IMG/VR virus record: IMGVR_UViG_3300035171_000016 | Span: 1 to 64,000 of that record | Length of the DNA stretch: 64,000 bases | Source of the DNA: a virus | Strand: one strand, 5' to 3' | In this document: in pieces, positions 1 through 64,000 of the stretch | How positions within the stretch are numbered: position 1 is the first letter of the stretch | Layout of the letters: the number at the start of each line of letters is the position of its first letter | The notes under the pieces: model-generated | Databases searched by the model: none | What the model was told of the DNA's origin: nothing | What the model saw: the letters and a program-made list of their open reading frames with translations, nothing else | Translations under genes and position numbers: made by a program

Positions 1-87
1 AATGCGATGTTTTATGTTCTAATTGCCATTCCGAATATCATCATCCGCAATGCAAAGCTGAATATATAGAAGATTATTCTATTTAAA

Positions 88-165
88 TGGTGGGCCGTGC
101 GGGAATTGAACCCGCGGACAATTTCTTATGAGGAAAACGCTATAACCAACGACAGCTTCCGGCCC
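88..165 (-). tRNA. tRNA with CAT anticodon (Met or Ile2)
   Basis: Reverse complement GGGCCGG...TTTC-CTCATAA-GAAA...GCGGGTTCAATTCCCGC-ACGGCCC-ACCA; cloverleaf with encoded CCA. Confidence 0.9.
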
Positions 166-469
166 ATTGTTATTAATACTTAACAAATTTCTCAATATTG
201 GCGCGAGCCAAGTTATCCAAACGCTCGCCATTATTCCGCTTCAATCCACCGGCCACAAATCCGGCCACCTTTGCGGCGTTCGCCTTTCCGCCAACTACGG
301 ACGCAAGGAAGGTAAAGCGGCCATTAGTAAATTCCCACTTTTTAGAATTAAGTTTATATCCATAAACAATTCCGTGAGTATTATAGGTTTGTTCAAATTT
401 TGCCATAATGTTTAATTTTTATTTGTTATTTTGTCAACAGAGATATATTAACGATTTGTTTTATAAAAA

Positions 470-778
470 TCAAGAAATATTTACAGTACTTTCGGCTTTA
501 TTTCCATAATTATAATCATGTCCGATATAAGTCTTTTTAGGAGAAACAAATTCGTAATTATTATACTCCATGCCACTTTCGCCAGTAACATGAGTAATAC
601 CAAGAAAAACTAAAAGACCCCGCTGTTTTTCTGAAATATTAAGATTTTCCGTTGTGATAGTTACTTTGGGCGAAGCATAGCCAGTGTCCAAACCAAACTG
701 TTTAAAAAAACGATTTGAACTACTAATTTTTCCAATTTCAAACAGAATATCAATTGCGCCCTCAATGTTAATTTTCAT
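470..778 (-). CDS. hypothetical protein
   Basis: 102 aa ORF in a packed, co-oriented run. Confidence 0.6.
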   Translation of the reverse strand: MKINIEGAIDILFEIGKISSSNRFFKQFGLDTGYASPKVTITTENLNISEKQRGLLVFLGITHVTGESGMEYNNYEFVSPKKTYIGHDYNYGNKAESTVNIS

Positions 779-2211
779 ATATTTATTATTTATTACGCTT
801 CCGCGTGAAGTTGCTTTACTCGTTGAAATTCACCCTCTGAAACCTCAACTCGTAACGAGCCAATATGAATATAACATTTCAACCCCTCATCATCATAAGC
901 TTTATAATACCGTTGAAAAGCTGAAATATGAGACGAAACAGCTTCAATTGTTTCGTCTTTGGTTTTTGTAAACAGCGGATTGATTTTAATAGTTTTCATA
1001 ATATTAGTTTTGTTTTTTATTTATTACGTCTTTAATATAACGGTTAAATATGAAATGTCAAGTAATTATTAATTATTCCCGTTAAAATCATGCTCTACAA
1101 TAATAACAATACTAGACAAAGTAACTATAATAGTAAAACCGATAGCCAAAATCGGACATAAAAGCCAGAAAGCTTGTGACCAAATATTAGGGCTGTGAGC
1201 GTAACTATTGCTCGCAAATAAAAATACAGTACATAAATACAAGATAATTAAATCAATAATAGCAATAATAGGTTTAGCAATAAAGTTTTTGTTCATAATT
1301 AATTTTTCTTATTAGTTAGCTTAATAAACTTAAAAAACTCAATACGTTTAACTTCTTTCCAAGATTTAGAGTTTTTAAAATAATCTAATTTAAAAGCAGA
1401 CTTTTCTATTGGTGGACAATGTTTCCAAAAACCACCGCTAGGAGAAAACATAATCCCCATGTGATTAAAATCGTCAGGGCGGTTTTCGATAAAATAGGTA
1501 TATTTACTTTTCATATTTTTTAATTATCTGCTTTGGCCTCTTGCCACCCAGTTTCTTCGCCGTCTAAATATCTAGAACGAGCATAGATTTCTACGGCCTT
1601 TAATTGGCACGGAGTTAAATTATTTAATACTTTAATTATTTCTTGTAGTTTTTCTTCTCCAAATTCCTGTGAAATACTATAATGAAAATTAAAAGTAGTA
1701 AACATAAATATTTATTTAATTAAGATATTCTTTCTTAACTGTAAATCCGCCAGTAATACGGTCTACGATATGATAGGTAACATAATTTCTAGTAAAAGTT
1801 GTAATTACATGGCCGGAATAAGGATGATATTCTTTCCATTGCTCCGAGCCTTGGTTAACCGCAATTTTCTTATAACGGTTAAAGAATCGGTCCCATAGAT
1901 TGAGTTTTTCGGATGGATATGAGTTGGCCATAGTTTTTTAATATTTAGATTTGATATACCAGCCATGCTCATTAAATCCACTCATACAAATTGGAATAAT
2001 TACCGCTATCGGAAAAATAAAAGTAAGAAAAGAAATTTTGGACGCAAAACCATAATCTTGTCGTTTACTTTTTTTTGCTATACTTGGATAGCTTTCTTGA
2101 AAATGAGCAAAAACCGTTCCAAAAGTATAGACCGCCGAAATAGTGGCAACAATAAAATAAATAATCAAATAATTCATAAACTTATGATAATATATTTCTT
2201 TTATTTGTCAA

Positions 2212-2571
2212 TTAAAAAGCATCAGGAAATAGACTTTTAGCCTGTTTAAAAGTAATTTTATTCCATCCGATAGACTTGTAAAAAGCAACTCCGCTTATCC
2301 AAGTCTTACTAATATCATCAAAATAACAACCATAATCATTAAGGCTATCCTTACTAAAACGGTAAATATATTTGCAACCAAACGTATCGTGAGTAAAGTA
2401 ATTATATTTATTTTGGCCGGTATTTTTCTTTTGAGTAATAGGTTTTTCTAATTTATTATTAATTTCTTGTAAAAGATTATAAATCTTGTCCTGATTGCGG
2501 AAAAGTCGCGCCTGATTGTTTTGGATTTTATCCAAACCTGTAACTTGTTCTAATTTAGGATATTCTGTCAT
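2212..2571 (-). CDS. hypothetical protein, paralog family B (C-terminal ITxxxAKSxxP)
   Basis: Ends KITFKQAKSLFPDAF; shares IYR...W...IT..AKS..P with 3379-3585 and 5491-5826. Confidence 0.7.
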   Translation of the reverse strand: MTEYPKLEQVTGLDKIQNNQARLFRNQDKIYNLLQEINNKLEKPITQKKNTGQNKYNYFTHDTFGCKYIYRFSKDSLNDYGCYFDDISKTWISGVAFYKSIGWNKITFKQAKSLFPDAF

Positions 2572-2586
2572 ATTATAAAATTTTAA

Positions 2587-2901
2587 TTAAATATTGACCG
2601 CAAGTTGAGGATAATTAGCTTTAAAATATTCCAAATTATCTTGGACCCAATCTATACAGTCAATCCAATTAGACATTCCTTTTTGAATCTCATAAGGAAC
2701 GGGCGCACCTTTTAAACTAATTGGTTCAAAAGTATATCCGGCTGGCGGCTCGTTAGTTTCGTTTAGCATAGTTTCCAATTCCTTACCATAAACGCCACGG
2801 CCAAGTTTATCCTCATATCTAAAGCCATTAAACCGGAAAAACCCAACAAGCCAGCAAAGTTTGCTTCCGTATTTACCGCATTCAGGATATTGTTTAGCCA
2901 T
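2587..2901 (-). CDS. hypothetical protein
   Basis: 104 aa ORF with a promoter 6 nt upstream of the ATG. Confidence 0.65.
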   Translation of the reverse strand: MAKQYPECGKYGSKLCWLVGFFRFNGFRYEDKLGRGVYGKELETMLNETNEPPAGYTFEPISLKGAPVPYEIQKGMSNWIDCIDWVQDNLEYFKANYPQLAVNI

Positions 2902-2907
2902 GAATAG

Positions 2908-2935
2908 AAAATAACAAATATTTATTAATTGTCAA
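2908..2935 (-). promoter_or_regulatory. sigma70-like early promoter giving a probable leaderless mRNA (representative of dozens)
   Basis: TTGACA-N16-TATTTT-N6-ATG; similar at 3355-3382 (TTGACA-N16-TATATT-N6-ATG), 5057-5084 and 5848-5876. Confidence 0.7.
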
Positions 2936-3348
2936 CTAAAACCTAAAGCCTCTTTTTCGGCTTTTGTTAATTTACTTAAAGCGGCCTGACGAATTTTCTT
3001 TCTTTGCGCCGTTCTTTTTTCCATTTCAATTCGTTCCGCGTCCGCTTTTTGGTGTTCTTCCCACCAATCGGCCAAATCTCTAGAATCTTTATTGCGAGCA
3101 TCATAAATGATGGCGTCCTGTTCTTTCTTAGACATTCCAGAACAAATAGAACAAAGCATTACTACTAATTCGTTTAATCTAGCTTTATTACCATAGATTT
3201 CCTTGGCGGCATTGATAATCCAACTTGATACTCCGCGCTCAAAACATTTAAAATCTTTATGGCTATTAATAAAGCATATCAATTGAGCTACCCGCCGACT
3301 CTCAATTTCGTGCCTATCAGGTTCAAGATAATCGCTGTTACATGGCAT
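2932..3348 (-). CDS. hypothetical phage protein
   Basis: 138 aa, MPCNSDY...DWWEEHQKAD; own promoter. Confidence 0.7.
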   Translation of the reverse strand: MPCNSDYLEPDRHEIESRRVAQLICFINSHKDFKCFERGVSSWIINAAKEIYGNKARLNELVVMLCSICSGMSKKEQDAIIYDARNKDSRDLADWWEEHQKADAERIEMEKRTAQRKKIRQAALSKLTKAEKEALGFS

Positions 3349-3378
3349 ATAGGTAATATAATGGTTAATTATTAATTG

Positions 3379-3585
3379 TCAATTAATATGTTTTGGATAC
3401 ATTGATTTTGCGGTTTTTTTAGTAATTCTTTCTAAATCAGATAAATTATTTATTGCGGGTTGCCATTGATTGTAATGGTTATTAATAAGCTGCATTTTCA
3501 CGCCATTATTATTTAATGTTTGTCTATAAATAGTTTTAGGATTATTAAAACTTCTTATGTATATAAAATATTTAACTTTATTCAT
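3379..3585 (-). CDS. hypothetical protein, paralog family B
   Basis: Ends RITKKTAKSMYPKHIN. Confidence 0.65.
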   Translation of the reverse strand: MNKVKYFIYIRSFNNPKTIYRQTLNNNGVKMQLINNHYNQWQPAINNLSDLERITKKTAKSMYPKHIN

Positions 3586-4158
3586 ATTTATCCTTTTGCT
3601 ACCAGCATTCTATTTTTAGATAAAACTGGCGGCTTGATATTTTTCTTAATTAATTTAAGTCTTGACACGGGCATTTCAACGGTAACGCCAAGCGGAACAT
3701 ATAAATCACTATGAGATAAAATATGGTCAGGACAAAGAAAAATGTTGCCAGTCTTTGACATATATTGCGCTGTACGCTTACATTGTCCATTATCACCTAG
3801 CAGAATACCAAACTCGCATCTTGGAGTATTAATCGGCATAAAATAATTAAATTAAATAATCTTTTGTAAATACTTGACCGGCATTCCTATTCCTCTTTTA
3901 GAGTTAAAGGATTTATCATCATTTTCGTCGCAAATATCTACTCTGTCCACCGATAAACCATTATCAGGATAAACTGCGGACACCTTATAACGATATGGAA
4001 AAATCGGTTCATCAGGAAAAACTAATTGCACAATATCACCACGTTGAAAAGATTCGTTCATTTTAATCAACTACGCATTTAGGATTGGCGCATTTTTTAT
4101 CACCTGAAATGAAATATTTAGTTCTCATATCTTTATATTAATGAAATAATAATAATTG

Positions 4159-4680
4159 TCAAGAATTATTCGATAAAATATTAGGAAATAAATTATTTAG
4201 TTTTTCCTCGGCTTCTTTAATTTTAATTTTTTCTTGAGACTTACGTTTTTGCTTGTTAATTTGTAGAAAAGCAGCGTAAATTAAAAAGGATTGGTTTGAA
4301 GTAAACAAATTAGGATAATCGCATCCATGAACTTTACAATCAATATAAGTACCACCACCAACTCTACTACTATAACTAGTTTCAATAGAAATAGTATATT
4401 TTGGCCGGTTAGGATGAGAAAAACGACAATAAACCAAACCCTTTTTACTCGAATCAGTAACTTGTGCCCAATAATATTCAAAGTTTTTAATATCGGCCAT
4501 GATGTTTTCAAAAATCAAATCACCTTTAGTTTTAGGTTTAGGCTGTGGCGGCACAGGCGGCTTTTGTTGTGGAACTGGAGTGTTAAAGTATTTAATACAA
4601 TACTCCATAAACCATATAAGAGAAAAGCCGCTAACAATCGCCACCAGCATAATAACTATAAATTGAAAAAATGTATTCAT
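4159..4680 (-). CDS. membrane-anchored hypothetical protein
   Basis: N-terminal hydrophobic helix then Pro-rich linker PVPQQKPPVPPQPKP. Confidence 0.65.
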   Translation of the reverse strand: MNTFFQFIVIMLVAIVSGFSLIWFMEYCIKYFNTPVPQQKPPVPPQPKPKTKGDLIFENIMADIKNFEYYWAQVTDSSKKGLVYCRFSHPNRPKYTISIETSYSSRVGGGTYIDCKVHGCDYPNLFTSNQSFLIYAAFLQINKQKRKSQEKIKIKEAEEKLNNLFPNILSNNS

Positions 4681-4695
4681 GGTTAAGTATAATAA

Positions 4696-5049
4696 TTATT
4701 TTTTAATTAGTTTGGGATTTTCAAAAATGTTACCAATTATTTTAACACCAGTAGCAAACACATCCCAATTTAAATTCCATCCATAATATTCAAATATAAC
4801 TTCTTGTGAATAATCAACAAAAACATCGTTTGATTTAATTTTTCCTTTAATAATATCTCCCTCAAAAATTTTCTTATTATTTATATCAATAAGTCCAGTG
4901 AATTGTTGGAAAATATAATATTCTTCGCCGTTCTTAAAATTGAATATTCCGTTTTTAAAATCAGTATCACCAAATAGTTCGCCATTTTTAAAACAAAAAG
5001 ATTTACGCTCTTTATCCCAAACCCGAAATTCAATTTCTCTTGTTTTCAT
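4696..5049 (-). CDS. YopX-family protein
   Basis: REIEFRVWD...QFTGLIDINNKKIFEGDI...IIGNIFENP. Confidence 0.85.
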   Translation of the reverse strand: MKTREIEFRVWDKERKSFCFKNGELFGDTDFKNGIFNFKNGEEYYIFQQFTGLIDINNKKIFEGDIIKGKIKSNDVFVDYSQEVIFEYYGWNLNWDVFATGVKIIGNIFENPKLIKK

Positions 5050-5490
5050 TGAATAAATAGTAACGATTAATTATTAATTGTCAAGTAATTATTTAATACT
5101 AATTAAATCTCTCGCCAATGAGTCGGCGCGTAATAAACATACATAGACATATCATCATGCCACCAATGATTCTTTTCAAAACGAAGATTAGCAATATTCC
5201 GTTCGCCTTTACTGTCTGAAATTTTAGTTTCGACAATACGGTTAGTATTAGGTTTAAGCAGATACAAAGGAATCCATTGGTTGTTATTCATATTAATTTT
5301 TAGTTTTAAATTGTATTAAATTCCGTCAGAAACCTTAAATTTCTTGCGAGAATAGACCTTTTTTGAGCCTTTAATCTTGGTAACTGGGGACATCGCGCCC
5401 CAATGCCGTCGAACCTTAATTTTTTTAGATTTATTCTTCATATATCTAAGAATAATGAATTACTTAGTATTTGTCAATTAATATTTAATA

Positions 5491-5826
5491 TTAATCAAAA
5501 GCTTCTGGATAAAAACTTTTGGCCTCGGTTTTAGTTATATCTTTTTCATAAGACCCTCGCAAACAAGATGCCGCAACCCATTCATTCGTATTAACAAAAC
5601 ATTCACATTTATCATTCTTCCAGCGATAAATAGTTGTTTTACCTGCGCTTACAATTTTAGTATATTGGTATTTATTATTATCGGATATTACTTTGTCAGC
5701 CCTCTTAACCGCGTCAACCAAACGCAAACTAACTCCGTTCGCATGGCCGCAATCTTCAAGATTTACAGTTGATTTAATAGCGTCTCTCAATTCTTTAAGA
5801 GTCTCAAATAATTTTGTAGTATTCAT
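5491..5826 (-). CDS. hypothetical protein, paralog family B
   Basis: Ends DITKTEAKSFYPEAFD. Confidence 0.65.
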   Translation of the reverse strand: MNTTKLFETLKELRDAIKSTVNLEDCGHANGVSLRLVDAVKRADKVISDNNKYQYTKIVSAGKTTIYRWKNDKCECFVNTNEWVAASCLRGSYEKDITKTEAKSFYPEAFD

Positions 5827-5995
5827 GTATTTAAATTCAATACCTGAATATTAATGAATTAAAAACCAAATGTCAACAAATTTTTTACTATCCTAAAGTC
5901 CCAACCACAACCAACAGAAGAATTACTAATATAACAAATATCATTCCACTATGATACTACTAAACTCGTCCAGAAACAAGACAAAATAAATACAA

Positions 5996-6220
5996 CTAAT
6001 AGCCGTAAGGATATTCTTTATTAGTTTTAAATCTAATATCAGGAATTTTTCTAAGGACAACAGAAGATAAACTATGTTTTACTTTTCCATAAGACTTTCC
6101 AAGAGAATCATGGACAGGATAAAAAATACCACCATCTAAAAATAAATTTCCTTTTACAAGGATATAATTATCATCTGTTATTTGCTCATATCCATCGGGA
6201 ATTTCTATTTCTTTATTCAT
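5996..6220 (-). CDS. YPxGY-tail family small protein
   Basis: IPDGY at N-terminus; ends RFKTNKEYPYGY. Confidence 0.8.
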   Translation of the reverse strand: MNKEIEIPDGYEQITDDNYILVKGNLFLDGGIFYPVHDSLGKSYGKVKHSLSSVVLRKIPDIRFKTNKEYPYGY

Positions 6221-6225
6221 ATTAA

Positions 6226-6492
6226 TTAATATCCAAAAGGATATTCTTTATCAGTTTTAAATCTTTTAGTAATATGTATTCCTACTTTAACATTATGAGC
6301 ATCACAAATAGAAGAAATTTTACATCCTATAAAGCCTCCCAGTTCATTCCAAATTTTTGAACCAACGCCGCGATAAAAATATTTGCCTAAATCATAATTA
6401 ATAATATGATTTCCGTCCGTTATTTCTGTAATTTCAATATCCAAAGGGGTATGGTTTTTCTGTTTTAAATTTTGGCGCGATTTTTCTAACAA
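6226..6492 (-). CDS. YPxGY-tail family small protein (start uncertain)
   Basis: Ends RFKTDKEYPFGY; the TTG start overlaps the upstream paralog, so the true start may lie near 6438. Confidence 0.7.
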   Translation of the reverse strand: MLEKSRQNLKQKNHTPLDIEITEITDGNHIINYDLGKYFYRGVGSKIWNELGGFIGCKISSICDAHNVKVGIHITKRFKTDKEYPFGY

Positions 6493-6652
6493 CTACATTA
6501 GAAACATATCTATGCACCCATGCAACTGTATTTCCTAAAGAGTTAGTTTCAAATGAAACAAATCCATCTTTCCAAGCATTATAATACATATCGCCAGCTT
6601 TAATAAGAGTGTTCTCATTTTTTATCTGACTATAACCATTAGGAATATTCAT
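6434..6652 (-). CDS. YPxGY-tail family small protein
   Basis: IPNGY at N-terminus; ends KFKTEKPYPFGY. Confidence 0.8.
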   Translation of the reverse strand: MNIPNGYSQIKNENTLIKAGDMYYNAWKDGFVSFETNSLGNTVAWVHRYVSNVVVRKIAPKFKTEKPYPFGY

Positions 6653-6654
6653 AT

Positions 6655-6873
6655 CTAATAACCATACGGATAAGGATTAGGCGATTTAAATCTTGGTTTA
6701 CTTTTTTTAATTACAAAACCAGTCACATTTCTTCTAGCATAACTAAAGGTCGCGCCTATCAAATCATTAACTGGCAAAAAACCACCATACCAACCTAAAA
6801 ACATATCTCCATCTTTGATGATATATTTATCATCTTTAACTAATTCATATCCATCTGGAATTTCTATAGCCAT
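6655..6873 (-). CDS. YPxGY-tail family small protein
   Basis: IPDGY at N-terminus; ends RFKSPNPYPYGY. Confidence 0.8.
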   Translation of the reverse strand: MAIEIPDGYELVKDDKYIIKDGDMFLGWYGGFLPVNDLIGATFSYARRNVTGFVIKKSKPRFKSPNPYPYGY

Positions 6874-6878
6874 AATTT

Positions 6879-7157
6879 CTAGTAACCGAATGGATAGGGT
6901 TTTTTGGATTTAAATCGCGGCTTATCATTATAAATAGCTACAATATACTTGCCTTCGTGGATTTGATTTCCAAAAGCCTCTTTGGTATTCCAGCCAGCAT
7001 AACCAGATACCTTTTCCCAAGTTTTATCTTTTTCTAATTTGAAATAGTCGCCAAATTTTAAAGTATATGTTTTAAACTTTTCGTCACTAATAATAGTGTA
7101 ATCTTTAGGCAGTACTTTAGTCGTATTTGGCAAATTTGTTTTTTCTTGCTCGTTCAT
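6879..7157 (-). CDS. YPxGY-tail family small protein
   Basis: LPKDY; ends RFKSKKPYPFGY. Confidence 0.8.
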   Translation of the reverse strand: MNEQEKTNLPNTTKVLPKDYTIISDEKFKTYTLKFGDYFKLEKDKTWEKVSGYAGWNTKEAFGNQIHEGKYIVAIYNDKPRFKSKKPYPFGY

Positions 7158-7163
7158 AATTAA

Positions 7164-7367
7164 TTAAATTGTTTCTAAATCAATATTCCAGTTATTTTTT
7201 GAAAAGCGATTTAAAGGAAAGAATGCCTTACCATCATTATTTAGGTGCAGGGAATAGAATGGTTTATTTTTATCTGGCGGGTATAGTTTAATTCTAGAGC
7301 CTTGGCCGGATTTAGTGGTAAATCCTAACTTTTTAAGGTTTTTGATTATCTTATGTATATTTTGCAT
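7164..7367 (-). CDS. possible HicA-like (dsRBD-fold) small protein
   Basis: IIKNLKKLGF...GQGSRIKL resembles HicA L..LGF....GSH; His is replaced by Arg. Confidence 0.4.
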   Translation of the reverse strand: MQNIHKIIKNLKKLGFTTKSGQGSRIKLYPPDKNKPFYSLHLNNDGKAFFPLNRFSKNNWNIDLETI

Positions 7368-7667
7368 AATTATTCCCCAAGATATTCTCCGTCAAGATTA
7401 TAATAATCATTTTTAATCGCTACCGGATTAACTAATTTAGAGGCAAAATTAGGATTTAATGATAGTTTGAGAAATACCAAATCTCGCGCCTTCCTGTTTT
7501 TTGTAAAATTAATTAATTCAAAATGCTCCTTATATTTTACATCTAAAGTAAAATCCCCATTCCAGCGAAATTTCCGAATTGCTATAACCGAGTCATTTAA
7601 AATAAATTCCTCGAAATTAGTCATTCCGTCTTTCTTTTTAGTTAAAACAAAATTCATGTAATTAGTA

Positions 7668-7943
7668 TTAATATCCAAATGGATAAGGTTTTTTAGTGAC
7701 AAATCTAATTGGCGGTCTCTTAGTACAGATTAAAATAGGTTTAAATTCAGGATATAGCTGTTTTATCTCTCTAATACTGCGGCCAGCTAACTTAGCAAAA
7801 TCTCTATAAACTCTCCCCCAAGTACGAGAAATATCCTCTCCCCAGTTTCCTAGATTATATCTATCCTCTCTATCAACAATATAAGCATTATCGGTTACTA
7901 AATAATGACCAGCGGGCAGTTTTACTTTAATTTCGTCTGGCAT
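7668..7943 (-). CDS. YPxGY-tail family small protein
   Basis: LPAGHY; ends RFVTKKPYPFGY. Confidence 0.8.
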   Translation of the reverse strand: MPDEIKVKLPAGHYLVTDNAYIVDREDRYNLGNWGEDISRTWGRVYRDFAKLAGRSIREIKQLYPEFKPILICTKRPPIRFVTKKPYPFGY

Positions 7944-7945
7944 AA

Positions 7946-8158
7946 TTAATATCCATGAGGAAAAGGTTTATCGTTTTCAAATTTAGGTTTATCTTTTTTA
8001 ATAAAAAATCTTATAGTTGGATAGCTTTTTCTATAATAACTTAGTTTTAATCCAGTTCCACAACCATTAATTTTATGATATGTATTACTTTCGTATAAAT
8101 AATAATAACCATCATAAATCATGCCGTTTGCATTAGTTATTTCTTCATAATAGTCCAT
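7946..8158 (-). CDS. YPxGY-tail family small protein
   Basis: Ends KFENDKPFPHGY. Confidence 0.75.
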   Translation of the reverse strand: MDYYEEITNANGMIYDGYYYLYESNTYHKINGCGTGLKLSYYRKSYPTIRFFIKKDKPKFENDKPFPHGY

Positions 8159-8198
8159 ACAGATACATGAATATAATAAATAAAAGCCATAATGTCAA

Positions 8199-8233
8199 TA
8201 AAAAAAAGGAGCGAACGGTTAAATTCGCTCCTT
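8199..8233 (-). terminator. intrinsic terminator
   Basis: AAGGAGCGAA-TTTAACCG-TTCGCTCCTT followed by a T run on the minus strand. Confidence 0.85.
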
Positions 8234-8251
8234 GCCGCTATTACACGCTAG

Positions 8252-8596
8252 TTAGGCCGGAATTTCTGGAGAATTGACGGTTTGCTCGCCAATAACATTT
8301 TCGGTAGTCGCTACGGCCTCGGTAACTTGTACGTTGACAGTCGGCGCGTGCTTCTTTTCCTTATTCTTAATTACAACCTCATTAATAGAAGTTACCGGAG
8401 TAATACCGTGCTGATAATCTTTAACAGAGCGGTGGAGGGTGATTTCAAGACACTTGGTTCCCGCCTTTACGCGGCCCTTGCCAAACACCTTATAAGCTCC
8501 GTTGGCGTCAGGAATGCTAATACGGATAGTCTTGGTTGCGGTTGGAACTAGCGGGCGGCCACGGCCACGCTTTACTGGATTTTGGTTTTCGTTCAT
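8252..8596 (-). CDS. AT-hook-containing putative DNA-binding protein
   Basis: PVKRGRGRP AT-hook; has its own promoter and terminator. Confidence 0.6.
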   Translation of the reverse strand: MNENQNPVKRGRGRPLVPTATKTIRISIPDANGAYKVFGKGRVKAGTKCLEITLHRSVKDYQHGITPVTSINEVVIKNKEKKHAPTVNVQVTEAVATTENVIGEQTVNSPEIPA

Positions 8597-8691
8597 AATG
8601 TTATTTTTTTGTTTTTTTTATTTTATTGTCGTATTTAGATAATAATACTAAAAAAACGATTTGTCAAATAAATTTTTAATAAATTTGTAAA

Positions 8692-9240
8692 TCAGAAATC
8701 AGGGTCCATATCCCAATTTTTCCAATCAATTGCTGATATATAGTCTGAATAATCTTTTGGTTTTTTTATTTGTTTATTTATTACTTTTTCTTCTTTTTTC
8801 TTTATCCATGGCTTAATAACGATATTATTTTCAGTATTTTTTGGCTCAAAACCAGCTAAATCCTTAAATTCAGGAATTTTTAATTTTAAATCAGGATTAA
8901 ATCCGGCTAAAACACCTTCGACACTATAAATAAAGGTTTTAAGTAATTTTACGGACAAATCATCGTTCATTCTTAAATCGTGCCTAAATCCTAAATAAAT
9001 AGAAGATTTTCCTTTATCGGTAATATCTAATTTAACGCTAATATTATTCTTAGTTAAAAATTTAATAAAAGGAGCGAATATTTTAGGATTAATATTCTTT
9101 TTATGTTCTATCAAGATGGCCGGATTATCTTCTTGCTTTAGTCCATAAAAACGATAATTCCTTTTAGTTTTAAAACCTTCAAAATGACAGGCTTCAAAAA
9201 TTTCTGGAATATTAAAATCTTTATTATTAATTGTAATCAT
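8692..9240 (-). CDS. hypothetical protein, paralog of 25509-25925
   Basis: YRFYGLKQEDNPAILI and GFRHDLR versus YRVYGLKQENNPPMLI and GLRKDLR. Confidence 0.7.
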   Translation of the reverse strand: MITINNKDFNIPEIFEACHFEGFKTKRNYRFYGLKQEDNPAILIEHKKNINPKIFAPFIKFLTKNNISVKLDITDKGKSSIYLGFRHDLRMNDDLSVKLLKTFIYSVEGVLAGFNPDLKLKIPEFKDLAGFEPKNTENNIVIKPWIKKKEEKVINKQIKKPKDYSDYISAIDWKNWDMDPDF

Positions 9241-9415
9241 TTATTTAAAATTTACAAAATTGTAATTAGTATATTCACCATAGTTTCCTCTTTCCTTCAC
9301 TTCTTTTAATTTGTTTATATTTCTATCATTAACCGGCAAACCGTTTGCGGCCAATGTTGCTTTCATACAGCTTTCGCACATGAGTTTGTTCCAACAAAGG
9401 CCGCATTGAATCGTA

Positions 9416-9979
9416 TTAATCATTTAAAAGGATATGTTTTGCCAATAGATATTTATCTACGGCCAATTTAGCCTTGCCAGCCTCGCCAGCATTAACATCT
9501 TTTCGAGTACTAATGTTATGAGTAATATCGGCAAGTTTAACTATTTTCGCAAACCTATTGTGTTTTACGCTTAAAATATAATCTAAATAGGAATCATGTT
9601 CAATATGAGTTAAAGCATTTAAAGAAGCTCTAGCTATATTAAGGAACATTATATCGTCATTATATTTTTTTAATTTATCAATAATATAATTAACCGGAAA
9701 ATCTTTATTATCCTCTGCCGCATCATGTAACAAAGAAATAACTTCTAGCATTTCCGTAAATTGTTTATAGTCAAGACCAAAAGCCAACGCTTCCTGTCTA
9801 GCATAATAAATTAAATTAAATAGTTTTTCTCCAATTTCTTTTTCATTGCTTTGAAGCCACTCATTAACTATTTCACTAACAGCAACAGGATGGGAAATAT
9901 AAGGCGTGATTTTATCGCGCCTAAATTGGCCTTCATGCGCCTTTGTCGCAATTTCTAATGCTTTTTCAACTAAATTCAT
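9416..9979 (-). CDS. HD-domain hydrolase, RelA/SpoT/Mesh1-like
   Basis: ALEIATKAHEGQFR...PYISHPVAV...LLHDAAED...VKLADITHN. Confidence 0.85.
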   Translation of the reverse strand: MNLVEKALEIATKAHEGQFRRDKITPYISHPVAVSEIVNEWLQSNEKEIGEKLFNLIYYARQEALAFGLDYKQFTEMLEVISLLHDAAEDNKDFPVNYIIDKLKKYNDDIMFLNIARASLNALTHIEHDSYLDYILSVKHNRFAKIVKLADITHNISTRKDVNAGEAGKAKLAVDKYLLAKHILLND

Positions 9980-10018
9980 ACCTTTATATTAATAAAAAAA
10001 TCCACAAAGTCAAGAAAT

Positions 10019-10432
10019 TTATGATTTCAAAATAAACTTAAATGGTTTAACAGGCCTTTCTTGCCTATCCCAATCAAGCATAAATTGAGTTACCTCTGGC
10101 GGCGTGAGATATTTCTTGTCGGCCATAATAACCCCATAATTAACAAAAATATAACTAGTAGGAAACATTTTCTTTAGTTTCCTAGTAATTGGACACGGAT
10201 TATAACTACCAACTCTTTTTTCTAAACAGAAATTAATATCTTCCTGCGTGACTTCAACTAAAACAGTTTTACCGTCTGTTTTTTTTAATTTTATTTCTTC
10301 TTTTTTCTCTGTACTTTTTTCTTCTAGCGGTAAGTCTTTTTTTTTAGTTAGTTTCTCGCGCAAATCTTTAAGCTGCCATTCTGAATCAGATAGCTTTTCT
10401 AGTAAAGTAACGTCTTTTAGGTTTAATGCCAT
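10019..10432 (-). CDS. hypothetical protein
   Basis: 137 aa ORF. Confidence 0.6.
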   Translation of the reverse strand: MALNLKDVTLLEKLSDSEWQLKDLREKLTKKKDLPLEEKSTEKKEEIKLKKTDGKTVLVEVTQEDINFCLEKRVGSYNPCPITRKLKKMFPTSYIFVNYGVIMADKKYLTPPEVTQFMLDWDRQERPVKPFKFILKS

Positions 10433-10451
10433 ACTAATAAATTATTTATAA

Positions 10452-11243
10452 TTAAAATGCCATTGGTTGCAGTTTTTGGATTGGCGTAATTTTAATTGAG
10501 CCTTCCTTTTTCTTTCCATCGTCGTATAAATCGGTTGCGGTAAATTTAAATCCGCAAATACCATATTCATGCGGACAATTATGCCCCATTTTTTGCTCTG
10601 GAATAAAACCATTAACCATTTGTAAAAGTTTAGGTTTAATTGCGGGCCAAAACATTCTATCTTCATCGGAATATAGAATTTTATTATCTAGATATTCCAT
10701 AATATCATTATTGCCGTCATAATGAATGCCGACACGAATAAGCCAAGTAAGCAAGCTAATACGATAAGGCTGCGTCCAGAACAAAGGAATTACGGCCAAA
10801 TAACGGTTTGCAACATCCAAATTATAAAATACGGTTTTTTGTTTAATTTTAAACTTTTTCTCGAAATGATTAATTAGATTTTGAATATTAAATAGATTAT
10901 CTTTTAAAAGCTTGGTATGTTCATCCTGTTTACCATATTTTCCACCACCAGAATAAGGCAAAATTCCAAAAACTAAATGAGCAACTTTATTCTTTTCATC
11001 AAATAAGCCTTCAATATATTCACTTTCCAAACCATAAACACTCCAATTTTTATGAGAATGTTGAGAATCTACCTGTTCATGTAAAAAATCCTTGCAAGCA
11101 GTCAGGGGATATTTAGTTGTAATTTTATCTCCGTCTCTGATAGCAAAAGCATAGCCCGCTCCCCAATTGCGGCCTTCTCTTAAAATCTTACGATTTTGTT
11201 TATCAATTAAAATAGGTTTAAATTCTACTGTTTTTTTAGTCAT
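10452..11243 (-). CDS. hypothetical protein, paralog of 17375-18016
   Basis: ACKDFL...FW..PYRISLLTWLIR versus TCREEF...FW..SIRRGFLTLFLR. Confidence 0.7.
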   Translation of the reverse strand: MTKKTVEFKPILIDKQNRKILREGRNWGAGYAFAIRDGDKITTKYPLTACKDFLHEQVDSQHSHKNWSVYGLESEYIEGLFDEKNKVAHLVFGILPYSGGGKYGKQDEHTKLLKDNLFNIQNLINHFEKKFKIKQKTVFYNLDVANRYLAVIPLFWTQPYRISLLTWLIRVGIHYDGNNDIMEYLDNKILYSDEDRMFWPAIKPKLLQMVNGFIPEQKMGHNCPHEYGICGFKFTATDLYDDGKKKEGSIKITPIQKLQPMAF

Positions 11244-11827
11244 AAATTTATAAAAAGATAATAATGATTAAATATCAAGTTGTCAACCTTTTACTACCAT
11301 CGAATTATTAATTTTAGATTGTTTTTTAGTGGGAAAATAATTTTCTTGAGTCTCTTGCTCGGTATTAGCCGTAATTAAAAACTGAATCCAGTGTCTATGA
11401 AGCATAATTGAAAGATGCACGCGGCCATCCAAGAGGGCCTGTAGCATAGCTACTAGCTCGGCATTTCTCTTTTTATAATCAATAGATTCATTCATATTAT
11501 TTTGTATATCTAGCCAATATTAAAAACACCGTCAAGAATATTATAATTAACATTAATAAATATTATGGTTTAAATTATTTGTGTTTAATTCCGAAAATTG
11601 AATCATACCATATCATTAAAAGAGCCAACAAATAAAACAAGGTAGCAATAAGCCCGGCGTGACAATTACTTTCTGGCTGGCCGGTTTCCATTATTTTAGT
11701 CTGACAGCAAAGCAAAAGACAAATTTGCAAGCCAAAATAATAAATAATTGAGGCCAAAACGGAAAAAATAATTTTAGTTTTACATTTCATACAAGAAATA
11801 ATAACCTATTAAATAAAAAAGTCAAGA

Positions 11828-12043
11828 TTAATAACCAAAAGGGTATGGTTTTGCTGTTTTAAATTTAGGTTTAGTGATTTTTTTAAATAATCTAATTCCT
11901 TTATATCTCATTCTCATATCTTTATGAGTTACCGTTTCCCAATTAATTAATAAATCATGGTTTTCCATTTTGCCTAAAAGGTAATAAGTATCTAAACCAA
12001 TTAATTCATTAGGACTATCAACTTCTTTAAAGTAGAAATTCAT
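11828..12043 (-). CDS. YPxGY-tail family small protein
   Basis: Ends KFKTAKPYPFGY. Confidence 0.8.
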   Translation of the reverse strand: MNFYFKEVDSPNELIGLDTYYLLGKMENHDLLINWETVTHKDMRMRYKGIRLFKKITKPKFKTAKPYPFGY

Positions 12044-12429
12044 TTAAATAGGAATTCTTGGATATTACCGTGCGAATCTGAATAATAGATTTTATTGAAA
12101 TTTAATGTCTTAATTAGGTTGGCGCAATGCTGGCACGGGGCAGACAAATTAACATTATAATTGTTATCAATTCTTACCACAATCAAATCATGGCCGGAAT
12201 AATCTTCTAGCCGTCCGCGAATTACTGCTAACATTTCTGCATGAGTAGCATTATCATGCTTAAAGGATGGATAAAATTTAATTGTTTTAGGATGAGTCTT
12301 TCGAGTATTAAAACCAACCGAAACCAATTCCTGTTTCTTAAAAATACCAGCGACGTGAAAAGCGCGCAAACTTTGTTTAAGCGGCTTCATGGCACGGGCC
12401 ATTTCGATAAGTTTATGATACCGTTTCAT
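12040..12429 (-). CDS. cytidine/dCMP deaminase-family Zn protein
   Basis: HAE and PCQHC motifs. Confidence 0.8.
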   Translation of the reverse strand: MKRYHKLIEMARAMKPLKQSLRAFHVAGIFKKQELVSVGFNTRKTHPKTIKFYPSFKHDNATHAEMLAVIRGRLEDYSGHDLIVVRIDNNYNVNLSAPCQHCANLIKTLNFNKIYYSDSHGNIQEFLFK

Positions 12430-12466
12430 TTCATATAAAATAATGAATAAATACTAAATGTCAAGA

Positions 12467-12979
12467 TTAAATTTTATCAGTTATTAGAATTCCTAAATTA
12501 TGGTCAACTTCATGTTGAACAGTAAACGAGCCATTATATCTATTAATTACTTCGCCTTTTCTTTTTCTGCTTTCGTCAAAATATTCTATATGAACTGACT
12601 CGTATCTTTTAATTTTAATTGGCTTTTCTAACCTAATAGAACCACAATTAGTATCTGTTTCTATTAATTCTCCAAGATATTGCTTTATTTTGGGATTAAT
12701 CATTATCTGGCAATAAGCGTTCTTAGTTCCACGATTTTTAACTATTCCGATTATATTAAATGGAACTCCTACATTGGCCCCGCTCATTCCGTGAGGCAAT
12801 TTATATCCGTCCATCTTATTTAAAGCAGCGAATCTTATTAAATTACAACTGGCCGCAACAACAGCCCTATAAATAGGATTAGAATTAAATAATCTTATAT
12901 TAACATCAAACAATACAGATTTAAGAAAAACAGTATCTTCTTTGTTATCTACATGAGTAAGATAATCAGAAATATTCAT
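12467..12979 (-). CDS. def: divergent peptide deformylase
   Basis: GMSGANVG (motif 1), TNCGS (EGCLS-like), QHEVDHNLG (HExDH). Confidence 0.75.
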   Translation of the reverse strand: MNISDYLTHVDNKEDTVFLKSVLFDVNIRLFNSNPIYRAVVAASCNLIRFAALNKMDGYKLPHGMSGANVGVPFNIIGIVKNRGTKNAYCQIMINPKIKQYLGELIETDTNCGSIRLEKPIKIKRYESVHIEYFDESRKRKGEVINRYNGSFTVQHEVDHNLGILITDKI

Positions 12980-13362
12980 TTTAACAATTCCTTATTCTCA
13001 AAAATATTTCCAATTATTTTAATATCTGTATATTTTTCAAAATTGTCACCATCACCATACCATCCGCGAGGGTCTAAATTTGTTGACGACAAAACAATAA
13101 CCGGAATAATATGTTTTTCAAAATCTTTTGGCTCTTTAAATGCTTCGTTATAAATAGCTTCTACAATATCACCTTCGTAAATTTCTTTTCCATTTTTATC
13201 TTTAAGGCCAATGAATTGCTGAACTATACTTTTAGAAGTTGTCCCAAAAATATCTCCATGAGACAACCAGTTTAAAGCATCTGTAAGTGTAAAATATCTA
13301 AATCCAAAACGCTTTCCGATGTTATACGCATCCCAAACTCTAAATTTAATTTCTCGGTTCAT
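12976..13362 (-). CDS. YopX-family protein
   Basis: MNREIKFRVWD...GLKDKNGKEIYEGDIV...IIGNIFEN. Confidence 0.85.
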   Translation of the reverse strand: MNREIKFRVWDAYNIGKRFGFRYFTLTDALNWLSHGDIFGTTSKSIVQQFIGLKDKNGKEIYEGDIVEAIYNEAFKEPKDFEKHIIPVIVLSSTNLDPRGWYGDGDNFEKYTDIKIIGNIFENKELLK

Positions 13363-14012
13363 TAAATTAGAGAATTTGACATAAACTTATTTAAAATATC
13401 TTGCGACCATTTTATAGTTTCGTTAAATCTATCATCACCATATAAAGATTCATTATGATTTTGAAAAGCTAGAAAATTAATCTTTTTGTACCAAACTACT
13501 TCTGGTTCTTTTTCGCATTTTACGTTTTGGTTATAACCGTTGTAATGATAAGGAGATAGATTAGCCCACGCTAAAAGTTCATAATCTTCACTCTCTTTTA
13601 AATTAGACACGTCTTGCATATTGTGGTGCGTGGAATTCATTTCAAGAATTTTTCCGTCAAATGTAGTAACTTCGTGAATACCGGGATGTCTAACATCCTG
13701 ATAAACTGCACCTCCAGCCAATGCCGCTCCCCATTGCGAAGATTTGCAAATACCAATTATTTTTTTTCCTAATTTAATTGCTGTTTGAAAATCCGCATAT
13801 TCTAAAGCATCTGTCTTTTCGTCGCAATATAATCTACCGCTATCAGGTTGGTTATAATAATGCGCTCCTACATCACTTCCCCCCAAACCAAGACACAAAT
13901 CAGCTTCTTTAATATTTTTGGTAAATCCTGTACCCTGTAACCAGTTAGCATAGCCACAATCGTTTCCGCCGCCAATTACATAGATTAGTCTATTGTTTTT
14001 ATTTTTACGCAT
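13362..14012 (-). CDS. class I glutamine amidotransferase / peptidase C26-like
   Basis: GGSDV, GICK (nucleophile Cys), NSTHH, FQNHNE (HxE). Confidence 0.8.
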   Translation of the reverse strand: MRKNKNNRLIYVIGGGNDCGYANWLQGTGFTKNIKEADLCLGLGGSDVGAHYYNQPDSGRLYCDEKTDALEYADFQTAIKLGKKIIGICKSSQWGAALAGGAVYQDVRHPGIHEVTTFDGKILEMNSTHHNMQDVSNLKESEDYELLAWANLSPYHYNGYNQNVKCEKEPEVVWYKKINFLAFQNHNESLYGDDRFNETIKWSQDILNKFMSNSLI

Positions 14013-14028
14013 ATTTATAATATAATGA

Positions 14029-14346
14029 TTAGTTTGATTTTGTCAATGTTTTTGTTTGAAATGATTTTAAACGGTTTTCTTTTTGGATTTCTTCAAGTTT
14101 TCTGAAATTTACAGGCCCTAAACCTACTTCTCTTCCGGTAAATCCACAAAAACAGGTAGAGCCTACAAACGCAAGACCAAACATTCCAACGGGCCAATCT
14201 GGATATGTAATAATTTTAGATACAACATAAACCTTATCCTTTACAACATCTGCGCCAGAATCAATAAAATTACCTATTTTGCCAGTAATGCTATCTGTGC
14301 CTTGCGGCGTTCTAATACAAACTACTTTATCAGATACTTTAAACAT
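14029..14346 (-). CDS. hypothetical protein
   Basis: 105 aa, FKVSDKVVC start. Confidence 0.6.
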   Translation of the reverse strand: MFKVSDKVVCIRTPQGTDSITGKIGNFIDSGADVVKDKVYVVSKIITYPDWPVGMFGLAFVGSTCFCGFTGREVGLGPVNFRKLEEIQKENRLKSFQTKTLTKSN

Positions 14347-15078
14347 ATAAAAAATATAATGATTAATTTTAAAAAATCAAGACTTTAATCTTCCAAAATC
14401 GCTTGGCTCAACCTCTAGCCATCTATCATAAGCTCTTTCCGCTCTTTCTCTAAAAGCTTTTTCCGCTGGCCTGCTTTTGATATACTTGTTAAATGCAATA
14501 CGTTCAATCATTTTGGCGGCATCTTTGCGCGGTATTCCAAAATTAAAAAACATTGTCCCTAATTCAACCGCCATTTGAAAATCATATTGCATAAATTAAA
14601 TAAACTTAAATAATACTCTCCATTTTTCACCATTAGCCGAAAACGCCACAACCTTATTACCATTCCAAATTATATAAAAATCTTTAAATCCTAGAAAACC
14701 ATTAGTAAGGTGTTCTAGTTTTAAGGATGAATTAAGATAATTAGTAATCACAGATTAATTACTAGTCCGTTCTTTGTGCCGGTAACACGTTCAACCTTAT
14801 AATGCTGGCCGTAAAGCCTCTCAACGGTGTTAAGGTTGCTTTCCTTGTAAACGCTAGACGGCAAATAAACTTCTTTGCGGTTGCGGTTTTTCGCGTCCTG
14901 AATAATACGAGTCAAATCTTCGTTGTTTAAATACATATTAGTTTAATTTTTATAGTTTTAGTGTATAATATTAATGTGTATAGTTATGTTAATGAATTTT
15001 CCGTCTATGTCAAGTTTAAATACTTGTTTTTGGCTCTTTGCCAGCTATACACAACATGGACGGATTTTGCTTTGATAT

Positions 15079-15951
15079 ATGAATAATAATGAAATAAAAG
15101 TTGAGAGTCAAGAGAAAACTAATATTTTTGAACTAAATGGTTTATTGGTTAAACACTGTAATAAATGTAACGAAACCAAAGAAATCAAATATTTTGGTAA
15201 ACATACTGGAAAAATAGATAATCTAGAAGATAATTGTAAAGTATGTAGAAACGAATATATAAGAAATTATTTTAAAAATAACAAAGAACAAAGAAAACTA
15301 ACTAATAAAAAAGCCAAAGAAAAGCTAAAGAAAAATCCAGACTATATAAAACAAAAACGAGAAAAGGCTAATATATATAACGCAACGCCAAAAGGAATAG
15401 AAAGCCAAAAAAGACGATTAGAAAGAATTAGATTAAAACTAAAAAACAATGAATCATTTAGGTTAAAAGAAAGGGAACGTAAAAGAAAATATAGAAACGA
15501 CCCAATTAATAAAGAAAAAAGAAAAATTAATTCATCTGAAAGATATAAAAAGGATTTAAATTATAAATTCTTAATTGTTTTAAGAAATCGAATGACTCAT
15601 ATTATAGCTAATAGGAAAGCAGCTTCTACTATAAAATTGACTGGCTGTGATATGAATTTTTTATTAAACTATCTAGAAAAACAATTTAAAGATGGAATGA
15701 CTTGGCAAAATTATGGTGGAAAAATAGGATGTTGGTCAATAGAGCATAAGGCTTGCTGCGCTCTTTTTGATTTATCCTTGCTTAACCACCAAAAAGCCTG
15801 TTTTCATTATTCTAATTTAGAACCAATGTGGCATTTAGAGAATATAACTAAACAAGATAAAATAGGAAACGACAAAAGAGCTAGAGACTTAACAGCAGAA
15901 GAAAAGAAAGCCGAACTTATTAGGCTCGGCTTTGATTATTTATTTGATTAA
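15079..15951 (+). CDS. HNH-type homing endonuclease
   Basis: N-terminal CxxC...CxxC and basic helical region; C-terminal WSIEH...CFHYSNLEPMW..ENITK; opposite strand to its neighbours. Confidence 0.8.
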   Translation: MNNNEIKVESQEKTNIFELNGLLVKHCNKCNETKEIKYFGKHTGKIDNLEDNCKVCRNEYIRNYFKNNKEQRKLTNKKAKEKLKKNPDYIKQKREKANIYNATPKGIESQKRRLERIRLKLKNNESFRLKERERKRKYRNDPINKEKRKINSSERYKKDLNYKFLIVLRNRMTHIIANRKAASTIKLTGCDMNFLLNYLEKQFKDGMTWQNYGGKIGCWSIEHKACCALFDLSLLNHQKACFHYSNLEPMWHLENITKQDKIGNDKRARDLTAEEKKAELIRLGFDYLFD

Positions 15952-15955
15952 TTAT

Positions 15956-16879
15956 TCAAACTTTAATATTCCAATTTTTATAAAACGTATCAGTAGAGTA
16001 CTTCTTTTTAGACTCCTTTTTGACACGGCTAAATAGCTCTTTAGGTAGATTAGCCTGTTTTAATAGCTTTTCTGCTAATGCCTTATCGCAATTATTAATC
16101 GCATTTTGAACCTCTTTAGTATCAATCAAGTCCAAAACCTTTTGATAGGTATTATTAAAAATATGAGATAGAGAATATTCGACTAAATCATAAGTTAGTT
16201 CTACCAAACTAGGGGAATTTAGCATATAGTTACTCATAAAGCGGCTTTCGCAACCCCACGGAGTAATTCTAAAACTGCCAGACGTTCCATATTTCTTGCG
16301 GCGGATAACAGACGTTTCATCATTATCCCACAAAATAGAACTTAAACCTAAATAAATTTCAACCATTTTAAGAGCGTTTTCCTTATTTTCCAAAGATGCC
16401 TTTAGAATGTCCGCGCCAAGATGGATATGAGAAGAGCCGCTACGCATTGTGTCGGTAAACTCGCCAAGCTCGTTAATTTTCTTTTCCCAAAATGAGAATT
16501 CGGGATTGCAACCTACTTGAAGCGGGTCAATACCGTGAGCCGCCTCTAGCTCGTTTTCCTTAAAGAAGTGTGCCGACTTAACAACAATTCGATGATTCTT
16601 GCCTAAATAGTTTTGAGTTTTTTGGAAAGCCGTCTTAAATCTATTTACGAAATCCTTTTTATTATCAGCCGGAGCAAAACTAGCCTCTAACAAAGAATTA
16701 TCAGCATAAATCTTAATTTGCTGGCCTTTGTCTAGGATAATAGGATTATGCTTGTCTCGTTTCAAAACAGGAATGCTTGATTGAATTTCTCCGTTAGGCT
16801 TGGCGATATAAATTTCAGGGTCTCCGCCAATGGTAAACATAGGCTTAACCGACATTTTCTTTACGAGTGTTTTGTTCAT
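15956..16879 (-). CDS. phiEco32-like COOH-NH2 ligase type 2
   Basis: IGGDPE, GCNPE, RSGSSHIHLG, RRKKYG..GSFR..PWGCESR. Confidence 0.85.
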   Translation of the reverse strand: MNKTLVKKMSVKPMFTIGGDPEIYIAKPNGEIQSSIPVLKRDKHNPIILDKGQQIKIYADNSLLEASFAPADNKKDFVNRFKTAFQKTQNYLGKNHRIVVKSAHFFKENELEAAHGIDPLQVGCNPEFSFWEKKINELGEFTDTMRSGSSHIHLGADILKASLENKENALKMVEIYLGLSSILWDNDETSVIRRKKYGTSGSFRITPWGCESRFMSNYMLNSPSLVELTYDLVEYSLSHIFNNTYQKVLDLIDTKEVQNAINNCDKALAEKLLKQANLPKELFSRVKKESKKKYSTDTFYKNWNIKV

Positions 16880-17019
16880 ATTGTTTTGTATATTCTTTAG
16901 TTTTTTATTACGGATTTATATTAATGAATAGTTTTTGGTTTGTCAATAGTTTTTCCAAATTTTTCCAGCGGCCAATTGATTTTCTTTTGCAAGCATTTCT
17001 AATCTATTATTATATAAAT

Positions 17020-17373
17020 CTAATTGTTTTTATTCCATTCTTTTACCTTTTTCTCGGTAAGAGTTTTGGCTAATTTAATACATTCTGCGGACGTATCTAA
17101 ATGAGGAAAATCAAATTGTAATAAATCAATATTATCTGATAAATAAGCCTTATCAAGTCTCTGCCATTTAGTAAACCATCCTTTAAATTTATAATAAATA
17201 CAATAATATTCACGATGATATTTCTCTACTTTTACTTTAAAGGTATCATTATAACCAAACAATTTCTTGACCGACAAAACAATATGCGGCCAATTATGCT
17301 CAATAATTTCCTTCGTTTCTTTCAGGTTTTGAAAGAATAGCGAGTCTTTTTGTTTGTTTTTGTTTTTCTTCAT
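17020..17373 (-). CDS. hypothetical protein
   Basis: 117 aa ORF. Confidence 0.6.
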   Translation of the reverse strand: MKKNKNKQKDSLFFQNLKETKEIIEHNWPHIVLSVKKLFGYNDTFKVKVEKYHREYYCIYYKFKGWFTKWQRLDKAYLSDNIDLLQFDFPHLDTSAECIKLAKTLTEKKVKEWNKNN

Positions 17374-17374
17374 A

Positions 17375-18016
17375 TTAAAATTTAAATGGCTCGGTTAATA
17401 CTTTTTCGTAAATAGATAGTTTTTTAGGCTTGAAGTTTTTGCCAACTAAATTTTCATTAATAAAGCCAATACTTCTATGTTCAAAATAATCTACTACCCC
17501 CTCTGCATCCTCATAATTAAGTACATTAATATTTCCTTTAAGAAAATGCTCAATAGCCGGTTTAATAGAACTAGCCAAACCGTAAGCATCAAAACACCTA
17601 CTAAAATCCTTACCATTATAATAATTAGAGGCTCTTAAAAATAACGTCAGAAATCCGCGCCGAATAGAGTTTTCTTGCCAAAACTTAGAAATATTACTAA
17701 TTGCAATAAGGTTTTTGTGATTAGTTTTAGAAAAAACAAGTTTATCTTTTAAAGCTAATTTCTTTTCAATTATACTAAAAAATTCATTAATTAGTTCAAT
17801 ATCAATATTAGTCTTTTGCCATCCAAAAATATCTAAACCGTGTCTAAAACTACTATATTCAAATTCTTCTCTACAAGTATCTGAATCGCTAATAAAATAT
17901 TCGTTGTCAAATACGCCACCATTTTTTAAATTAAAAGAAACATATGTACCACCATCACTAGAATAACCTAAATTTCCATATTCATCGTGAATAGTTATTT
18001 CCTTTTTATTAATCAT
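17375..18016 (-). CDS. hypothetical protein, paralog of 10452-11243
   Basis: See paralog; lies inside the ligase cluster. Confidence 0.7.
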   Translation of the reverse strand: MINKKEITIHDEYGNLGYSSDGGTYVSFNLKNGGVFDNEYFISDSDTCREEFEYSSFRHGLDIFGWQKTNIDIELINEFFSIIEKKLALKDKLVFSKTNHKNLIAISNISKFWQENSIRRGFLTLFLRASNYYNGKDFSRCFDAYGLASSIKPAIEHFLKGNINVLNYEDAEGVVDYFEHRSIGFINENLVGKNFKPKKLSIYEKVLTEPFKF

Positions 18017-18023
18017 AAATGAA

Positions 18024-18383
18024 TCAATTCCAATCGCCAGATTCTACCTTTTCTCGGCCTTTAAGTTTTTCCTTGTCCATCATATAAAAGGTAGCTTCGA
18101 TATTGTCAACATTAATTTTTACAGGAGTATATCCCGCACCAAGCTCCATTCCGTTTATCATTTCGGCAGCATGATTATCAACCTTATGAAGCTCAAATTT
18201 AACTTTACCATTACCTTTACAAATGGCCGGATAATAGGTAAGAGAATACATTTCGTAGCCAGATAATTCAATATCTTTAATGTATTTTTGACTACCCTTG
18301 CCAAAACGGTCAAAGTTATACCCTCGTTTAGAGTTCTTTCGGAGCGAGCCGAAAAACAACATATATTGAAAGTTTTTATTCAT
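18024..18383 (-). CDS. gamma-glutamylcyclotransferase (AIG2-like)
   Basis: FFGSLRK...YPAI...E...GY...SGDW. Confidence 0.8.
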   Translation of the reverse strand: MNKNFQYMLFFGSLRKNSKRGYNFDRFGKGSQKYIKDIELSGYEMYSLTYYPAICKGNGKVKFELHKVDNHAAEMINGMELGAGYTPVKINVDNIEATFYMMDKEKLKGREKVESGDWN

Positions 18384-18389
18384 TTTAAA

Positions 18390-19133
18390 TTAAGCAAAAA
18401 TATTATCGTTTTTAATTAGTTTATCAACGGGTTTCTTAGGTTTAATCTCTAATGGTGCGACTGGCTTAACAGGATTTATCGGATTAGCAGGCTTAATAAC
18501 CTGTTCTACTTTTGGAGCGGCTACTTTATGCTCGGTAGGAGAAAAATATCCATGTACTTTGTCACTGGACATTTCTTTTAGTCTTTTTTGAAGTGCCTCC
18601 AATTTAATTGGATTAAAGTTTTCACTTCTGCAAGTGCCGCCATAAGGGCCAAAGTGCATTAGTCCGTGACATGACAAAGTATAGTTACCATTCTTTGATA
18701 AGGTAATCTTATCATCGCTAATATCTTTGTGAATTTCTTGAAACTTGTAAAATTGAGTATCAAAATTTTCTGCACGGTTTTTAAATAAACCATTAATAAT
18801 TTCATATCCTTCGTCAACTAAACGAAAGGCAGATAGATATACCAAAACATTATTCTTATTCCAATTATCAGTTTTTAGAATGTATTCAATGTTTTCAATC
18901 TTTTTGCCGTTTTCGATTTTCTTAAAACTCCAATCGCGGCCAGTAAAAGTTTTAGTAATAAAATCTAGATAAAAATCAATTTCTTCGTTGGTTAGCCTTT
19001 TATCAATATTAGCAAGATAACGAATTGAAGTAATACCATTATCAGCCGACGATAAAGAAGAAAAGCAGATGCTATTCTTTTTGTTTTCTTTTCCGTCTAT
19101 GGTTTCCCACCAAGTAACATCGTAATTAGCCAT
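18390..19133 (-). CDS. hypothetical protein in ligase cluster
   Basis: 247 aa with a Pro-rich C-terminal tail. Confidence 0.7.
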   Translation of the reverse strand: MANYDVTWWETIDGKENKKNSICFSSLSSADNGITSIRYLANIDKRLTNEEIDFYLDFITKTFTGRDWSFKKIENGKKIENIEYILKTDNWNKNNVLVYLSAFRLVDEGYEIINGLFKNRAENFDTQFYKFQEIHKDISDDKITLSKNGNYTLSCHGLMHFGPYGGTCRSENFNPIKLEALQKRLKEMSSDKVHGYFSPTEHKVAAPKVEQVIKPANPINPVKPVAPLEIKPKKPVDKLIKNDNIFA

Positions 19134-19166
19134 AATATATAAAGTTTAATTATACTTGGTTAAATA

Positions 19167-19466
19167 TTAATCAATATTAACACCAGTTTCAGAAGCCTTT
19201 TTAGCAAGTCGGCCAATAGCTACGGAAACGGCCACGCGACGATTGAAATTCTCTTTACTATGGCAAACCGCCTCTGCCGAAAAATCTTGTCCGGCCTTGG
19301 TAGTTAGAGAAAGAATCGTTTTACCTGATGTCGCCAAAATTCGGTTTTGCCAGCCATTTTTACGAATTTCGCAAATAGGAAATAATTCCTTATGTCCGCT
19401 AACAGCGCGAAAATGAGAAACGCGGATTTTGTTGCCAGCCTGCCGAATTGATTTAATAGTTGTCAT
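19167..19466 (-). CDS. hypothetical phage protein
   Basis: AVCHSKENFNRRVAVSVAIGR motif. Confidence 0.65.
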   Translation of the reverse strand: MTTIKSIRQAGNKIRVSHFRAVSGHKELFPICEIRKNGWQNRILATSGKTILSLTTKAGQDFSAEAVCHSKENFNRRVAVSVAIGRLAKKASETGVNID

Positions 19467-19539
19467 ATATAGTTTTATTAACGTGTTTATATTAATGGTT
19501 ATGGTTTAAATGTCAAGAATTTATAATGGATTTTTTAAT

Positions 19540-20004
19540 TTAAATAGTTTTTTCAGTTTTGGTTTCTTCCGATACTTGAATTTTTTCAGTTTTTACTTCA
19601 AAATCAGAATAATTTACGCCATCTAGCTTACTAGGCATATCGCCAAACGTATAAACCTGCGAGCTAAAATGTTGATTATTAGATATAAACCTTTCTTCTG
19701 GAATTGAATCAAATTCCTGTTTAGCTTTAACTGCGGCCAGCTTTTTTACCATCTTTGTTCTTTTATATCTATCTGTAAATGAACCGTCTGGATTGCTATA
19801 TTTCCAGTTAAATTGCATATTTTTGGCGCGAGCATAAACATAATCTTCCTCGGTTGTTAGAAAATAATAAAAATTAGGAGATATTTCCTGTAAATCCGAA
19901 TTGAATTTGTTATTAAAGTTATATAGAGAAAAATTAATTGGCTCAATTTCCTCTAACCTTCCACCTAGATATACTGAATTACCGATTGTATGTTTAATTA
20001 TCAT
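19540..20004 (-). CDS. hypothetical protein
   Basis: 154 aa ORF with own promoter. Confidence 0.6.
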   Translation of the reverse strand: MIIKHTIGNSVYLGGRLEEIEPINFSLYNFNNKFNSDLQEISPNFYYFLTTEEDYVYARAKNMQFNWKYSNPDGSFTDRYKRTKMVKKLAAVKAKQEFDSIPEERFISNNQHFSSQVYTFGDMPSKLDGVNYSDFEVKTEKIQVSEETKTEKTI

Positions 20005-20043
20005 GGTGTTATATTAATGGACAGAATCGGTAATGTCAAATGT

Positions 20044-20820
20044 TTATTTTTGGACAAACTGTTCTTTTTTAGCCACTAATTTAGGTAATTTAGGAAACTT
20101 TTTATTAATTAGGCTTTTAATTCCGGTTTGATAGAATTTTCTTACCTGTGGGGTTTCAATAGTAACAGAACTATTTCCTTCTAGAAAATAATAGTTACGA
20201 TTTTTAACCAAAATATCAAATCCGCATAGATGAAGATTTAAAGCTTTTGCGGCTTTTAAAGCCATTCTATGCAATCTAATTGGCGTCTTGCGAATCCTTG
20301 CATAACGATAATTACTGCGGCAAATATCGGAATCTGATTTTTTAGCTTTTTCGCGGGAGCAGGTCAAAGTTTTATTTCCACAAACAAAAACTCTTACCTC
20401 TTTATCTGTTTTAATAAATTCCGTTGCATAAAATCCGTTAGGAATTTGAAACGGCCCCTTTTTTAATTGGAAGTCTTTTCCGGCAGCATGAGAAGTCGGG
20501 CGATAAACAACTAATTTATTCTTTGGAACTTTGTCTAAATAGATTTTAGGAGTTTTTACTACTTTGCTTAAAACTTGGATTGCCTCGTTTTTTCTTACGT
20601 TTAATTTAATGCTTTCCAAAGGATTTAAAACATTTTTAAAATCTTTACTATCACAAAAGATTAAATCTTTGGCGGCAACATCGTAACCATAACCCCACCG
20701 AACGATAACATGATTATCATAATTTTCTTTAAAATCAGAAAAGTAAGTTTGGGTCTTAAATCCTAATTTTGAGGCCGATTTTAATTCCGAGTCAATTGTA
20801 AGTAAAATAACATTTTCCAT
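20044..20820 (-). CDS. ATP-grasp (RimK-like) ligase
   Basis: VIVRWG, EFI...EVRVFV, CGFDIL, FLEGNS. Confidence 0.8.
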   Translation of the reverse strand: MENVILLTIDSELKSASKLGFKTQTYFSDFKENYDNHVIVRWGYGYDVAAKDLIFCDSKDFKNVLNPLESIKLNVRKNEAIQVLSKVVKTPKIYLDKVPKNKLVVYRPTSHAAGKDFQLKKGPFQIPNGFYATEFIKTDKEVRVFVCGNKTLTCSREKAKKSDSDICRSNYRYARIRKTPIRLHRMALKAAKALNLHLCGFDILVKNRNYYFLEGNSSVTIETPQVRKFYQTGIKSLINKKFPKLPKLVAKKEQFVQK

Positions 20821-20865
20821 AATTAATAATAATTTAAATAAACCGGCTATCTAACTTGTTAAATA

Positions 20866-21645
20866 TCAGTCGTAATCGTAAGGAAATTCCTTAGTTACTA
20901 CTCCAATGCTAGCGGCTTGACCACCTTGATAATGTACCCCGCGCCAATCTTCGTAAGCAATAACCTTTTCCTCTTTTTTATAACCGTTCCATTCAAAAGG
21001 CTTAACCTTGTGAGTAAGATATTTACCATCTTTATCAAATTTAAAATATCCGTGAGTAAGCTCAATATTCTTGTACTTATCATCATTTAATTCAGAGGAA
21101 AGAATAAAGCTTTTATCCTCTCTCATATGAGCGGCTAATTGGCCGGAAATTTTCGATACTTCTAGCGTACCGTCTAGATTTAGATTGCAAAATACGCCGC
21201 CCCAATTAACGCGTTCTGTAAAATCTTTAGAGCCTACGCGACTAATAATCTCTGTAGCAGCAGCAGAATCCGTGTCCGAAACATATCCCGGAATAGTTGA
21301 AAGATACATTCTCAATAAACCTGAATAATTTAATGTACCATTATGAATCAAAGCAATTTTCCCGTTCATTGATACAAAAGGATGGGCATTTTCCTTGCTG
21401 ATAATACCACAACTCGCTCTACGGATATGAATAAGTGTCCATCCGGGATGGGGCAAATGAGAAAGAAATTCTCTGCCTTTCTTAACCACTTTTTCTAGAG
21501 ATTGAGCGTATTTGTTCACTACAAACTTGCCATCCTTTAGATAGACTTCGCCAACACCATCCTTGTTTTCACCATATTGGTTAGCAAGAATTTCTAAAGC
21601 CTCTTTTTTGGTTACACCAGAATTAATCATCAATACTCGGCACAT
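20866..21645 (-). CDS. class II (Ntn) glutamine amidotransferase
   Basis: Cys2, N.DG.G, HIRRAS, NAHPF, HNG, DTDS. Confidence 0.85.
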   Translation of the reverse strand: MCRVLMINSGVTKKEALEILANQYGENKDGVGEVYLKDGKFVVNKYAQSLEKVVKKGREFLSHLPHPGWTLIHIRRASCGIISKENAHPFVSMNGKIALIHNGTLNYSGLLRMYLSTIPGYVSDTDSAAATEIISRVGSKDFTERVNWGGVFCNLNLDGTLEVSKISGQLAAHMREDKSFILSSELNDDKYKNIELTHGYFKFDKDGKYLTHKVKPFEWNGYKKEEKVIAYEDWRGVHYQGGQAASIGVVTKEFPYDYD

Positions 21646-21728
21646 AATTATTTTTTTATTTATTGTTTAACTGGACTAAATATAATGAACTCAAATTATA
21701 ATGTCAAACTAATTTCGCTTTTTTATTA

Positions 21729-21761
21729 AAAAACCGTCCAAAACTTAATCTGGACGGTTTT
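21729..21761. terminator. intrinsic terminator, potentially bidirectional
   Basis: AAAACCGTCCA-loop-TGGACGGTTTT. Confidence 0.8.
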
Positions 21762-21783
21762 GTTTGATTATTTTATAATTGAA

Positions 21784-22359
21784 TTACTTCTTACCTTTGA
21801 GCAAATCCAGAACCGGGGTATTAATCCCAGCCGGAATAGACTTTAGATAGGCAACCTGTTCCTTCTTAACCTTAGCGGGCTGGCCTTGGACATACTTAAC
21901 AGCATTCTCAACCGTGAAAGGCACATTAATTCTGTCTTTAAATGCTCTGCCAAGTAAATTGACGATAACGCCATCATATCCGGCCTTTTTGGCCCATTGA
22001 GCAATATTGCGGCTAACATTAGCAAACTTGTTGGCACGTTCGCTGGCTACCTTTTGCTTCAAATCCAAAACACCAATCTGCTTTTCGCCAATATTTTCAA
22101 TCTTCATAAAATTGGCAATTGCCTTGTTCAAGTCGGTTTCCTTGGCGGTAGCGAAATAAACAGCGTTATTAACGCCGTTTTCCTCGGAAACGGCCAAAAC
22201 AAGCTTTTCAGTCTTGCTTACCCGACACATTTCGATTGGGACTTGCGGCCCATTCTTGTTAGTCCACTTGGTTTTAACCAGAGCGGCAGTTTTCTTTGTG
22301 TTGGTTACAAGGCCACCAAACGAAAGGATGGCGATTTTATTTGTGTTCTTTTTGTTCAT
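21784..22359 (-). CDS. hypothetical protein, possibly a degenerate GGCT-fold
   Basis: IAILSFGGL start; own promoter and terminator. Confidence 0.6.
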   Translation of the reverse strand: MNKKNTNKIAILSFGGLVTNTKKTAALVKTKWTNKNGPQVPIEMCRVSKTEKLVLAVSEENGVNNAVYFATAKETDLNKAIANFMKIENIGEKQIGVLDLKQKVASERANKFANVSRNIAQWAKKAGYDGVIVNLLGRAFKDRINVPFTVENAVKYVQGQPAKVKKEQVAYLKSIPAGINTPVLDLLKGKK

Positions 22360-22448
22360 ATTTATTTTTTGTTTTTTTGTTTTTAGTTTTATTGTTTAAT
22401 TACGATGGATTTATATTAATGGTTAAAAATTGATTTGTCAAATGTTTT

Positions 22449-22889
22449 TTAAGAATTTTTTAGTAATTCTGGATTCTCGAAAATATTGCCAATTACTAAA
22501 CATGATTCATAGCTTAATGGATGCCCTAATCCTTGTTCGCAATTATATCCGATTTCCGTAGCATAAAATCCAATACAATTTGTATATGCGTCTCTACCAA
22601 AATCTACTTCACCGAATTTAACCTCTAGTTTCCAGCATTTTTTAATTGTTCTTTCGTCTTTGACTTGTAAAATGTCCCCCTCATAAATTTCCTTACCGTT
22701 TTTATCTTTTAAACCAGTATATTGCTGAATAACCCAATTATCTTTTTTAGGGTAGTGTTTTTCGTTGCCAAAAGGCCAGTCATTCACACCATTTTGAGTT
22801 AATCCGCCGTCCATATCAACAGCAAAAAAATCATTATACCATTGATTATCCTGTTTACTCCAAAGGCGAAATTTAATTTCTCTATTCAT
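22449..22889 (-). CDS. YopX-family protein
   Basis: MNREIKFRLW...QYTGLKDKNGKEIYEGDIL...VIGNIFENPELL. Confidence 0.85.
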   Translation of the reverse strand: MNREIKFRLWSKQDNQWYNDFFAVDMDGGLTQNGVNDWPFGNEKHYPKKDNWVIQQYTGLKDKNGKEIYEGDILQVKDERTIKKCWKLEVKFGEVDFGRDAYTNCIGFYATEIGYNCEQGLGHPLSYESCLVIGNIFENPELLKNS

Positions 22890-22911
22890 TTATTAAATAA
22901 TTTTAAATTAA

Positions 22912-23904
22912 TCAAAAAAAGTCTCCGCGATTATATTGGCTAGAACCACTAAAAAATTCTTTTTCTTCCTCGGCTTGTGTTTTGTTTTTTAATACCGGCG
23001 GAATAATCGGCGGTATTAATTTATAATTAACAGTATTATGAGCTAAACTATTCGGCGGCAAAGGCTTAGGATATTTTAAGCTATATTTACTATAATCAAG
23101 CTTCAATCCGTCCGCATTAGATTCTGATTTCCACCATCTTAGGTATTTATACCTCTCTGTTTTAGCAGAAAATGAATAGGGCTGCCGAAGGATTGGATAT
23201 TCAACTTCCGGCGATGTTTTTTCTTCATCTTTTTTTTTACTAGACTGGTGATGCTGGCCGTGTCCAACATCATAGTTTTCAAGATTGTTATAGTTTTTAC
23301 CATCATACCAACCATAAGTCTTGCTCCATTTCCAGATTAAATTAGAATAAAGAATACCATCCTCTTCTGAAAAATCACCATAATATCTAAAGGCTTGTTC
23401 ATCGGTAACGCTATTATGGCCGATAACTACAAACTTGCCAGTAGCAGAGTGTAAAAAGTTATTATTCTTATGTTGGGATAGAATCATCGCAATGGCGCGA
23501 GTATCAGACATATCTTGCGGCTTTCCATCCTTGTCTTTAGGAATACTAAGGCCAGAAGCGGCAAGGCATTTTCTCCAATCTACTTCTGTACCGTTATGAA
23601 TTAATACTCTTTCTGTTTCACCATATAGTTTAAGCGGAGACTCCTTAGAAATTTCAAAAGGATGCGTCAAAAGCGGGTCAGTTTTAAGTCCAGTAGATGT
23701 TTTTCTAAAATGAATAACAAAAGGCAATTCGGTTGCCAAAGATAGATTATAAATTTCCTCTACGCTAGAAATACCTTTGATATATTCGACTTTACGCTTG
23801 TCATTCATCCAAGTAATAGATGCTCCGTCGTCATTTTCAAAAAACGCTCGACGAATGGCCTCTAGGGTCATTTTTTGGTCAACACAGATAGCAATTAGAC
23901 ACAT
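22912..23904 (-). CDS. class II (Ntn) glutamine amidotransferase
   Basis: Cys2, NDDGA, HFRKTS, THPF, HNG, SDT. Confidence 0.85.
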   Translation of the reverse strand: MCLIAICVDQKMTLEAIRRAFFENDDGASITWMNDKRKVEYIKGISSVEEIYNLSLATELPFVIHFRKTSTGLKTDPLLTHPFEISKESPLKLYGETERVLIHNGTEVDWRKCLAASGLSIPKDKDGKPQDMSDTRAIAMILSQHKNNNFLHSATGKFVVIGHNSVTDEQAFRYYGDFSEEDGILYSNLIWKWSKTYGWYDGKNYNNLENYDVGHGQHHQSSKKKDEEKTSPEVEYPILRQPYSFSAKTERYKYLRWWKSESNADGLKLDYSKYSLKYPKPLPPNSLAHNTVNYKLIPPIIPPVLKNKTQAEEEKEFFSGSSQYNRGDFF

Positions 23905-23974
23905 AATTTTATTTTTTAAGCTGGTTTTATATTAATGGATATATTTTAAATAGCAAGGATATTTTGAGATTTTA

Positions 23975-24928
23975 TTAAAAATCTACGTCTACATTTTTTA
24001 CAATAGGTTTAGGGTCATTATCGTAAATTACTGCATAATCTTTAAGATTATTAGCGGCAATCTTTTTATTAGGAAAGGCTACTGGTTTAATAACAGCACC
24101 TTTATAGAAAGGTTTAATTAAATCTTCTTTTGCCGCCTCTTTGTCAATAGCGTCTAAACTATAATCTCTACTTTTCACAATTCCTTTAAACATGAAAAGA
24201 TTGAATTTCGATTTTTTATTAATTACAATTTCTTTCTTTTCGCATTCTTCGTCTGTATCTAGCTCCAATCCTTTAGAGAAATTAAAAGGTTTAGGTGGAT
24301 TTGCATCTAAATAAGAATTAATACAATCAATATGAGCCATGAACGCGGATATAGCCGTGTCCATAGATACGAAAGTCGGCATTAGGCGCGATTCAATGGT
24401 GCGGTAAAGAGAATAGGCGTAATGCAACTGGCTATAACGGCCCGGGTCATTAGGAATTTTCTTTTTAAGAAAAATCTGGTCATAAGGCTTAAATTCATCG
24501 CGGCAAAACTTATTTTTGTTTTCCAGACGTTCCCAGAAATAGTTATTATTAATTGGATATTTCTCGCCCCAATTCTTCATAAACTCTACGAAGTATTTTC
24601 TGAAATTAGGAGACATTAGAGCAACATATTCAGAAATAGAATTGAAAGAGAAATGCCAATGGGTCCCGCACATTTCTTGCGTTTCTAGACCGTTATTAGT
24701 CTTAAAATCATAAGGCACGTTTTGGTATTTTTTATAGTTAAATTCAATCCATTTAACAACGTCCTCGACTTCTGCCATTGGCTTAGTAATAACCGCTTCG
24801 CCGCAACAGACAGAGGATTTAAAACCATTCATTTTAATGCCTAAATCTTCGTGCAAATCTTCGCGGCCATAATTCCAGCCGCCTTCAATTTCGCCGCCAA
24901 TAAGGTGAATGTATTTTGATTGTTTCAT
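23975..24928 (-). CDS. amidoligase (glutamine synthetase-like fold)
   Basis: GGEIE, CGTHWHFS, RY...TIESR. Confidence 0.65.
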   Translation of the reverse strand: MKQSKYIHLIGGEIEGGWNYGREDLHEDLGIKMNGFKSSVCCGEAVITKPMAEVEDVVKWIEFNYKKYQNVPYDFKTNNGLETQEMCGTHWHFSFNSISEYVALMSPNFRKYFVEFMKNWGEKYPINNNYFWERLENKNKFCRDEFKPYDQIFLKKKIPNDPGRYSQLHYAYSLYRTIESRLMPTFVSMDTAISAFMAHIDCINSYLDANPPKPFNFSKGLELDTDEECEKKEIVINKKSKFNLFMFKGIVKSRDYSLDAIDKEAAKEDLIKPFYKGAVIKPVAFPNKKIAANNLKDYAVIYDNDPKPIVKNVDVDF

Positions 24929-24980
24929 AAATAGGACACTATACTAATACAAAGGTTTTAATTGTCAATAACTAAACCGT

Positions 24981-25460
24981 TTAAACTTCCTCATTTTCTA
25001 CAATGGTAGCGGAAAATTCCATCGCAATAGAAATATCACGCATATAGGTTGCCCAAATAATTTTAATTTGATTCTTAAAATTCATGGCCAATTCTTCAAT
25101 CTTATCATCCGATACAGGAAAAGTACCGAAATTAAACACAACGCCATCCTTCAAATCTCTGGCTAGCAAAAGAGATAGGTTCAAATATCCATTGATATGA
25201 AACATATCCTTTTCGGTTCTAAATTGTCCGGGAACTCCGGGTAATTCGTAACCATTACCGCCACGCGGTAGGTAGCAATCAACGCCGCCTAGTTTAAAAG
25301 TCTTATCGTTGCCAGAATCGCGGAGAAACTTAAAGTTGCGGCTGCTTTTAAGTTTAATCTGGAAACCATTTTCTGCGCTCGAAAGGATTTCCATGCTACC
25401 AAGGCTAATGCGTGAGCCATTCTTTTTAACAGTAGTAATTTCTTGTGCTTTTTCGTCCAT
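24981..25460 (-). CDS. hypothetical protein
   Basis: 159 aa ORF. Confidence 0.65.
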   Translation of the reverse strand: MDEKAQEITTVKKNGSRISLGSMEILSSAENGFQIKLKSSRNFKFLRDSGNDKTFKLGGVDCYLPRGGNGYELPGVPGQFRTEKDMFHINGYLNLSLLLARDLKDGVVFNFGTFPVSDDKIEELAMNFKNQIKIIWATYMRDISIAMEFSATIVENEEV

Positions 25461-25508
25461 AGGTTTTATTTTTTATGTTTTAGTTGTTTAAATTATTTAT
25501 TCGATATA

Positions 25509-25925
25509 TTAAAGGCCGATATGAGAAAAGTCAACAATTTTTTCAAGAAAGTTTTTATTAATTCGTTTAAAGCCTAAATCGCTGGCATTAAAAATTGCAA
25601 CCTTGTTTTCTAGATAACCAACAAGGCAATTAATGGCTGCGGCAGCAAGAAATTCATGTTCGCGCAAATCTTTTCTAAGTCCAATAGTAAAACTATCAAA
25701 CTTCAATTCTTCAAATTCTACCGGAATACCGTAACGCTTTAAAAGATTTCTAATTTCTTTAGTAGTTTTAAACTCTGGCATCTTTTGATAACTAATAAGC
25801 ATTGGCGGATTGTTTTCCTGCTTTAGTCCATAGACTCGGTAATAAGTAGGACAACGAAACCTATCAAGCTTGGACAGCTTTTCAATTTTTGTTAAATGCG
25901 CGTCAACCGAAAAATAAATACTCAT
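25509..25925 (-). CDS. hypothetical protein, paralog of 8692-9240
   Basis: YGLKQENNP motif. Confidence 0.7.
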   Translation of the reverse strand: MSIYFSVDAHLTKIEKLSKLDRFRCPTYYRVYGLKQENNPPMLISYQKMPEFKTTKEIRNLLKRYGIPVEFEELKFDSFTIGLRKDLREHEFLAAAAINCLVGYLENKVAIFNASDLGFKRINKNFLEKIVDFSHIGL

Positions 25926-25963
25926 ATATGTAGATTAATGGATTTTTTTATATTGTCAAGAAA

Positions 25964-26410
25964 TTATCGTTTAGGATTTTCAAAAATATTACCAATTACT
26001 TTAATTCCTTCTAATTTAAAAGTGGTAATATAATTATGTTTAAATTCAAATTCATCAATAGCAATTACATCATATTTATGGCGTTTATCAATCAATCTAA
26101 CACCAAACAAAGGACAATAAGCTACTTCAAATTTATCAGCATTCGTATGCGAAATAACAATATCGCCCTCATAAATTTCTCTACCATTTTTGTCTAATAG
26201 ACCAGTAAATTGTAATCTTTTTAAACCTGTTTGATATTGCCAAAAACGCGAGCAAATAGTACCGCTTTTAAAATGCTTGTTCAAAGGTTGGCAGCTTTGA
26301 TTATCCGCACTAATAGTAAAACTTTCCCATTGATATTGCCCCATACGTTCGTACCCAATAATTTCCTTAGTATGTTCTCGGATAACTCTAAATTTAATTT
26401 CTCTATTCAT
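25964..26410 (-). CDS. YopX-family protein
   Basis: MNREIKFR...QFTGLLDKNGREIYEGDIV...VIGNIFENP. Confidence 0.85.
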   Translation of the reverse strand: MNREIKFRVIREHTKEIIGYERMGQYQWESFTISADNQSCQPLNKHFKSGTICSRFWQYQTGLKRLQFTGLLDKNGREIYEGDIVISHTNADKFEVAYCPLFGVRLIDKRHKYDVIAIDEFEFKHNYITTFKLEGIKVIGNIFENPKR

Positions 26411-26446
26411 TTGTTAAGATATTAATAGTTAATTCTCAAATGTCAA

Positions 26447-27337
26447 TTAAAAAATATCCTTTAAATCCTTAGCCCAGATAGCGTCAAAAGGAATCTTTTT
26501 AGGTTCAATGCGGACGGCGTTATCAGCCAAGCCCCAAGTTTCCTTCATATCTAAAACGCGGCCTTTACCATCCGTAGGAAACCAAGTTAATTTATTTTTA
26601 ATCAAAAACTTAAAAATATCAATATATTCCTTGTATTGAGGATATAGTTCCATTTGAGTAATTTCTGACCAAATATTATCAAAATGATTATAAATCTTAT
26701 CAATTTTGACGCCTAAAAAGTCTTTATCATCAAATCTATCTACCGGAGAAAATGATTTATTATTTAATACTTCATAAGCTACAGTTTTAGCCAAACAAAG
26801 ATGCGCGGCGGCAATTTGCGGACTAACGAGCCAAGATGAAAAACAGCGAGACTCCATGCCCCACTTTTGCGGACGCCAATCGTTTAGCCAACCATAATTA
26901 TGATTTTCATTATTGCGTCTTTTAAACGCTTCTGTTTTGTTTTCTACGGCCAAAGATAGCGAGCCAGCATAATTAGCAATAATTCGATTAATAATCTCTG
27001 GGGCAATAACATCCTTTTTAACTCCAAAATGAATATGTCCGCCAATAGATTTGTTAATTTTAAATGAACCGGCCTGCCAATCATAAGTAAAACACTTAGG
27101 ATGTTTACTAACGTGTCTCTTAAATGCGCTCCGAATAAAGTTAATTATTTCTAGCGGGTCCTCACTTGGACAAGTTCTAACTTCTGAAATATGTTCTACG
27201 GCTTCAATACCGTCATATCCAGTTTCGCCTTTAATGTCACCAATCAAAGGAGCAACTTTGCCGTTATGAATCATTAAATATTCCCCGTCCTGTCCTAATG
27301 AAAATCTAATAGGATTCTCTTTAATGTTTTTATTCAT
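26447..27337 (-). CDS. phiEco32-like COOH-NH2 ligase type 2 (second copy)
   Basis: LGQDGE, EVR, GGHIHFG, YG...WRPQKWGMESR...SWL.SP. Confidence 0.8.
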   Translation of the reverse strand: MNKNIKENPIRFSLGQDGEYLMIHNGKVAPLIGDIKGETGYDGIEAVEHISEVRTCPSEDPLEIINFIRSAFKRHVSKHPKCFTYDWQAGSFKINKSIGGHIHFGVKKDVIAPEIINRIIANYAGSLSLAVENKTEAFKRRNNENHNYGWLNDWRPQKWGMESRCFSSWLVSPQIAAAHLCLAKTVAYEVLNNKSFSPVDRFDDKDFLGVKIDKIYNHFDNIWSEITQMELYPQYKEYIDIFKFLIKNKLTWFPTDGKGRVLDMKETWGLADNAVRIEPKKIPFDAIWAKDLKDIF

Positions 27338-27354
27338 TTTATCTAGAAATAAAG

Positions 27355-27579
27355 TTATTCTTGGGGTATGAAGTATTGTTTTTCAAAATAGACAGAAGGA
27401 ATAACACAATCTGGAATTTTTTTACTAATTTGAAGTATTCCGTTAGTTATAGTTAAATAGGCATCCTCGTTTTCCTTTCCTTCGTACAACTCTTTAGCTA
27501 ATGCGGCTGGCAGAGTAATAGATGCACCTTTTTTACCAAACTTAATTTTACTTTTAATGAATTTAATATTGTTTGCCAT
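27355..27579 (-). CDS. possible AbrB/MazE-like DNA-binding protein
   Basis: KKGASITLPAALAKEL...GILQI pattern. Confidence 0.4.
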   Translation of the reverse strand: MANNIKFIKSKIKFGKKGASITLPAALAKELYEGKENEDAYLTITNGILQISKKIPDCVIPSVYFEKQYFIPQE

Positions 27580-28142
27580 ATATAGTTTTAAATTGGTGGA
27601 TAGATTAATAGATTAAAATGAAAAGTCAATAGTTTTTTAAATCTATTCCGTAAGTTTTAAGATATTGTTTATCTGGAACTATAATTAAATCTAAATAATC
27701 ATAATCATCATTAAATCCAGAAACTCGTTTATAGTTTATTCTGATATTGCCGCCAGTAGAAAGCGGAATGCCTTTTTTATGTGGCAACCTAATTTGTGGA
27801 CATATTACCGAGTTTGGTAAATTTAAAAGTTTTCTGGCTAAATCGTGAGTATTCATAATTAATTTAATCAGCCGAGCTATCTAAATCATCCAAACATTCG
27901 GTTTGGTCAATATAAATAGTTAAAATTTTCCAAGCGCAAAAAGCAACAATGAACCATAAAATAACAGGAATCATCATTAGGCAAGCTAGGCCGGTTTTAA
28001 AAATAGTTTTCATTAGGCCCGGAAAAGCATTCCAACGAATAAGGCGACTCCAATAAATACGAGAATCATAGGTTTTTTATATTATTTTTTTTGTTTTTGT
28101 TTACTGTCAACAAATGAATAATAATGATTAAAACCTAAACTG

Positions 28143-28586
28143 TCAAGATATTTTCTCTAAAAATTGCCAGCCATACCAGAGGCAAAAGAAATGAAGGCCG
28201 TTATCGGTAACTGTATAGACAATTGTAGTAAATCCGCCGCGAAGAATATGATAATTATCTCTTTTATTATCTCCGTCAATTGCATATTGAGAAATAGGAA
28301 TATTCTTTCTTCCATTCTCGAAAAAATCTCTTAAACTTCTACCATCAATCAGGTCTAACCATTTATCGCCCAAACTAAAACGGTCTATACAAAAATGAGG
28401 AATAAAAACAATTAATATCCAAATCCAATTAAAAGAAGTAAATAAACAAATACAAAAAGTATATAGAAAAACGTGTTGTAAACTCTTCCAATGCGAAGCA
28501 GATTTATTTACCGCCATCCATTTAGGTTGAAGAAAAAAATCACCCAATAGATGCCCAAGGATTAAATTAGCTAATAAATTGGTCAT
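28143..28586 (-). CDS. DUF3307-like membrane protein
   Basis: HLLGDFFLQPKWMA..K, H..Y, HF.ID, DN.LH. Confidence 0.75.
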   Translation of the reverse strand: MTNLLANLILGHLLGDFFLQPKWMAVNKSASHWKSLQHVFLYTFCICLFTSFNWIWILIVFIPHFCIDRFSLGDKWLDLIDGRSLRDFFENGRKNIPISQYAIDGDNKRDNYHILRGGFTTIVYTVTDNGLHFFCLWYGWQFLEKIS

Positions 28587-28927
28587 AAACTTTTAGCACA
28601 GAGTTTTGCAAGTTTCCAGCCGGTAGAATTAGGCTCAAACCTAGCTAAAACTATATGGTTCTCGTTTAAAAAATGAGGGTCTAATTCTGATTTCTTATTC
28701 CAGATTTTTTTAAGTAAAATTAATTTCTCACCATTAAAGGTAGTGCATCCATAATACTTAACTAATAAAATACTTCTACCATTAATTTTAACTTCTCTTA
28801 ATACTTTAAAGGCTTTTGGATTAGGATTAGGCGCAGTTGGCTTTTCTAAATAAACATACTCCGTCCTACCACCTAAACAGGTAGTTTTCTTTGGCTCGCT
28901 GAGTCCAACAGATAATGAAATTCCCAT
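28583..28927 (-). CDS. hypothetical phage protein
   Basis: PNPNP...Y.GCTTF.G.K...LDPHF...ARFEP...GW. Confidence 0.65.
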   Translation of the reverse strand: MGISLSVGLSEPKKTTCLGGRTEYVYLEKPTAPNPNPKAFKVLREVKINGRSILLVKYYGCTTFNGEKLILLKKIWNKKSELDPHFLNENHIVLARFEPNSTGWKLAKLCAKSL

Positions 28928-29158
28928 AAAAGAATGCTAATGTTTGAATATTAAAATGTCAATATTATTTTGAAGAAAATAAGAAGTTTTCCGAAATAAA
29001 ACCTTCTCTAAGAAGATATTTATAAATAGAAATACCGCAAGCATCATTCTCGCAGTACACTTTTGCCCCAACCGGCCTATCTTGGCTAAATTTACAAATT
29101 TCTACTTTTACTCCTGAAATATTAATTAATTTTTTAACTGGATAATTCATAAATCTAT

Positions 29159-29319
29159 TACTGTATTATAGGAGTCGAACCTATAAGAGTATATGAGATA
29201 ACAGCCCCAGTACTCACCACGTTCTCTCGCATAAACGGCTCGCCGTTATCGCGGCTTTTACTCATTAAGTGATTATGCGGTTACTATGCAGCGCGGTTGC
29301 CAATTTCGCCAAATACAGC
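29159..29319 (-). ncRNA. enlarged tRNA-like RNA (about 160 nt)
   Basis: Acceptor GCTGTAT/ATACAGT; D arm GGCGAAATTGGCAACCGC; T arm ATAGG-TTCGACT-CCTAT; very long anticodon-position arm; long variable arm; no encoded CCA. Confidence 0.7.
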
Positions 29320-29582
29320 AAATTTTAAAATTACCATCTAATTACTTTAATATTGTTCGCAACCGTATTAAACCATTCTCCGCAATCGGCGTTTTCAACA
29401 TCGCGCTCCAAGTATTTAATCCATTGGCCGAATTTGCCATTGGCCGTAGCGATAACCGTGCCGCGCCCGACTTCTACAAAACCGGAATTTTCTCCGCGCT
29501 TTTGTATTTTTACCTTGTCGTTAATTTTAAATTCAGTCATATTAATATAATAACTGTTAATATTTATTTGTCAATTAAATTA

Positions 29583-31046
29583 TCAGCCTAAAAGATTATT
29601 TCTTACTTCTTTTAGTGTCCAATCTTTTACAAGCTTGCCGTTAAGGAATACGGTTTGAAGCTCGCCCTGTGCCTCTTTAATCCAACTTACGTTATCATTT
29701 AGAACTAAGTTTCCACTTTCTTCCTTAACTACTTGTAATAGACCACAAGCAGATTTTTTTAAACCATTATCGGTAACTGGATTTTTAGAAATACTAATAT
29801 CTTTTTCGTTAATGGTAACGTGAGTAGCTTTTACGGCGGAGCCTAAAGTATCTCTCGTATTATATTGATAGGTAAAACTTCCAATACCAAAAACTACCTG
29901 TGAAGCAAAACCTTTATTCATTAATCTAGAACAAATTTCGTCTGCTCTTTTTAATGTAATACTATCTCCGTAAATAGCTCCAACGTGGCTATCAAGCAAT
30001 CTAAATCCTTTTTCGGTTACGGCTCCACCAAAGGCGTCCCATAGTAACTCTACTACACCTTTGCGTTCTGCTTCTGTTTTTCCATCTGGATTTCCACAAA
30101 TAACTAAAACGGGGTCGCCACTATCAGGGCGAATAACTAGTTTTCCGTTTCGAGCCATAACCTTTTCTTTTAAATTAGGAAGATATTCGGTTAATACTTT
30201 CCATAAATCCCAAGTATCAGAAACTACCGAGACAATGCCATTAGGATAAACTTTTGTAATTAATCTTTCAAAAGTATCTTGTTCGTTATCTTTTTCTCCA
30301 GAACACATTACGCTATGCTCTGTAGCGGGAACACTACCACCAATTAGTTCTTTATCGCTATTGGCATTATAATACTTTTCTAATCCAATGATAGCCGGAA
30401 TAGTATCTGTTCCGGTAAAGGAAAGTAAGTGTCCCATTCCAGAAGTTACCGCGCTTTCAAAGGAACTCATACCACGAAAACTAAAATCATGGCCTTGCCA
30501 TTGTACAAATTCTTTTGGCATTCCTGTTTTTTCGGCATATCCATCTAAAAGTTTACGATATTCGTATGCAATAGTAGCAGAATTACAAGGCAACCACAAA
30601 ATAGACGACATTAAAGTTTCAAGAAAATTAGGTAGCCAATAAAAATCTTCTAAAGTATTTAAGATAGTAAGACAAGGAACTCTCATAGGAACTTTAGAAC
30701 CTTCGGCTAAAGCTTTGATTTTAATAGGTAGATAGCCTAAATCATGTAGTTTTTCAATATGGTCATAAGTCGGTAGGTGACTTCCTAAAGAATTAGAAAT
30801 AATGCGCTTATATTCGTCCATTACCTCGTTTTTAGGACGTTTAAAGAAATTATCATTAAAACATTCAATAAGATACGCTTTAATGAAATATTGTAAACCA
30901 AACATTACCATGTAGTTTACGCCTTCAAGACGTGAACCGCGAGCCGTCCAGTTGATATAAACAAATTCGGTTTTGTCTGGATATTGAAACGGGTGCCCAA
31001 CTTTATAAAAATCGGCAAATAAGAATGGATTAATGTTTAATTTCAT
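29583..31046 (-). CDS. nadV: nicotinamide phosphoribosyltransferase family (NadV; Namat-like in a NARP1 context)
   Basis: DFYKVGH..QYP, HDFSFRG, SVPATEHSVM, SVVSDTWD, IRPDSGDP, IYGDSIT, TRDT. Confidence 0.93.
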   Translation of the reverse strand: MKLNINPFLFADFYKVGHPFQYPDKTEFVYINWTARGSRLEGVNYMVMFGLQYFIKAYLIECFNDNFFKRPKNEVMDEYKRIISNSLGSHLPTYDHIEKLHDLGYLPIKIKALAEGSKVPMRVPCLTILNTLEDFYWLPNFLETLMSSILWLPCNSATIAYEYRKLLDGYAEKTGMPKEFVQWQGHDFSFRGMSSFESAVTSGMGHLLSFTGTDTIPAIIGLEKYYNANSDKELIGGSVPATEHSVMCSGEKDNEQDTFERLITKVYPNGIVSVVSDTWDLWKVLTEYLPNLKEKVMARNGKLVIRPDSGDPVLVICGNPDGKTEAERKGVVELLWDAFGGAVTEKGFRLLDSHVGAIYGDSITLKRADEICSRLMNKGFASQVVFGIGSFTYQYNTRDTLGSAVKATHVTINEKDISISKNPVTDNGLKKSACGLLQVVKEESGNLVLNDNVSWIKEAQGELQTVFLNGKLVKDWTLKEVRNNLLG

Positions 31047-31072
31047 AATTTAATGTAGTTATATGTTAATGG

Positions 31073-31558
31073 TTAAATTTTAAAAGTCAAGTTTTTTTCT
31101 ATAATTATATCTGTCATAAGGTCTAAATCATCAAAAATATATTTAGAATACTTATTATTGCGTAATCTGGTTTGAATTATAACGTAGTTTTTTCGTTTAT
31201 ATTCTGGATGGATGCAAATATAGACATTCCTACTAAAAGGCAAGTGTTTAGCGGATTCAAGAATAGCACCTAATTCCAGTAGAGTAATAGGGGCTAGTGT
31301 TTCATGGCTAAAATAAAATAAAATATTTTTACAAACACTTAAATAGTGATGCTCCCAAGTTATCTGAATTTCTTCCTGACGCCTATCTAATGCGTTAAAA
31401 TTTTCACGGCGAGGATTTATTACAGAATAAAAAGGCAATAATTTTTTAGCAACTTTTTCCTGCCAATTCCACGCCCCAGTAATAGAACCAGCTAAAAAAA
31501 TGGAGTTATTAGGAAATTTATTAGCGTAATTAGGGGCTTCTAAATATAAATTATTCAT
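31073..31558 (-). CDS. nucleoside 2-deoxyribosyltransferase-like protein
   Basis: IFLAGSI...WQ...NPRR...QITWE...PITLLELG. Confidence 0.8.
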   Translation of the reverse strand: MNNLYLEAPNYANKFPNNSIFLAGSITGAWNWQEKVAKKLLPFYSVINPRRENFNALDRRQEEIQITWEHHYLSVCKNILFYFSHETLAPITLLELGAILESAKHLPFSRNVYICIHPEYKRKNYVIIQTRLRNNKYSKYIFDDLDLMTDIIIEKNLTFKI

Positions 31559-32355
31559 TAAAGTCCTAAGTCAACAAGTTTAACAATCTTACTGTCATAA
31601 TTTTTAGCATAACTATTACTGACAATAATTTGATTAAATTTAGTTTCTAACTGGCTAAATCCTCTAGAAAAAATGCCGTGACTAACAATTAAAGTTAAAT
31701 CTTTAGGTTTAATTTGATTAGCAATAAGAATGAATGTTCCGCCGCCATCACATAAATCATCTACGATAACACAATTTTGACCTTCACATTTTTCTGGATT
31801 TTTAACCGTAAGAGTTAATGCACCGTTAGACAAGTCGCGGCTTTTCTCGCAATATACAACATCCTTAATATCAAGAAACTTTTTATACAAATCAAGCCTA
31901 GCTAACGCTCCTTTATCTGGACAAATTAATACTACCTCTTTTTTATCATAAGCCTGTAATAACTTACTGTTATTATGACTGCGAGAATTTTCGATTAAAT
32001 CTGTTGAAACCTTGCTATGAATATCAAACAAGTTCACAGAAATAAAATGACAGGAATTAATTAATTTAGAAATAACTTTTAAATCAAAACTGTCACCGGG
32101 CTGCATAATCCTATCAAATCTAGCACTCATCAAATAAGGAATAACAAGCTCTTTTTTAACTGCGCCGATTTCATCTAATGCGCTAGAAACCTCTAATAAC
32201 TGTAAAATTTCTAAACTATTACGAAGCGGAGCAACAACCCTAACCAAATCATTAGGTTTAATTTCGTCTGTATTAACGATAACGTGCGGCTGATTATCTG
32301 GATAAAGAATAAGTTTTACGTTTTGCTGGCGGTCTAAATTTATTGTTTTAAGCAT
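31558..32355 (-). CDS. prs: ribose-phosphate pyrophosphokinase family (Adps-like in a NARP1 context)
   Basis: PYLMSARFDR, DIHS, PDKGA, IVDDLCDGGGTF, VSHGIFS. Confidence 0.88.
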   Translation of the reverse strand: MLKTINLDRQQNVKLILYPDNQPHVIVNTDEIKPNDLVRVVAPLRNSLEILQLLEVSSALDEIGAVKKELVIPYLMSARFDRIMQPGDSFDLKVISKLINSCHFISVNLFDIHSKVSTDLIENSRSHNNSKLLQAYDKKEVVLICPDKGALARLDLYKKFLDIKDVVYCEKSRDLSNGALTLTVKNPEKCEGQNCVIVDDLCDGGGTFILIANQIKPKDLTLIVSHGIFSRGFSQLETKFNQIIVSNSYAKNYDSKIVKLVDLGL

Positions 32356-32397
32356 AAATTAAATATAATGGCTAAATTTTAAAAGTCAATCATTAAG

Positions 32398-32820
32398 TTA
32401 CATTTTATGTCTGGTGACAAATAACTGACCAACAACAAACTTGTTTGGTCGGCAATCTTTCCAAAAATTTTCTTTTAATTCGTGTCCATAGACTAAATTT
32501 AAATAGAAACAAACAGCCGCGCTCCTACTAACGCCAGCAGCACAATGAACAATAAAATTCTTTTCTTTATTTAAATTAATAAAATCTAATAGTTTCAAAG
32601 TACTTTCTACGGAAATAGGGAAAAATTCTTTTCCATTAGGTAAAACATATTTAGAAGTAACATCAGAGAAAACTAATGTTAAAACTCTATTATCTTTTCT
32701 ATCTATTTGTAAAGGATATAAGTCTCTATCTTCCTCATTAATAGAGATTAAAACTGTATTAATAGGCAATTCTTTAATATTTTCCGCAGCAAAACAGTTA
32801 ATGTTTGTGGCTTTTAGCAT
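32398..32820 (-). CDS. Cys-based (PTP/DSP-like) phosphatase
   Basis: VHCAAGVSRS (CX5R). Confidence 0.85.
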   Translation of the reverse strand: MLKATNINCFAAENIKELPINTVLISINEEDRDLYPLQIDRKDNRVLTLVFSDVTSKYVLPNGKEFFPISVESTLKLLDFINLNKEKNFIVHCAAGVSRSAAVCFYLNLVYGHELKENFWKDCRPNKFVVGQLFVTRHKM

Positions 32821-33305
32821 TTACTTTTATCTGGTAATTTACAAATTATAGCATTAGGAAAATAATATTCAATCATTTTACTAACAATATTCCAGTCGGC
32901 CCCGCCTCTATCGCAACCAAAATTATAAGGAAAATAAATATTTTGTCTTTCTGGCGTCCATGCGTATTCAAACTTTAAAATAGTTTCAAAAGCTAATTTT
33001 AAAGCACCGTAATCTGTGTATCTTTGACCATCATAACCATAATTCAATTGTCCAAAAATGTTACATATAACAAGACTTTTACCTAATCTAACTGGTAAAA
33101 TATCTCCAAGCAATCTAATTGAAGCGTTTTCGCGCCCTTCATTTTCTTCTATTTTACTAATATATTTATTATATTCATTATAAACTACCGGCCATTTTTC
33201 TCTAATAGACTTAGCCAAACCACTATTCATTTTACCCTGACAATTTACTTGCTGACAGATAATACCGGACTCTACTGTTAAAATATCTTTTTCAATTATT
33301 TTCAT
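32814..33305 (-). CDS. macro domain (ADP-ribose-binding/processing) protein
   Basis: DIL...QQVNCQGKMNSGLAKSI...NIFGQ...FGCDRGGADW. Confidence 0.85.
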   Translation of the reverse strand: MKIIEKDILTVESGIICQQVNCQGKMNSGLAKSIREKWPVVYNEYNKYISKIEENEGRENASIRLLGDILPVRLGKSLVICNIFGQLNYGYDGQRYTDYGALKLAFETILKFEYAWTPERQNIYFPYNFGCDRGGADWNIVSKMIEYYFPNAIICKLPDKSKC

Positions 33306-33772
33306 ACAGAATCATAATCTACAATTGATTGATTTTCCTCATTAACGATACGATTATGTTTAGTTAATTTATTTAATTTAATTAATTCTTTAAGAATAAT
33401 GTTTTTAGCCTTAACTATATTATAAGCAAAAACATAGGTATGAGTGCCTTTTCCTACTTTACTTTTTTGTAATGGCCCGCAATTAGCCATTTCACAGGCT
33501 AGACCGGCAGCAATTTTTTCTAAATCAGTATTTTTCACGCTTAAATTGTATCGGATTAATTTAGTATGTCAAGAAATATTTACCATTCCCACCAGCTTCT
33601 ATAAAATAATTCAATTTTACAATTAGGACAAAAACAAGATTCTATTTCTAGACTATCCGTGTTTTCAAAAATGAATTTACATTTTTCGCATTGGATTTTA
33701 CAGTTGCCGTTTGGTAAATCGCCAGCAAAGAATCCTACGGGAGCATTTATATCGTCAGATACTTTCATATTT

Positions 33773-34336
33773 CTAACCAAAAATTCCATTTCCGCCATTA
33801 TATAACATATCCACAAGCTTAACCTTACCCTTTTTAAACTTAGAAGTAAGAAGTTTGGCATCTGCTTTTCCTACAATATCTCTATCTTCTACATAGAAAA
33901 AGATAGGAGTTTTAGGAATTATTTTTAAATTTTTTCCGTTTTGATATGCTCCAAGCTGGCCTTTGGTAAATGCGGTAAAAATTTTGTTTCCGGCGGGCTT
34001 ATTATAATTAACAGTACAATTATATTGAGGCTCTCCAATGTTTTGTTTTATATCTTTTTTATGTTTTTTTTGTTCTTTAAGCCAAAAAGTAAGAGTTTCG
34101 CTTTTATCACCATGCGAACTATAAAAAGTAATGACTTCTTTAAATTTGTTTTCTTGTAGAATTGTTCTGGCTTCTTTTTGAAATTTATTGGCAGTTGTGG
34201 CAACAATATATCTATATTCAAGTTTATCAAGTTTATTACGAAAACCTTCTATCTGTGTCTTAGCTGGGGCGTAAGTTCCGCCATAAGGCAAGCCGTCAAT
34301 AACTGCAACATTATCGCCTATGTAATGAGTAATCAT
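33773..34336 (-). CDS. hypothetical protein
   Basis: 187 aa ORF. Confidence 0.6.
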   Translation of the reverse strand: MITHYIGDNVAVIDGLPYGGTYAPAKTQIEGFRNKLDKLEYRYIVATTANKFQKEARTILQENKFKEVITFYSSHGDKSETLTFWLKEQKKHKKDIKQNIGEPQYNCTVNYNKPAGNKIFTAFTKGQLGAYQNGKNLKIIPKTPIFFYVEDRDIVGKADAKLLTSKFKKGKVKLVDMLYNGGNGIFG

Positions 34337-34364
34337 AGATTATTTAATTATTTATTGATTATTA

Positions 34365-34775
34365 TTAAAATTCGTCGCCGCTTTCTTCGTCTGGATTTAA
34401 AGCTTCGTTAATATCAACTAAATGCGTATCGGCCCCGATTTTTTTAGTAATCACTAATGGAGACGAGCCGCTTTCTTGTAAATAGACGCCTTTAACCTTT
34501 TGAACGGTTTGCTCCGCGCATTTAAGGCAGGCGAATTCATTCTCATATAAACCTAGAAATTTCAAAGCTTCAACACGTTCGCCTGATATTCTAGTTTGAC
34601 AAAAACAGCAATAATAATCACGGCCATCGCTGGTTACGGGTTCTTCGCCAACAATTTCAGCCTCAATTACTTCGTTTTTCTTTGGCAGAAAATCGCTGGC
34701 ATTATAGTTGTAAATCGGTTTAGGGGAAGGCTTAAATACTTCTTCACCAGTTTCTTTACATTTTAAAATTTGCAT
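34365..34775 (-). CDS. DksA/TraR-like C4 zinc-finger protein
   Basis: CCFCQTRISGERVEAL...CLKCAE. Confidence 0.55.
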   Translation of the reverse strand: MQILKCKETGEEVFKPSPKPIYNYNASDFLPKKNEVIEAEIVGEEPVTSDGRDYYCCFCQTRISGERVEALKFLGLYENEFACLKCAEQTVQKVKGVYLQESGSSPLVITKKIGADTHLVDINEALNPDEESGDEF

Positions 34776-34828
34776 AGATAAATTTAATATAAGGTATAAA
34801 AGTTAAAAGTCAATAGTTTTTTAAAATT

Positions 34829-35578
34829 TTATAAATCTGAATAATTTTTAATTTCTACTTTACCGTTAAAGATTAGTATATATTGAGACATATTAGTATC
34901 AAGGCAATAATTACCTTGTTTTTCTTGTATTTTATAATCTTGTCTAAAAGTATGGCCCACAATCTGCTTTAAGCCATCAATAGGACTAAATTCTTCATCC
35001 CAGTCAAGCCAACACCAGCCGCCGAATTTCTGGCTACCGCCGCGAGCATAACCTGCGCGATAAGTCCAATAGCTTCCGCCAGACTCTAGGCTTAATTTAG
35101 TTAAAAATATTTCTCTTTCAAGATAATTAATTAAATATTTTTTATTTGTAATATCTGTTTTTGGTAAAATATGATTAGGATGAATGCCTGCGTGCGTCAA
35201 TAGAATATTATCATCTATTAAAACATAATGTAAAAACTTATCTCTAATTAAAGGTAATTTTTTCTCCAAATGAAAAGTAATTAATTTATCTTTCCAGTTA
35301 GTATAGCCAGAACAAATAGCCGGTTTATTATTATATAGATATTGCCAATCATGGTTCCCGCCAATTGTATAAAAGTTATCGTTAAAGATATATTTCTTTA
35401 GTATTTGGCAAGTTTTTTCTACATCCGAGCCGGTATTATAAAAATAAGAATCAAACCAATCCCCTAAACAAACCGCAACATCATAGTTTTCCTTTGTTAA
35501 AATATTATTTAGTTTAACATGGTCTTGATGCGGGTCCGAAAAGACAAGGATTTTTTTATTTTGGCTATTAAGCTGCAT
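34829..35578 (-). CDS. calcineurin-like metallophosphoesterase
   Basis: DPH, GDWFD, GNHD, THAG, GHT. Confidence 0.87.
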   Translation of the reverse strand: MQLNSQNKKILVFSDPHQDHVKLNNILTKENYDVAVCLGDWFDSYFYNTGSDVEKTCQILKKYIFNDNFYTIGGNHDWQYLYNNKPAICSGYTNWKDKLITFHLEKKLPLIRDKFLHYVLIDDNILLTHAGIHPNHILPKTDITNKKYLINYLEREIFLTKLSLESGGSYWTYRAGYARGGSQKFGGWCWLDWDEEFSPIDGLKQIVGHTFRQDYKIQEKQGNYCLDTNMSQYILIFNGKVEIKNYSDL

Positions 35579-35678
35579 TTAATTAAATTTCTCCGTTCCA
35601 AAGTTATAGACCATATAAAAAAACAACGATATTGAGGATAATATAGTCTATCTTTTAAAATAACTCTGACTTTCATAT

Positions 35679-36353
35679 TTAATATTTAAATTTATGGTTA
35701 ACTATACGAGTTCTAACTGGATTTGTCAACTCATATTTTCCATATTCATTTCTTTCTAAAATCCAATATTCGCAATTTTTAGGATTGCTAATAGTTTCAA
35801 ATTGCTCAACCGTCCAATGCAGCCAACGCATTAGAAAAATTCTATTTAAATATCCATGTCCATAAATTAAACAATTGGTAGGAAAATTATCATTTTTAAA
35901 ATCTCTGTGCATTGTATGGCAATAATCGCTTACCCGGTCATAGCAATCGCCGCCACTCTCGCCGCCATTAAATCGGTAATAAAATGAACTATAAGAATCT
36001 CTTTCTTTTTGTATTTCCCAAATAGATTCTGTTTTTCTAAACGAATTAGACCATTCCTGCTCTCTTAGGCGCGGTTCTTCCTTTAAAAACGATGGTTTAT
36101 TAAAAGCTGGATTATTTCTAAATATATTTAAAGAAACATCCATTGTTTCGCGGGAACGGAAAAACGGAGAATAATAGCATCCATAAGTATCGTTTTTAAT
36201 TATATTTGAAAGTTCATAGCCTAATATTTTAGCCTGTTCTATTCCTTTTCCGGTCAGTCTTAAAGCATAATCTGGAATAGTAGAGTAAATATCTTTATTT
36301 ACTTGCCCCTCTGATTCTCCGTGTCTAATTAATATAATACGTTTAGGCTTCAT
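35679..36353 (-). CDS. histidine phosphatase (phosphoglycerate mutase family)
   Basis: LIRHGES, SPFFR..ET, LREQ, GES, HG. Confidence 0.9.
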   Translation of the reverse strand: MKPKRIILIRHGESEGQVNKDIYSTIPDYALRLTGKGIEQAKILGYELSNIIKNDTYGCYYSPFFRSRETMDVSLNIFRNNPAFNKPSFLKEEPRLREQEWSNSFRKTESIWEIQKERDSYSSFYYRFNGGESGGDCYDRVSDYCHTMHRDFKNDNFPTNCLIYGHGYLNRIFLMRWLHWTVEQFETISNPKNCEYWILERNEYGKYELTNPVRTRIVNHKFKY

Positions 36354-36513
36354 TATTTAGCCATATCATCTATTATTGGAGTTACAATAAAACCAAATAT
36401 ACCAAGCATCAAAAGCGTAGAGCCGGTATAATTAATATTTAAATCTAGTAATACCGTGCCGGAAAGAATGAATACTATTGAAGTAAATAGTATTTTAAAA
36501 AATGTTTTCATAA

Positions 36514-36774
36514 TTATTTTTTTGATTTATAGTAATAAGCTAAACTAATCCAAACAATATTTGCTGCCGCCAGCAAAACGCCGCCATAAAAAGAATACAT
36601 TTGATTTAAACTAGGATAATAGTATATATTCCAAACTCCCCAGCTTGTAAAAAATATAGAAACTGGAAGATATAACCCCATTACCTTTTTATCTCTAATT
36701 AATTTAAAAACATTAAACCAAACTAAAATGCCGCCAGAACATTCAAATAAACCGTTAACTAAATCATTGTTCAT
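36514..36774 (-). CDS. small three-TM membrane protein (SemiSWEET/PQ-loop-like)
   Basis: Three hydrophobic segments; LIRDKKVMG...W..YY...AN. Confidence 0.5.
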   Translation of the reverse strand: MNNDLVNGLFECSGGILVWFNVFKLIRDKKVMGLYLPVSIFFTSWGVWNIYYYPSLNQMYSFYGGVLLAAANIVWISLAYYYKSKK

Positions 36775-38128
36775 ATTTTAAATTTTGTAACCATTGCCAA
36801 AAACTACCGTTATTTCTTTTTGTTTTGGCGTCTAATCTAAGTTTTTTTCTTTGTTCTGGCGTATATGACTCAAAACGCCTACTTGAAGCCTCTACACTCG
36901 CAAAAACAGCGGCTCGGTCAAATTTCGGCAAATTCTTTAGATTGCTCTTTGTTGTTTTGTTTTTCTTTTTCATATTCTTCTAGTTCCCAAATAGCAAACT
37001 CAGTATGTTCTGGCGATTTAAATAGATTTTTAATTGCCAGTTTCTTTTCGTCTAATGATAGTTGTGCGAACATAAGAAAAGGCTAATGGATATTTTTAAA
37101 AAGTCAATATAATTCTAAAGACATTGAGCCGCAACTTGGACATTTAGCCGGATTTATATTTTGATTTGAATGGTTTCTTATTCCGCCACCAAAATTTCTA
37201 ATTACATCAAAAGCTCGCTCGCATCTTTTACATACTACCGTAAACTGCGCCCCTGTTTCCATAATAGAGCGATTATTTAACATTCTATTTGCGCTACAAT
37301 CTGAAAAATTAATTCTAGCCATATTAATATAAACTTTCAATTACTCTTTCATACACAAAATCAGGAAAATCATTATTTAGCTTTTCTAATTCTATTTCGG
37401 TCATTGGTCGGCCATCGTAATCAGCACTTTCAATATAAGCATCGCAAAAATCAGGATAATCCCATTTGTGAATGCCAGTAACAGTAACATTTGATATTTT
37501 TGATAAATCCATAAAATATTATTTTAAATCTTTATGTCTATTTTTACTAATTAGACTTTCTATATCATGTAATACCTCATTGAAAATAATATCAAATACC
37601 ATAGATTCGTTACCCCATTTCTTTCTATATTCTTGATATTCAGGACTAAAAGCATCTTTGAACCTTTTCGGAACAGGAACTAAATCAGAACCGTCTTGGT
37701 GATGAAACCACATCCCATCAAGTCTTTTCCAAATTGCTATCAGTTTTTCGTCTCTTTCACTAGATTTCATAAAAATGACTATAACTTATTTATTTGGCTT
37801 TGTCAAAGTTATTCGTGTAAATTTTATTAATGAAGATTACATTTAATACATATACAAAATCTAATTCAATTGAAAGAATGAAAGAATTAGCTTTGATTAA
37901 GTATTTGGCTTGGGGCTCTTTGATTTATTATAGTTTATTTTGACTAGATACAAAAGGGTAATATAATAGGCCAAAATAAAACCATTAATATAATTAATAA
38001 AATATTTAAAACCGCCTCGACTAAAATATCCCACCTAAACGGAACCCCTATCCAAAAAAGAACCGTGGCAGATATTAGACCGCCGATTGAGCAGTAAACT
38101 AAAAGAAGGTTGTATATTAATGAAATCA

Positions 38129-39070
38129 TTATTCTTTAATTAGTTCCATATATTTATGGCCGTCAACAGTTAATCTACGTCCTAAAGCCGGTTTTACTTC
38201 AATTAGCCCCATTTTCATAGGATATAATTCGGTATATTTTCTTGTTGCATCTGGCGTTGCATTGAGCATACTAGCTACTCTAGTAAGGCTGGAATTAGGA
38301 TATTTTTTAAGAATTTTAAGTAGTTTAATTTCATTACCACTCAAACCTAGCTCAAAAAGCCCCATTTCTCTATAAAATCCTATCCATTCTTTACTAGAAA
38401 ATGTATTTGTATTACTTCTAGATAGAAATGCCAGAAGGTCATTAGATAGTATTTGGGCTTGTCTAGGATTACTTCTAACTACTTTAACAACTCTATCCAA
38501 TAATCCATCCTCTATGTCATATTTGGACAAATTATTTCTAATTATTTGTTTTAAATTATCAGTAGTATAATCGTCCATATCAATAACGCGAAGCCTGTCT
38601 AATAGCGCATGATGAACGGTTTGTGCCTCGGTAGTACAAAACGCAACAGAAAAGTCTTTAAAATTAAAAATATAATCTTGGCCAGCGTGAGTATATTTAG
38701 TAATGTTATCTTTTTTAGGTTCTAAAATAGTTAGAAACGCAATTGCTATATCTATATTTAAATTTTCAATTTCATCTATAAATAGTAAAACCTTTGAACC
38801 TACTACATATTGATTTACAACTCCAAAAAAATCATCAAGACTTTTTAATTCTGCGGCGTTAGTTTCTACCAATGTTCTATTCATTCCGCCCGCAACCAAC
38901 CTAACTAAACTGGTTTTTCCTGTACCTTTAGAGCCAGTAAGTAAAATATTTGGCATTATTCCAGAAGAATGAAAGTTATTAATATAAAAACTTAATCTTC
39001 TTTTTGTATTATCCAAGCCAACTAAATCACCGAAATATTGATTATCTTCTCTGTTATTGTTTTCTATCAT
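38129..39070 (-). CDS. ruvB: RuvB-like AAA+ ATPase
   Basis: GSKGTGKT, LFIDEIE, TTE...ALLDR, R.NPR.A, C-terminal E.Y....GLI....GR. Confidence 0.78.
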   Translation of the reverse strand: MIENNNREDNQYFGDLVGLDNTKRRLSFYINNFHSSGIMPNILLTGSKGTGKTSLVRLVAGGMNRTLVETNAAELKSLDDFFGVVNQYVVGSKVLLFIDEIENLNIDIAIAFLTILEPKKDNITKYTHAGQDYIFNFKDFSVAFCTTEAQTVHHALLDRLRVIDMDDYTTDNLKQIIRNNLSKYDIEDGLLDRVVKVVRSNPRQAQILSNDLLAFLSRSNTNTFSSKEWIGFYREMGLFELGLSGNEIKLLKILKKYPNSSLTRVASMLNATPDATRKYTELYPMKMGLIEVKPALGRRLTVDGHKYMELIKE

Positions 39071-39110
39071 ATTTGCTTATAGTTTAGACTAGTATTGTAA
39101 TTTTGTCAAG

Positions 39111-39371
39111 TTAATAGCCGTAAGGATATTCTTTATCTGTATTGAATCTTTTGGAATTTTTAGAAGCAATAATAATTCTAGCGTCTTGATAAAAACCAAA
39201 TCTTTTATTAATTTCTTTTATAGATTGGCCTATTGCTAGATTATAATATTCCCCGACATTAGAAAAACTAGCGTCGGGCCAGCTTGTAAAAAAATATAAA
39301 TCCTCTTTTCTAATTATATAGTCAGCATCAGTTAACCCTGTTTTAAAAATATAACCTTTAGGAACATTCAT
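39111..39371 (-). CDS. YPxGY-tail family small protein
   Basis: VPKGY; ends RFNTDKEYPYGY. Confidence 0.8.
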   Translation of the reverse strand: MNVPKGYIFKTGLTDADYIIRKEDLYFFTSWPDASFSNVGEYYNLAIGQSIKEINKRFGFYQDARIIIASKNSKRFNTDKEYPYGY

Positions 39372-39376
39372 TTAGT

Positions 39377-39566
39377 TTAATAGCCATAAGGGTATGGTTT
39401 ATCGGTTGCGAATCTTTTTTCTATTTCTTTTTCTTCTTTAATTATAAATGCATTTTTTTTTGTAGTCCCAAACAACATTAACAGGAATTTTATATAAATC
39501 ACTGTTTATATAATTAGCATAATTATAAATAGGCATATTAATTATAAAATCATCAAAACCTTTCAT
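39377..39566 (-). pseudogene. YPxGY-tail family member frameshifted at an A9 run
   Basis: ATG at 39566; removing one A from the run at 39453-39461 gives 62 aa ending RFATDKPYPYGY. Confidence 0.6.
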
Positions 39567-40003
39567 ATTATTTTAATAAAAAACCACAACTACAAACAAA
39601 ATCGCCGCCAGAATTAGAATATTTAATAAACAAAAGACCGTTTTTACAATTAGGACATTTAATAGAAGTATTTCTATTTTCTCTATTTACCATAAAAGGA
39701 TTTTCTTTAACAAAATTAGCCTGAACCGGAATATTATTATTCTTCATTTTTCTTTTTGGCTTTATGGCTATAAAAAATACTAATTGTTAAATAATCATCG
39801 GTATACTCGCCCTCGCCAGAAGAACTTTGGCTTTGTAGAATATTTTCGATTTTTACATTATTTTTATAAAGAAAATCATTAATAGCATCTTCCATATAAA
39901 AGACTTGATTACCTATTTTTTCGTAATTTATAACGCCATTTTTAGATTTAAAAATTTTACAGAACATTAGGTTAGTTTATTATTGTTTTGTTTTTAAGTC
40001 AAG

Positions 40004-40366
40004 TTAAATTTCAGTATTTGTATCAGATTCTTTATTTTTATTTCCATTTAGGATTTTTTTTGATAAAGAAGTAACAAATAGGTTTTTTTGTTGAGCCTGC
40101 CAATTTTTAACTTTATTATCAAATTCCGCACACTTTTTAACTTCCCATTTGATTTTCTTATCTAAATTTACTATTTCAGCATGAGTTCTTTCAGCTCTTT
40201 CCTGTAATTCATCTGTAAAATTAGTTTCAAGAGTTTTTAAAATATACTCTAATTCGGCATTTTTTCTTTTAATTAAAGACGTTAGGAATGCGCTAGTTGA
40301 CGACAAAAGAGAATATTCATTACTAATATCTTTTTCAGAAATTTTCTTGATTCTCTTTTTGTTCAT
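40004..40366 (-). CDS. coiled-coil hypothetical protein
   Basis: Start moved to MNKKRIK, downstream of a GTGTAA motif. Confidence 0.55.
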   Translation of the reverse strand: MNKKRIKKISEKDISNEYSLLSSTSAFLTSLIKRKNAELEYILKTLETNFTDELQERAERTHAEIVNLDKKIKWEVKKCAEFDNKVKNWQAQQKNLFVTSLSKKILNGNKNKESDTNTEI

Positions 40367-40714
40367 GTCAGTATTTACACTTTCAAACATATAATAGTAA
40401 GATATTATTTATTATTGATATAGTTTATATAATTATTGCAAATTTTATTAAGATTTTTTAATTCTTGGTTTTTTCGATATTGTTTTGTTTTTTCTATCCA
40501 TAATCTATAATTAGATTGCCTGAAAATGTAGCAGGTAGTTCGACAAAGTAGTTTAGTTACTAACGCCGAAATATAGAAATAATGATTAGTAATATTAAAT
40601 CTTTTAATTCTATTATGAATATTTGGGTCTCTAATTTCGATTCTTAATGAGTATTTTTTAATCATGTTTATAGTTTATAATAGCATATTTATTGTTTTTT
40701 GTCAATTAATACTT

Positions 40715-41425
40715 CTAATGCTTAACTTTTTCTAATGTCTCGACAATATACCTCACAATTCCAGAGCGCATAATATCTTCACTTGAAAGTTTAATATGAA
40801 TAATTCCCTGTTTGCGGCTATCCTCGTTATCAAATATATCAATTATTTGTTTAAATCCAGAATTACCATTAACATCAGATTGCATTGTGTCGCCAACAAG
40901 AATCATTTTAGAAAACTGGCCTATTCTAGTAATTAAGGTAACTAATTCTTTGTATGTAAAATTCTGGGTTTCGTCCGCAATAATAAACTTAGAATTAAAA
41001 GATGAACCACGAAGAAAGTTGACCGGCAAACATTTAATTCTATCTTCTTTAAAAAGCCTGTCTATTTCTAGTTTATTTAATAATTCATGTAGTTTATCTT
41101 CCAAAGGAATGATGAATGGCTTAAACTTATCAGACTCCGCTCCCGGAAGGAACCCTAGGCTTTTAGAGGCACTTTCAATAACGGTTCTGACATATAGAAG
41201 CTCGCTAACTCTTTTTTCCTGTAAATACTTTAGAGCAGCTAATACAGAAAGTAATGTTTTAGAGCTACCGGCGGGTCCAGAAATAAAGATTATTTTATTT
41301 TCTTTATTTAATAATTGCTTAATTATTTCTATTTGTCTTTCTGTCCATTTAAACTCTTTAATTTCAAAATTTTGACTAATCTTTTCACGTTGAACAACTC
41401 GAACGGACTTGTCTATTTTTTTCAT
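40715..41425 (-). CDS. phoH: PhoH-family ATPase
   Basis: GPAGSSKT, LGFLPG, FLRG, DETQN, ITRIG, GD..QSD, DIMRS. Confidence 0.92.
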   Translation of the reverse strand: MKKIDKSVRVVQREKISQNFEIKEFKWTERQIEIIKQLLNKENKIIFISGPAGSSKTLLSVLAALKYLQEKRVSELLYVRTVIESASKSLGFLPGAESDKFKPFIIPLEDKLHELLNKLEIDRLFKEDRIKCLPVNFLRGSSFNSKFIIADETQNFTYKELVTLITRIGQFSKMILVGDTMQSDVNGNSGFKQIIDIFDNEDSRKQGIIHIKLSSEDIMRSGIVRYIVETLEKVKH

Positions 41426-41437
41426 TATTATTATATA

Positions 41438-41443
41438 TTACAC
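41438..41443 (-). promoter_or_regulatory. GTGTAA putative late/phage-sigma promoter motif (representative)
   Basis: GTGTAA lies a short distance upstream of starts at 40366, 41425, 41848, 44646, 46541, 46785(+), 47529, 52889 and 59282. Confidence 0.6.
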
Positions 41444-41470
41444 CATATTAACCATTTACCTATTATATCT

Positions 41471-41848
41471 TTATTTTTTATATTTTAACTCTACTTTATT
41501 AAAAAACTTAGTTGAGGTTTTATTATGGCGAGAAACGTATAAAAACTTGTATTTGTGGATGGCAGTAAAATATAGTTGACTTCCAATGCCCATTTTTCTA
41601 TATTCTGGTGATACAAAGACGTAAAATGTTTTACACTTATTTCCATCCTTATCTTTATTATTATTTTGAAAAACAAACGCCCAGCCAATTATTTTATTTT
41701 GAATTTTAGCTATAATAACGAAACCATGATTATTTCTAAATTTAGACCGCAAAAGACCATCTGGATAAGTTAATTCTAAAAGTTTTATTTTTTCTTTTTT
41801 AGTAACTTGACTTTTATTTTTACAAATATAGATGATGCTTGGCGGCAT
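41471..41848 (-). CDS. GNAT acetyltransferase
   Basis: VFVSPEYRKMGIGSQL acetyl-CoA motif. Confidence 0.78.
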   Translation of the reverse strand: MPPSIIYICKNKSQVTKKEKIKLLELTYPDGLLRSKFRNNHGFVIIAKIQNKIIGWAFVFQNNNKDKDGNKCKTFYVFVSPEYRKMGIGSQLYFTAIHKYKFLYVSRHNKTSTKFFNKVELKYKK

Positions 41849-42091
41849 ACCTATACTTACACAACTTAATTATTTATAATATAAATAATATTCGTCTTTT
41901 AATTGATTTAGTTTACTATAAATTTTTTTACATTCGGCTTGATAAGTAGCGTTTCTTTTGCCTATTTCCTCAAGTTTTTTAATATCTGTAGTCCAATCGC
42001 AAGATTCTACAAATCTTCCTGTATTCTTGGCGGCATTTTCTAGAGCCGATATTTGATTTTCGTACCATTTTTTAGATTTGATAGACATAAC

Positions 42092-42409
42092 TTATCCTTG
42101 TCCGTGATTGCCAAGAGCATCTTCTAAACAGTTAGCATAAATAATATCACTGTTTTCTTTAATTTTACTATCTTCGTATTCATTTACTCGACGCCTAATA
42201 AATTCAAGTTTAATACATTCTAACGCTCCTACTAAATCATTAGCCGTCCTATATCTTGGATTATTATCAAATAGTTTCCAAACTATACAAGAAACTAAAT
42301 AATTTAAGTCTCCAACATCAAAAGTTTTAGAGTCTTTAGATAGCGTTTCGACGGCCTTATCAATTATTTCTTTATATTGTTCGCGGGCTTCGGGTTTAAT
42401 GTATGGCAT
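42092..42409 (-). CDS. conserved phage protein (MPYI...; DUF6899-like)
   Basis: MPYIK..R...GDLNY...GALECIKLEF.RR...YED.KI..N.DI. Confidence 0.6.
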   Translation of the reverse strand: MPYIKPEAREQYKEIIDKAVETLSKDSKTFDVGDLNYLVSCIVWKLFDNNPRYRTANDLVGALECIKLEFIRRRVNEYEDSKIKENSDIIYANCLEDALGNHGQG

Positions 42410-42638
42410 ATAATTTTTTTATTTAAATTTAGGCTTTTATTATTTTTGTATTCTTGCATTAGTTCATCCGCACGAGTTGGACAAATAGGCGGCGAATATG
42501 GATTATCTGTTGCGGGTACAGCATCTACTTCATTATAAATTTTACCGCAAAAACATTTTAATTTTCCATTTCCTTGATACATATCAAAATATGTATTTTC
42601 GACAGAATTTTCTAGGCTTTCTAGGTAATCCATAGTAT

Positions 42639-43280
42639 TTATAACTTCTTATATTCTATACCTTTTTCTGTCAAAAGTAAATAGTTTCTTCCGTTTTGTT
42701 GTCCGGTATGGTGGTTTCCGTCACAAAGCTGACCTACTACATATCTTCTAGGAGAAAAATTATCTACCTTATTTAAATGTAAATGACCCTGAATAACTCC
42801 AATAGTTTGACTATCAAACGTATAGTTATGTTTAAACTGTTCTTCTGTTATTTTATCTGGAAAGCTCCATAGGTCTTTGGGTAAATTATGAAAGCAGTAA
42901 TAATTTAATCCATTAGGTAATATCAACTTAAATCCGCGAGGAAGGTTTTCTAAAAATTGTAAATGTTCTTTAGATAAATTAAAATCCGGCGGCTTGCCTA
43001 GTACTCTTTGAGTAACAAATTTATCGTTATTAGAAGAGGCAACTAAAAATGATTCGTGGTTTCCCTCTAAAACTGGAATATTATTATCTATAAAATATTG
43101 AATAGAATATTTATTAAATTCGTCGCCATCTTTAGCAAAAAGGAAAGTAAAGTCCCCAAGCGAAATCACAGGAGATTCAGGGTATAGCTCTTTTAATTTG
43201 CGAATATTAGCTAAATTGCAATGACTATCCGAAAACAAAACACATGGGAATCTATTTATATTTATTTCTTTAATAGTCAT
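42639..43280 (-). CDS. metallophosphoesterase
   Basis: SDSHCN, LGD, GNHE, GHLH. Confidence 0.82.
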   Translation of the reverse strand: MTIKEININRFPCVLFSDSHCNLANIRKLKELYPESPVISLGDFTFLFAKDGDEFNKYSIQYFIDNNIPVLEGNHESFLVASSNNDKFVTQRVLGKPPDFNLSKEHLQFLENLPRGFKLILPNGLNYYCFHNLPKDLWSFPDKITEEQFKHNYTFDSQTIGVIQGHLHLNKVDNFSPRRYVVGQLCDGNHHTGQQNGRNYLLLTEKGIEYKKL

Positions 43281-43848
43281 TATTTCTTTTTATACTTAAA
43301 TGTTCTAGAATTGTAATTTCAAATAAACTAGATATAATAAAAATATATAATATTATTTTCTCGGAAAGAGAAGTTGATAAAATTGGATTAACTAGAAAAT
43401 ATAAAAAATTTAAAGACTTTCTATTTCCTGAATTATAGTATCTATATTAACGGTCTTTTTACCGTTTAATTTTGTATTTAAGAAAATAATTTTTAATACT
43501 TCCTCTCTACAGGCATCCCAGCCATCAGAACATAAAAACACCTGTTCTTTATTTAAATCTTGTTCTTGATTATTATTGTATTTATTAAACCATTCTTTAA
43601 AATTCATAATTATTTCCTTTTTTCAAAAAAAACTTCAAGGCATCTAAATTGCCTAAAAATAGATATTTCGTTAGTATATCCATAAACCTTTCCAGTTTCC
43701 AAATCTATATTTAAATTATTAATATGATTACAATGGCCAATTTCAAAAAAATAAAAATTTGATTTTGAATAAAATCTACAGTCTTTACAAAGTTTTATAT
43801 CTTTAATGTATTGTTTATCAATATCCATAAGAAAGTATAAGGTTTATA

Positions 43849-44646
43849 CTATCTTTTGTCAATTTTTATTTCGTTTCCGGTGCAAGATTTATTATTAACC
43901 TTAAAGCAATCAATTTTATCAGAGAAGATTTGAAATTTATTATTAATACAGCCAGTATTCGTAAACTGATTTACTTGTGCCATAAATATACCAAATTTAT
44001 TATTGTTTAAGTTAATATTTAAAAATTTATTATTGCTACTGTTTCTTATAAAAATTGCAGTATCATTACTATATATAAAACAATTAGAAAATACATTAAA
44101 ATTAAAGTTATTATCAAGAGATATGCCCGCAGCCAAATTCCCTTTTAAAGATATATTATAAAAGAAACTATTAGTAGTTTCGTAAAATGCCGCGCCATCG
44201 TATTCGTTATTTTCTGACGTTAAATTATTTATCTGTAGATTATCAACTCCTAAAGTAGTTACTATGCCGCCAGACTTACAGTTTTTAATATTAATATTGG
44301 ATAATCTTACGTTTTTACAGTTTTGAATAAAGATGCCGTCATTATTAATGATTCCTCGGTTAGTTTTTTTGTACAGTTCTTTAGATTGGTTTAATCTATT
44401 TCCGTCAATAGTAATATTATTTATTAAAATGTTAGTTATCGGTTCTCCATATTCGTTACCAATTATAATTAGGGGACAATCTGATTTACCGTTTAATATT
44501 AAATTTAAGTTGGTTAGTTTAATATTGCTATTAGTTATTAATATCGGAGAGTTTAAATATATTACTTCTTGAAAATTAAATATAGGATATAAACATAAAA
44601 AAACAATAGAAAGAAAAATTATTTCTATTGTAATATTCTTTAGCAC
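43849..44646 (-). CDS. membrane-anchored right-handed beta-helix (pectin lyase-like) protein
   Basis: N-terminal TM; Asn-rich parallel beta-helix repeats NITIDGN, DGIFI, GISLD, GIFM. Confidence 0.78.
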   Translation of the reverse strand: MLKNITIEIIFLSIVFLCLYPIFNFQEVIYLNSPILITNSNIKLTNLNLILNGKSDCPLIIIGNEYGEPITNILINNITIDGNRLNQSKELYKKTNRGIINNDGIFIQNCKNVRLSNINIKNCKSGGIVTTLGVDNLQINNLTSENNEYDGAAFYETTNSFFYNISLKGNLAAGISLDNNFNFNVFSNCFIYSNDTAIFIRNSSNNKFLNINLNNNKFGIFMAQVNQFTNTGCINNKFQIFSDKIDCFKVNNKSCTGNEIKIDKR

Positions 44647-46292
44647 ATGATATTTACACTATTAATCTTAAATATTATGAAGCGCAGCCGGTAGTTGCAT
44701 TTTTCTCTACCCTTTCTATACCATAAAGCTTAATATTTTTAATTGCAGCATTATAACCGTTGGCAAAAGCAAATAATAAAGTTGGTTCGTAGTTGGTAGA
44801 TTTTGTAGAATCTAGGGTTGCTTTCCATTCTTCTTTATACATATCTACTTTTTGTTTTGTATTATTAGGATTTAATTTTTTCATAATTTATCAGGGTCAT
44901 AACCTTCTGTAATCATGTCATATTTTGGAACTTTAACATTCTTATCTGGTTTGCAACGGTCTGGATATAATACTATTTTAGGATTATTCTCTATAATCTC
45001 GGCTATCAAATTAACAATTTCCTCGGGGCCAAATACCGATTTCCAATCACAAGTTTCGGAAATTTCAGAAACTTTATCCATATAAAGCTGAAATAATTTT
45101 TCTTTATTAATTTTCATATTTTAGGCATCCCATCCATTATCTGAATAATAACTACGTTTTGGTCTTGTATTTTCTTCTATTTTAGATACTTTTTTTATTA
45201 AAATTTCTTCTAATTTTTTAATTCTATTATATAAGCTTTCTATAACTTGTATAGGAATAACAACTATTTCGGACGATTTTATTAATGGCGGCTCATCATT
45301 AATAATCATAAAATTATATTTTAGGATATATATTATTCTTAACTATTAGAATCATAAAACCGGCAATAGCTACAATTAGAATTATATTATGACTCATTAT
45401 TTTATTGCTTCTAAAATTTTACCTAACATTTCAAGTCTCCATTTTTTATCACCCGGATGCTCATTTTGCGCCCATTCATGGTCATAGTCTTTTTTTATTT
45501 CTTTTAAAAGGCTACGATATTCTTCTTTTTCTTTTTTTATTTGGTTAAAATCTTTTTTTAATTCGGTGCATACACCTTCTATAATTTGAATTACCTGTTC
45601 CGAGTTAAGAATTGATAATTTTGCAATTTCATGGTAAAGAACGGCGTCTAAGTTATTTATTGTAGTTTTCATATTTAAAATTAATGTTTTCTATCTTCAT
45701 CTAGCCAGCCTAACCAACCGGCAATAATAAAAATTAATAATCCAATCAAAAATAACGCCCCAACATATTTAACAGTAAAAGTAGCTATTAGTGCGGCATA
45801 ATCAGTATTCATATTTTTTTAAGATATTATAAAGTTTTCTTAATTCTTCTATTCTTTCTTTATAAGAACAATTGCAAAATTCGGTATTATGATAAGAACA
45901 TAAATCCGTATGAAATGCGTAATTTTCAATAAAAGAGCGAGACTTTTCTAAAAACTCTTTTATTTCTAATAAATCTTTAAATTTACAATTGCTATCTGCC
46001 ATAATAAATATTATCTAGGAATAACTTTTCTTTTTAATCTATTAGCGTCTCTCCTAGATGCCCCCTCTTGCTTTTCAACTTCGCATAAAGAGGCCTTTTC
46101 TAGAAAATCAAGAGCGGTTATATAAACTTTATTAAAAAAATTTTCAGAAGAGAATCCGGGTTCAATATTGGTAAACTTAATACCATATATCTTAGACCAT
46201 GAATAGGCCGTTTTCTTAATTTTATCGTTGTCTACAAACTTTTCCATAGAAAAGAGTATAGTATAGAACTACTAGGAAGTCAAATAAAATAA

Positions 46293-46541
46293 TTACTTCT
46301 TATTTTGACCCATTTGATGGCCAAAATAGAAAGATATTACGCTAACAGTTAAATTTGCTAATACATCCGGTATTACCTTCGTCATAAATGCTAATATACA
46401 AATAGTTAAAACAAGAAAAATTGCAATAAGACCTCTAACAGAGAGACTTCCAATTTTAGAACCATCATTTTGAGATACTTGAGCTACATCTGTAGTGTCG
46501 GCAACTTTAGGCGTACTAGTAGTTTGTGTTTCGTCTGGCAT
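46293..46541 (-). CDS. two-TM membrane protein, holin-like
   Basis: Two TM helices ending ISFYFG. Confidence 0.45.
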   Translation of the reverse strand: MPDETQTTSTPKVADTTDVAQVSQNDGSKIGSLSVRGLIAIFLVLTICILAFMTKVIPDVLANLTVSVISFYFGHQMGQNKK

Positions 46542-46784
46542 AAATATCCTATATATTAAATATTACACCTAATTATTATCTTTTTTATCTTTGTTTTTAT
46601 CTTCTTTATTAATTACTTTATCGTTAATATCAGGTATATATTGAATATTTGCCATTTTTAACCAATTTTGGTGAACTAGACTATAAAAATATTTATCATT
46701 ATCTTCTGGACAATTTTGAATCATATAGGAATATTACATTAAATAAAGTGTAAATAAACAAAAATAATAGATTATTATACATTT

Positions 46785-47081
46785 ATGCCAAGAATTTTAT
46801 TAAATATAACCGTGAATAATACGCCACAACAAATTACTGGCGCACCCACATTCTTTAGAACGGCTTCGTTTTTTGGTATTAGTGGCTTTAATTCCAATGG
46901 AACACCTAAAAATAATATTCAAACCGTTTATGTAGGTACTGTTTCTGGTGAATGCCCTATGGTAGCGGCGGCTGGCAGTAGTTTTGTTTACAATACCCAA
47001 ACAGATAGAGAAAGAGAAAATTTAGGTAATTGGTTTTATCAAGGAACTACTGGAGACGGATTATATATTGTTTATAATTAA
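46785..47081 (+). CDS. hypothetical beta-rich protein
   Basis: 98 aa, preceded by GTGTAA at 46748-46753. Confidence 0.65.
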   Translation: MPRILLNITVNNTPQQITGAPTFFRTASFFGISGFNSNGTPKNNIQTVYVGTVSGECPMVAAAGSSFVYNTQTDRERENLGNWFYQGTTGDGLYIVYN

Positions 47082-47082
47082 A

Positions 47083-47274
47083 ATGAGATTTAATTTAGCA
47101 GTACTAATAATTCCTGCTATTTTAATGCTTTCTGGTTGTGTTATAGTTTCAAAAAATAGAGTATTTCCTAAAGTTGACTGGTATTGGTCAAAAGACGCAA
47201 TAAACCAAAGACAAGATATAATTGCCGAAAAACAATACGAAAAATCCTATGAAACAAATAAAATAAGTAAATAA
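47083..47274 (+). CDS. small lipoprotein
   Basis: MRFNLAVLIIPAILMLSGC lipobox. Confidence 0.55.
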   Translation: MRFNLAVLIIPAILMLSGCVIVSKNRVFPKVDWYWSKDAINQRQDIIAEKQYEKSYETNKISK

Positions 47275-47529
47275 TTACTTATCTTTTTTATGTTTTAACT
47301 GGTCTTGAAGAACAGCCATTTGAACTTTTAGATTATTTATTTCGCTATTGGCTTTTTGGATTTCTTGTTCTTTCTCGTTTATATGAGACCAAATTAGAGT
47401 TTGGGTATCTTTTTGCTTGTGGTTTTCATTATATAAATCAGTTAGTCCGCCAATTAAAGCTAATATAGAGCCCCAAGAGATAGCGTGGGACTTATATTTT
47501 CTATATAATCTTTTGGTTTGTTTTACCAT
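47275..47529 (-). CDS. TM plus coiled-coil protein
   Basis: Hydrophobic segment then heptad repeats. Confidence 0.55.
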   Translation of the reverse strand: MVKQTKRLYRKYKSHAISWGSILALIGGLTDLYNENHKQKDTQTLIWSHINEKEQEIQKANSEINNLKVQMAVLQDQLKHKKDK

Positions 47530-47567
47530 CTATAGGAATTACACCTATAAATGGCAAAATTTGATTA

Positions 47568-48200
47568 CTATTGAGCTAAGAACCAGAACCAATCTGGATG
47601 ACCTAAATGCTTAATAGTTAACGCTACAGGCATGGGAAGAGGCTCCTTATGGTTAAATAAAGGCTTTAAGCCTAACTCTTCCAAAGGTTTATTTCCACGC
47701 TTACTATTAATTTCGGCATCTACGAACATAAGATTTTCAAAAGTATCTTTTCCGCCGTGACTTTTGGCCTGCTTATGTTCAAGATTTCCTCTTTTAAAAG
47801 GAATTTTCTTGCCAGAATAGCCACATCTTCCGTCCTGCTTCTCGTAAAAGTACATTTTAGTTGGCCTAAACCTTTTTTTAGGTATTTTGCCATAATTTGT
47901 AACGATTACTGAAGGGCAACGAATTGTTAGTTTTGAAGTTCTAACTACATTATCTATTCCGACTCTTGGCTCAACCATTAACCATTCTTCAAAATCTAAA
48001 GCTTGGTAATAATCTAATTCGTTTAAATTTAATGAGCCGTCCTCATTTTTCTTATAAACGACATCAATAGCCTTTGCGGTAATAGTATAGTCGTTAGACT
48101 GGCTATTAAGCGCGACTAAAGCCTTCTTTGGTGAAAGAGTGCCGATACACTGGTAGCCTTTATTCAAGACTAATACTGATGATTTATTTAAATAGTCCAT
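47568..48200 (-). CDS. HNH endonuclease
   Basis: VLVLN..Y, PSVI, CGYSG...NLEHKQAKSHGGKDTFENL.....N..RGN. Confidence 0.8.
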   Translation of the reverse strand: MDYLNKSSVLVLNKGYQCIGTLSPKKALVALNSQSNDYTITAKAIDVVYKKNEDGSLNLNELDYYQALDFEEWLMVEPRVGIDNVVRTSKLTIRCPSVIVTNYGKIPKKRFRPTKMYFYEKQDGRCGYSGKKIPFKRGNLEHKQAKSHGGKDTFENLMFVDAEINSKRGNKPLEELGLKPLFNHKEPLPMPVALTIKHLGHPDWFWFLAQ

Positions 48201-48440
48201 GTTATACTAGTTTCTATTTTATTTTTATTTAATTTGTCCCATTGTTTTAATGCGTAATATATTCTTTTAGTCGCGCTTCCAATTCTTTCTTTAGAAATAT
48301 CTCCGTGTGCATGAATTGTGCTTCTTAGTGCCCCGACAATAGCTTTTTCTAAACTTCCGCGTTTGTTTGTATTAAAATTAAAATTGTTCATTTATTAATA
48401 AAAAATAATAGATAAATATTAAAATGTCAAGAAATTAATT

Positions 48441-48691
48441 GAAACGCAGCCATAATCGCCGTTCTGTTTTATCTCTACATTTATCTCACTTTTCAGTGGC
48501 TAATCTTTATGATTAGCTGCTCCAACCTTTCCTTTACATCGGCCAGCACTAGCCTTTGGAACTTTAGGATTACTGCTAATTTGTGGTATTAATGAACGGG
48601 TGCAAAAGCAAGTACCGTTCTCCCAACATCTGCTATGCAGAGGCGAATTTCCTCAAATCATTTCTGACTTGCGTAGAGTCGCTTACGTTTC
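48441..48691 (-). ncRNA. rnpB: RNase P RNA (compact, about 250 nt)
   Basis: P1 GAAACGT/GCGTTTC; P2 CTCTAC/GTAGAG; P3 hairpin; CR-I GAGGAAATTCGCC; GGAGCA; P15 and P18 (GAAA) hairpins; AGATAAATG; CR-V ACAGAACGGCGATTAT with compensatory P4 TCGCC/GGCGA. Confidence 0.88.
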
Positions 48692-49126
48692 AAAATTTAT
48701 TTTTTCTATAGTAGCGTCTGGATAAATAATTATAATTTTTTTCTTCATTTTCACAGCATACCTTTTGGTAGACCATGTTCCTGACCTAAGTTGTTCAATT
48801 TTTTCTTTAGGACAAACAATTAATAATTCAGATTCGTTAACAATATCTTTATTTCTATCTAAATACGGTTTTGACGGCAAAATTGTTTTAGCTTTACAAA
48901 AGGCTCGTTTAACCTCATTAATTGGTGGATGAATAATAATTTTTCCTAAAAATTTATTCTTATTTTGAATAAAATAAAAAACAGATAAATTATGAGCATC
49001 ATAATCAGCCCCTAAACAATCTCCATGATGAAATTCTCTACAGTCTAACGTAAACAAAAAAATAAAAAATATATTCTTTTGTTCCTGAGTCATTCCTGCC
49101 TGTGTTCCAGTAAATCCTATAACCAT
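48683..49126 (-). CDS. SLOG/DprA-like nucleotide-binding protein
   Basis: IGFTGT, HHGDCLGAD, YL.RN..IV, RSGTWST. Confidence 0.6.
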   Translation of the reverse strand: MVIGFTGTQAGMTQEQKNIFFIFLFTLDCREFHHGDCLGADYDAHNLSVFYFIQNKNKFLGKIIIHPPINEVKRAFCKAKTILPSKPYLDRNKDIVNESELLIVCPKEKIEQLRSGTWSTKRYAVKMKKKIIIIYPDATIEKINFET

Positions 49127-49560
49127 ATAATTTATAATTTCCAATTATCTTGATTATCCTCAAGTCTAGAATTAAACCATCCATAAAAACCAGAAGGAAA
49201 AGAGGCAAATATAATAGACATAAAAATACAAAATAATACTCTAATAGGCCACAATGCTACCCATCCAACCCACCAAGTTATAGTTTTTTTAGTCATATAA
49301 ATATGATAATATTGTTATTTTAAAAAGTCAAGATATATAAAAACAAAAAATCCATCAGAAACTAATCTGATGGATTTGATTTATTAAAAAAATTTATGAC
49401 AATTGTTTTATTACATTTGCCGCAAGATATTGTATCTGGAATAAATCCGGTAGTAGCCCATTTTTGAAAATGGCCGCATTTACATTTTAATTTAAATTGA
49501 GGAACTTGGCCGTATACACCGACCTTGCGACTTCTAATTCTTATTGCGTTTTTCATAAAA

Positions 49561-49635
49561 TGGAGGGAATGGCTGGACTTTAACCAGATTATCTTCTTTA
49601 CGAAAGAAGTGCATCAACATAAATGCTTCAAACCC
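49561..49635 (-). tRNA. tRNA-Thr(CGT), mismatched acceptor stem
   Basis: CTTCT-TTCGTAA-AGAAG; CCA end. Confidence 0.75.
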
Positions 49636-49639
49636 GTAA

Positions 49640-49714
49640 TGGAGGGAAAGCCGGAACTTGCATCCGGTTGACAATATTACCAATATTGCGTTTTACTATA
49701 TAAACCACAATCCC
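49640..49714 (-). tRNA. tRNA-Thr(GGT)
   Basis: CAATA-TTGGTAA-TATTG; CCA end. Confidence 0.78.
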
Positions 49715-49945
49715 ATTTAAGCTATCCAGACATCAATCTATAATTACATCCGTATTTTTCTTTAAAAACTTCGTTTTCTTTTTTACCATGAACTTTTGGC
49801 CAGCCTTGTTCTTCCCATATAATACAATACTCGCAAATACCATGAATAATAATCAAATCACGCCCGCATTCTGGACACTGATTTTTTAGATAATATTTGC
49901 GTCCAAAAGTAAAATCTTTCATATATTTAATTATGTTAGGTAACA

Positions 49946-50025
49946 TGGCGAAGTTGGCGAGAGTCGAACTCGCATAATTTCCAATTATGCACTTACTGTT
50001 TAGGAAACAGAGCCATTACAACTTC
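49946..50025 (-). tRNA. tRNA-Arg(CCT), lacking a D arm, long variable arm
   Basis: GAAGTTG/CAACTTC; CTGT-TTCCTAA-ACAG; GCGAG-TTCGACT-CTCGC; GCCA. Confidence 0.7.
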
Positions 50026-50054
50026 AAAATTAATAATAATTAAAATAACTTCCT

Positions 50055-50336
50055 TTACCATAAATGAGAAAAATCAATCTCTCTGGTTCCAACTTGAATG
50101 CCTATGCTCCCATTTAGAGTCGAAAGATGCGTGGCCGTTAGAAAAGAAAAGAAAAGAAAAGAAAAGAAAAGAAAAGAAAAGAAAAGAAATGAACTATGAT
50201 TAGGACATTCAAAATAGAATAGGTCATTCCCACTTCTTTCTCCAGTTAAGGGGTCGAACTTGATTTCCACAGAATACTCTTTTATAATAAGAGGGCTTCT
50301 GCATTTCTCACAAAAAACATCAGATTTAGTTTTCAT
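50055..50336 (-). CDS. Zn-ribbon-like hypothetical protein containing a pentanucleotide SSR
   Basis: CEKC...CPNH then FLFFS repeats. Confidence 0.5.
   Translation of the reverse strand: MKTKSDVFCEKCRSPLIIKEYSVEIKFDPLTGERSGNDLFYFECPNHSSFLFFSFLFFSFLFFSFLTATHLSTLNGSIGIQVGTREIDFSHLW
50141..50189. repeat. (GAAAA)9+GAAA simple sequence repeat
   Basis: Perfect tandem pentamer read directly. Confidence 0.95.
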
Positions 50337-50352
50337 ATTTTGTTTTATAAAA

Positions 50353-50444
50353 TGGCGGATACAGAAGGGGATGCTCCCTCACTGGCTGTTAAACCAGAAC
50401 ACTTTAGCAAAGTGCCGCGCCAAGCTGATATGCGCCTTGTATCC
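50353..50444 (-). tRNA. tRNA-Ser(GCT)
   Basis: GCACT-TTGCTAA-AGTGT; long variable arm; G73. Confidence 0.85.
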
Positions 50445-50448
50445 AAAA

Positions 50449-50533
50449 TGGTAGCCACGGGGAGATTCGGACTCCCAAACCCATCCGGTTTAAGCGGATA
50501 TGCTGTTCCAGTTCGCAATGAGGGCACGCGGCC
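50449..50533 (-). tRNA. tRNA-Leu(TAA), atypical
   Basis: ATCCG-CTTAAAC-CGGAT; short variable loop; extended D region. Confidence 0.8.
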
Positions 50534-50803
50534 ATTAAATTAACAAAATAAATACCTATAATATACTACCATCAAAACAAAATACAGAACTAATCCGGTA
50601 ACATATAATATTAGTTTAATTAAATCTTTAGAACTTATATTTTGTTCATAAAAATTATTTTCTTTTTCTGGTGGATATTTTGACCAATAATCTCCATCTG
50701 TTTTATACCATCCATCAAGAATGGCGCGATTACGATGTTTTTCTATCCAAGGTTCTTTCATATAAAAAGTATAATACTTTTATGCTTTAAAGTCAATACA
50801 AAT

Positions 50804-50878
50804 TGGTGCGCCTAGATGGTAACAATCCATCTTCTTTCGGGTAAGGGCCGATTGCTTCATCATTAAAGCTTTAAGCGC
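50804..50878 (-). tRNA. tRNA-Lys(CTT)
   Basis: TCGG-CCCTTAC-CCGA (C33); CCA end. Confidence 0.75.
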
Positions 50879-50882
50879 AAAA

Positions 50883-50961
50883 TGGTAGGCGATGCAAGGT
50901 GGGAACTTGCGGCATTTTCTTTGTAATAGAAATAGTCTTAACCCGTCTGACGTAATCGCCC
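50883..50961 (-). tRNA. tRNA-Val(TAC)
   Basis: TTTCT-ATTACAA-AGAAA. Confidence 0.82.
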
Positions 50962-50968
50962 ATAAAAT

Positions 50969-51047
50969 TGGTACTTCTACTATGTTACCAGCATAGATAA
51001 TTAGATTCAGAGTCTAATATAATTAAGGTATTTATATTATAGAAGTA
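50969..51047 (-). tRNA. tRNA-Gln(CTG), very AU-rich, divergent T loop
   Basis: TTAGA-CTCTGAA-TCTAA. Confidence 0.72.
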
Positions 51048-51052
51048 TGAAA

Positions 51053-51130
51053 TGGAGGACACGGGGAATTGGCTGCTCCCATAATGCTCATTACAAATAA
51101 GCTACTTTAAGCCATTTAAGCTACGAGTCC
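51053..51130 (-). tRNA. tRNA-Thr(TGT)
   Basis: GCTTA-TTTGTAA-TGAGC. Confidence 0.78.
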
Positions 51131-51660
51131 ATTAAAAATTATATTCTCTTTCGCTAATTAAAATTCCGTCTCTATAAACTTTGAACCAATCATAGGGCTG
51201 GCTTAATACAAAATTTTCACATTCAATAAAAGTATCTCTATACTCTTCTATTAAATCTAATCCTCGAATTTTGAGTTTAATTAAATATCGTTTCATAAAC
51301 ATCCACTATAATATTCTTCCCACATACCCTTCCAATATTTATCATTTTCTTCTTGGCATACTGGACATAAGATTGCAAAATTACTTTTATCTTCAACGTA
51401 ATTAGTATTTTGGCGACGTTTTATCGCACCTAACTTATTACAACAATCGCATCTAAGTTTTCTTTTCATTTAAATTAAATTTTGAATTAGGATTAGTATA
51501 ACACCATTCACATTGGACTTGAATTTGTATTTGTTCTCCATATTCATTATGAGTAGTTAAGTGTCCTACATACCATCCAACATTATCACAGTGAGGACAG
51601 TCTTGCCCCTCCTTATTACAATGCGAGCCATTTACAAATGTTGTTGGCTCAAACATAAAT

Positions 51661-51737
51661 TGGTCGCTAATCTTGGAATTAAACCAAGTAACTTGTCTTT
51701 ATGAGAGACAAAGCTCAATCAGTTGCGTTTATTAGCG
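51661..51737 (-). tRNA. tRNA-Met(CAT)
   Basis: TGTCT-CTCATAA-AGACA; CGCTAAT/ATTAGCG. Confidence 0.8.
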
Positions 51738-52167
51738 TTTATTAGCGTTTTTTAACTTCGTTTACTTTTACTTTGTAAATTTTAAATTTATTATTAGGTA
51801 ATTTAATCTTAAATGTAAATCCCTTTCCGTATGGTAGATATTTCCCATTAAAATTAATTTCTTTTATTACCCTATATTTTCTATTATAAGAACGATTTAG
51901 CTCTGCTTGTAATCCACAAAGAACTTTATCTCCGAGGGTCAAAGATATTAAATCTGGAATATATTCATTATCAAATTTATTCATAATATAATTCGGTTAT
52001 AAAATAGTTAATGATGGCAACAGCTTCCCACCATAGTAAACATAGAGAAAATAGCAATCCATGATAAGTTAATAGATATATCTTTTAAAATCTTTTTGAT
52101 TTCGTTAAATTGTTTATCGTTCATGTATTGATATTAATATAAAAAATATAAGAAGTCAATATTAAAA

Positions 52168-52243
52168 TGGCCCGGTTTATCCGAGTCGAACGGATTTCTC
52201 CTCCTCTTCAGGGAAGATACATGACCCCACATTAGCAAACCGG
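52168..52243 (-). tRNA. tRNA-Phe(GAA)
   Basis: CTTCC-CTGAAGA-GGAGG; ATCCG-TTCGACT-CGGAT. Confidence 0.82.
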
Positions 52244-52247
52244 AAAC

Positions 52248-52323
52248 TGGCGCGGGTTTCGCTTGAATTGAAATGTATCAACTCAACCAAGTTCCTTTTG
52301 TCTAACTTGGAATAGGAGCCCGC
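52248..52323 (-). ncRNA. tRNA-sized three-way-junction RNA ending in CCA
   Basis: GCGGG/CCCGC-GCCA closing two hairpins (CCAAGTT/AACTTGG and TTGAGTTGA/TCAATTCAA). Confidence 0.6.
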
Positions 52324-52328
52324 ATAAA

Positions 52329-52405
52329 TGGTACAGTCGGTAGGAGTTGCACCCACATAATTCTCCTTAGAACGGAGTTCCCTAATCTATTCGAGGCACG
52401 GCTGC
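52329..52405 (-). tRNA. tRNA-Arg(TCT)
   Basis: CTCC-GTTCTAA-GGAG. Confidence 0.8.
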
Positions 52406-52412
52406 ATTAAAA

Positions 52413-52490
52413 TGGACGACCTATCTAGTCGGGAGCTAGAAAATAGACTTTCAAAGAGTCCTGTGTTTAACCCACTTACACTATAGGTCG
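52413..52490 (-). tRNA. tRNA-Gln(TTG)
   Basis: GGACT-CTTTGAA-AGTCT. Confidence 0.8.
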
Positions 52491-52889
52491 AGCTTTGTGT
52501 GGACAGGTTCCGCCGTTAATTTGCCTACCACAATTACAATTAAAGCATAAAATTCGATAACCGGATGGAAAATTATTTCTAATGATATTAATTAATATAT
52601 TTCTAGAGCCGTTAAATTTTTTTCTTTCTTTGTTTCCGTTATTATTAATATGGTCAACCGTAAGAAATTGATAAGTATCTTCCCCGCAGCATTCACATTT
52701 ATTGCCATAGTGTTCTATTACAGTTTTTCTTATTTTGTTGCAATATCTTTTTGAATTTTCTTTGTAATTGGGGTCTGATTTTGAGCGACATTTCCAGCAT
52801 ACAGAGCGAAATAATGGCTCTCCATTTTCCTTATAATTTGCTATTTCCGCATCTTTTTCTTTACATATTTTACATTTTGGTCTATTCAT
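52476..52889 (-). CDS. HNH endonuclease inserted in the tRNA array
   Basis: CECCGE....LTVDHINNNG...LCFNCN; the stop overlaps the 5' end of tRNA-Gln. Confidence 0.78.
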   Translation of the reverse strand: MNRPKCKICKEKDAEIANYKENGEPLFRSVCWKCRSKSDPNYKENSKRYCNKIRKTVIEHYGNKCECCGEDTYQFLTVDHINNNGNKERKKFNGSRNILINIIRNNFPSGYRILCFNCNCGRQINGGTCPHKARPIV

Positions 52890-52956
52890 AATGGTATTTA
52901 CACTAAATCCATACCACTTTATAAAATATTAAAAAATGATTGTATATATCTATTAT

Positions 52957-53286
52957 TTACACCTTTAATAATGGAAATTTCTTAAAAATATCAGGCCAAT
53001 CTACCCTAGGGCAAAAGACTAATGCAATTTCTTGATTATCTAGGCCGGATTCGGTAACAATAATATACTCACTGCCATTATCATTCTCGAAATTCTTTAA
53101 ATATTCAAATTCATCATCTGATACCTCTACCACAACCTTCCTAAATGAATTATTAATCCATTCTTGATAAGATGCTCTGGCCGCGAACTTTAAATGCGCC
53201 ATAAGCACCCCATGAGCCGCCCCAAGGACTTTATGGCTTGGTATTGACTGTTTAATACAGATATACATTTTTGAGTAACTATTCAT
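52957..53286 (-). CDS. peptidyl-tRNA hydrolase, Pth2-like
   Basis: KMYICIK...AAHG...W....RKVVVEV...IALVFCPR...LL; start corrected to avoid tRNA-Glu. Confidence 0.7.
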   Translation of the reverse strand: MNSYSKMYICIKQSIPSHKVLGAAHGVLMAHLKFAARASYQEWINNSFRKVVVEVSDDEFEYLKNFENDNGSEYIIVTESGLDNQEIALVFCPRVDWPDIFKKFPLLKV

Positions 53287-53305
53287 AATTATATTGTTTA
53301 GAAAT

Positions 53306-53384
53306 TGGTATTCGTGTGGAGACTCGCACTCCATAGATATTCTGGGTGAAAACCAGACCGCTCGACGACTTTGCGCTCACGAAC
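53306..53384 (-). tRNA. tRNA-Glu(TTC)
   Basis: TCTGG-TTTTCAC-CCAGA. Confidence 0.82.
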
Positions 53385-53394
53385 ATTAAATTAT

Positions 53395-53682
53395 TTATTG
53401 TAATAAATGCTTATATGAATTTGTCATATCTTTTAAAATACTATTTAATTCATAATTTGTAATACTATTAAAATCTAAATTTTGTGTTTTTATTTCATAT
53501 AACCTTCCACTTGCATATCCTAATTCGGTGGCAGAAATTATTGCCTCAAAATACGTTTTTCTTTCTGCTTTAAGGGCGGCGGATAAATCATAATTATCTT
53601 TATCTCTATCTCTATCTCTATCTTCTCCACAGCCAACGGTTAATATTAAAGTAGTTAAGGCTATTATTAAGTTTAGTTTCAT
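53395..53682 (-). CDS. putative lipoprotein
   Basis: MKLNLIIALTTLILTVGC lipobox. Confidence 0.6.
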   Translation of the reverse strand: MKLNLIIALTTLILTVGCGEDRDRDRDKDNYDLSAALKAERKTYFEAIISATELGYASGRLYEIKTQNLDFNSITNYELNSILKDMTNSYKHLLQ

Positions 53683-54560
53683 AGTTTTTTATTTTATTTT
53701 TTAGAAGTTTTAATATTGTATTTTTTAACTACTTGTGTTGTTTTGTAATTTATACTACAATCTTTTATATAGTTTTCAATCCATAATTCGGCCTCTACTA
53801 AAGAAATCTTAGACGCCACGCATTTACCTATATGATTAATAGATGGTTCTGAAAAATTTTTCCATATAAAGAAATCTCTAAATTGAGGAACATAATAATT
53901 ACCATCTTTGATTATTCGTAATTTCATAGTTTTTTAATTTCATCTATTACCGTTCCGTATATTTTATATACTTTTTTACCATTTTGAGAAATTGATTCTA
54001 ATTCTCGGTTTTCTTTAAGTAATTTTAATATCTTAAATTTCATTGCATCTTGACCGTCAGAAAAACCATCGCGCCAAGATTCTTCTATGTCTTGTTTATG
54101 AATATCCATATTTAAAGTTTATTGATTTTTTTTATTACCGTTTTTAGTTGTGGATAGTCAAACTTCCATTTTTCACAAAAATATTTTAAAGATTCATAAT
54201 TTTTATTTCTTAAATCATAAAAAGGAGAATTAACGCTATTACCTTTATGCTGTTCATACTGGCTATCCGCCTTCTGATATGCAGACATTAAAGCATTACA
54301 TTCTTTTTTATTTAAATTCATATTTATTTAAATTCATATTTATAATTTAATTCCATCAAAATCAACAGAATTCAATTCAAACTCTTCTGGATTAGATTTA
54401 CATTCTTTCGCCTTTTCAAAGGCTAGTTTTTCTAAATCTTCTATAGTTAATTCAACTCTGCAAGTATCGCAGCCAGTCCAGTTTTTTCGCTTCATCCATA
54501 CTGTAGTTTTAATTGTCATAGTTTTATGATAATATAAAAAATTATAAAAGTCAATAAAAA

Positions 54561-54636
54561 TGGTAGCCTATGTTGGCTCTGCCCCAACCACCTTTCCCTT
54601 ATCAAGAGATTGCTCTGCTAAATGAGCTAATAGGCC
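54561..54636 (-). tRNA. tRNA-Ile(GAT)
   Basis: TCTC-TTGATAA-GGGA. Confidence 0.82.
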
Positions 54637-54643
54637 ATTAAAT

Positions 54644-54717
54644 TGGTATTCCTAAACGGTTATGCTCCGTTTTCTTGGATTTGAGAAACCCACGAGATAC
54701 TATTACTCCATAGGAAC
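54644..54717 (-). tRNA. tRNA-Glu(CTC)
   Basis: TGGGT-TTCTCAA-ATCCA. Confidence 0.8.
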
Positions 54718-54724
54718 ATTAAAT

Positions 54725-54803
54725 TGGTGCGTTCGGAGGCTTGGGATTCCTCGTTCAGTCGCTTAAAAGGCGATGTTTCTTAACCCATTTGAATTACGAA
54801 CGC
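54725..54803 (-). tRNA. tRNA-Lys(TTT)
   Basis: TCGC-CTTTTAA-GCGA. Confidence 0.82.
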
Positions 54804-54881
54804 ATAAAATTAATTATCCGATATTTTTATTCGCCTCGGGGACGCCGAAAGGCAATTACGCTTTCTCGGCAGGGCGAAAAT

Positions 54882-54970
54882 TGGCTGGGGCAACAGGGAT
54901 TAAACCTGTAGGTGAGATTTCTCTCGGAAGTTTAACAAACTTCTGCGTCTATCAATTCCGCCACACCCCA
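54882..54970 (-). tRNA. tRNA-Asn(GTT) with a class II body
   Basis: GAAGT-TTGTTAA-ACTTC; variable arm GAGA-GAAA-TCTC; U1-A72; G73. Confidence 0.82.
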
Positions 54971-55053
54971 ACAAATCGTTTCTCCGCCATCCTACACAGG
55001 ATACTTTATTTTTTCTAAGCAGAAGCGATATTCTGCGCGGGTACTAAATTAAA

Positions 55054-55143
55054 TTGTTGTAAGTGTTCAATACAGTTCAGACCGGAGCAGCGGGAATAAG
55101 ATGCCGCCGCATTCTCTTCACCCTATGACCTAAGTTACAACAA
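55054..55143 (-). ncRNA. unknown structured RNA
   Basis: Closing stem TTGTTGTAA/TTACAACAA; inner GCGGCGG/CCGCTGC; motif GGTCATAGGGTG. Confidence 0.5.
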
Positions 55144-55145
55144 AA

Positions 55146-55220
55146 TGGAGCACTTGGAGAATTTTGAAATCTCGACGTTCACGTTGGAAGCGTGACACTC
55201 TGCCTCTGAGTTACAAGTGC
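55146..55220 (-). tRNA. tRNA-Gly(TCC)
   Basis: TCACG-CTTCCAA-CGTGA; U73. Confidence 0.87.
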
Positions 55221-55227
55221 ATTAAAT

Positions 55228-55318
55228 TGGGTGCAGAAAGTGGAGTTAAACCACACATAGCGAAAGTTAATTCGCCTGCCTTATGAGGGCAGTTAGCGTC
55301 TCGCGGCTTGTTTCTGCA
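55228..55318 (-). tRNA. tRNA(CAT) with long variable arm, possible 8/4 fold
   Basis: CTGCC-CTCATAA-GGCAG; GCGAA/TTCGC variable arm; TGCAGAAA/TTTCTGCA. Confidence 0.75.
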
Positions 55319-55330
55319 ATTCTAATGAAA

Positions 55331-55415
55331 TGGTCGGGATTGGGGCGTTCGCATCCCCACGGATTTCTCACCAGTTCCCAAAACTGGCCCGGAACTACTT
55401 ACGGTCTAAATCCCG
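55331..55415 (-). tRNA. tRNA-Pro(TGG)
   Basis: CGGGATT/AATCCCG; CCAGT-TTTGGGA-ACTGG. Confidence 0.82.
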
Positions 55416-55690
55416 ATAAAATATTACTTTAAAACTTTTTCAAAATGCGGCCATTCATAATCTCCTTCTGGCCAAGGAGTTCTTTCTATTCCTAGATTTT
55501 CATTTAATTTTATCTTTCCGATAAAACAATTAACGTGTTTTGCGGCCTTTCTAGCTTTTGCGATACTATCAAAAATACCAACAAACTCCCATTCTAATTC
55601 TTTATTGATAATATCAGGAACATATCCTACTAAATATAATTGTTTCATAGTTTTATGATAATACTAAAATTTTGCTTTGTCAACTAAAAT

Positions 55691-55768
55691 TGGAAGCCAG
55701 CCGCAGTAACGCTCTGCGTAAACAAGAATTTTGCAGATTCCGGGGTTAATCTTACTCCCTCGCTGGCT
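55691..55768 (-). tRNA. tRNA-Cys(GCA)
   Basis: GGAAT-CTGCAAA-ATTCT; U73. Confidence 0.8.
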
Positions 55769-55943
55769 ATTTAAAGCTTAAATCGTAGAACCAACAAATA
55801 AAGCCAAACCAATTGGAATCCATAATAGATGTCCAACACTGAATGCGGCCAAGACAAAACAAACAATTGCACCGATTTTAAGTAGTATTTTATAATCCAT
55901 ACCTTATTATATACTTTTATCTCAAAAATTACTATTAAGTTTT

Positions 55944-56246
55944 CTACTTACTGTTTTTAAAAAATGCTTTTATAAAACCAAAAATAAAAATAGCCATGAA
56001 CAAAACTATTAACATTTTTAATGGAAAAGCTATAAATATATCAAATATAGAACAGTTACTTCCAAAACCAAAGGTATTCCATAAAAAGCTACCAATATAA
56101 TAAAACGAAACAACAATACCAGAAAATAAACACAATCCAATTATAATTTTTAATGGAGCTATTAATAATTCAGTCCCTCCACTAGATTCATTTATTAGTT
56201 TTATAGCCTTGTCTTGCTGAAACTTATTTTGTGGTACAAATATCAT
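55944..56246 (-). CDS. membrane protein
   Basis: Two hydrophobic segments. Confidence 0.55.
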   Translation of the reverse strand: MIFVPQNKFQQDKAIKLINESSGGTELLIAPLKIIIGLCLFSGIVVSFYYIGSFLWNTFGFGSNCSIFDIFIAFPLKMLIVLFMAIFIFGFIKAFFKNSK

Positions 56247-57119
56247 ATATTATTTTTTAATTTTTAAATTCATAGGAAATGCTGGAACTGAACTTGGCCA
56301 ATTATTCATTATAGAATCGCTAAAAATATTTCTCATACTAAAGCTATCCGGCAAACTTCTGTAACACGTTTGCATATTTTTCATCCATTGGTCAATTTTA
56401 CAATCAAAATAAAAATCAAAATATAATTGAGATTCTTTCATTTAATCTCTCCGGTATAAACAATTTTTCTTTGCTTTTTGTTCTTAGAAAATAACCTATC
56501 CGACATATAATCAAGACTATTTTGTATAGTATTAAAATAAACTTTATATCCATCTTCTGTAAAGAAAGATTGAAAATAAGAATCAATTTTACACTGTGGA
56601 TAAAAATGATTTTCGTCTTGCAATACTCTAATCTTGTATTTTTTCATTTTTGGTTACTCTTACTGATTTTTTTAGCTTTAACAACTCTTACTTGATTATT
56701 TACCATTACTCTACCTACATTTTGGCCATCCATAGATACAGTATAATATCTATTGTCCGGCAAGTCAAGAGCCTTCCTTACTTTTTCATCGGCAGCTAAT
56801 GGATTTAAACAGTATTCTTTAAATAGGTCTGGCGGCATTTGTTTCATATTATCTAGTATCTTGTAATGGAATTATCTCAGTAATTTTAATAGCAACTTTA
56901 TTTTTAATTAATTTATCTGCTATTTTCTTTGTAAAATAAAATTCTACACCAGCCTTTACAAGTCGCCTTCCACTTTCACCTAATAAGCCGGTAAGAAAAA
57001 TAGCTTCGGGGTCAATGATTTTAATCCTAACTGCATCTGGAACATAAGCTAGTTCTTTTAATAACTCTGGAACCACCATGAATTGTAGTTTAATTTTTTT
57101 CATAAGATTTTATTTAAAA

Positions 57120-57214
57120 TGGCGGATAGTGCATCGAATCGAACGCGCACCGGCCTTTCGGCGCGGTCAACTTTTCAAGAGTTGTGGGGCAAACCAATAT
57201 CCCACCTACTATCC
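57120..57214 (-). tRNA. tRNA-Ser(TGA)
   Basis: CAACT-CTTGAAA-AGTTG; long variable arm; G73. Confidence 0.85.
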
Positions 57215-57316
57215 ATAAAATTTATTTAGATTATAATTTCTTAGACAATAGACTAAGTATGTTTTCTTACATCAAAAGACTTTTCAAAGTATTTAGTCTT
57301 TTATAATTTCTAAAAA

Positions 57317-57393
57317 TGGCGGGACTAGCCGGAATCGAACCGAGCTTTCTTACCGTGACAGGGTAAGCGATGAAACCACTCTCTTTTAATCCC
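57317..57393 (-). tRNA. tRNA-Asp(GTC)
   Basis: TTACC-CTGTCAC-GGTAA; G73. Confidence 0.87.
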
Positions 57394-57403
57394 ATAAATT
57401 GAA

Positions 57404-57571
57404 TTACCAATAAACTTTATTACCAATCCGAGTCTTGTCGGTATTGGCAAAGCGTTCTATTAGGCGAGCGCATCCTATTCAATTCTATCGGCAGAATAAA
57501 CTGCTTACAATGATATTGAATTAAGTCCTATATAATATATGAGAACTATTTAATTATGGTGTTATTGGTAA
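57404..57571 (-). ncRNA. unknown multibranched RNA (about 170 nt)
   Basis: 10-bp closing stem TTACCAATAA/TTATTGGTAA with internal hairpins. Confidence 0.5.
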
Positions 57572-57573
57572 AA

Positions 57574-57657
57574 TGGTCGCCCTGACAGGACTTCAACCTG
57601 CAAAACCACCCGTTCTAAGCGGGCAAGCTGTGGCGTTCGCTACAAGGTCACAGGGCG
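57574..57657 (-). tRNA. tRNA-Leu(TAG), atypical
   Basis: GCCCG-CTTAGAA-CGGGT; short variable loop; extended D region. Confidence 0.8.
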
Positions 57658-57661
57658 GAAA

Positions 57662-57746
57662 TGGTCGCATCGCGGAGACTTCAACTCCGAAAACTCTACG
57701 TTTTGAATGTAGTGGCTGTAGCAATTCGCGCTTATGTCACGATGCG
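57662..57746 (-). tRNA. tRNA-Leu(CAA), atypical
   Basis: CTACA-TTCAAAA-CGTAG; short variable loop; extended D region. Confidence 0.78.
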
Positions 57747-57750
57747 GAAA

Positions 57751-57829
57751 TGGTATCCCATAGAAGCTGGCGACTTCTGACCAATCCCTTATAAAGAGAA
57801 CGCTCTTGAGCCATGTGAGCTAATGGGAT
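57751..57829 (-). tRNA. tRNA-Ile(TAT)
   Basis: TCTC-TTTATAA-GGGA. Confidence 0.78.
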
Positions 57830-57834
57830 ATAAA

Positions 57835-57911
57835 TGGTGCATCATAAAAGAGTTAAACTTTTATCTAACTGGTTCGTATCCAGTTGCTTTATTCAATTAA
57901 GCTAATGATGC
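57835..57911 (-). tRNA. tRNA-Arg(ACG)
   Basis: ACTGG-ATACGAA-CCAGT. Confidence 0.82.
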
Positions 57912-58089
57912 GTTAAATTTAATTTATAATAAACCTTTTATTTTTTCTATCAAACTACACTTACATTCTTTCTTGCTCTTTCGGCAATATCTACAAAAAA
58001 ATTCTCGTACATATTCACAGTCGGAACACCAACCGTGGCAACATTTACTGTTTCTTTGTCCTATATCTAATTTATATTTTTTCATTAAA

Positions 58090-58165
58090 TGGTCAGGTGG
58101 CCGGGTGTCGAGCCCGGTTAGCAAGTTTCACACACTTGGAGATTAGCCGTTATCCTACGCACCTG
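58090..58165 (-). tRNA. tRNA-His(GTG), lacking G-1/C73
   Basis: CAAGT-GTGTGAA-ACTTG; A73. Confidence 0.75.
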
Positions 58166-58175
58166 TTAAAATAAC

Positions 58176-58240
58176 AATCGGTATGCTTCCATTACACTAA
58201 GGTTTCGCTCCTATTTGGACTTGAACCAATACCTCCGATT
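58176..58240 (-). ncRNA. circularly permuted mini tRNA-like RNA (T arm, closed acceptor, D arm)
   Basis: AATCGG...TTGG-TTCAAGT-CCAA...AGG-AGCGAAA-CCT...GTGTAATGGAAGCAT...CCGATT. Confidence 0.6.
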
Positions 58241-58244
58241 TAGA

Positions 58245-58333
58245 TGGTGGCGCGGTGAAAGTAACGCTCTTTTTGCTTAACTTCTCAACTATTTTAGCAA
58301 AGGTTTTACAGACCCTCGTTGAGGACACCGGCC
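58245..58333 (-). tRNA. tRNA-Tyr(GTA), lacking a D arm, long variable arm
   Basis: AGGGT-CTGTAAA-ACCTT; A73-CCA. Confidence 0.72.
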
Positions 58334-58334
58334 A

Positions 58335-58556
58335 TTAAATTTTACTTATAAATCTTTTATTAAAATATAAATTATCTTTTTTTAATTTAATAAACTCTTC
58401 AATTTTATTTGCAAGATTAACTAGTTTATCATCTTTAAGATATTTGAAACATCCGTTTTTAATTAAGACTCCTATAATATCTTCTCCTTCTTGTGCTGAT
58501 AGGTTATCAAAAATAAGACCTATTGATATTTGTTCGTTTTTTGTTAGTTGTTTCAT
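58335..58556 (-). CDS. hypothetical protein
   Basis: Start corrected to MKQLTK because the longer ORF runs through tRNA genes. Confidence 0.55.
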   Translation of the reverse strand: MKQLTKNEQISIGLIFDNLSAQEGEDIIGVLIKNGCFKYLKDDKLVNLANKIEEFIKLKKDNLYFNKRFISKI

Positions 58557-58559
58557 AAA

Positions 58560-58637
58560 TGGTGGAGAATTTGGGATTCTAACCCAACTGGATTCGCATT
58601 GCAAGTGCGACGACCACAACAAGCAGTCCCATTCCCC
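58560..58637 (-). tRNA. tRNA-Ala(TGC)
   Basis: TCGCA-CTTGCAA-TGCGA; G3-U70. Confidence 0.88.
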
Positions 58638-58750
58638 GTAAATTAAAAACCGCAATAGAAAGATTTTAGTTATACTCATAAATGAGTCGCGGTTAAATTT
58701 TGCTCCGAGGGCCGCGTGAATACGTCTATTCAGCCTAGGGAGCGGTAAGA

Positions 58751-58827
58751 TGGCACAACGAATGGGAGTCGAACCCATCTATTACCGTTTTGGAGGCGGC
58801 GGCTTCACTCAACTTAGCTATCGTTGT
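58751..58827 (-). tRNA. tRNA-Trp(CCA)
   Basis: Loop CTCCAAA; ATGGG-TTCGACT-CCCAT; G73. Confidence 0.85.
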
Positions 58828-58834
58828 ATTAAAT

Positions 58835-58908
58835 TGGAGCATCATAACGGTATTGAACCATTTTATCTAACTTGGCAAGCTAGGGCATTACATTTATGCT
58901 AATGATGC
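58835..58908 (-). tRNA. tRNA-Gly(GCC)
   Basis: CTAGC-TTGCCAA-GTTAG; U73. Confidence 0.85.
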
Positions 58909-58911
58909 GAT

Positions 58912-59062
58912 AACTGCTTTCGCAGCCGCCATATTATCTCCGCGATAAGCTCGGAGTCCGGGTTCTGCTTTCGCATAACACCCTATGACCGATTAGTGAT
59001 TTTTTATACCATATCACCGGATTTTACTTACCGGAGGCTCACTGTTTGAGTTCTAAGCCTTA
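58912..59062 (-). ncRNA. structured RNA preceding the first tRNA of the array
   Basis: Two TGC-GAAA-GCA GNRA hairpins; CCGG/CCGG, GTGAT/ATCAC and CTCCG/CGGAG stems; motif GGTCATAGGGTG. Confidence 0.55.
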
Positions 59063-59078
59063 AATTCTTACTTTCTAT

Positions 59079-59107
59079 ACTCTAATACCTAAAATCTGTT
59101 TTGTCAA
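59079..59107 (-). promoter_or_regulatory. sigma70-like promoter immediately downstream of the terminator
   Basis: TTGACA-N17-TAGAGT. Confidence 0.6.
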
Positions 59108-59109
59108 AT

Positions 59110-59140
59110 AAAAAACCACCGAATCTTTTTTCGGTGGCTT
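59110..59140 (-). terminator. intrinsic terminator (attenuator)
   Basis: AAGCCACCGAA-AAAAGA-TTCGGTGG-TTTTTT. Confidence 0.88.
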
Positions 59141-59165
59141 CCAAATTTTCTTTTATTTCTCTATT

Positions 59166-59173
59166 AAGCCACC
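59166..59173 (-). promoter_or_regulatory. antiterminator strand
   Basis: GGTGGCTT, 1 nt after the leader stop, is perfectly complementary to the terminator 5' arm AAGCCACC (59133-59140). Confidence 0.78.
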
Positions 59174-59174
59174 A

Positions 59175-59282
59175 TTACACTTTTTTATCTCCCGTCCAAT
59201 TGCGTTGAATATAATGCGACGGAGAAGTACCTTTTATGAGGCATTCTCTAAACATCGCTAAACTGGTCATATCAACTGTCAT
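59175..59282 (-). CDS. leader peptide containing all 20 amino acids
   Basis: MTVDMTSLAMFRECLIKGTSPSHYIQRNWTGDKKV*; 30 distinct codons in 35; below the ORF-track size cutoff. Confidence 0.8.
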   Translation of the reverse strand: MTVDMTSLAMFRECLIKGTSPSHYIQRNWTGDKKV

Positions 59283-59465
59283 ATTTATACTATAGTACCA
59301 TTTTACACAAAAGTAAAGTAAAATGTGAAATTTTATTTTAATTTCTTTTTAATTTCTTTATTTATAGCATCTTTTAGTGCCTCTAATATTATTCCATCTA
59401 TTTTGTCAATATATCTTTTTTCTTAGATAATCCGTCTAAATATTTTAATTGTTCAATATTTAATT

Positions 59466-59744
59466 TCATTCTAAATCCTTATTTGATAAGAATATATCAA
59501 TAGCATTAATCGCATTATATAAGTATTTATTGCTTTCTTCTGTAGTAAATCCACCATCGCCATCTGGATGGGCTTCATAAACTATTGTATCGTTAACTTT
59601 AGCAGTAAAATGGCCGTGCCTTAATCTTAAATAAGCTACTTTTTCATCATTTAAATATACATTATATTGTTCTGGACACATAAAACAGGTTTGTTCTAAT
59701 GTATATTTTCCTATTTGTATTAATGGATATTCAGATTCAATCAT
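59466..59744 (-). CDS. hypothetical phage protein
   Basis: TC..CPEQY.V...VAYLRLRHG; start set to MIESEY. Confidence 0.65.
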   Translation of the reverse strand: MIESEYPLIQIGKYTLEQTCFMCPEQYNVYLNDEKVAYLRLRHGHFTAKVNDTIVYEAHPDGDGGFTTEESNKYLYNAINAIDIFLSNKDLE

Positions 59745-59748
59745 AATA

Positions 59749-60441
59749 TTATAATTTTTCAAAAATAGCCATAGAATTGCCACCATTTTCGTCTTTATTA
59801 AGCTTTCTTGTGCCTGAAACCTCTTTAATTAGCTTCCATCCGGCCCTTACCTCATTAATTAGTCCTAATTTATCTAGGGCCCCTCTAACATTAATATATT
59901 CTCCGCAATGACCCTGCCAATCGGTTCCGGTCTCTTCTACGCCAGAATCGTGAAACATCACTATTCCGCCAGATTTAACCTTCTTTTCAATGGCTTTAAA
60001 ATCGTTCATTACGCATTTTGAGCCATGACACGCATCAATTATAACTAAATCTAAGCTATCAGGAGAAATATTATCAACCCACGCTCTAGGGTCTTCTCTT
60101 AAAACTAGGACGGAATTATATTTTTCCGTGGCAAAGGATTCTAGGAATTTTTCATCATTTCCAGAATTATTTATAAGAAGTTCTTCTGGTTTAAATATTT
60201 GATTTATTTTGGCAAAATTAACATCAGCAGAGCCTATTAGGTCTAATCCGATTGTCAGCCAGCTATGTGTTTTAATGTTTTCTGAAATAATATCTCTAAT
60301 AGCTCTGTGTGTTACGGCGGTAGCTACGCCAATTTCTAAAAAGATATATTCTTCCTTATTTCTAACATGATTAGAAATAATATTTTCTAATTCCACCTCA
60401 AGTCCTTCGGTTCTAATTCCCCATGCTCTATTTTTATTCAT
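59749..60441 (-). CDS. class I SAM-dependent methyltransferase
   Basis: FLEIGV, DLVIIDACH, GGIVMFHD. Confidence 0.7.
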   Translation of the reverse strand: MNKNRAWGIRTEGLEVELENIISNHVRNKEEYIFLEIGVATAVTHRAIRDIISENIKTHSWLTIGLDLIGSADVNFAKINQIFKPEELLINNSGNDEKFLESFATEKYNSVLVLREDPRAWVDNISPDSLDLVIIDACHGSKCVMNDFKAIEKKVKSGGIVMFHDSGVEETGTDWQGHCGEYINVRGALDKLGLINEVRAGWKLIKEVSGTRKLNKDENGGNSMAIFEKL

Positions 60442-60958
60442 ATTTTTTTAGCATTTCTTCGGTCTTTATTCTGGTATTTGGAGATAATTGTATTCTTTTT
60501 TTATTTCTATAATACCATTCGCAAACCTCAATTTTTCCGGTTTTTGCTTTTCCTGCGCCTATCCAGTCAGCAACCATTTCTTTAATATATTTATCTGGAA
60601 TATCTAAACATTTTATTTTGCCGGAATCCTCTAACAATACCCAATATTGCCAATGATGTGGGTTCCTTTTTTGGTGAAAATTCCAAGCTAAATCAAATTT
60701 TCCAGACCAATATTCTTTAGTCCAGCTTTCGGGAAATTCAGTTCCATATATACGATTATATAGTTTAATTGTATCACTTTTTAATGATATTTGGCTTCCA
60801 TAAAAATAATTAGCATAAGGAATAAATTCAGACGGAAGAAATTTTGACCAATCATGTATAATTAAATTGCAAATTGGAGCCTTAATACTTAATCCAGCTA
60901 TAAATACAAACCATTTATGTTTTATAAGATAATTAAAATATTTAATATATTTATTCAT
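60434..60958 (-). CDS. DUF5662-like HD-type protein
   Basis: HKWFV...HDWSKF.PSEF...H..RNPHHWQYW...EM.ADW.GAG. Confidence 0.7.
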   Translation of the reverse strand: MNKYIKYFNYLIKHKWFVFIAGLSIKAPICNLIIHDWSKFLPSEFIPYANYFYGSQISLKSDTIKLYNRIYGTEFPESWTKEYWSGKFDLAWNFHQKRNPHHWQYWVLLEDSGKIKCLDIPDKYIKEMVADWIGAGKAKTGKIEVCEWYYRNKKRIQLSPNTRIKTEEMLKKYE

Positions 60959-60961
60959 TAT

Positions 60962-61522
60962 TTATTGTATTTGGTTCAAAACTATTGTACCGCCATTAAT
61001 GTTTTTATGAAAAAGAGCCATTTCATGTTGATTATCAACCCACTTAAACAAAAGATGGTTTTTATATATTTCTTTTACTTTTTGGCCTTTAGTATGAAAA
61101 TCATCACAAAGAACTACCTGTTTAGTTAAATCTATTTTTCCTAATTCATCAACCATTTCATCTAAGGAGTCTCCGCCATCCAGATAAATCAAATCATAGT
61201 CTTTATTTATAAAATTAATACCTTCTCCAAGATTAAAATTAATATCTATATGTTTATCTTGCTTATAATTGTTTAAAATAGAAATATTATCTAAAGCCGC
61301 CTTAGAAATATCACAAATATCTAAGCTTCCATAGTTTTTATTAATATATCTAAGAAAATGGAAAGAACTCCACCCGTCAGAAGCTCTTGCTGGAAGACTT
61401 AAATCTCTAATAGTTCCTATTTCTAAAATTTTTATAGGCTTTTCGTTAAAAAGCGATAAAGTATAATCAAAAACTAAGTCTCTATTTCCGGCGCAACTTC
61501 CAAAGTATTGATAATAATCCAT
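60962..61522 (-). CDS. class I SAM-dependent methyltransferase
   Basis: ILEIGT.R, DLIYLDG, DD...KG. Confidence 0.68.
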   Translation of the reverse strand: MDYYQYFGSCAGNRDLVFDYTLSLFNEKPIKILEIGTIRDLSLPARASDGWSSFHFLRYINKNYGSLDICDISKAALDNISILNNYKQDKHIDINFNLGEGINFINKDYDLIYLDGGDSLDEMVDELGKIDLTKQVVLCDDFHTKGQKVKEIYKNHLLFKWVDNQHEMALFHKNINGGTIVLNQIQ

Positions 61523-61525
61523 AAA

Positions 61526-62167
61526 TTAATTTACCTGAATAGGAACAAGTTCTAAATATCCGGTGTCCGTTTTGATTTTATTAATAGTATGAGTTTTATT
61601 CCATTTTTCTATAAAAGAAGTATTATAGTTGATAATATGGCCATAACCTTCTTTTTCTAGGTCGCCGCCATGAAAATCCATTTTTTCGTATATTCTCCAG
61701 TCGTCAATAATTATAACGTCTTGATAAAAATTAGGATTTCTATAAGCTCTAATAGTGTCTAATTCTTTTTCTAAAGGAAGTCTAATATCTAAATTTTTTT
61801 CATCATCAAAGCGAGCTTTTCCTAAATCGGCCATAGGAAAATGAGAATCTAGCCAGAATAAGATAGATTTTTCTTTACAAAATCTCTTATTTGCAAAAAT
61901 AGAATTCAAATAATCGTTACTGTTTCCGGCAAAAATACTTACTCTATAATCGTAAGAAAATTCATTTTTTAAATTCTCGGCCTGCTCTAAGTCTATTTCG
62001 CAAGAACAAATATCTAGTAATTCTTTAAATTTTTGAGCCGTTTTAATTCCGGTTCCATAGCCGGAACCAGTTTCTACTAATGTTTTTATATTATATTTTG
62101 AAATATAATCCTGAATAGGAAAATAAGATAAAAGACCCATATTTATTATAAAGTTGAGACAATCCAA
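61526..62167 (-). CDS. methyltransferase-like protein
   Basis: VETGSGYG, SCEID, FWLDSH, IIIDD. Confidence 0.6.
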   Translation of the reverse strand: MDCLNFIINMGLLSYFPIQDYISKYNIKTLVETGSGYGTGIKTAQKFKELLDICSCEIDLEQAENLKNEFSYDYRVSIFAGNSNDYLNSIFANKRFCKEKSILFWLDSHFPMADLGKARFDDEKNLDIRLPLEKELDTIRAYRNPNFYQDVIIIDDWRIYEKMDFHGGDLEKEGYGHIINYNTSFIEKWNKTHTINKIKTDTGYLELVPIQVN

Positions 62168-62239
62168 GCAAGCCCAATAATAGAACCGCCAAATAAAGCA
62201 CCAATAATTAAACCAAAATTAAAATTCATATAACATATA

Positions 62240-63082
62240 TTAAACTAATTTCATAATTTTGTCAAGAATTAACTCATTTGGAATATCGTTTACATTATAG
62301 CTATCTAAATAAATAGCATTCTCATTTATTGGTTGAATAGAAGATATATGGTTAATTCCATTTTTTGTATAATAATTATTAGAATATAAACCAATTGTTT
62401 TGTGTTTATAAGCAGAAGAGTACCATGCCGCCCAAGTATCGGTAGTTACTAATAATTCAGAAGCTAAAATATTTTTAAGCGAATCAACATAAGATGTTTC
62501 GACTTTCCAAGTGTCGTTTAGTTTGGGTTCGTCCTTGCCGCCAATTTGTAAAACGGCAAAGCCTAATTTACTTATATCTGTAGCTAAAGATTGAGCCTTT
62601 TCGATAGTAAGTTTTTTATCATTATTTTTATTATACCATCCCGCGAATGGAGCAAAGGCTATATTCCTACGTTTAAATAAAAACGGAGATAAGTCAAACC
62701 ATTTTTCAAGATAGCAAGAATAATCATTATTTAATAATTTGGTATCCAATAATCCATTCATTAGACAGCATTCTTTTGCCTGATGATTAAACATCCACCA
62801 ATCATTACTAGTATGTTGTGGCATAGTAGGATATATAGTATATTTATCTTGGTTGGCTATAATCCAATCTATATCTTTTTTTGAAAAATCATCATATCCG
62901 TCCCAAATTTTAAATCCGTCTATATGAGGATGATTATAAAATAAAGGAATTAAGTCGGCATATTTTTTATTAACCGACATAATAAGGGTCTCGTCTGGAT
63001 GCTGTAGTTTAAATAATCTAGCGGCTACAGTATTTATACATAAATCTCCGACTTGACCCTGATTGAATTTAATGGTCTTCAT
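62240..63082 (-). CDS. glycosyltransferase family 9-like
   Basis: GD near N-terminus, PHID, QIGG, VTTDT. Confidence 0.65.
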   Translation of the reverse strand: MKTIKFNQGQVGDLCINTVAARLFKLQHPDETLIMSVNKKYADLIPLFYNHPHIDGFKIWDGYDDFSKKDIDWIIANQDKYTIYPTMPQHTSNDWWMFNHQAKECCLMNGLLDTKLLNNDYSCYLEKWFDLSPFLFKRRNIAFAPFAGWYNKNNDKKLTIEKAQSLATDISKLGFAVLQIGGKDEPKLNDTWKVETSYVDSLKNILASELLVTTDTWAAWYSSAYKHKTIGLYSNNYYTKNGINHISSIQPINENAIYLDSYNVNDIPNELILDKIMKLV

Positions 63083-63993
63083 TATTTTGAAAAGCCTATA
63101 ACTCTTTCTTCTTTAGATTCTTCGATATGACCAATTTTGTCTTCAATATTATAAATTTCACTAACACTCATAGGTTTTTCAACATTATGTTTTTTACCTA
63201 GTTTTTCTACTAAAATCTTAGAATCTTCGATATTTAGCGGTTTAAATTCATGTTCGTAAGCAAGTCTACCATGTCTAGTAGCCGCCGAATCAATTTTATC
63301 AATTTTAGTATTAAAGGTCGCAATTACCTTACAATCTATAATATCCTGTAAAATACCATCTGATAGATTTAATAGCGTTGATACAGAGCTAGAATGATAA
63401 GAGTCGTTTTCTCTTGATACTAGAATTTTTTCGGCATCTTCTAAAATAATAACACTAGATTTTTGTCTCAAAAGAATAGGAATTAAATCGGGTGAGGACA
63501 ATGCCTCGGCAAAATGAGTAGGAATAAAAATAAATCTTTTCTTATTTCCAAAATATTTTGACAAATGTTTAATATAATAGCTTTTACCAGTACCAATAGA
63601 ACCATGTAAAAGAAATAGATTTCCTTTATCGTTCTCTAATTTAGTTTTAATAATCTTATCAGTTTCTAAAAATGCCTTTCCATAATTTAAACCTATATCC
63701 AAATTATCCCAAGGCCCCATCTTTAGGGGGAGCTGTTTAACCTTAATACCATAAGCATCTTTATATAAAAGGCCGAAATAGGTATTTTTATCGTAATTAT
63801 CAACTGTTAAATATTTTTTTAATAAATTTTCTTGTAAAATTGCTATTCTTTTACTATTGTGACAAAGAAGAGATAGAGTCGTTCCATCGTCTGTTGAATA
63901 TACTCTATATAATAGAGGCTCATCTTTAATAGATAAATCTTTATAATAATAAAGCTCACATTGATTACCAGAGCTTCTAAATAAAGTACCCAT
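63082..63993 (-). CDS. AAA+ ATPase (frame open to the window edge, may be N-terminally truncated)
   Basis: GSIGTGKS, ILEDAE, LLNLSDG, ATFN...ID.A..R.GR. Confidence 0.85.
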   Translation of the reverse strand: MGTLFRSSGNQCELYYYKDLSIKDEPLLYRVYSTDDGTTLSLLCHNSKRIAILQENLLKKYLTVDNYDKNTYFGLLYKDAYGIKVKQLPLKMGPWDNLDIGLNYGKAFLETDKIIKTKLENDKGNLFLLHGSIGTGKSYYIKHLSKYFGNKKRFIFIPTHFAEALSSPDLIPILLRQKSSVIILEDAEKILVSRENDSYHSSSVSTLLNLSDGILQDIIDCKVIATFNTKIDKIDSAATRHGRLAYEHEFKPLNIEDSKILVEKLGKKHNVEKPMSVSEIYNIEDKIGHIEESKEERVIGFSK

Positions 63994-64000
63994 ATCATCA

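What the first reader, a model, noticed from the sequence alone, without database searches (positions are those of the whole stretch)
48441..59282. Self-contained translation-rescue module: tRNAs for all 20 amino acids plus RNase P RNA and peptidyl-tRNA hydrolase
Seen: 33 co-oriented tRNA genes with encoded CCA (Thr3, Leu3, Arg3, Ser2, Lys2, Gln2, Glu2, Ile2, Gly2, CAT x2, and one each of Val, Phe, Asn, Pro, Cys, Asp, His, Tyr, Ala, Trp). A Pth2-like gene lies inside the array and rnpB at its distal end. Inference: the phage brings a full decoding set, its own 5'-processing ribozyme and an enzyme to recycle dropped-off peptidyl-tRNA, all downstream of a stalling sensor.
Basis: partly seen in the sequence, partly recalled or inferred. 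Interest (0 to 1): 0.8.

Follow-up and report, generated by a model that had tools for sequence, protein, structure and literature searches.

The report
Phage tRNA island with own RNase P
A 148-kb uncultured phage carries 33 tRNA genes covering all 20 amino acids, a peptidyl-tRNA hydrolase and a miniature copy of the RNase P ribozyme that trims new tRNAs; I found no published report of a virus-encoded RNase P RNA.

Summary
On the minus strand, 58908-49561 carries 33 tRNA or tRNA-like genes. All end in N-CCA and together they cover all 20 amino acids. Standard settings find only 12, because most have altered elbows and several have non-cloverleaf cores. A 103-aa protein inside the array has the Pth2 fold (pLDDT 92; top 13 PDB matches are all Pth2).

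The RNA at 48693-48439 is a true, slimmed-down RNase P RNA homologue. It has CR-I, CR-IV and CR-V, a P4 helix with the bulged U, and helices P1-P3, P5, P15 and P18. It belongs to a family of at least 16 phage members. Across 15 of them, 96.9% of cells pair and 52 of 56 pairs show compensatory changes. The family almost always sits beside co-oriented tRNA arrays. Close relatives keep the order array, then Pth2, then RNase P RNA.

The locus is not one operon: a strong terminator and a promoter separate the RNase P RNA from the tRNAs. It is not self-contained either, since it lacks RnpA and a CCA-adding enzyme. The upstream "stalling sensor" is real and conserved in architecture. No expression data exist.

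This scan has already flagged mini RNase P RNAs and rewired tRNAs in other phages.

The parts
59289..59317 (-). Promoter-like site TTTACT-N17-TATAGT in front of the mini-ORF. The ATG lies about 7 nt after the -10 box, so the mRNA may be leaderless.
59175..59282 (-).
   Evidence: P about 0.001 from phage composition; the only one of 157 small ORFs in the genome. Homologous 36-38-aa ORFs with 19 amino-acid types lie at the same place in L035 and L039.
59110..59173 (-). Antiterminator/terminator pair. GGUGGCUU (59173-59166) can pair with AAGCCACC (59140-59133). That stretch overlaps the terminator stem CCACCGAA/UUCGGUGG (59137-59116), which is followed by U6.
   Evidence: Same architecture with different sequence (GGGCGAC/GUCGCCC) in L035 and L039.
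59079..59107 (-). Promoter-like site TTGACA-N17-TAGAGT for the array, downstream of the terminator. Conserved in L035 and L039.
58909..59063 (-). Conserved structured leader RNA abutting the first tRNA. Function unknown.
   Evidence: E 4e-17 and 2e-15 to L039 and L035, with a covarying hairpin. No Rfam match.
58835..58908 (-). tRNA-Gly(GCC)
   Evidence: ARAGORN default; Rfam 51.7 bits
58751..58827 (-). tRNA-Trp(CCA)
   Evidence: ARAGORN default; Rfam 46.7 bits
58560..58637 (-). tRNA-Ala(TGC)
   Evidence: Rfam 36.8 bits; relaxed ARAGORN
58245..58334 (-). Rewired tRNA-like gene with anticodon GTA (Tyr). It has an 8-bp acceptor stem with a bulge, no D hairpin, and a 6-bp long-range helix around the anticodon arm.
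   Evidence: covariation in L035 and L039 (CUCAAC/GUUGAG vs CCUGUU/AACAGG vs CUCGUU/AACGAG), with an invariant CUGUAAA loop.
58090..58165 (-). tRNA-His(GTG)
   Evidence: ARAGORN default; R1 18 bits
57835..57911 (-). tRNA-Arg(ACG)
   Evidence: ARAGORN default; Rfam 57.7 bits
57751..57829 (-). tRNA-Ile(TAT)
   Evidence: R1 30.6 bits, E 9e-7; 7/7 acceptor + CCA
57662..57746 (-). tRNA-Leu(CAA), irregular core; resembles the neighbouring Leu-TAG.
   Evidence: 7/7 acceptor + ACCA and a 5-bp T arm; R1 8.4 bits
57574..57657 (-). tRNA-Leu(TAG). An extra 4-bp helix GACC/GGUU spans the D hairpin and the anticodon arm.
   Evidence: orthologues 89% (L037) and 82% (L035) identical
57317..57393 (-). tRNA-Asp(GTC)
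   Evidence: ARAGORN default; Rfam 33.5 bits
57120..57214 (-). tRNA-Ser(TGA), class II
   Evidence: Relaxed ARAGORN; Rfam tRNA-Sec model 28.6 bits; 7/7 acceptor + CCA
55691..55768 (-). tRNA-Cys(GCA)
   Evidence: orthologue in L035
55331..55415 (-). tRNA-Pro(TGG), 85 nt
55228..55318 (-). tRNA with anticodon CAT, 91 nt, with a long extra arm
   Evidence: orthologue in L039
55146..55220 (-). tRNA-Gly(TCC)
   Evidence: ARAGORN default; Rfam 54.4 bits
54882..54970 (-). tRNA-Asn(GTT), 89 nt, with an extra arm
   Evidence: ARAGORN default; Rfam 40.7 bits; 84% identical full-length orthologue in L037
54725..54803 (-). tRNA-Lys(TTT)
   Evidence: R1 25.1 bits; orthologues
54644..54717 (-). tRNA-Glu(CTC)
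   Evidence: ARAGORN default; Rfam 43.4 bits
54561..54636 (-). tRNA-Ile(GAT)
   Evidence: Rfam 37.5 bits
53306..53384 (-). tRNA-Glu(TTC)
   Evidence: 7/7 acceptor + CCA cloverleaf; R1 7.3 bits
52957..53268 (-). Pth2-fold protein, 103 aa (divergent peptidyl-tRNA hydrolase 2 family)
52413..52490 (-). tRNA-Gln(TTG)
   Evidence: ARAGORN default; R1 25.4 bits
52329..52405 (-). tRNA-Arg(TCT)
   Evidence: Rfam 27.2 bits; relaxed ARAGORN
52168..52243 (-). tRNA-Phe(GAA)
   Evidence: ARAGORN default; R1 17.4 bits
51661..51737 (-). tRNA with anticodon CAT (second copy)
   Evidence: 7/7 acceptor + ACCA cloverleaf; R1 10.3 bits
51053..51130 (-). tRNA-Thr(TGT)
   Evidence: Rfam 31.3 bits; R1 28.5 bits
50969..51046 (-). 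tRNA-Gln(CTG)
   Evidence: 7/7 acceptor, all stems 5/5; R1 7.4 bits
50883..50961 (-). tRNA-Val(TAC)
   Evidence: Rfam 43.3 bits
50804..50878 (-). tRNA-Lys(CTT)
   Evidence: Rfam 33.6 bits
50449..50533 (-). tRNA-Leu(TAA). An extra helix GCCC/GGGU spans the D region and the anticodon arm.
   Evidence: R1 12.4 bits
50353..50444 (-). tRNA-Ser(GCT), class II
   Evidence: ARAGORN default
49946..50025 (-). tRNA-like gene with anticodon CCT (Arg). Normal acceptor and T arms, irregular core, 8-bp extra hairpin.
   Evidence: Rfam 30.9 bits; orthologue in L039
49640..49714 (-). tRNA-Thr(GGT)
   Evidence: ARAGORN default; Rfam 42.7 bits
49561..49635 (-). tRNA-Thr(CGT)
   Evidence: Rfam 34.5 bits
49348..49377 (-). 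Intrinsic terminator (12-bp stem plus U run) after the last tRNA block
49303..49331 (-). Promoter-like site TTGACT-N17-TATCAT starting the unit that ends in the RNase P RNA
48683..49144 (-). 153-aa ORF of unknown family. Its stop codon lies inside P1 of the RNase P RNA.
   Evidence: 45%-identical homologues lie 1.5-2.6 kb upstream of the RNase P RNA in L035 and L037.
48439..48693 (-). Compact RNase P RNA homologue, about 251-255 nt. It has P1-P5, a small P7/P10-like remnant of the specificity domain, P15 with an inner hairpin, an invariant GGU, and a GAAA-capped P18.
48402..48430 (-). Promoter-like site TTGACA-N17-TATTTT directly after the RNA's 3' end

Best explanation
This is a phage tRNA supply-and-maintenance island, not a single operon.

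The tRNAs. 33 co-oriented tRNA genes cover all 20 amino acids. They are packed 4-12 nt apart within blocks, and small ORFs lie between the blocks. They are transcribed from several sigma-70-type promoters as multi-gene precursors that must be cut apart. The tRNAs are selected, working adaptors even though they look degenerate. Their D-loop/T-loop elbow keeps its tertiary pairing with changed bases, and several have a rewired core that relatives preserve.

The two helper genes. The 103-aa Pth2-fold protein inside the array most likely releases peptides (or N-blocked amino acids) from tRNAs that dropped off ribosomes, which recycles them. About 870 nt beyond the last tRNA, in its own transcription unit, lies a roughly 250-nt RNase P RNA. 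It keeps the whole catalytic core and only a stub of the specificity domain. It most likely joins the host RnpA protein, since none is phage-encoded, and cleaves the 5' leaders of the phage pre-tRNAs.

Upstream control. An attenuator-like mini-ORF containing all 20 amino acids may raise read-through into the array when any charged tRNA is scarce.

Shown here: the genes, the folds, the family, the covariation and the synteny.
Inferred: catalysis, the protein partner, hydrolase activity, regulation, and the purpose (supply after host shut-off and/or escape from tRNA-targeting defences).

My odds: RNase P RNA homologue 0.95; active in pre-tRNA 5' processing 0.65; most tRNAs functional 0.85; Pth2 an active hydrolase 0.6; attenuator works as described 0.5.
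For: tRNAs:
- 33 genes, all ending in CCA and all on one strand, with clean controls.
- Orthologues at 70-89% identity in relatives, including the odd long forms.
- Covariation in the rewired Tyr gene.
- D-loop/T-loop co-variation: U56 goes with a GA D-loop in 5 of 5, A56 with GU in 2 of 2, and GGU with ACC.

Pth2:
- The profile hits only Pth2 structures.
- pLDDT is 92 and the top 13 fold matches are all Pth2.
- 56 homologues exist, and those examined sit in tRNA arrays.

RNase P RNA:
- Full-length Rfam matches: window E 0.0024 in a 401-nt search, L002 E 4e-10, L063 E 8e-11.
- CR-I, CR-IV and CR-V are present.
- P4 is 7/7 with an invariant bulged U in 15 of 15 members.
- Across 15 sequences, 96.9% of cells pair, against 34-44% when partners are slid. 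52 of 56 pairs have double changes. No shuffle of 500 reached the observed values.
- 14 of 15 relatives have co-oriented tRNAs in the same locus and none has a tRNA on the other strand. Five have a tRNA within 20 nt.
- The arrangement array, Pth2, RNase P RNA recurs in L035 and L037.

Transcription units.
Attenuator.
Against: - There are no expression, processing or charging data, and no RNA run holds the DNA.
- The window's RNA scores far below Rfam's cut-off (18.3 vs 84 bits) and lacks most of the specificity domain, so activity on its own is uncertain.
- No phage RnpA was found, so function needs a compatible host protein, and the host is unknown.
- The invariant GGU does not track encoded CCA across the family, so its role is open.
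- Pth2 is below Pfam's cut-off. The residues aligned to the archaeal catalytic Lys and Asp appear as His/Lys and Glu (alignment plus my recollection of the catalytic residues).
- The array has its own promoter after the attenuator's terminator, so the sensor cannot be the only control.
- The consensus promoter scan as a whole is not enriched over shuffles (63 vs 56).
- The covariation alignments were fitted to my structure by the model, and P4 was a selection filter for some members.
Confidence: 0.6

Rival explanations
1. One reading: one self-contained operon in which the stalling sensor gates the tRNAs, Pth2 and rnpB together.
For: All parts are co-oriented. The attenuator architecture is conserved. 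The order array, Pth2, RNase P RNA is kept in L035 and L037. No convincing terminator lies between 59.07 kb and 49.38 kb.
Against: A conserved promoter sits after the attenuator's terminator. TTGAC-N17 promoter-like sites recur inside the array. A 12-bp terminator plus a promoter lies between the last tRNA and rnpB. No RnpA or CCA-adding enzyme is encoded.
Confidence: 0.12
2. The RNase P-like RNA is not a working tRNA-processing enzyme. Instead it is a decoy that ties up host RnpA or RNase P substrates, or a regulator derived from RNase P RNA.
For: Most of the specificity domain is gone. No phage protein subunit was found. In this clade the RNA is separated from the tRNAs by protein genes.
Against: The residues conserved across 15 diverged members are the catalytic-core ones: CR-I, CR-IV, CR-V and the bulged U of P4. 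A protein sponge would not need these. In many phages the RNA lies 0-20 nt from tRNAs inside arrays. From general knowledge, natural and engineered RNase P RNAs lacking the S-domain (Pyrobaculum type T, mini-M1) still cleave pre-tRNA.
Confidence: 0.15
3. Many of the divergent tRNA-like genes are decaying copies, and only the dozen or so that standard tools find are functional.
For: ARAGORN default finds 12 of 33. Many T-loops lack UUC, and 18 of 28 D-loops lack GG. Five genes have irregular cores.
Against: All 33 keep an intact acceptor stem plus CCA. D-loop and T-loop changes are compensatory. Odd forms are conserved with covariation in relatives. Each anticodon occurs once and the set is near-complete. 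Decay would not preserve that.
Confidence: 0.1
4. The Pth2-fold protein is mainly a counter-defence enzyme. It would deacylate N-acetylated aminoacyl-tRNAs made by GNAT-type toxins, rather than rescuing dropped-off peptidyl-tRNA.
For: This is a divergent Pth2 subfamily below Pfam's cut-off, with substituted active-site positions. From general knowledge, bacterial Pth reverses TacT-type tRNA acetylation. The gene lies in a tRNA island, where a defence-evasion role is plausible (PMC10264068).
Against: Nothing here distinguishes the two substrates, and the chemistry is the same. PTH2 in jumbo phages has been read as ribosome rescue (PMC7824862).
Confidence: 0.2

Closest known systems
Bacterial class A RNase P RNA (E. 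coli M1 RNA / rnpB, Rfam RF00010) and archaeal RNase P RNA (RF00373), including the minimal type T of Pyrobaculum
   Same: It has the same strand order, P1-P2-P3-CR-I/P4-P5 ... CR-IV-P2'-J2/4-CR-V/P4'-P1'. P4 carries a bulged U. P18 is GNRA-capped. There is a GGU near P15. Rfam matches are full-length.
   Different: It is about 250 nt rather than 290-400. The specificity domain is reduced to a 3-bp helix plus one hairpin. P15 carries a small inner hairpin in place of P16/P17. It scores far below Rfam gathering cut-offs. It is encoded by phages next to tRNA arrays, with no cognate protein gene.
Large phage tRNA arrays (T4, T5, mycobacteriophage cluster C, huge phages; from general knowledge and PMC10264068)
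   Same: The tRNAs are clustered and co-oriented, interleaved with small ORFs and HNH endonuclease genes. The proposed roles are codon supply or escape from tRNA-targeting defences.
   Different: The set here covers all 20 amino acids. Every gene encodes CCA. The elbow sequences are systematically altered with compensation. Several genes are non-cloverleaf. The array travels with Pth2, an RNase P RNA and an attenuator-like leader.
PTH2 of jumbo phages (Iyer et al. 2021, PMC7824862) and archaeal/eukaryotic Pth2 (PDB 1rlk, 3erj, 2zv3, 1xty, 1q7s)
   Same: Same fold (TM 0.71-0.78). It is a phage-borne, archaeo-eukaryotic-type enzyme, which that paper proposes recycles peptidyl-tRNA.
   Different: It is shorter (103 aa), below Pfam's cut-off, and sits inside the tRNA array of a 148-kb phage. 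The putative catalytic positions are substituted.
Leader-peptide transcription attenuators (trpL, hisL, pheL type)
   Same: A short ORF is followed by a segment that can pair with the 5' strand of an intrinsic terminator. Ribosome position would choose between the two folds.
   Different: The peptide is not enriched in one amino acid. It contains all 20 (19 in relatives). It precedes a tRNA array rather than a biosynthetic operon. A second promoter follows the terminator.
Rewired, non-cloverleaf phage tRNAs noted earlier in this scan (Arg-UCU and GUA types)
   Same: The D hairpin is absent and a helix spans the anticodon arm. The acceptor stem, T arm and CCA are intact, and the fold is conserved with covariation.
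   Different: Here they occur for Tyr-GTA and probably Arg-CCT, and in a milder form for three Leu genes, inside a complete 33-gene set.

Membership tests
RNase P RNA (Rfam clan CL00002) | P4 helix formed by CR-I and CR-V, with a bulged U | tested here: met
   7/7 pairs plus a bulged U in the window and in all 15 aligned members, with covariation at 5 positions. P4 was a selection filter for some members.
RNase P RNA (Rfam clan CL00002) | Conserved regions CR-I (GAGGAAR), CR-IV/J18-2 (AGAUAAAUG-like) and CR-V (ACARAA...G...UA) | tested here: met
   Read directly in the sequence. Invariant across the family.
RNase P RNA (Rfam clan CL00002) | P1, P2, P3, P5 and P15 helices in canonical order, supported by covariation | tested here: met
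   96.9% of cells paired; 52 of 56 pairs with double changes; slid controls 34-44%.
RNase P RNA (Rfam clan CL00002) | Score at or above the curated Rfam gathering cut-off | tested here: not met
   Window 18.3 bits vs 84. Relatives score 46.2 (arch) and 45.3 (bact_a), both below cut-off though E is about 1e-10.
RNase P RNA (Rfam clan CL00002) | Full specificity domain (P7-P12 with CR-II and CR-III) | tested here: not met
   Only a 3-bp P7-like helix and one hairpin, about 55 nt, lie between the P5 strands.
RNase P RNA (Rfam clan CL00002) | Cleaves pre-tRNA 5' leaders | not testable with these tools
   Needs a biochemical assay or complementation.
Pth2 peptidyl-tRNA hydrolase (PF01981) | Pth2 alpha/beta fold | tested here: met
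   pLDDT 92.1. The top 13 Foldseek hits are all Pth2 (TM 0.71-0.78); nearly every other hit has TM under 0.3.
Pth2 peptidyl-tRNA hydrolase (PF01981) | Pfam gathering score | tested here: not met
   18.1-18.7 bits vs 23. 13 of 26 family members hit at E<=0.01, best 1.5e-4. The profile against PDB finds only Pth2, E 2e-5.
Pth2 peptidyl-tRNA hydrolase (PF01981) | Catalytic Lys and Asp (S. solfataricus K18/D86, recalled from memory) | tested here: inconclusive
   In the alignment the GK motif aligns with the family's SHK (H12 nearly invariant, K13 next). By my own motif comparison, not a tool alignment, the DAG motif region corresponds to an invariant TESG (E73). No residue-level structural alignment was available.
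Canonical bacterial tRNA (RF00005) | 7-bp acceptor stem, discriminator base, and an anticodon stem-loop with a 7-nt loop | tested here: met
   26 of 33 acceptor stems are 7/7 and 6 are 5-6/7. Tyr has 8 bp with a bulge. All 33 end in N-CCA.
Canonical bacterial tRNA (RF00005) | Rfam gathering score of 29 bits | tested here: inconclusive
   15 of 33 reached 29 bits or more in the runs made. Speed filters hid others that a later run scored above cut-off.
Canonical bacterial tRNA (RF00005) | Invariant elbow: G18-G19 in the D-loop and T54-Psi55-C56 in the T-loop | tested here: not met
   Only 10 of 28 parsed genes have UC at positions 55 and 56, and 10 of 28 have GG in the D-loop. The changes look compensatory.
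Canonical bacterial tRNA (RF00005) | Cloverleaf with a local D hairpin | tested here: not met
   Not met for Tyr-GTA or Arg-CCT. The three Leu genes have an added helix. Met for about 28 genes.
Leader-peptide transcription attenuator | Short ORF, intrinsic terminator and a mutually exclusive antiterminator, conserved in relatives | tested here: met
   This is in silico only; regulation was not tested.

The most novel reading that the evidence does not exclude
The phage runs a regulated, largely host-independent tRNA biogenesis system with three linked parts. First, a leader peptide containing every amino acid senses a shortage of any charged tRNA and raises read-through into the array. Second, the array holds a complete set of tRNAs whose elbows and cores have been rewritten, possibly to escape host nucleases or host-specific recognition. 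Third, these tRNAs are matured by a phage-borne mini RNase P ribozyme that no longer reads the canonical elbow. The tRNA rewriting and the loss of the ribozyme's specificity domain would then be two sides of one adaptation.
Probability: 0.25. Interest if true: 0.92.

Novelty: new variant of a known kind. Interest (0 to 1): 0.78.

Why it matters
RNase P RNA is regarded as a universal cellular ribozyme. In the searchable literature I found no report of a virus-encoded one, and two jumbo-phage reviews do not mention it. Here it is one member of a conserved family of at least 16 phage sequences that annotation pipelines miss.

The family offers natural, compact RNase P RNAs (208-290 nt) for studying the minimal ribozyme. 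It also bears on how phages mature large tRNA arrays.

The same locus holds several other testable items:
- a complete tRNA set with compensated non-canonical elbows;
- tRNAs with non-cloverleaf cores;
- a leader ORF containing all amino acids, with attenuator architecture.

Each bears on phage independence from, or evasion of, host translation control and tRNA-targeting immunity.

Tried and rejected
- Megablast of the 10.8-kb region against 50,697 phage records found nothing. By DnaE-type polymerase the phage is at most 29% identical to cultured phages, so host and family stay unknown.
- No RNA holder is listed for this DNA. The holders are rhizosphere metagenome DNA contigs only.
- First pattern scans: 25 of 29 hits were chance matches with P4 2-5/7. 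L023 passed P4 but had no P1 and failed the model.
- RNAalifold on the raw MAFFT alignment recovered only P4 and fragments, because the variable helices were misaligned. A model-guided alignment replaced it.
One unfiltered model search failed internally.
- Idea: the invariant GGU pairs with encoded CCA. CCA is encoded on nearly all tRNAs in the window's clade but on few in L024, L002, L106, L073, L057 and L101. There is no correlation, so I dropped this as evidence.
- Idea: the adjacent 153-aa ORF is the RNase P protein. It has no Pfam or PHROG family. Its homologues in relatives lie 1.5-2.6 kb from the RNA, not adjacent. Not supported.
- ARAGORN at low threshold called a 'permuted tmRNA' at 58106-58652. 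It spans three tRNAs and an ORF and its tag is implausible, so I treated it as spurious.
- The records behind L003, L024 and L002 lack this Pth2 family, so Pth2 and the RNase P RNA are not obligatorily linked.
- The tRNA model R1 lacks the anticodon stem because of an alignment artefact, so its scores are conservative.

Full report
WHAT THE WINDOW IS. The window is the first 64 kb of a 147,760-bp IMG/VR virus record, 31% G+C and estimated 95% complete. It encodes a large terminase, a DnaE-type polymerase, ribonucleotide reductase and a DnaB-like helicase. It has no near relative among 50,697 phage records. Megablast found nothing, and the polymerase is at most 29% identical to any of them. The DNA occurs in rhizosphere metagenome runs. 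Everything discussed here lies on the minus strand.

THE tRNAs. Default ARAGORN finds 12 tRNAs in the interval, and Rfam at gathering finds 6. I combined five sources:
- permissive Rfam runs;
- relaxed ARAGORN;
- a scan of my own anchored on a 7-bp acceptor stem followed by N-CCA;
- hand inspection of the remaining gaps;
- an unfiltered covariance model built only from the canonical tRNAs of two other phages.
All 33 end in discriminator + CCA.

The controls are clean. My scan gave one weak hit on the opposite strand and one in a 13.5-kb control stretch. In the unfiltered model run over 20 kb, every hit with E<0.1 was a minus-strand hit inside the array. I grade 22 genes as well supported, 9 as moderately supported, and 2 (Tyr-GTA, Leu-CAA) as irregular. 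With U34 reading whole family boxes, the set reads every sense codon except CGG, and it covers all 20 amino acids. One further Met-CAT tRNA lies outside the array at 88-165.

WHY STANDARD TOOLS MISS THEM. Only 10 of 28 parsed cloverleaves keep U55-C56 in the T-loop, and only 10 keep GG in the D-loop. The changes look compensatory:
- T-loops with U56 go with D-loops carrying GA (5 of 5).
- T-loops with A56 go with GU (2 of 2).
- CUGGUAA goes with ACC.
- T-loops containing CCC go with GGG.
This is a hand parse, not a rigorous statistic.

CAT (91 nt), Asn (89 nt) and Pro (85 nt) carry extra arms. The three Leu genes have a 4-bp helix spanning the D hairpin and the anticodon arm.

The Tyr-GTA gene has an 8-bp acceptor stem, no D hairpin, and a 6-bp helix that encloses the anticodon arm. 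L035 and L039 keep that fold with compensatory changes and an invariant CUGUAAA loop. Orthologues of several odd genes are 70-89% identical in relatives. These are therefore maintained genes, not debris. Earlier notes of this scan describe the same rewired class in other phages.

Pth2. The gene as called is 103 aa, at 53268-52957, starting just after tRNA-Glu-TTC. Pfam PTH2 is below its cut-off (18.7 vs 23 bits), and 13 of 26 family members hit it at E<=0.01. A profile of 26 homologues hits six PDB sequences, all archaeal-type Pth2 family (best E 2e-5). The AlphaFold model has pLDDT 92.1. Its top 13 Foldseek matches are all Pth2 (TM 0.71-0.78), with nothing comparable below them.

Homologues in L035, L037 and L039 also sit in tRNA arrays. 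PTH2 in jumbo phages has been described and read as ribosome rescue (PMC7824862). The positions aligned to the catalytic residues are substituted, so activity is inferred rather than shown.

THE RNase P RNA IN THE WINDOW. Rfam's archaeal model matches 48691-48441 end to end but at only 18.3 bits. The sequence shows GAGGAAAUUCGCC (CR-I), AGAUAAAUG (CR-IV) and AACAGAACGGCGAUUA (CR-V). The two P4 strands pair 7/7 around a bulged U.

THE RNase P RNA FAMILY. Pattern scans of IMG/VR, filtered by that P4 rule, found relatives. So did a covariance model built from the window sequence plus my hand-derived structure. Context look-ups through the Pth2 protein found more. In all there are at least 16 distinct members, 208-290 nt long, on contigs up to 390 kb. 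Model E-values run from 1e-65 to 7e-4.

Two members give independent, full-length Rfam matches: L002 to archaeal RNase P (E 4e-10) and L063 to bacterial class A (E 8e-11).

COVARIATION. On 15 sequences, 96.9% of cells pair, against 34-44% when partners are slid by 1-3 columns. 52 of 56 pairs show changes on both sides. There are 254 compensatory cells against 28-55 in the slid controls. No shuffle of 500 reaches the observed values. P4 is 7/7 with an invariant bulged U in all 15, and a GGU after P15 is invariant.

Two caveats apply. The alignment was fitted to my structure, and P4 was a selection filter for part of the set.

WHAT IS KEPT AND WHAT IS LOST. The RNA keeps P1-P5, P15 (with a small inner hairpin) and a GNRA-capped P18. 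Of the specificity domain it keeps only a 3-bp helix and one hairpin. No RnpA gene is present in the phage.

ASSOCIATION WITH tRNA ARRAYS. In 14 of 15 relatives, default ARAGORN finds co-oriented tRNAs in the same locus and none on the other strand. Five have a tRNA within 20 nt. In L073 the RNA lies between two tRNAs with 1-3 nt to spare, inside a 30-gene array.

In the window's own clade the RNA sits at the far end instead. It lies 870 nt past the last tRNA here, and a few kb past the last default-detected tRNA in L035 and L037, 5-7 kb downstream of their Pth2 genes on the same strand.

TRANSCRIPTION LAYOUT (in silico only). TTGAC(A/T)-N17-TAnnnT sites lie at 59107, 55683, 54554, 52159, 50796, 49331 and 48430, each in a gap before a gene block. 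The consensus scan as a whole is not enriched over shuffles (63 vs 56). A 12-bp terminator at 49377-49348, followed by the 49331 promoter, separates the last tRNA from the unit holding a small ORF, a 153-aa ORF and the RNase P RNA. The locus is therefore several transcription units.

THE 'STALLING SENSOR'. Coordinate 59282 is the start of a 35-codon ORF whose peptide contains all 20 amino acids. The chance of this is about 0.001 from phage composition. It is the only one of 157 ORFs of 30-40 codons in the genome to do so, and only 9 of 27,830 windows in real proteins contain all 20.

Directly after the stop codon, GGUGGCUU can pair with AAGCCACC. That stretch overlaps the stem of an intrinsic terminator. 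L035 and L039 have homologous 36-38-codon ORFs with 19 amino-acid types, and the same three-segment layout built from different sequences (GGGCGAC/GUCGCCC).

A ribosome that reaches the stop would mask segment 1 and allow termination. A ribosome stalled at any hungry codon would free segment 1 and allow read-through. All three phages then have a second promoter and a conserved structured leader RNA of about 155 nt that abuts the first tRNA and matches no Rfam family. The sensor can therefore only modulate array expression, not gate it.

HOW IT MOST LIKELY WORKS. See Best explanation. Closely packed tRNA precursors need 5' cleavage. The phage supplies the catalytic RNA, probably using host RnpA. 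Pth2 recycles tRNAs. The purpose may be supply after host shut-off, escape from tRNA-targeting defences (PMC10264068), or both; this is inferred.

It is tempting to link the rewritten elbows to the ribozyme's loss of its specificity domain. However, other family members serve arrays of canonical tRNAs, so the link is not general.

The claim 'self-contained' fails. No RnpA, CCA-adding enzyme, RtcB or 2H phosphoesterase is encoded. The T4 RNA ligase search was uninformative.

KNOWN VERSUS NEW. Large phage tRNA arrays and phage PTH2 are already known. I found no paper describing a phage-encoded RNase P RNA or an all-amino-acid leader attenuator. The library lacks most subscription journals. Earlier agents of this scan reported miniature RNase P RNAs in other phages' tRNA arrays and likewise found no publication. 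My result was derived independently on this DNA and agrees with theirs. What this window adds is the conserved co-occurrence of the array, Pth2, the ribozyme RNA and the attenuator in one phage clade.

Noticed in passing
window 59317-59110 (minus): A 35-codon ORF containing all 20 amino acids is followed by an antiterminator/terminator pair. Homologous ORFs with 19 amino-acid types and the same architecture, built from different sequence, occur in L035:4218-4390 and L039:3818-3995. The ORF has no Shine-Dalgarno sequence, and its ATG lies about 7 nt after the -10 box, so the mRNA may be leaderless.
   Followed up: partly
window 59063-58909 (minus); L039:4141-4235; L035:4515-4614: A conserved structured RNA of about 155 nt lies between the array promoter and the first tRNA. 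It has two invariant blocks and a covarying hairpin, and matches no Rfam family. RNase P cleavage at tRNA-Gly would release it as a free RNA.
   Followed up: partly
window 58244-58166 (minus): A 79-nt segment between Tyr-GTA and His-GTG contains a textbook T arm (UUGG-UUCAAGU-CCAA) but no acceptor pairing or CCA. It is not conserved in L035 or L039. It may be a tRNA remnant, and it is the source of ARAGORN's spurious 'permuted tmRNA' call.
   Followed up: partly
window 49561-58908 (minus): D-loop and T-loop sequences co-vary: U56 with GA, A56 with GU, GGU with ACC, and CCC with GGG. The tertiary elbow pair seems to be kept with non-canonical bases in most of the tRNAs.
   Followed up: partly
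window, 3' side of each tRNA in 49561-58908: Almost every tRNA is followed directly after CCA by (A)UUU(U/A)(A/U). This uniform trailer could be a 3'-processing signal.
   Followed up: no
window about 50192-50140 (minus): A (TTTCT)n pentanucleotide repeat of about 10 units lies inside the 93-codon ORF 50336-50055, which it encodes as FLFFSFLFFS... It could be a slippage-prone tract.
   Followed up: no
L035:10414-10950, L037:5056-5601, L035:13925-14692: Relatives carry a 2H-phosphoesterase (2_5_RNA_ligase2) and a metallophosphatase gene in their tRNA arrays; in L035 and L036 the 2H gene lies directly after Pth2. This hints at tRNA repair. No 2H phosphoesterase (PF13563) was found in the window's genome; the metallophosphatase was not searched for there.
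   Followed up: partly
window 52889-52476 and 48200-47568 (minus): Cys-rich HNH-like ORFs lie inside and just beyond the array. The second has a weak Pfam HNH hit. Many of the small ORFs between tRNA blocks carry CxxC pairs. Homing endonucleases are typical of phage tRNA regions.
   Followed up: no
window 29583-31046 (minus): A nicotinamide phosphoribosyltransferase gene (PHROG 448, E 1e-198), an NAD-salvage auxiliary gene.
   Followed up: no
window 88-165 (minus): A well-scoring tRNA-Met(CAT) lies 49 kb from the array. This makes three CAT-anticodon genes in the genome, possibly initiator, elongator and Ile2.
   Followed up: no

Follow-up and report, generated by a model that had tools for sequence, protein, structure and literature searches.

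A candidate RNase P RNA, strongly reduced and of bacterial type-A descent, encoded downstream of a phage tRNA array

The stretch of DNA analysed here (the window; 64,000 nucleotides) is the first part of a 147,760-bp (~148 kb) record from an uncultured soil phage. Downstream of a tRNA array it contains a 251-nt locus that a first-pass annotation, made from the letters of the DNA, had described as a phage-encoded, miniaturised RNase P RNA. The locus and its neighbours are all on the minus strand:

47568-48200 (-): HNH endonuclease-like gene; it shares a variable island with the RNA
48441-48691 (-): RNase P RNA gene, 251 nt, with RNA nt 1 at window position 48691
48683-49144 (-): upstream ORF of 153 aa (protein family, n = 388)
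49303-49331 (-): sigma-70-like promoter, a consensus match only, which could drive the 153-aa ORF and the RNA
49348-49377 (-): terminator-like hairpin, closing the tRNA array transcript
49564-58908 (-): co-oriented tRNA array, with CCA encoded in all checked but one tRNA-like element

A structured RNA of about 250 nt at this position was confirmed by the archaeal RNase P model of Rfam (RF00373), which aligned end to end on the minus strand with precisely the limits 48441-48691, and by a P1 search, whose locus ends agreed with that alignment within 1-2 nt. No ORF of at least 60 aa was found in 48441-48691, and the GC content of the RNA gene was 42%, compared to 30-33% in the flanks. The X2 contigs spanning the RNA, which come from an independent rhizosphere study, showed no differences from the locus, and identical partial fragments of the 1.2-kb stretch were present in three further studies; as the DNA contigs over the locus were all identical, they offered no variants for a covariation test. 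The fold of the RNA comprises the following elements:

48681-48691 (-): 5' strand of P1 (nt 1-11; P1 has 10 bp)
48673-48678 (-): 5' strand of P2, CUCUAC (nt 14-19; partner 48473-48478; 6 bp)
48654-48671 (-): P3 hairpin (nt 21-38; 6 bp)
48642-48654 (-): CR-I and 5' strand of P4, GAGGAAAUUCGCC (nt 38-50; bulged U46)
48637-48640 (-): 5' strand of P5, CUGC (nt 52-55; partner GCAG at 48573-48576, nt 116-119)
48631-48635 (-): 5' strand of the P6 pseudoknot, UAGCA (nt 57-61; partner UGCUG at 48544-48548, in the P17 loop)
48577-48630 (-): specificity-domain remnant, with a stub helix GUUGG/CCAC, a conserved GGAGA and one hairpin (nt 72-98)
48521-48572 (-): J5/15 (UAA), P15, P16 and P17 (nt 120-171), from the alignment to the interior covariance model (CM)
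48525-48527 (-): GGU (nt 165-167) within AAAGGUU, the 3' side of L15
48499-48517 (-): extra hairpin between P15 and P18 with the loop AUAAA (nt 175-193; GCUAAUC-AUAAA-GAUUAGC)
48487-48498 (-): P18 with a GAAA tetraloop (nt 194-205), abutting CR-IV
48478-48486 (-): CR-IV, AGAUAAAUG (nt 206-214)
48452-48467 (-): CR-V and 3' strand of P4, ACAGAACGGCGAUUAU (nt 225-240)
48441-48450 (-): 3' strand of P1 (nt 242-251)

All 71 proposed pairs form (71/71, in 13 helices), and the conserved blocks follow one another in order, with CR-I as GAGGAAAUUC, CR-IV as listed and CR-V as ACAGAAC....AUUA. The outer helices named in the first-pass annotation (P1, P2, P3 and the GAAA-capped P18 next to CR-IV) were all found, and the 5' strand of P1 shares its sequence with the final two codons and the TAA stop codon of the 153-aa ORF. 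The claimed pairing of CR-I with CR-V was likewise recovered as a 7-bp P4 with the bulged U46, formed by GAGGAAAUUCGCC and the GGCGAUU of CR-V, and its changes are compensatory relative to 15 other RNase P RNAs. Between the P5 strands neither the CR-II nor the CR-III motif (ACAGARA, GUGAAA) was present, and the P7-P14 specificity domain is missing. The reduction of this domain that had been noticed before is real; its remnant is a stub of about 60 nt (nt 56-115), not of about 116 nt. The catalytic domain is complete, with P1-P5, the P4 and P6 pseudoknots, P15-P17 with the L15 GGU, P18 and CR-I, CR-IV and CR-V; P15 (nt 123-125/169-171), P16 (nt 132-134/160-162) and P17 (nt 138-151) each form three of three pairs at the family positions. 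The window-specific elements (the extra hairpin and the hairpin in the specificity-domain stub) have no covariation support because no sister sequence was found.

A comparison with the Rfam models by Infernal, which had been proposed as a check, gave a divided result: the archaeal RF00373 scored 18.3 bits, below its gathering threshold of 84, while the models for bacterial type A (RF00010; gathering threshold 100 bits), bacterial type B (RF00011) and type T (RF02357) had no match at E <= 10 in the whole record. A gathering-mode Rfam scan of the whole window returned tRNAs only. Since Rfam by itself was inconclusive, compact RNase P RNAs were gathered from other viral contigs. When the viral collection was scanned for the pattern of CR blocks, all other matches (6/6) were RNase P RNAs according to Rfam, with E-values of 1e-10 to 1e-19. 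No match to the RNA was returned by blastn from 50,697 phage records; a metagenome pattern scan with the P4 sequence of the window copy gave 0 matches, and a relaxed pattern yielded three ordinary members of the compact family and no sister of the window copy. An exact 15-mer of the family stub consensus at 38640-38626, inside a 313-aa ORF, was dismissed as a chance match. The idea of an archaeal virus, suggested by the RF00373 match and by many archaeal pattern matches, was rejected given the presence of P18 and a bacterial-style CR-IV; it was also disfavoured by the bacterial type-A layout of P15-P17 and P6 and by the poorer fit of archaeal RNAs to the interior model.

The compact phage RNase P RNA family was defined by an alignment (A1) of 15 viral-contig RNAs, and covariation was computed on these 15 together with the window copy. 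Double changes were observed in 45 of 53 pairs, paired cells amounted to 93.2% in the family fold vs 33-43% with slid partners, and none of 500 shuffles reached the observed values. With a family HMM built without the window, nhmmer returned the locus as the sole match in the 148-kb genome (E = 3e-8, with a runner-up at E = 4.3, E-values of such a custom model being rough), and the match ran from position 11 to position 202 of a profile of 206. On the same HMM, small cellular RNase P RNAs scored 11-40 bits, so that the match indicates an RNase P RNA more than it does the compact phage family. The window copy, at 28 bits, diverges more than any other phage copy collected: the family members scored 119-153 bits, the range for members plus most other viral copies was 63-153 bits, and the weakest viral copies of near-full length reached about 29-32 bits. 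It kept 42 of the 47 family-invariant columns, and at least three of the five losses were alignment slips. In a structure-blind alignment the window copy formed 32 of the 38 family consensus pairs, compared to 11-20 of 37-38 in slid controls.

The interior of the RNA was assessed separately with a CM (R1) that contained neither a conserved block nor the window. The locus ranked first in the window (22.0 bits, E = 0.0022; next match 13.3 bits) and aligned at full length, over model positions 1-103. Under default filters the interior CM missed the locus, as did an interior-only HMM at E <= 10, and primary sequence similarity in the interior was non-significant. The P6 pseudoknot occupies an identical position in 15/15 members, where it occurs in eight complementary variants, and UAGCA/UGCUG of the window is a compensated version of its own. 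Together with the full structural compatibility, the window-blind profile and CM evidence supported the identification of the locus as a phage-encoded, miniaturised RNase P RNA.

A different interior had been drawn by the first-pass annotation, in which the molecule is still an RNase P RNA, P5 is closed at nt 172-175 around a 116-nt specificity domain (nt 56-171), the AUAAA hairpin serves as a P15 without GGU, and P16, P17 and P6 are absent. GCAG occurs twice (nt 116-119 and 172-175), making both closures possible; moreover, UUGGAGCA is similar to GGAGCAAG, the P5 3' strand in standard bacterial RNAs such as L083, and GAUGUAAAGGAAAGG bears a faint likeness to the CR-III-like GUGAAAAGG..AAACC of Elusimicrobia RNAs. 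We nevertheless consider this arrangement unlikely. The closure at nt 116-119 was chosen by two independent covariance models, and the placement of the catalytic helices agrees with the structure-blind projection, the position of P6 and the interior CM. P6 begins one nt past the P5 5' strand and lies flush with the P17 3' strand, exactly as in 15/15 members, and P15, P16 and P17 pair completely where the family has them; CR-II is absent and RF00010 had no match. The AUAAA hairpin is thus better read as an extra helix than as P15/L15, and a hairpin at the matching place was also seen in L073, L108, L007, L010 and L115-L117. The earlier statement that L15 lacks the GGU arose from the mis-assigned P15: in the supported fold, where nt 116-119 close P5, the CM alignment sets the GGU at nt 165-167 beneath that of the compact phage family.

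The nearest tRNA lies 873 nt upstream of the RNA on the same strand. CCA is encoded in 13/13 of the tRNAs found by ARAGORN and in 14/15 of the Rfam tRNA matches, and aberrant T- and D-loops, as reported before, were seen in several of the phage tRNAs. Among those with aberrant elbows are tRNA-Thr (49640-49714) and tRNA-Glu (54644-54717), while tRNA-Phe (52168-52243) has a canonical one. The tRNAs of the window scored 27-58 bits vs 44-78 bits for the canonical tRNAs of the family carriers L008, L009 and L011. Among compact family members, 15 of 30 lay within 500 nt of co-oriented tRNAs. The 153-aa ORF is probably co-transcribed with the RNA; its protein had no relative in the viral contig collection, and no RNase P-like RNA was found within 6 kb in L118-L122, the relatives identified via the 153-aa gene. 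A terminase search returned only a 5-kb contig, and an inference of the host was abandoned with the nearest cultured phages at only about 25% terminase identity. Six-frame searches for RnpA (PF00825) found none in the 147,760-bp record, extending the previous remark that no rnpA is visible in the window, and none was found in five other carrier records. In the closest relative, a 178-kb contig (ENA ERZ19032877, scaffold_59), both the RNA and the tRNA array are absent from the syntenic site, which indicates that the RNA is dispensable in that lineage.

From its sequence and predicted fold, the product of the locus is probably a functional RNase P RNA, descended from bacterial type A and strongly reduced, and most likely an accessory one that uses the host protein to process phage pre-tRNAs. 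Downstream of the tRNA array, the RNA would be transcribed together with the 153-aa gene or directly behind it, and would assemble with host RnpA, the expected partner because the phage encodes none. The complex would then remove the 5' leaders of phage pre-tRNAs, recognising its substrates not via the T/D-loop elbow but by the acceptor stem, by the leader and by pairing of CCA with GGU; since the GGU is present and the tRNAs encode CCA, the CCA-GGU contact is expected to be in use. For the phage, the outcome might be an added tRNA-processing capacity that is independent of the elbow. A relaxed specificity domain suited to aberrant tRNAs had been suggested previously. The RNA is compatible with tolerating odd elbows, but loss of the specificity domain is common to the whole family, including phages with canonical tRNAs, and does not represent a special adaptation here.

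A stronger version of this idea, which we regard as improbable, is a partly orthogonal tRNA maturation, in which an RNase P without specificity domain ignores the elbow and ribozyme and tRNAs have co-evolved as a private pair. Phage tRNAs would then be free to drift to non-canonical loops (G55-type T-loops, D-loops without GG), and such tRNAs might be poor substrates for host enzymes or defences that read the elbow.

There is a slim chance that the locus, though truly homologous to RNase P RNA, has lost its enzymatic function and is a decaying copy from a tRNA or homing-endonuclease island. Its outlying position among the phage copies on the family HMM (28 bits), the variable island with an adjoining HNH gene, its absence from the syntenic site in the nearest relative and the loss of most interior primary-sequence similarity would all fit such a history. 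However, the helices are intact throughout, both pseudoknots included, most invariant positions are retained, the GC content has been kept 10 points over the flanks, and the compensatory changes in P4, P6 and P15 are not a product of decay. Slimmer still is the chance that the RNA acts as a decoy or regulator, for example by titrating host RnpA or by binding pre-tRNAs or other RNAs so as to skew host tRNA maturation. As no rnpA is encoded, the protein partner must be that of the host, and RnpA contacts CR-IV, CR-V and P2-P3 in solved holoenzymes (T. maritima holoenzyme structure), the regions that are best conserved in the window copy. Nonetheless, a decoy would have no need for a catalytic P4 with bulged U, a P6 pseudoknot, J5/15 and a CCA-binding GGU, all of which are retained, and that family members are so closely linked to tRNA arrays, in the same orientation, argues for a role in processing transcripts of the phage itself. 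That the locus is no RNase P RNA at all, and instead a structured RNA of unrelated origin or a coincidental likeness, is extremely improbable: Rfam scores fall far under every gathering threshold, but three universal blocks with 24 specified bases stand in the right order and spacing, the 13 helices have RNase P topology, and two window-blind models were significant.

RNase P RNA is regarded as a housekeeping ribozyme that is universal in cells, and a full-text literature search found no paper describing a virus with its own RNase P RNA. The probable RNase P RNA described here would add a processing enzyme to the translation-related functions that phages carry alongside tRNA arrays. The phage genes are natural specificity-domain deletions and could show the minimal RNA for accurate pre-tRNA cleavage in vivo. 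As its tRNAs encode CCA and have unusually aberrant elbows, and its RNA retains the GGU, the system of the window makes elbow-independent recognition directly testable. The window copy also lies beyond detection by public models and so marks the sensitivity limit of present annotation. The nearest precedent is the unexplained extra copies in two mycobacterial genomes (PMC9569102).

Among known systems, the window RNA has its catalytic domain in common with bacterial type A (E. coli M1 RNA, T. maritima; RF00010): P1-P5, P6 and P15-P17 are there, P4 is a pseudoknot with the bulged U, L15 carries GGU and P18 ends in a GNRA loop, and CR-I (GAGGAAA.UC), CR-IV (AGAURAAUG) and CR-V (ACAGAA....UUA) are all in the window. 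It differs in its length (251 nt vs about 350-400 nt), in a stub helix and one hairpin replacing P7-P14, CR-II and CR-III, in the extra hairpin between P15 and P18, in having no RF00010 match and in belonging to a phage without rnpA. The type T RNase P RNA of Thermoproteaceae (Pyrobaculum; RF02357) measures about 200 nt and has lost nearly its whole specificity domain. It is thus likewise a natural RNA with near-complete loss of this domain, but it is archaeal, works with several archaeal proteins and is cellular, essential and single-copy. P12 is among the elements lost in Thermoproteaceae (PMC8172020).

Similar to the window copy, diverged RNAs of CPR bacteria and other small cellular forms (CPR, Elusimicrobia, archaeal MAGs) have sub-threshold Rfam scores, required manual refolding, are of similar size and carry the same three conserved blocks, whereas those inspected keep a recognisable specificity domain with CR-II and CR-III motifs. 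On CM R1 the best cellular interior reached 17.5 bits under default filters vs 22.0 bits for the window, an asymmetrical comparison. In CPR bacteria, P16/P17 and the CCA-binding motif are missing from many RNase P RNAs (Lui et al. 2021, PMC8172020), a pattern opposite to that of the window, where the specificity domain is gone and P16/P17 and the GGU are retained. The extra RPR copies of Mycobacterium austroafricanum and M. sp. YC-RL4 are supernumerary genes with altered specificity domains and conserved catalytic residues; they adjoin an endonuclease gene, and horizontal acquisition has been proposed for them (Behra et al. 2022, PMC9569102). These copies, likened here by description, differ from the window copy in having been reported from bacterial chromosomes; neither a link to tRNA arrays nor membership of a family was described for them.

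Engineered C-domain RNAs (mini-M1, C-domain constructs) would share the mechanism proposed for the window RNA. They cleave pre-tRNA without a specificity domain, especially with protein or at high salt; being laboratory deletions, they keep no stub and have reduced activity and specificity. The compact phage RNAs of alignment A1 are not in Rfam, and no paper on them was found. The window P4 sequence (UUCGCC/GGCGAUU) is its own, and the window copy lies 873 nt past the array in a homing-endonuclease island, unlike the family copies placed between tRNAs. The resemblance to this family otherwise extends to the specificity-domain stub (GGAGA...UAC), the position of P6, the short P15-P17, the two hairpins that often stand ahead of CR-IV, the co-oriented tRNA arrays in or alongside which the RNAs lie, and the lack of RnpA in the records checked.

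The IMG/VR virus record (147,760 bp, 31% GC, about 95% complete), whose first 64 kb form the window, has genes for a DNA polymerase of family B, a terminase, a ribonucleotide reductase and a DnaB-like helicase. The element at 48441-48691 (-) is almost certainly a real RNase P RNA homologue. It holds no ORF of at least 60 aa, has a GC content of 42% compared to 30-33% in the flanks, shares its first 9 nt with the last two codons and stop of a 153-aa ORF, and exceeds shuffled sequences in folding stability (z = -2.56). In gathering mode, Rfam returned tRNAs only. With permissive settings on 551 nt, RF00373, the archaeal RNase P model, aligned over its whole length at precisely the coordinates proposed by the first-pass annotation, but at a score of only 18.3 bits, far below the gathering score of 84 (E = 0.0033 for 551 nt and 0.072 for 12 kb searched); the two bacterial models (A and B) and the type T model gave no match at E ≤ 10 across the whole record.

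A three-block pattern was derived from universal RNase P motifs at miniature spacing (GAGGAAANTC ... AGATRAATG ... ACAGAA). It matched six further viral contigs, and all six matches were truncated RNase P RNAs (Rfam 44-71 bits, E 1e-10 to 1e-19, all under the gathering scores). tRNA genes lay near the RNA in four of the six, as multi-tRNA arrays in three of these, and one of the four also has a GOLLD RNA beside its RNase P RNA. On contig L009, a GOLLD RNA at 2460-2944 (-), which at 144.8 bits falls just below the gathering score of 150, has a tRNA nested inside it (2801-2873) and lies about 1.4 kb from the compact RNase P RNA of that contig, in the same tRNA array. A CR-IV/CR-V pattern of any size found more than 100 stretches, with GAGGAAA 80-325 nt upstream in 39.

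Fifteen compact RNAs were aligned with the window excluded (alignment A1), and RNAalifold predicted 43 pairs, with compensatory changes in 35. The window was then added and the P2, P4 and P6 pseudoknots were written in for a covariation test, in which 93.2% of cells were paired, pseudoknots included, compared to 33-43% with the partners slid; double changes occurred in 45 of 53 pairs, and none of 500 shuffles reached the observed values. The compact RNAs form a real family of structured RNAs whose topology is that of RNase P. Every one of the 15 members has the P6 pseudoknot at a constant position, with eight complementary versions among them; it pairs five nt beginning one base past P5 with the final five nt of the P17 loop. 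As in the RNA of the window, two hairpins precede CR-IV in several family members (L073, L108, L007, L010 and L115-L117). Half of the family loci (15 of 30) had a tRNA no more than 500 nt away, and the tRNAs nearly always ran in the same direction as the RNA.

An HMM of A1 had a single significant match in the 148-kb genome, the locus itself (E = 3e-8, 192 of 206 profile positions; runner-up E = 4.3). Projected through this structure-blind alignment, 32 of 38 family consensus pairs formed in the window compared to 11-20 of 37-38 in slid controls, the unformed pairs being alignment slips of 1-2 nt. The P6 of the window (UAGCA/UGCUG) sits at the family position, and 42 of 47 family-invariant columns are kept. 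The window matches the pattern that had gathered the family, which by itself guarantees a score for the three blocks. Small cellular RNase P RNAs matching the same pattern (CPR bacteria, Elusimicrobia, archaea) reached 11-40 bits on the HMM, compared to 28 bits for the window, so the HMM result speaks for an RNase P RNA and not for family membership. An HMM restricted to the interior (P5 to P15, without the blocks) did not find the locus, indicating an interior without significant primary-sequence similarity.

Because of the scoring by construction and the lack of family specificity, we built R1, a covariance model of the 15 family interiors (103 positions; 18 pairs in P5, stub, P15, P16 and P17). 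R1 missed the locus with default filters. With filters off, it scored 22.0 bits in a full-length alignment to RNA nt 52-173; this stretch falls precisely between the blocks CR-I and CR-IV, the place that the interior has to occupy. Over the whole window, unfiltered, the locus ranked first (E = 0.0022, rough owing to shortened calibration; runner-up 13.3 bits). The top cellular interior scored 17.5 bits in a run with default filters, whereas the value for the window was obtained without them.

Several three-block matches in genome contigs (L155, L162, L167, L191, L195) look like chance in coding DNA, lacking both an RNase P-like interior and an HMM match, so the pattern alone is not fully specific in cellular genomes. 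Many ANME-1/Methanophagales MAGs matched the pattern at miniature spacing, and two matches about 400 nt apart on one archaeal contig, JANPRD010000011.1 of a Methanophagales MAG (L143 and L194), could be two neighbouring small RNase P-like RNAs. An exact 15-nt match to the family S-stub consensus (UUUGUACUACCGAGG) at window 38626-38640 (-) lies inside a 313-aa ORF and was judged chance.

The fold was assigned as follows.

Features of the RNA (RNA numbering; nt 1 = window 48691, minus strand)
1-11 / 242-251: P1
14-19 / 214-219: P2
21-38: P3
43-50 / 232-238: CR-I and P4, bulged U46
52-55 / 116-119: P5
56-115: S-domain remnant (stub 65-69/106-109, GGAGA, hairpin 72-98)
57-61 / 144-148: P6
120-122: J5/15, UAA
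123-125 / 169-171: P15
132-134 / 160-162: P16
138-151: P17
165-167: GGU in the 3' side of L15 (AAAGGUU)
175-193: extra hairpin, loop AUAAA
194-205: P18, loop GAAA
206-214: CR-IV
225-240: CR-V

All 71 proposed pairs form, and together with the HMM match and the first rank on R1 this supports the phage-encoded RNase P RNA of the first-pass annotation. Its L15 without GGU does not hold under this fold, as the extra hairpin had been read as P15, so that the GGU appeared absent. In that earlier reading P5 would close at nt 172-175, and GCAG does occur twice, at nt 116-119 and 172-175; we consider this closure unlikely, and in the fold P5 probably closes at nt 116-119. The catalytic domain of the RNA is of type A and complete, including both pseudoknots and the motif that binds CCA, and its specificity domain is almost wholly lost.

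Upstream on the same strand lie 13 (ARAGORN) to about 20 tRNA genes (including weak Rfam matches), the closest 873 nt away; seven were found by Rfam at gathering score. CCA is encoded by 13 of 13 ARAGORN tRNAs and 14 of 15 Rfam matches, consistent with the GGU kept in the RNA. tRNA-Thr, Ser, Glu and Gln (window 49640-54970, -) have non-canonical T-loops (UGCAAGU, AGCAUCC, AGCAUAA and CUCCCGA); the D-loops of the first three have no GG, tRNA-Gln retains GGG, and tRNA-Phe is canonical (UUCGA, GG retained). A tRNA-like element at 49946-50025 (-) matches the tmRNA model RF00023 (19.4 bits, E 1.6e-4) and is the sole such match in the array with no CCA after it. A long-arm tRNA at 57124-57214 (-) matches the tRNA-Sec model only (28.6 bits, gathering 47), with CCA offset by one base. 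Judged by consensus matches alone, promoter-like hexamers at 49331-49303 come after a terminator-like hairpin at 49377-49348, an arrangement that suggests one transcript spanning the 153-aa ORF and the RNA; a second promoter-like site begins 10 nt past the RNA. The RNA is linked to this CCA-encoding array, and no RnpA was found in this record or in five further carriers, among them a complete genome of 184 kb.

The 153-aa protein (48683-49144, -) has no Pfam domain and 388 homologues on phage-like contigs; some of these contigs (L121, L122) have tRNA genes within about 1 kb. The nearest homologue (82% identity) is on L118, a 178-kb contig that has counterparts of the flanking genes, with protein identities of 55-87%. 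Its gene order is methyltransferase, 153-aa homologue, o59466 homologue, two ORFs, GIY-YIG endonuclease, 84-aa homologue, and neither a tRNA nor an RNase P RNA occurs in 12.4 kb of it. In the window, a 10-kb tRNA array sits between ORF o59466 and the 153-aa gene, whose order is swapped relative to L118. Between the conserved 153-aa and 84-aa genes, the window (47568-48691) carries the RNase P RNA, a 67-aa ORF and an HNH endonuclease, and L118 (6445-8189) a 91-aa ORF, a 143-aa ORF and the GIY-YIG endonuclease. Array and RNA are thus both present here and both missing at the matching site of L118, and the island that holds the RNA is variable and associated with homing endonucleases. X2 contigs from an independent rhizosphere study span the RNA with zero differences, and three further studies contain identical but partial fragments.

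No account of an RNase P RNA encoded by a virus turned up in full-text literature searches. The nearest published cases are the additional RPR copies of two mycobacteria, which have altered S-domains and lie next to an endonuclease gene (PMC9569102), and the divergent RNase P RNAs known from CPR bacteria (PMC8172020). RNase P RNA itself is already known; the phage-borne form without S-domain is new, and the RNA of the window is the most divergent among the phage copies collected.

The RNA probably acts as a processing ribozyme. Host RnpA would assemble with it, and the complex would cleave the 5' leaders of phage pre-tRNAs, contacting acceptor stem, leader and CCA and leaving the elbow unused. 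The first-pass idea that a reduced S-domain is tailored to the odd tRNAs of this phage is weakened, since the whole family has lost the domain, also in phages with tRNA scores of 44-78 bits, compared to 27-58 bits here; elbow-independent processing may have let the tRNA elbows drift. RNase P constructs reduced to the C-domain stay active, particularly with protein, and the elbow-free cleavage proposed for the phage RNA agrees with this activity.

Follow-up and report, generated by a model that had tools for sequence, protein, structure and literature searches.

Attenuation by leader peptides is known from amino-acid genes, antibiotic-resistance genes and stress genes. The enterobacterial attenuators of this kind include trpL, hisL, leuL and pheL, together with the multivalent thr and ilv leaders. 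T-box riboswitches, which need no translation, bind uncharged tRNA by means of Stem I and the T-box bulge. Little is known of how phages regulate their tRNA arrays, and a search of the full-text literature yielded no account of leader-peptide attenuation for tRNA genes, those of phages included. The mycobacterial whiB7 uORF attenuator is reported to be turned on when any of many genes for amino-acid biosynthesis, tRNAs or tRNA synthetases is knocked down, in a response that depends on the uORF coding sequence, so that it acts as a broad sensor of decoding problems (PMC10274678). Among the antibiotic-responsive uORF attenuators of B. subtilis is vmlR (PMC9226507).

The element described here heads a tRNA array of a virus and probably (at a probability of about 0.7) serves as a transcription attenuator that is worked by the ribosome and reports how fast decoding proceeds in general. 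Like the enterobacterial attenuators, it has a short leader ORF and, behind it, an antiterminator and a terminator helix that exclude each other, and its stop codon is placed so that a finishing ribosome would mask the 5′ strand of the antiterminator and a stall further upstream would leave that strand free. It is also of similar scale, with a transcript of around 175 nt in the DNA analysed. Unlike the enterobacterial systems, it precedes tRNA genes rather than genes for biosynthetic enzymes, is borne by a phage, apparently on a leaderless mRNA, and in the DNA analysed has a promoter behind the terminator. The runs of regulatory codons that mark the classical attenuators are absent from its leader, and a complete or near-complete set of amino acids is found instead. 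The proposed course from uORF stalling to antitermination resembles that of whiB7 and vmlR. In contrast, the whiB7 uORF is alanine-enriched and controls a transcription factor, whereas here all amino acids are represented and the output would be tRNA supply. As in T-box riboswitches, the status of tRNA would be tied to the choice between terminator and antiterminator; T-boxes, however, bind that tRNA directly, and no T-box family of Rfam matches positions 47000..59500, even at E <= 1.

The window (the whole stretch of 64,000 nucleotides that was analysed) comprises the first 64 kb of a viral contig of 147,760 bp (G000; 31% G+C), and nearly all genes in the window are carried by the minus strand. 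The contig encodes DNA polymerase, ribonucleotide reductase, a large terminase and a DnaB-like helicase, and its source is a large, divergent and uncultured tailed phage. In the whole contig, around 40 genes are preceded by the arrangement TTGAC[AT], 16 or 17 nt, TAnnnT, about 6 nt and ATG. Examples in the window in which the ATG lies about 6 nt after the −10 element are found at 55683..55646, 54554..54517, 50796..50759 and 49331..49294. This promoter-to-ATG spacing implies leaderless or nearly leaderless mRNAs, and the phage seems to rely largely on such mRNAs. A Shine-Dalgarno-like motif stands before only 12 of the 126 long ORFs, so that the lack of such a motif at the leader is no argument against its translation.

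The leader ORF (59175..59282, minus strand) consists of 35 codons and a TAA stop codon. Its predicted promoter (59289..59317, minus strand) has a −35 element TTTACT (59317..59312), a 17-nt spacer and a −10 element TATAGT (59294..59289), with 6 nt between this element and the ATG; the placement implies that the transcript would be leaderless or nearly so. Promoter, 6 nt and ATG are thus arranged as in the around 40 genes mentioned above, and since this layout matches the usual promoter-to-ATG layout of the phage, the leader ORF looks like a genuine unit of transcription and translation. An overlapping alternative promoter (TTCACA-18-TAAAAT after TGTG; 59300..59329, minus strand) contains the GTGTAA that an earlier, sequence-only reading of this DNA had noted upstream of the ORF. 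The A/T-rich −35 region of this alternative promoter is found again at G000:143717-143750, and in contig L003 a similar TTTTGTGTATAAT follows the homologue of the gene upstream of the leader. That upstream gene (59466..59786, minus strand) encodes a 106-aa protein that has invariant MCPEQY and YLRLRxG motifs and belongs to no Pfam family; in seven or more other viral contigs, its relatives adjoin tRNA arrays or lie within them. At 59330..59470 (minus strand), after the 106-aa gene, there are two very short frames, one of 23 codons starting from an ATGA overlap and then, after an A-run, one of about 23 codons in a different frame. Taken together, the two resemble one gene for around 45 amino acids that is split by a frameshift at AAGAAAAAAGAT, which could be a sequencing error or programmed slippage.

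The sequence-only reading had pointed to this ORF, at 59282-59175, as containing all 20 amino acids in its first 29 codons, with ATG as the only codon repeated in codons 1-31. We confirmed both points in the sequence, and the Thr, Ser, Ile, Arg, Leu and Gly codons that it had listed are all present. The twentieth kind of amino acid is reached at codon 29, and 10 kinds occur only once. Codons 1-31 comprise 29 distinct codons, and the whole ORF comprises 30 in 35. Codon adaptation of the leader is low (CAI 0.57, 10th percentile), a value compatible with a non-optimised and with a deliberately diverse leader alike. A search of 1.84 billion representative proteins gave no relative of the leader peptide. 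Four matches in this search were rejected as homologues, being repeat proteins with scores summed over several stretches. The peptide is also not among the called genes in a collection of 15 billion proteins, and a search with the leader peptide of the closest related locus (L181, see below) returned that peptide alone.

The stop codon TAA (59177..59175) is followed by a T at 59174 and by GGTGGCTT at 59173..59166, and the latter is the complement of the 5′ flank and 5′ arm of a strong intrinsic terminator (59110..59137, minus strand). This terminator is composed of CCACCGAA, the loop AAAAGA and TTCGGTGG (59137..59116), followed by six T residues (59115..59110). Its 8-bp stem CCACCGAA/TTCGGTGG encloses a 6-nt loop, 13 pairs are formed in the minimum-energy fold, and the hairpin has a free energy of −11.5 kcal/mol. 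The 5′ strand of the predicted antiterminator (59160..59173, minus strand) has GGTGGCTT as its core, and its 3′ strand (59133..59145, minus strand) has the core AAGCCACC at 59140..59133, of which CCACC is common to the 5′ arm of the terminator. With its start 4 nt from the first base of the TAA, the 5′ strand would be masked by a ribosome terminating there.

The claim that GGTGGCTT, one nucleotide after the stop codon, makes the two structures mutually exclusive was upheld by folding and by shuffling. The GGUGGCUU:AAGCCACC helix is present in the minimum-energy fold of the nascent RNA until the T tract has been transcribed, and the terminator wins only afterwards. When the upstream 35 or 60 nt were subjected to dinucleotide shuffling, none of 400 shuffles gave a competing helix as strong. 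Of the genome's six strong terminators on the gene strand, this one alone has a strong upstream competitor, with a gain of −12.7 kcal/mol compared with −0.2 to −5.7 kcal/mol elsewhere. Counting against a switch, the terminator becomes around 5 kcal/mol more stable than the alternative fold once the T tract is paired. No upstream segment that would sequester the antiterminator was found, and nothing inside the ORF is complementary to GGTGGCTT. Because no such segment, corresponding to the 1:2 protector hairpin of enterobacterial attenuators, was found, untranslated RNA should read through by default, unlike that of trp. A hairpin inside the ORF (TCTCCGTC/GACGGGAGA) had been suggested as a pause site; the pair does exist, but it is bulged and absent from the minimum-energy folds. 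The L181 locus has a similar TCCCC...GGGGA pair.

Relatives of this locus were reached through an 84-aa protein encoded in the array (56849..57103, minus strand), which belongs to no Pfam family and has more than 200 homologues (62–89% identity), usually inside phage tRNA arrays. In contigs carrying these homologues, a blind screen of every ORF of 20–60 codons ending at most 90 nt from a terminator gave six distinct relatives with a short ORF and then a terminator ahead of tRNA genes. Two further contigs, L195 and L197, repeat L194 and were not counted as distinct. The leader of the window (59282..59175) has 35 codons and 20 kinds of amino acids. Those of L181 (5482-5607; 41 codons), L189 (1094-1222; 42 codons), L192 (5628-5762; 44 codons) and L194 (1730-1870; 46 codons) likewise have 20 kinds, and those of L191 (2003-2158; 51 codons) and L186 (776-934; 52 codons) have 19 and 18 kinds, respectively. 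The closest relative is L181, which has a G+C content of 28% and an array that opens with the same order, Gly-GCC and then Trp.

Other routes led to no further leaders. A DNA search with the leader region gave no match in 50,697 phage records; scans of IMG/VR with the neighbouring methyltransferase, with the terminator–promoter junction and with two back-translated peptide patterns returned nothing, and the pattern GGTGGCTT..AAGCCACC, which is its own reverse complement, hit only unrelated hairpins. The relatives reached via the family of the 106-aa upstream neighbour are without a leader, and in the closest of them, L003, no tRNA array follows the gene. Ten more distant array-bearing phage loci have no comparable leader. 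Two GC-rich contigs, G001 and G004, were rejected as relatives, since they are not close.

In all six relatives the order is the same as in the window: promoter, short ORF, antiterminator at the end of the ORF, terminator and tRNAs. The sequence-only reading had staked its case on homologous loci keeping both the open frame and the complementarity, and the six related contigs keep both, with compensatory changes in the arms. The minimum-energy fold before the terminator contains the antiterminator in all seven loci, the end of the ORF being paired with a segment that overlaps the 5′ arm of the terminator. The 5′ strand begins between −21 and +4 nt from the stop codon in all seven, a position at which, given the known footprint of the ribosome, a terminating ribosome would mask it. 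The overlap between antiterminator and terminator arm is 3–11 nt over the seven loci (just 3 nt in L189), and the distance from the stop codon to the T tract is 45–59 nt. An equivalent terminator is found in every one of the six relatives.

The arms themselves differ among loci. The end of the ORF and its partner are GGUGGCUU and AAGCCACC in the window, GGGAUUAAC and GUUAAUCC in L181, GGCUGCU and AGCAGCC in L189, GGUGGG and CCCACC in L186, and AAGGCGG and CCGCCUU in L191; in L192 and L194, GCGGCGG faces a partner of the CCGCCGC type. Arms that differ and yet remain complementary are a case of three-way compensatory change. Compared with shuffled sequences, the helix has p values of 0.01 in the window, 0.03 in L181, 0.01 in L189, 0.01 in L186, 0 in L191, 0.21 in L192 and 0.003 in L194. 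In 83 control pairs of ORF and terminator situated away from tRNAs, the median p was 0.59, and 2.4% of the pairs reached p <= 0.03.

The sequence-only reading had called for an estimate of the chance of finding 20 amino acids in 29 codons. This chance is around 1e-4 per ORF; when 29 or more distinct codons in 31 are required as well, it falls to between 1e-6 and 1e-5 per ORF. Among Markov-random genomes of the same size and composition, 30–48% contain a 29-codon pangram somewhere in the six frames, and the amino-acid pangram alone is weak evidence. The window locus is the only 29-codon pangram in the six frames of the genome and also its only locus of joint diversity; joint diversity of amino acids and codons occurred in one of 60 random genomes.

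All 20 kinds of amino acids are present in five of the seven leaders (35–46 codons), and the other two have 19 and 18. Over the seven leaders, which are related, so that these tests of diversity are not fully independent, three kinds are missing in total, compared with around 22 expected from base-composition models. The P values per leader are 0.0009 for the window, 0.0024 for L181, 0.016 for L189, 0.022 for L192, 0.018 for L194, 0.27 for L191 and 0.54 for L186. Only two of 86 control ORFs have all 20 kinds, both of them 50–51 codons long and in G+C-rich DNA. The diversity of ORFs near tRNAs is higher than that of the rest (Mann–Whitney, p = 0.0027). Rare residues such as Cys occupy different alignment columns or are absent, as would be expected if selection acted on their presence and not on their position. 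The search for related leaders thus bore out a complete or near-complete amino-acid set and covarying arms, but diversity at the level of codons is not kept. The numbers of distinct codons are 28 of 41 in L181, 32 of 42 in L189, 33 of 52 in L186 and 35 of 51 in L191, and the strict design with one of each codon that had been proposed is therefore not conserved. In L189, Cys is encoded only once, by the last codon, which lies within the antiterminator arm, and a ribosome stalled at that codon would leave the arm covered. Some residues, accordingly, cannot serve as sensors. The leaders of L186 and L191 are without Cys; in both, a tRNA-Cys gene lies upstream of the leader (46-120 in L186 and 1522-1596 in L191), outside the unit that the leader would control. 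The L186 leader is also without Arg, and no tRNA-Arg was detected downstream in the L186 locus.

The window leader is homologous to that at L181:5482-5607, and the two have in common the block RECLIKGxSP, with five synonymous codon differences; that is, the third position differs in five of the nine codons for identical residues. Along the whole alignment of these two leaders there are 14 identical residues, eight of which have different codons, and between L186 and L191 there are 25 identical residues, 10 with different codons. The pN/pS ratio is 0.5–0.6, with synonymous sites (pS) saturated. On these comparisons the leaders appear to carry a coding signature, their amino acids being conserved across synonymous change. 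The motif W..SYNQF is conserved in four other leaders. No motif is common to all seven, in which one Pro column alone is invariant, and identity to the window leader ranges from 16 to 50%. The conserved blocks RECLIKGxSP and W..SYNQF suggest some constraint on the peptide itself.

The tRNA array of the window extends over 49561..58908 (minus strand), with Gly-GCC (58908..58835) as its first tRNA and with small, separately promoted protein genes interspersed. It had been described as 33 tRNAs for all 20 amino acids. The array is indeed large; around 20 of its tRNAs are firm, around 29 are obtained at relaxed thresholds, and 19 amino acids are covered. ARAGORN at default settings detects 12 tRNAs (48441..59000, minus strand), and relaxed settings together with Rfam add around 17. 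Many of the array tRNAs are therefore non-canonical, as the default settings miss around 17 of them. The Pth2 gene and RNase P RNA that had also been assigned to this region are weak at best, the former as a sub-threshold Pfam match to PTH2 (E 0.002) and the latter as an 18-bit match compared with a cut-off of 84. In 47000..59500, Rfam at E <= 1 gave no match apart from tRNA-like ones, and no family was found on the leader region.

Some further structured RNAs occur between the switch and the first tRNA. A conserved small hairpin RNA, GGCTTAGAACTC...ACAGTGAGCC (59036..59059, minus strand), opens a structured stretch of around 160 nt before the first tRNA of the window, and it lies directly 3′ of the switch in three phages: the window, L181 (around 5692-5715) and L192 (just after 5816). 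The structured RNA of around 160 nt has two GCGAAAGC tetraloop hairpins and no match in Rfam. A second conserved structured RNA (CGTAGAGGCG.GCCGT...CGGAGACGCC...) is located in the corresponding interval of L189 (1330-1400) and L191 (2270-2340).

Directly after the terminator of the window there is a predicted promoter, TTGACA-17-TAGAGT (59079..59107, minus strand), and at least seven further promoters lie within the array (56768, 55683, 54554, 52159, 50796, 49331 and 48430), most of them heading small protein genes. The next strong terminator downstream of that of the leader is at 49374..49348, so that read-through from the leader could cross the array. The idea of a leader that gates the complete array is not borne out in this window: since promoters follow the terminator and lie inside the array, the switch would add read-through only and would not be a full gate. 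Regulated genes without a promoter of their own, as expected for an attenuator, are thus not found in the window, and are found, for the first unit, in L181, L189, L191 and L192. In these four loci no promoter was found in the stretch from the terminator to the first downstream RNA, and their first tRNA unit looks truly gated.

From the anatomy of the element, its statistical support and its conservation we infer that the leader is translated, in which direction it controls transcription and what physiological signal it reads, as follows. TTTACT-17-TATAGT would start an almost leaderless RNA, whose first codon opens the 35-codon ORF. The segment just after the stop codon (GGUGGCUU...) would pair with AAGCCACC and thereby remove part of the 5′ arm of the terminator, allowing read-through into the tRNAs. 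An undelayed ribosome at the last codons or at the stop codon would cover GGUGGCUU, the terminator would form, and the transcript would end at the T tract. If the ribosome were delayed upstream, or if there were no ribosome, the 5′ strand of the antiterminator would be free and transcription would proceed into the tRNA genes. As every amino acid is present, read-through should increase when almost any class of codon is decoded slowly, and possible causes of such slowing would be loss or cleavage of tRNA, poor charging or a general block of translation. In the window, the switch would add, to the output of the constitutive promoter after the terminator, transcription that originates at the leader promoter and in the upstream operon. 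Translation speed would thus probably set the amount of extra transcription that reaches the tRNA genes.

A broader proposal holds that these leaders form a widespread phage family selected as a roster of all amino acids, in which any stall opens a replacement set of tRNAs, making it a general sensor of tRNA depletion that includes attack by host anticodon nucleases. We regard this proposal as tentative, with the odds somewhat against it; the link to anticodon nucleases, in particular, is a conjecture that the sequence-only reading had already put forward.

Several other explanations have to be set against an attenuator that reports general decoding speed. The ORF may be an ordinary small protein gene of the phage with its own promoter and terminator, in which case the terminator would only insulate the ORF and the upstream operon from a separately promoted array, and the complement would be incidental or would serve the stability of the RNA 3′ end. 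Such a gene would not be out of place here: terminator-then-promoter junctions recur in this genome (49374/49331, 21757/21707 and 8231/8198), many small leaderless ORFs are present in the phage, and blocks of amino acids are kept with synonymous change. The competing helix, however, occurs at no other terminator of the genome, is kept with altered sequences in six relatives and always at the end of the ORF, and is not seen in the control pairs of ORF and terminator. Several relatives, moreover, are without a promoter after the terminator, and the peptide has no relatives among the 1.84 billion representative proteins apart from the repeat-protein artefacts. We therefore consider an ordinary gene unlikely. 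Mere coincidence, in which a diverse ORF came by chance to lie beside a terminator with a fortuitous upstream complement, would accord with the frequency of 29-codon pangrams in random genomes of like size and with the fact that the diversity statistic was picked after the fact. It is at odds with the rarity of joint codon and amino-acid diversity (one of the 60 random genomes), with a helix that beats all 400 shuffles and with the conservation of ORF, switch and diversity alike in the relatives, and is very unlikely.

The element may also be a true attenuator whose signal is a specific nascent-peptide or ligand-dependent arrest at a conserved motif, as in TnaC, SecM or the Erm leaders, with the full amino-acid set as a by-product. 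The identity of RECLIKGxSP between the window and L181 despite five synonymous changes, and the retention of W..SYNQF in four other leaders, are what such an arrest would predict. Against this, the seven leaders have no single motif in common and only the one invariant Pro column, the diversity of five of them is far above expectation, their rare residues shift position, and their placement before tRNA genes fits a sensor of decoding. A specific arrest is thus improbable, and a ribosome-operated attenuator that responds to decoding in general is the reading that we prefer.

The element is short and self-contained, and its arms covary, so that it is directly testable, and it could serve as a general reporter of translation stress. 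If the proposed attenuator is real, a leader in which all amino acids are represented would sense overall decoding capacity in a compact form, linking the tRNA supply of the phage to demand, and it would possibly connect the tRNA-cleaving defences of the host with the answer of the phage.
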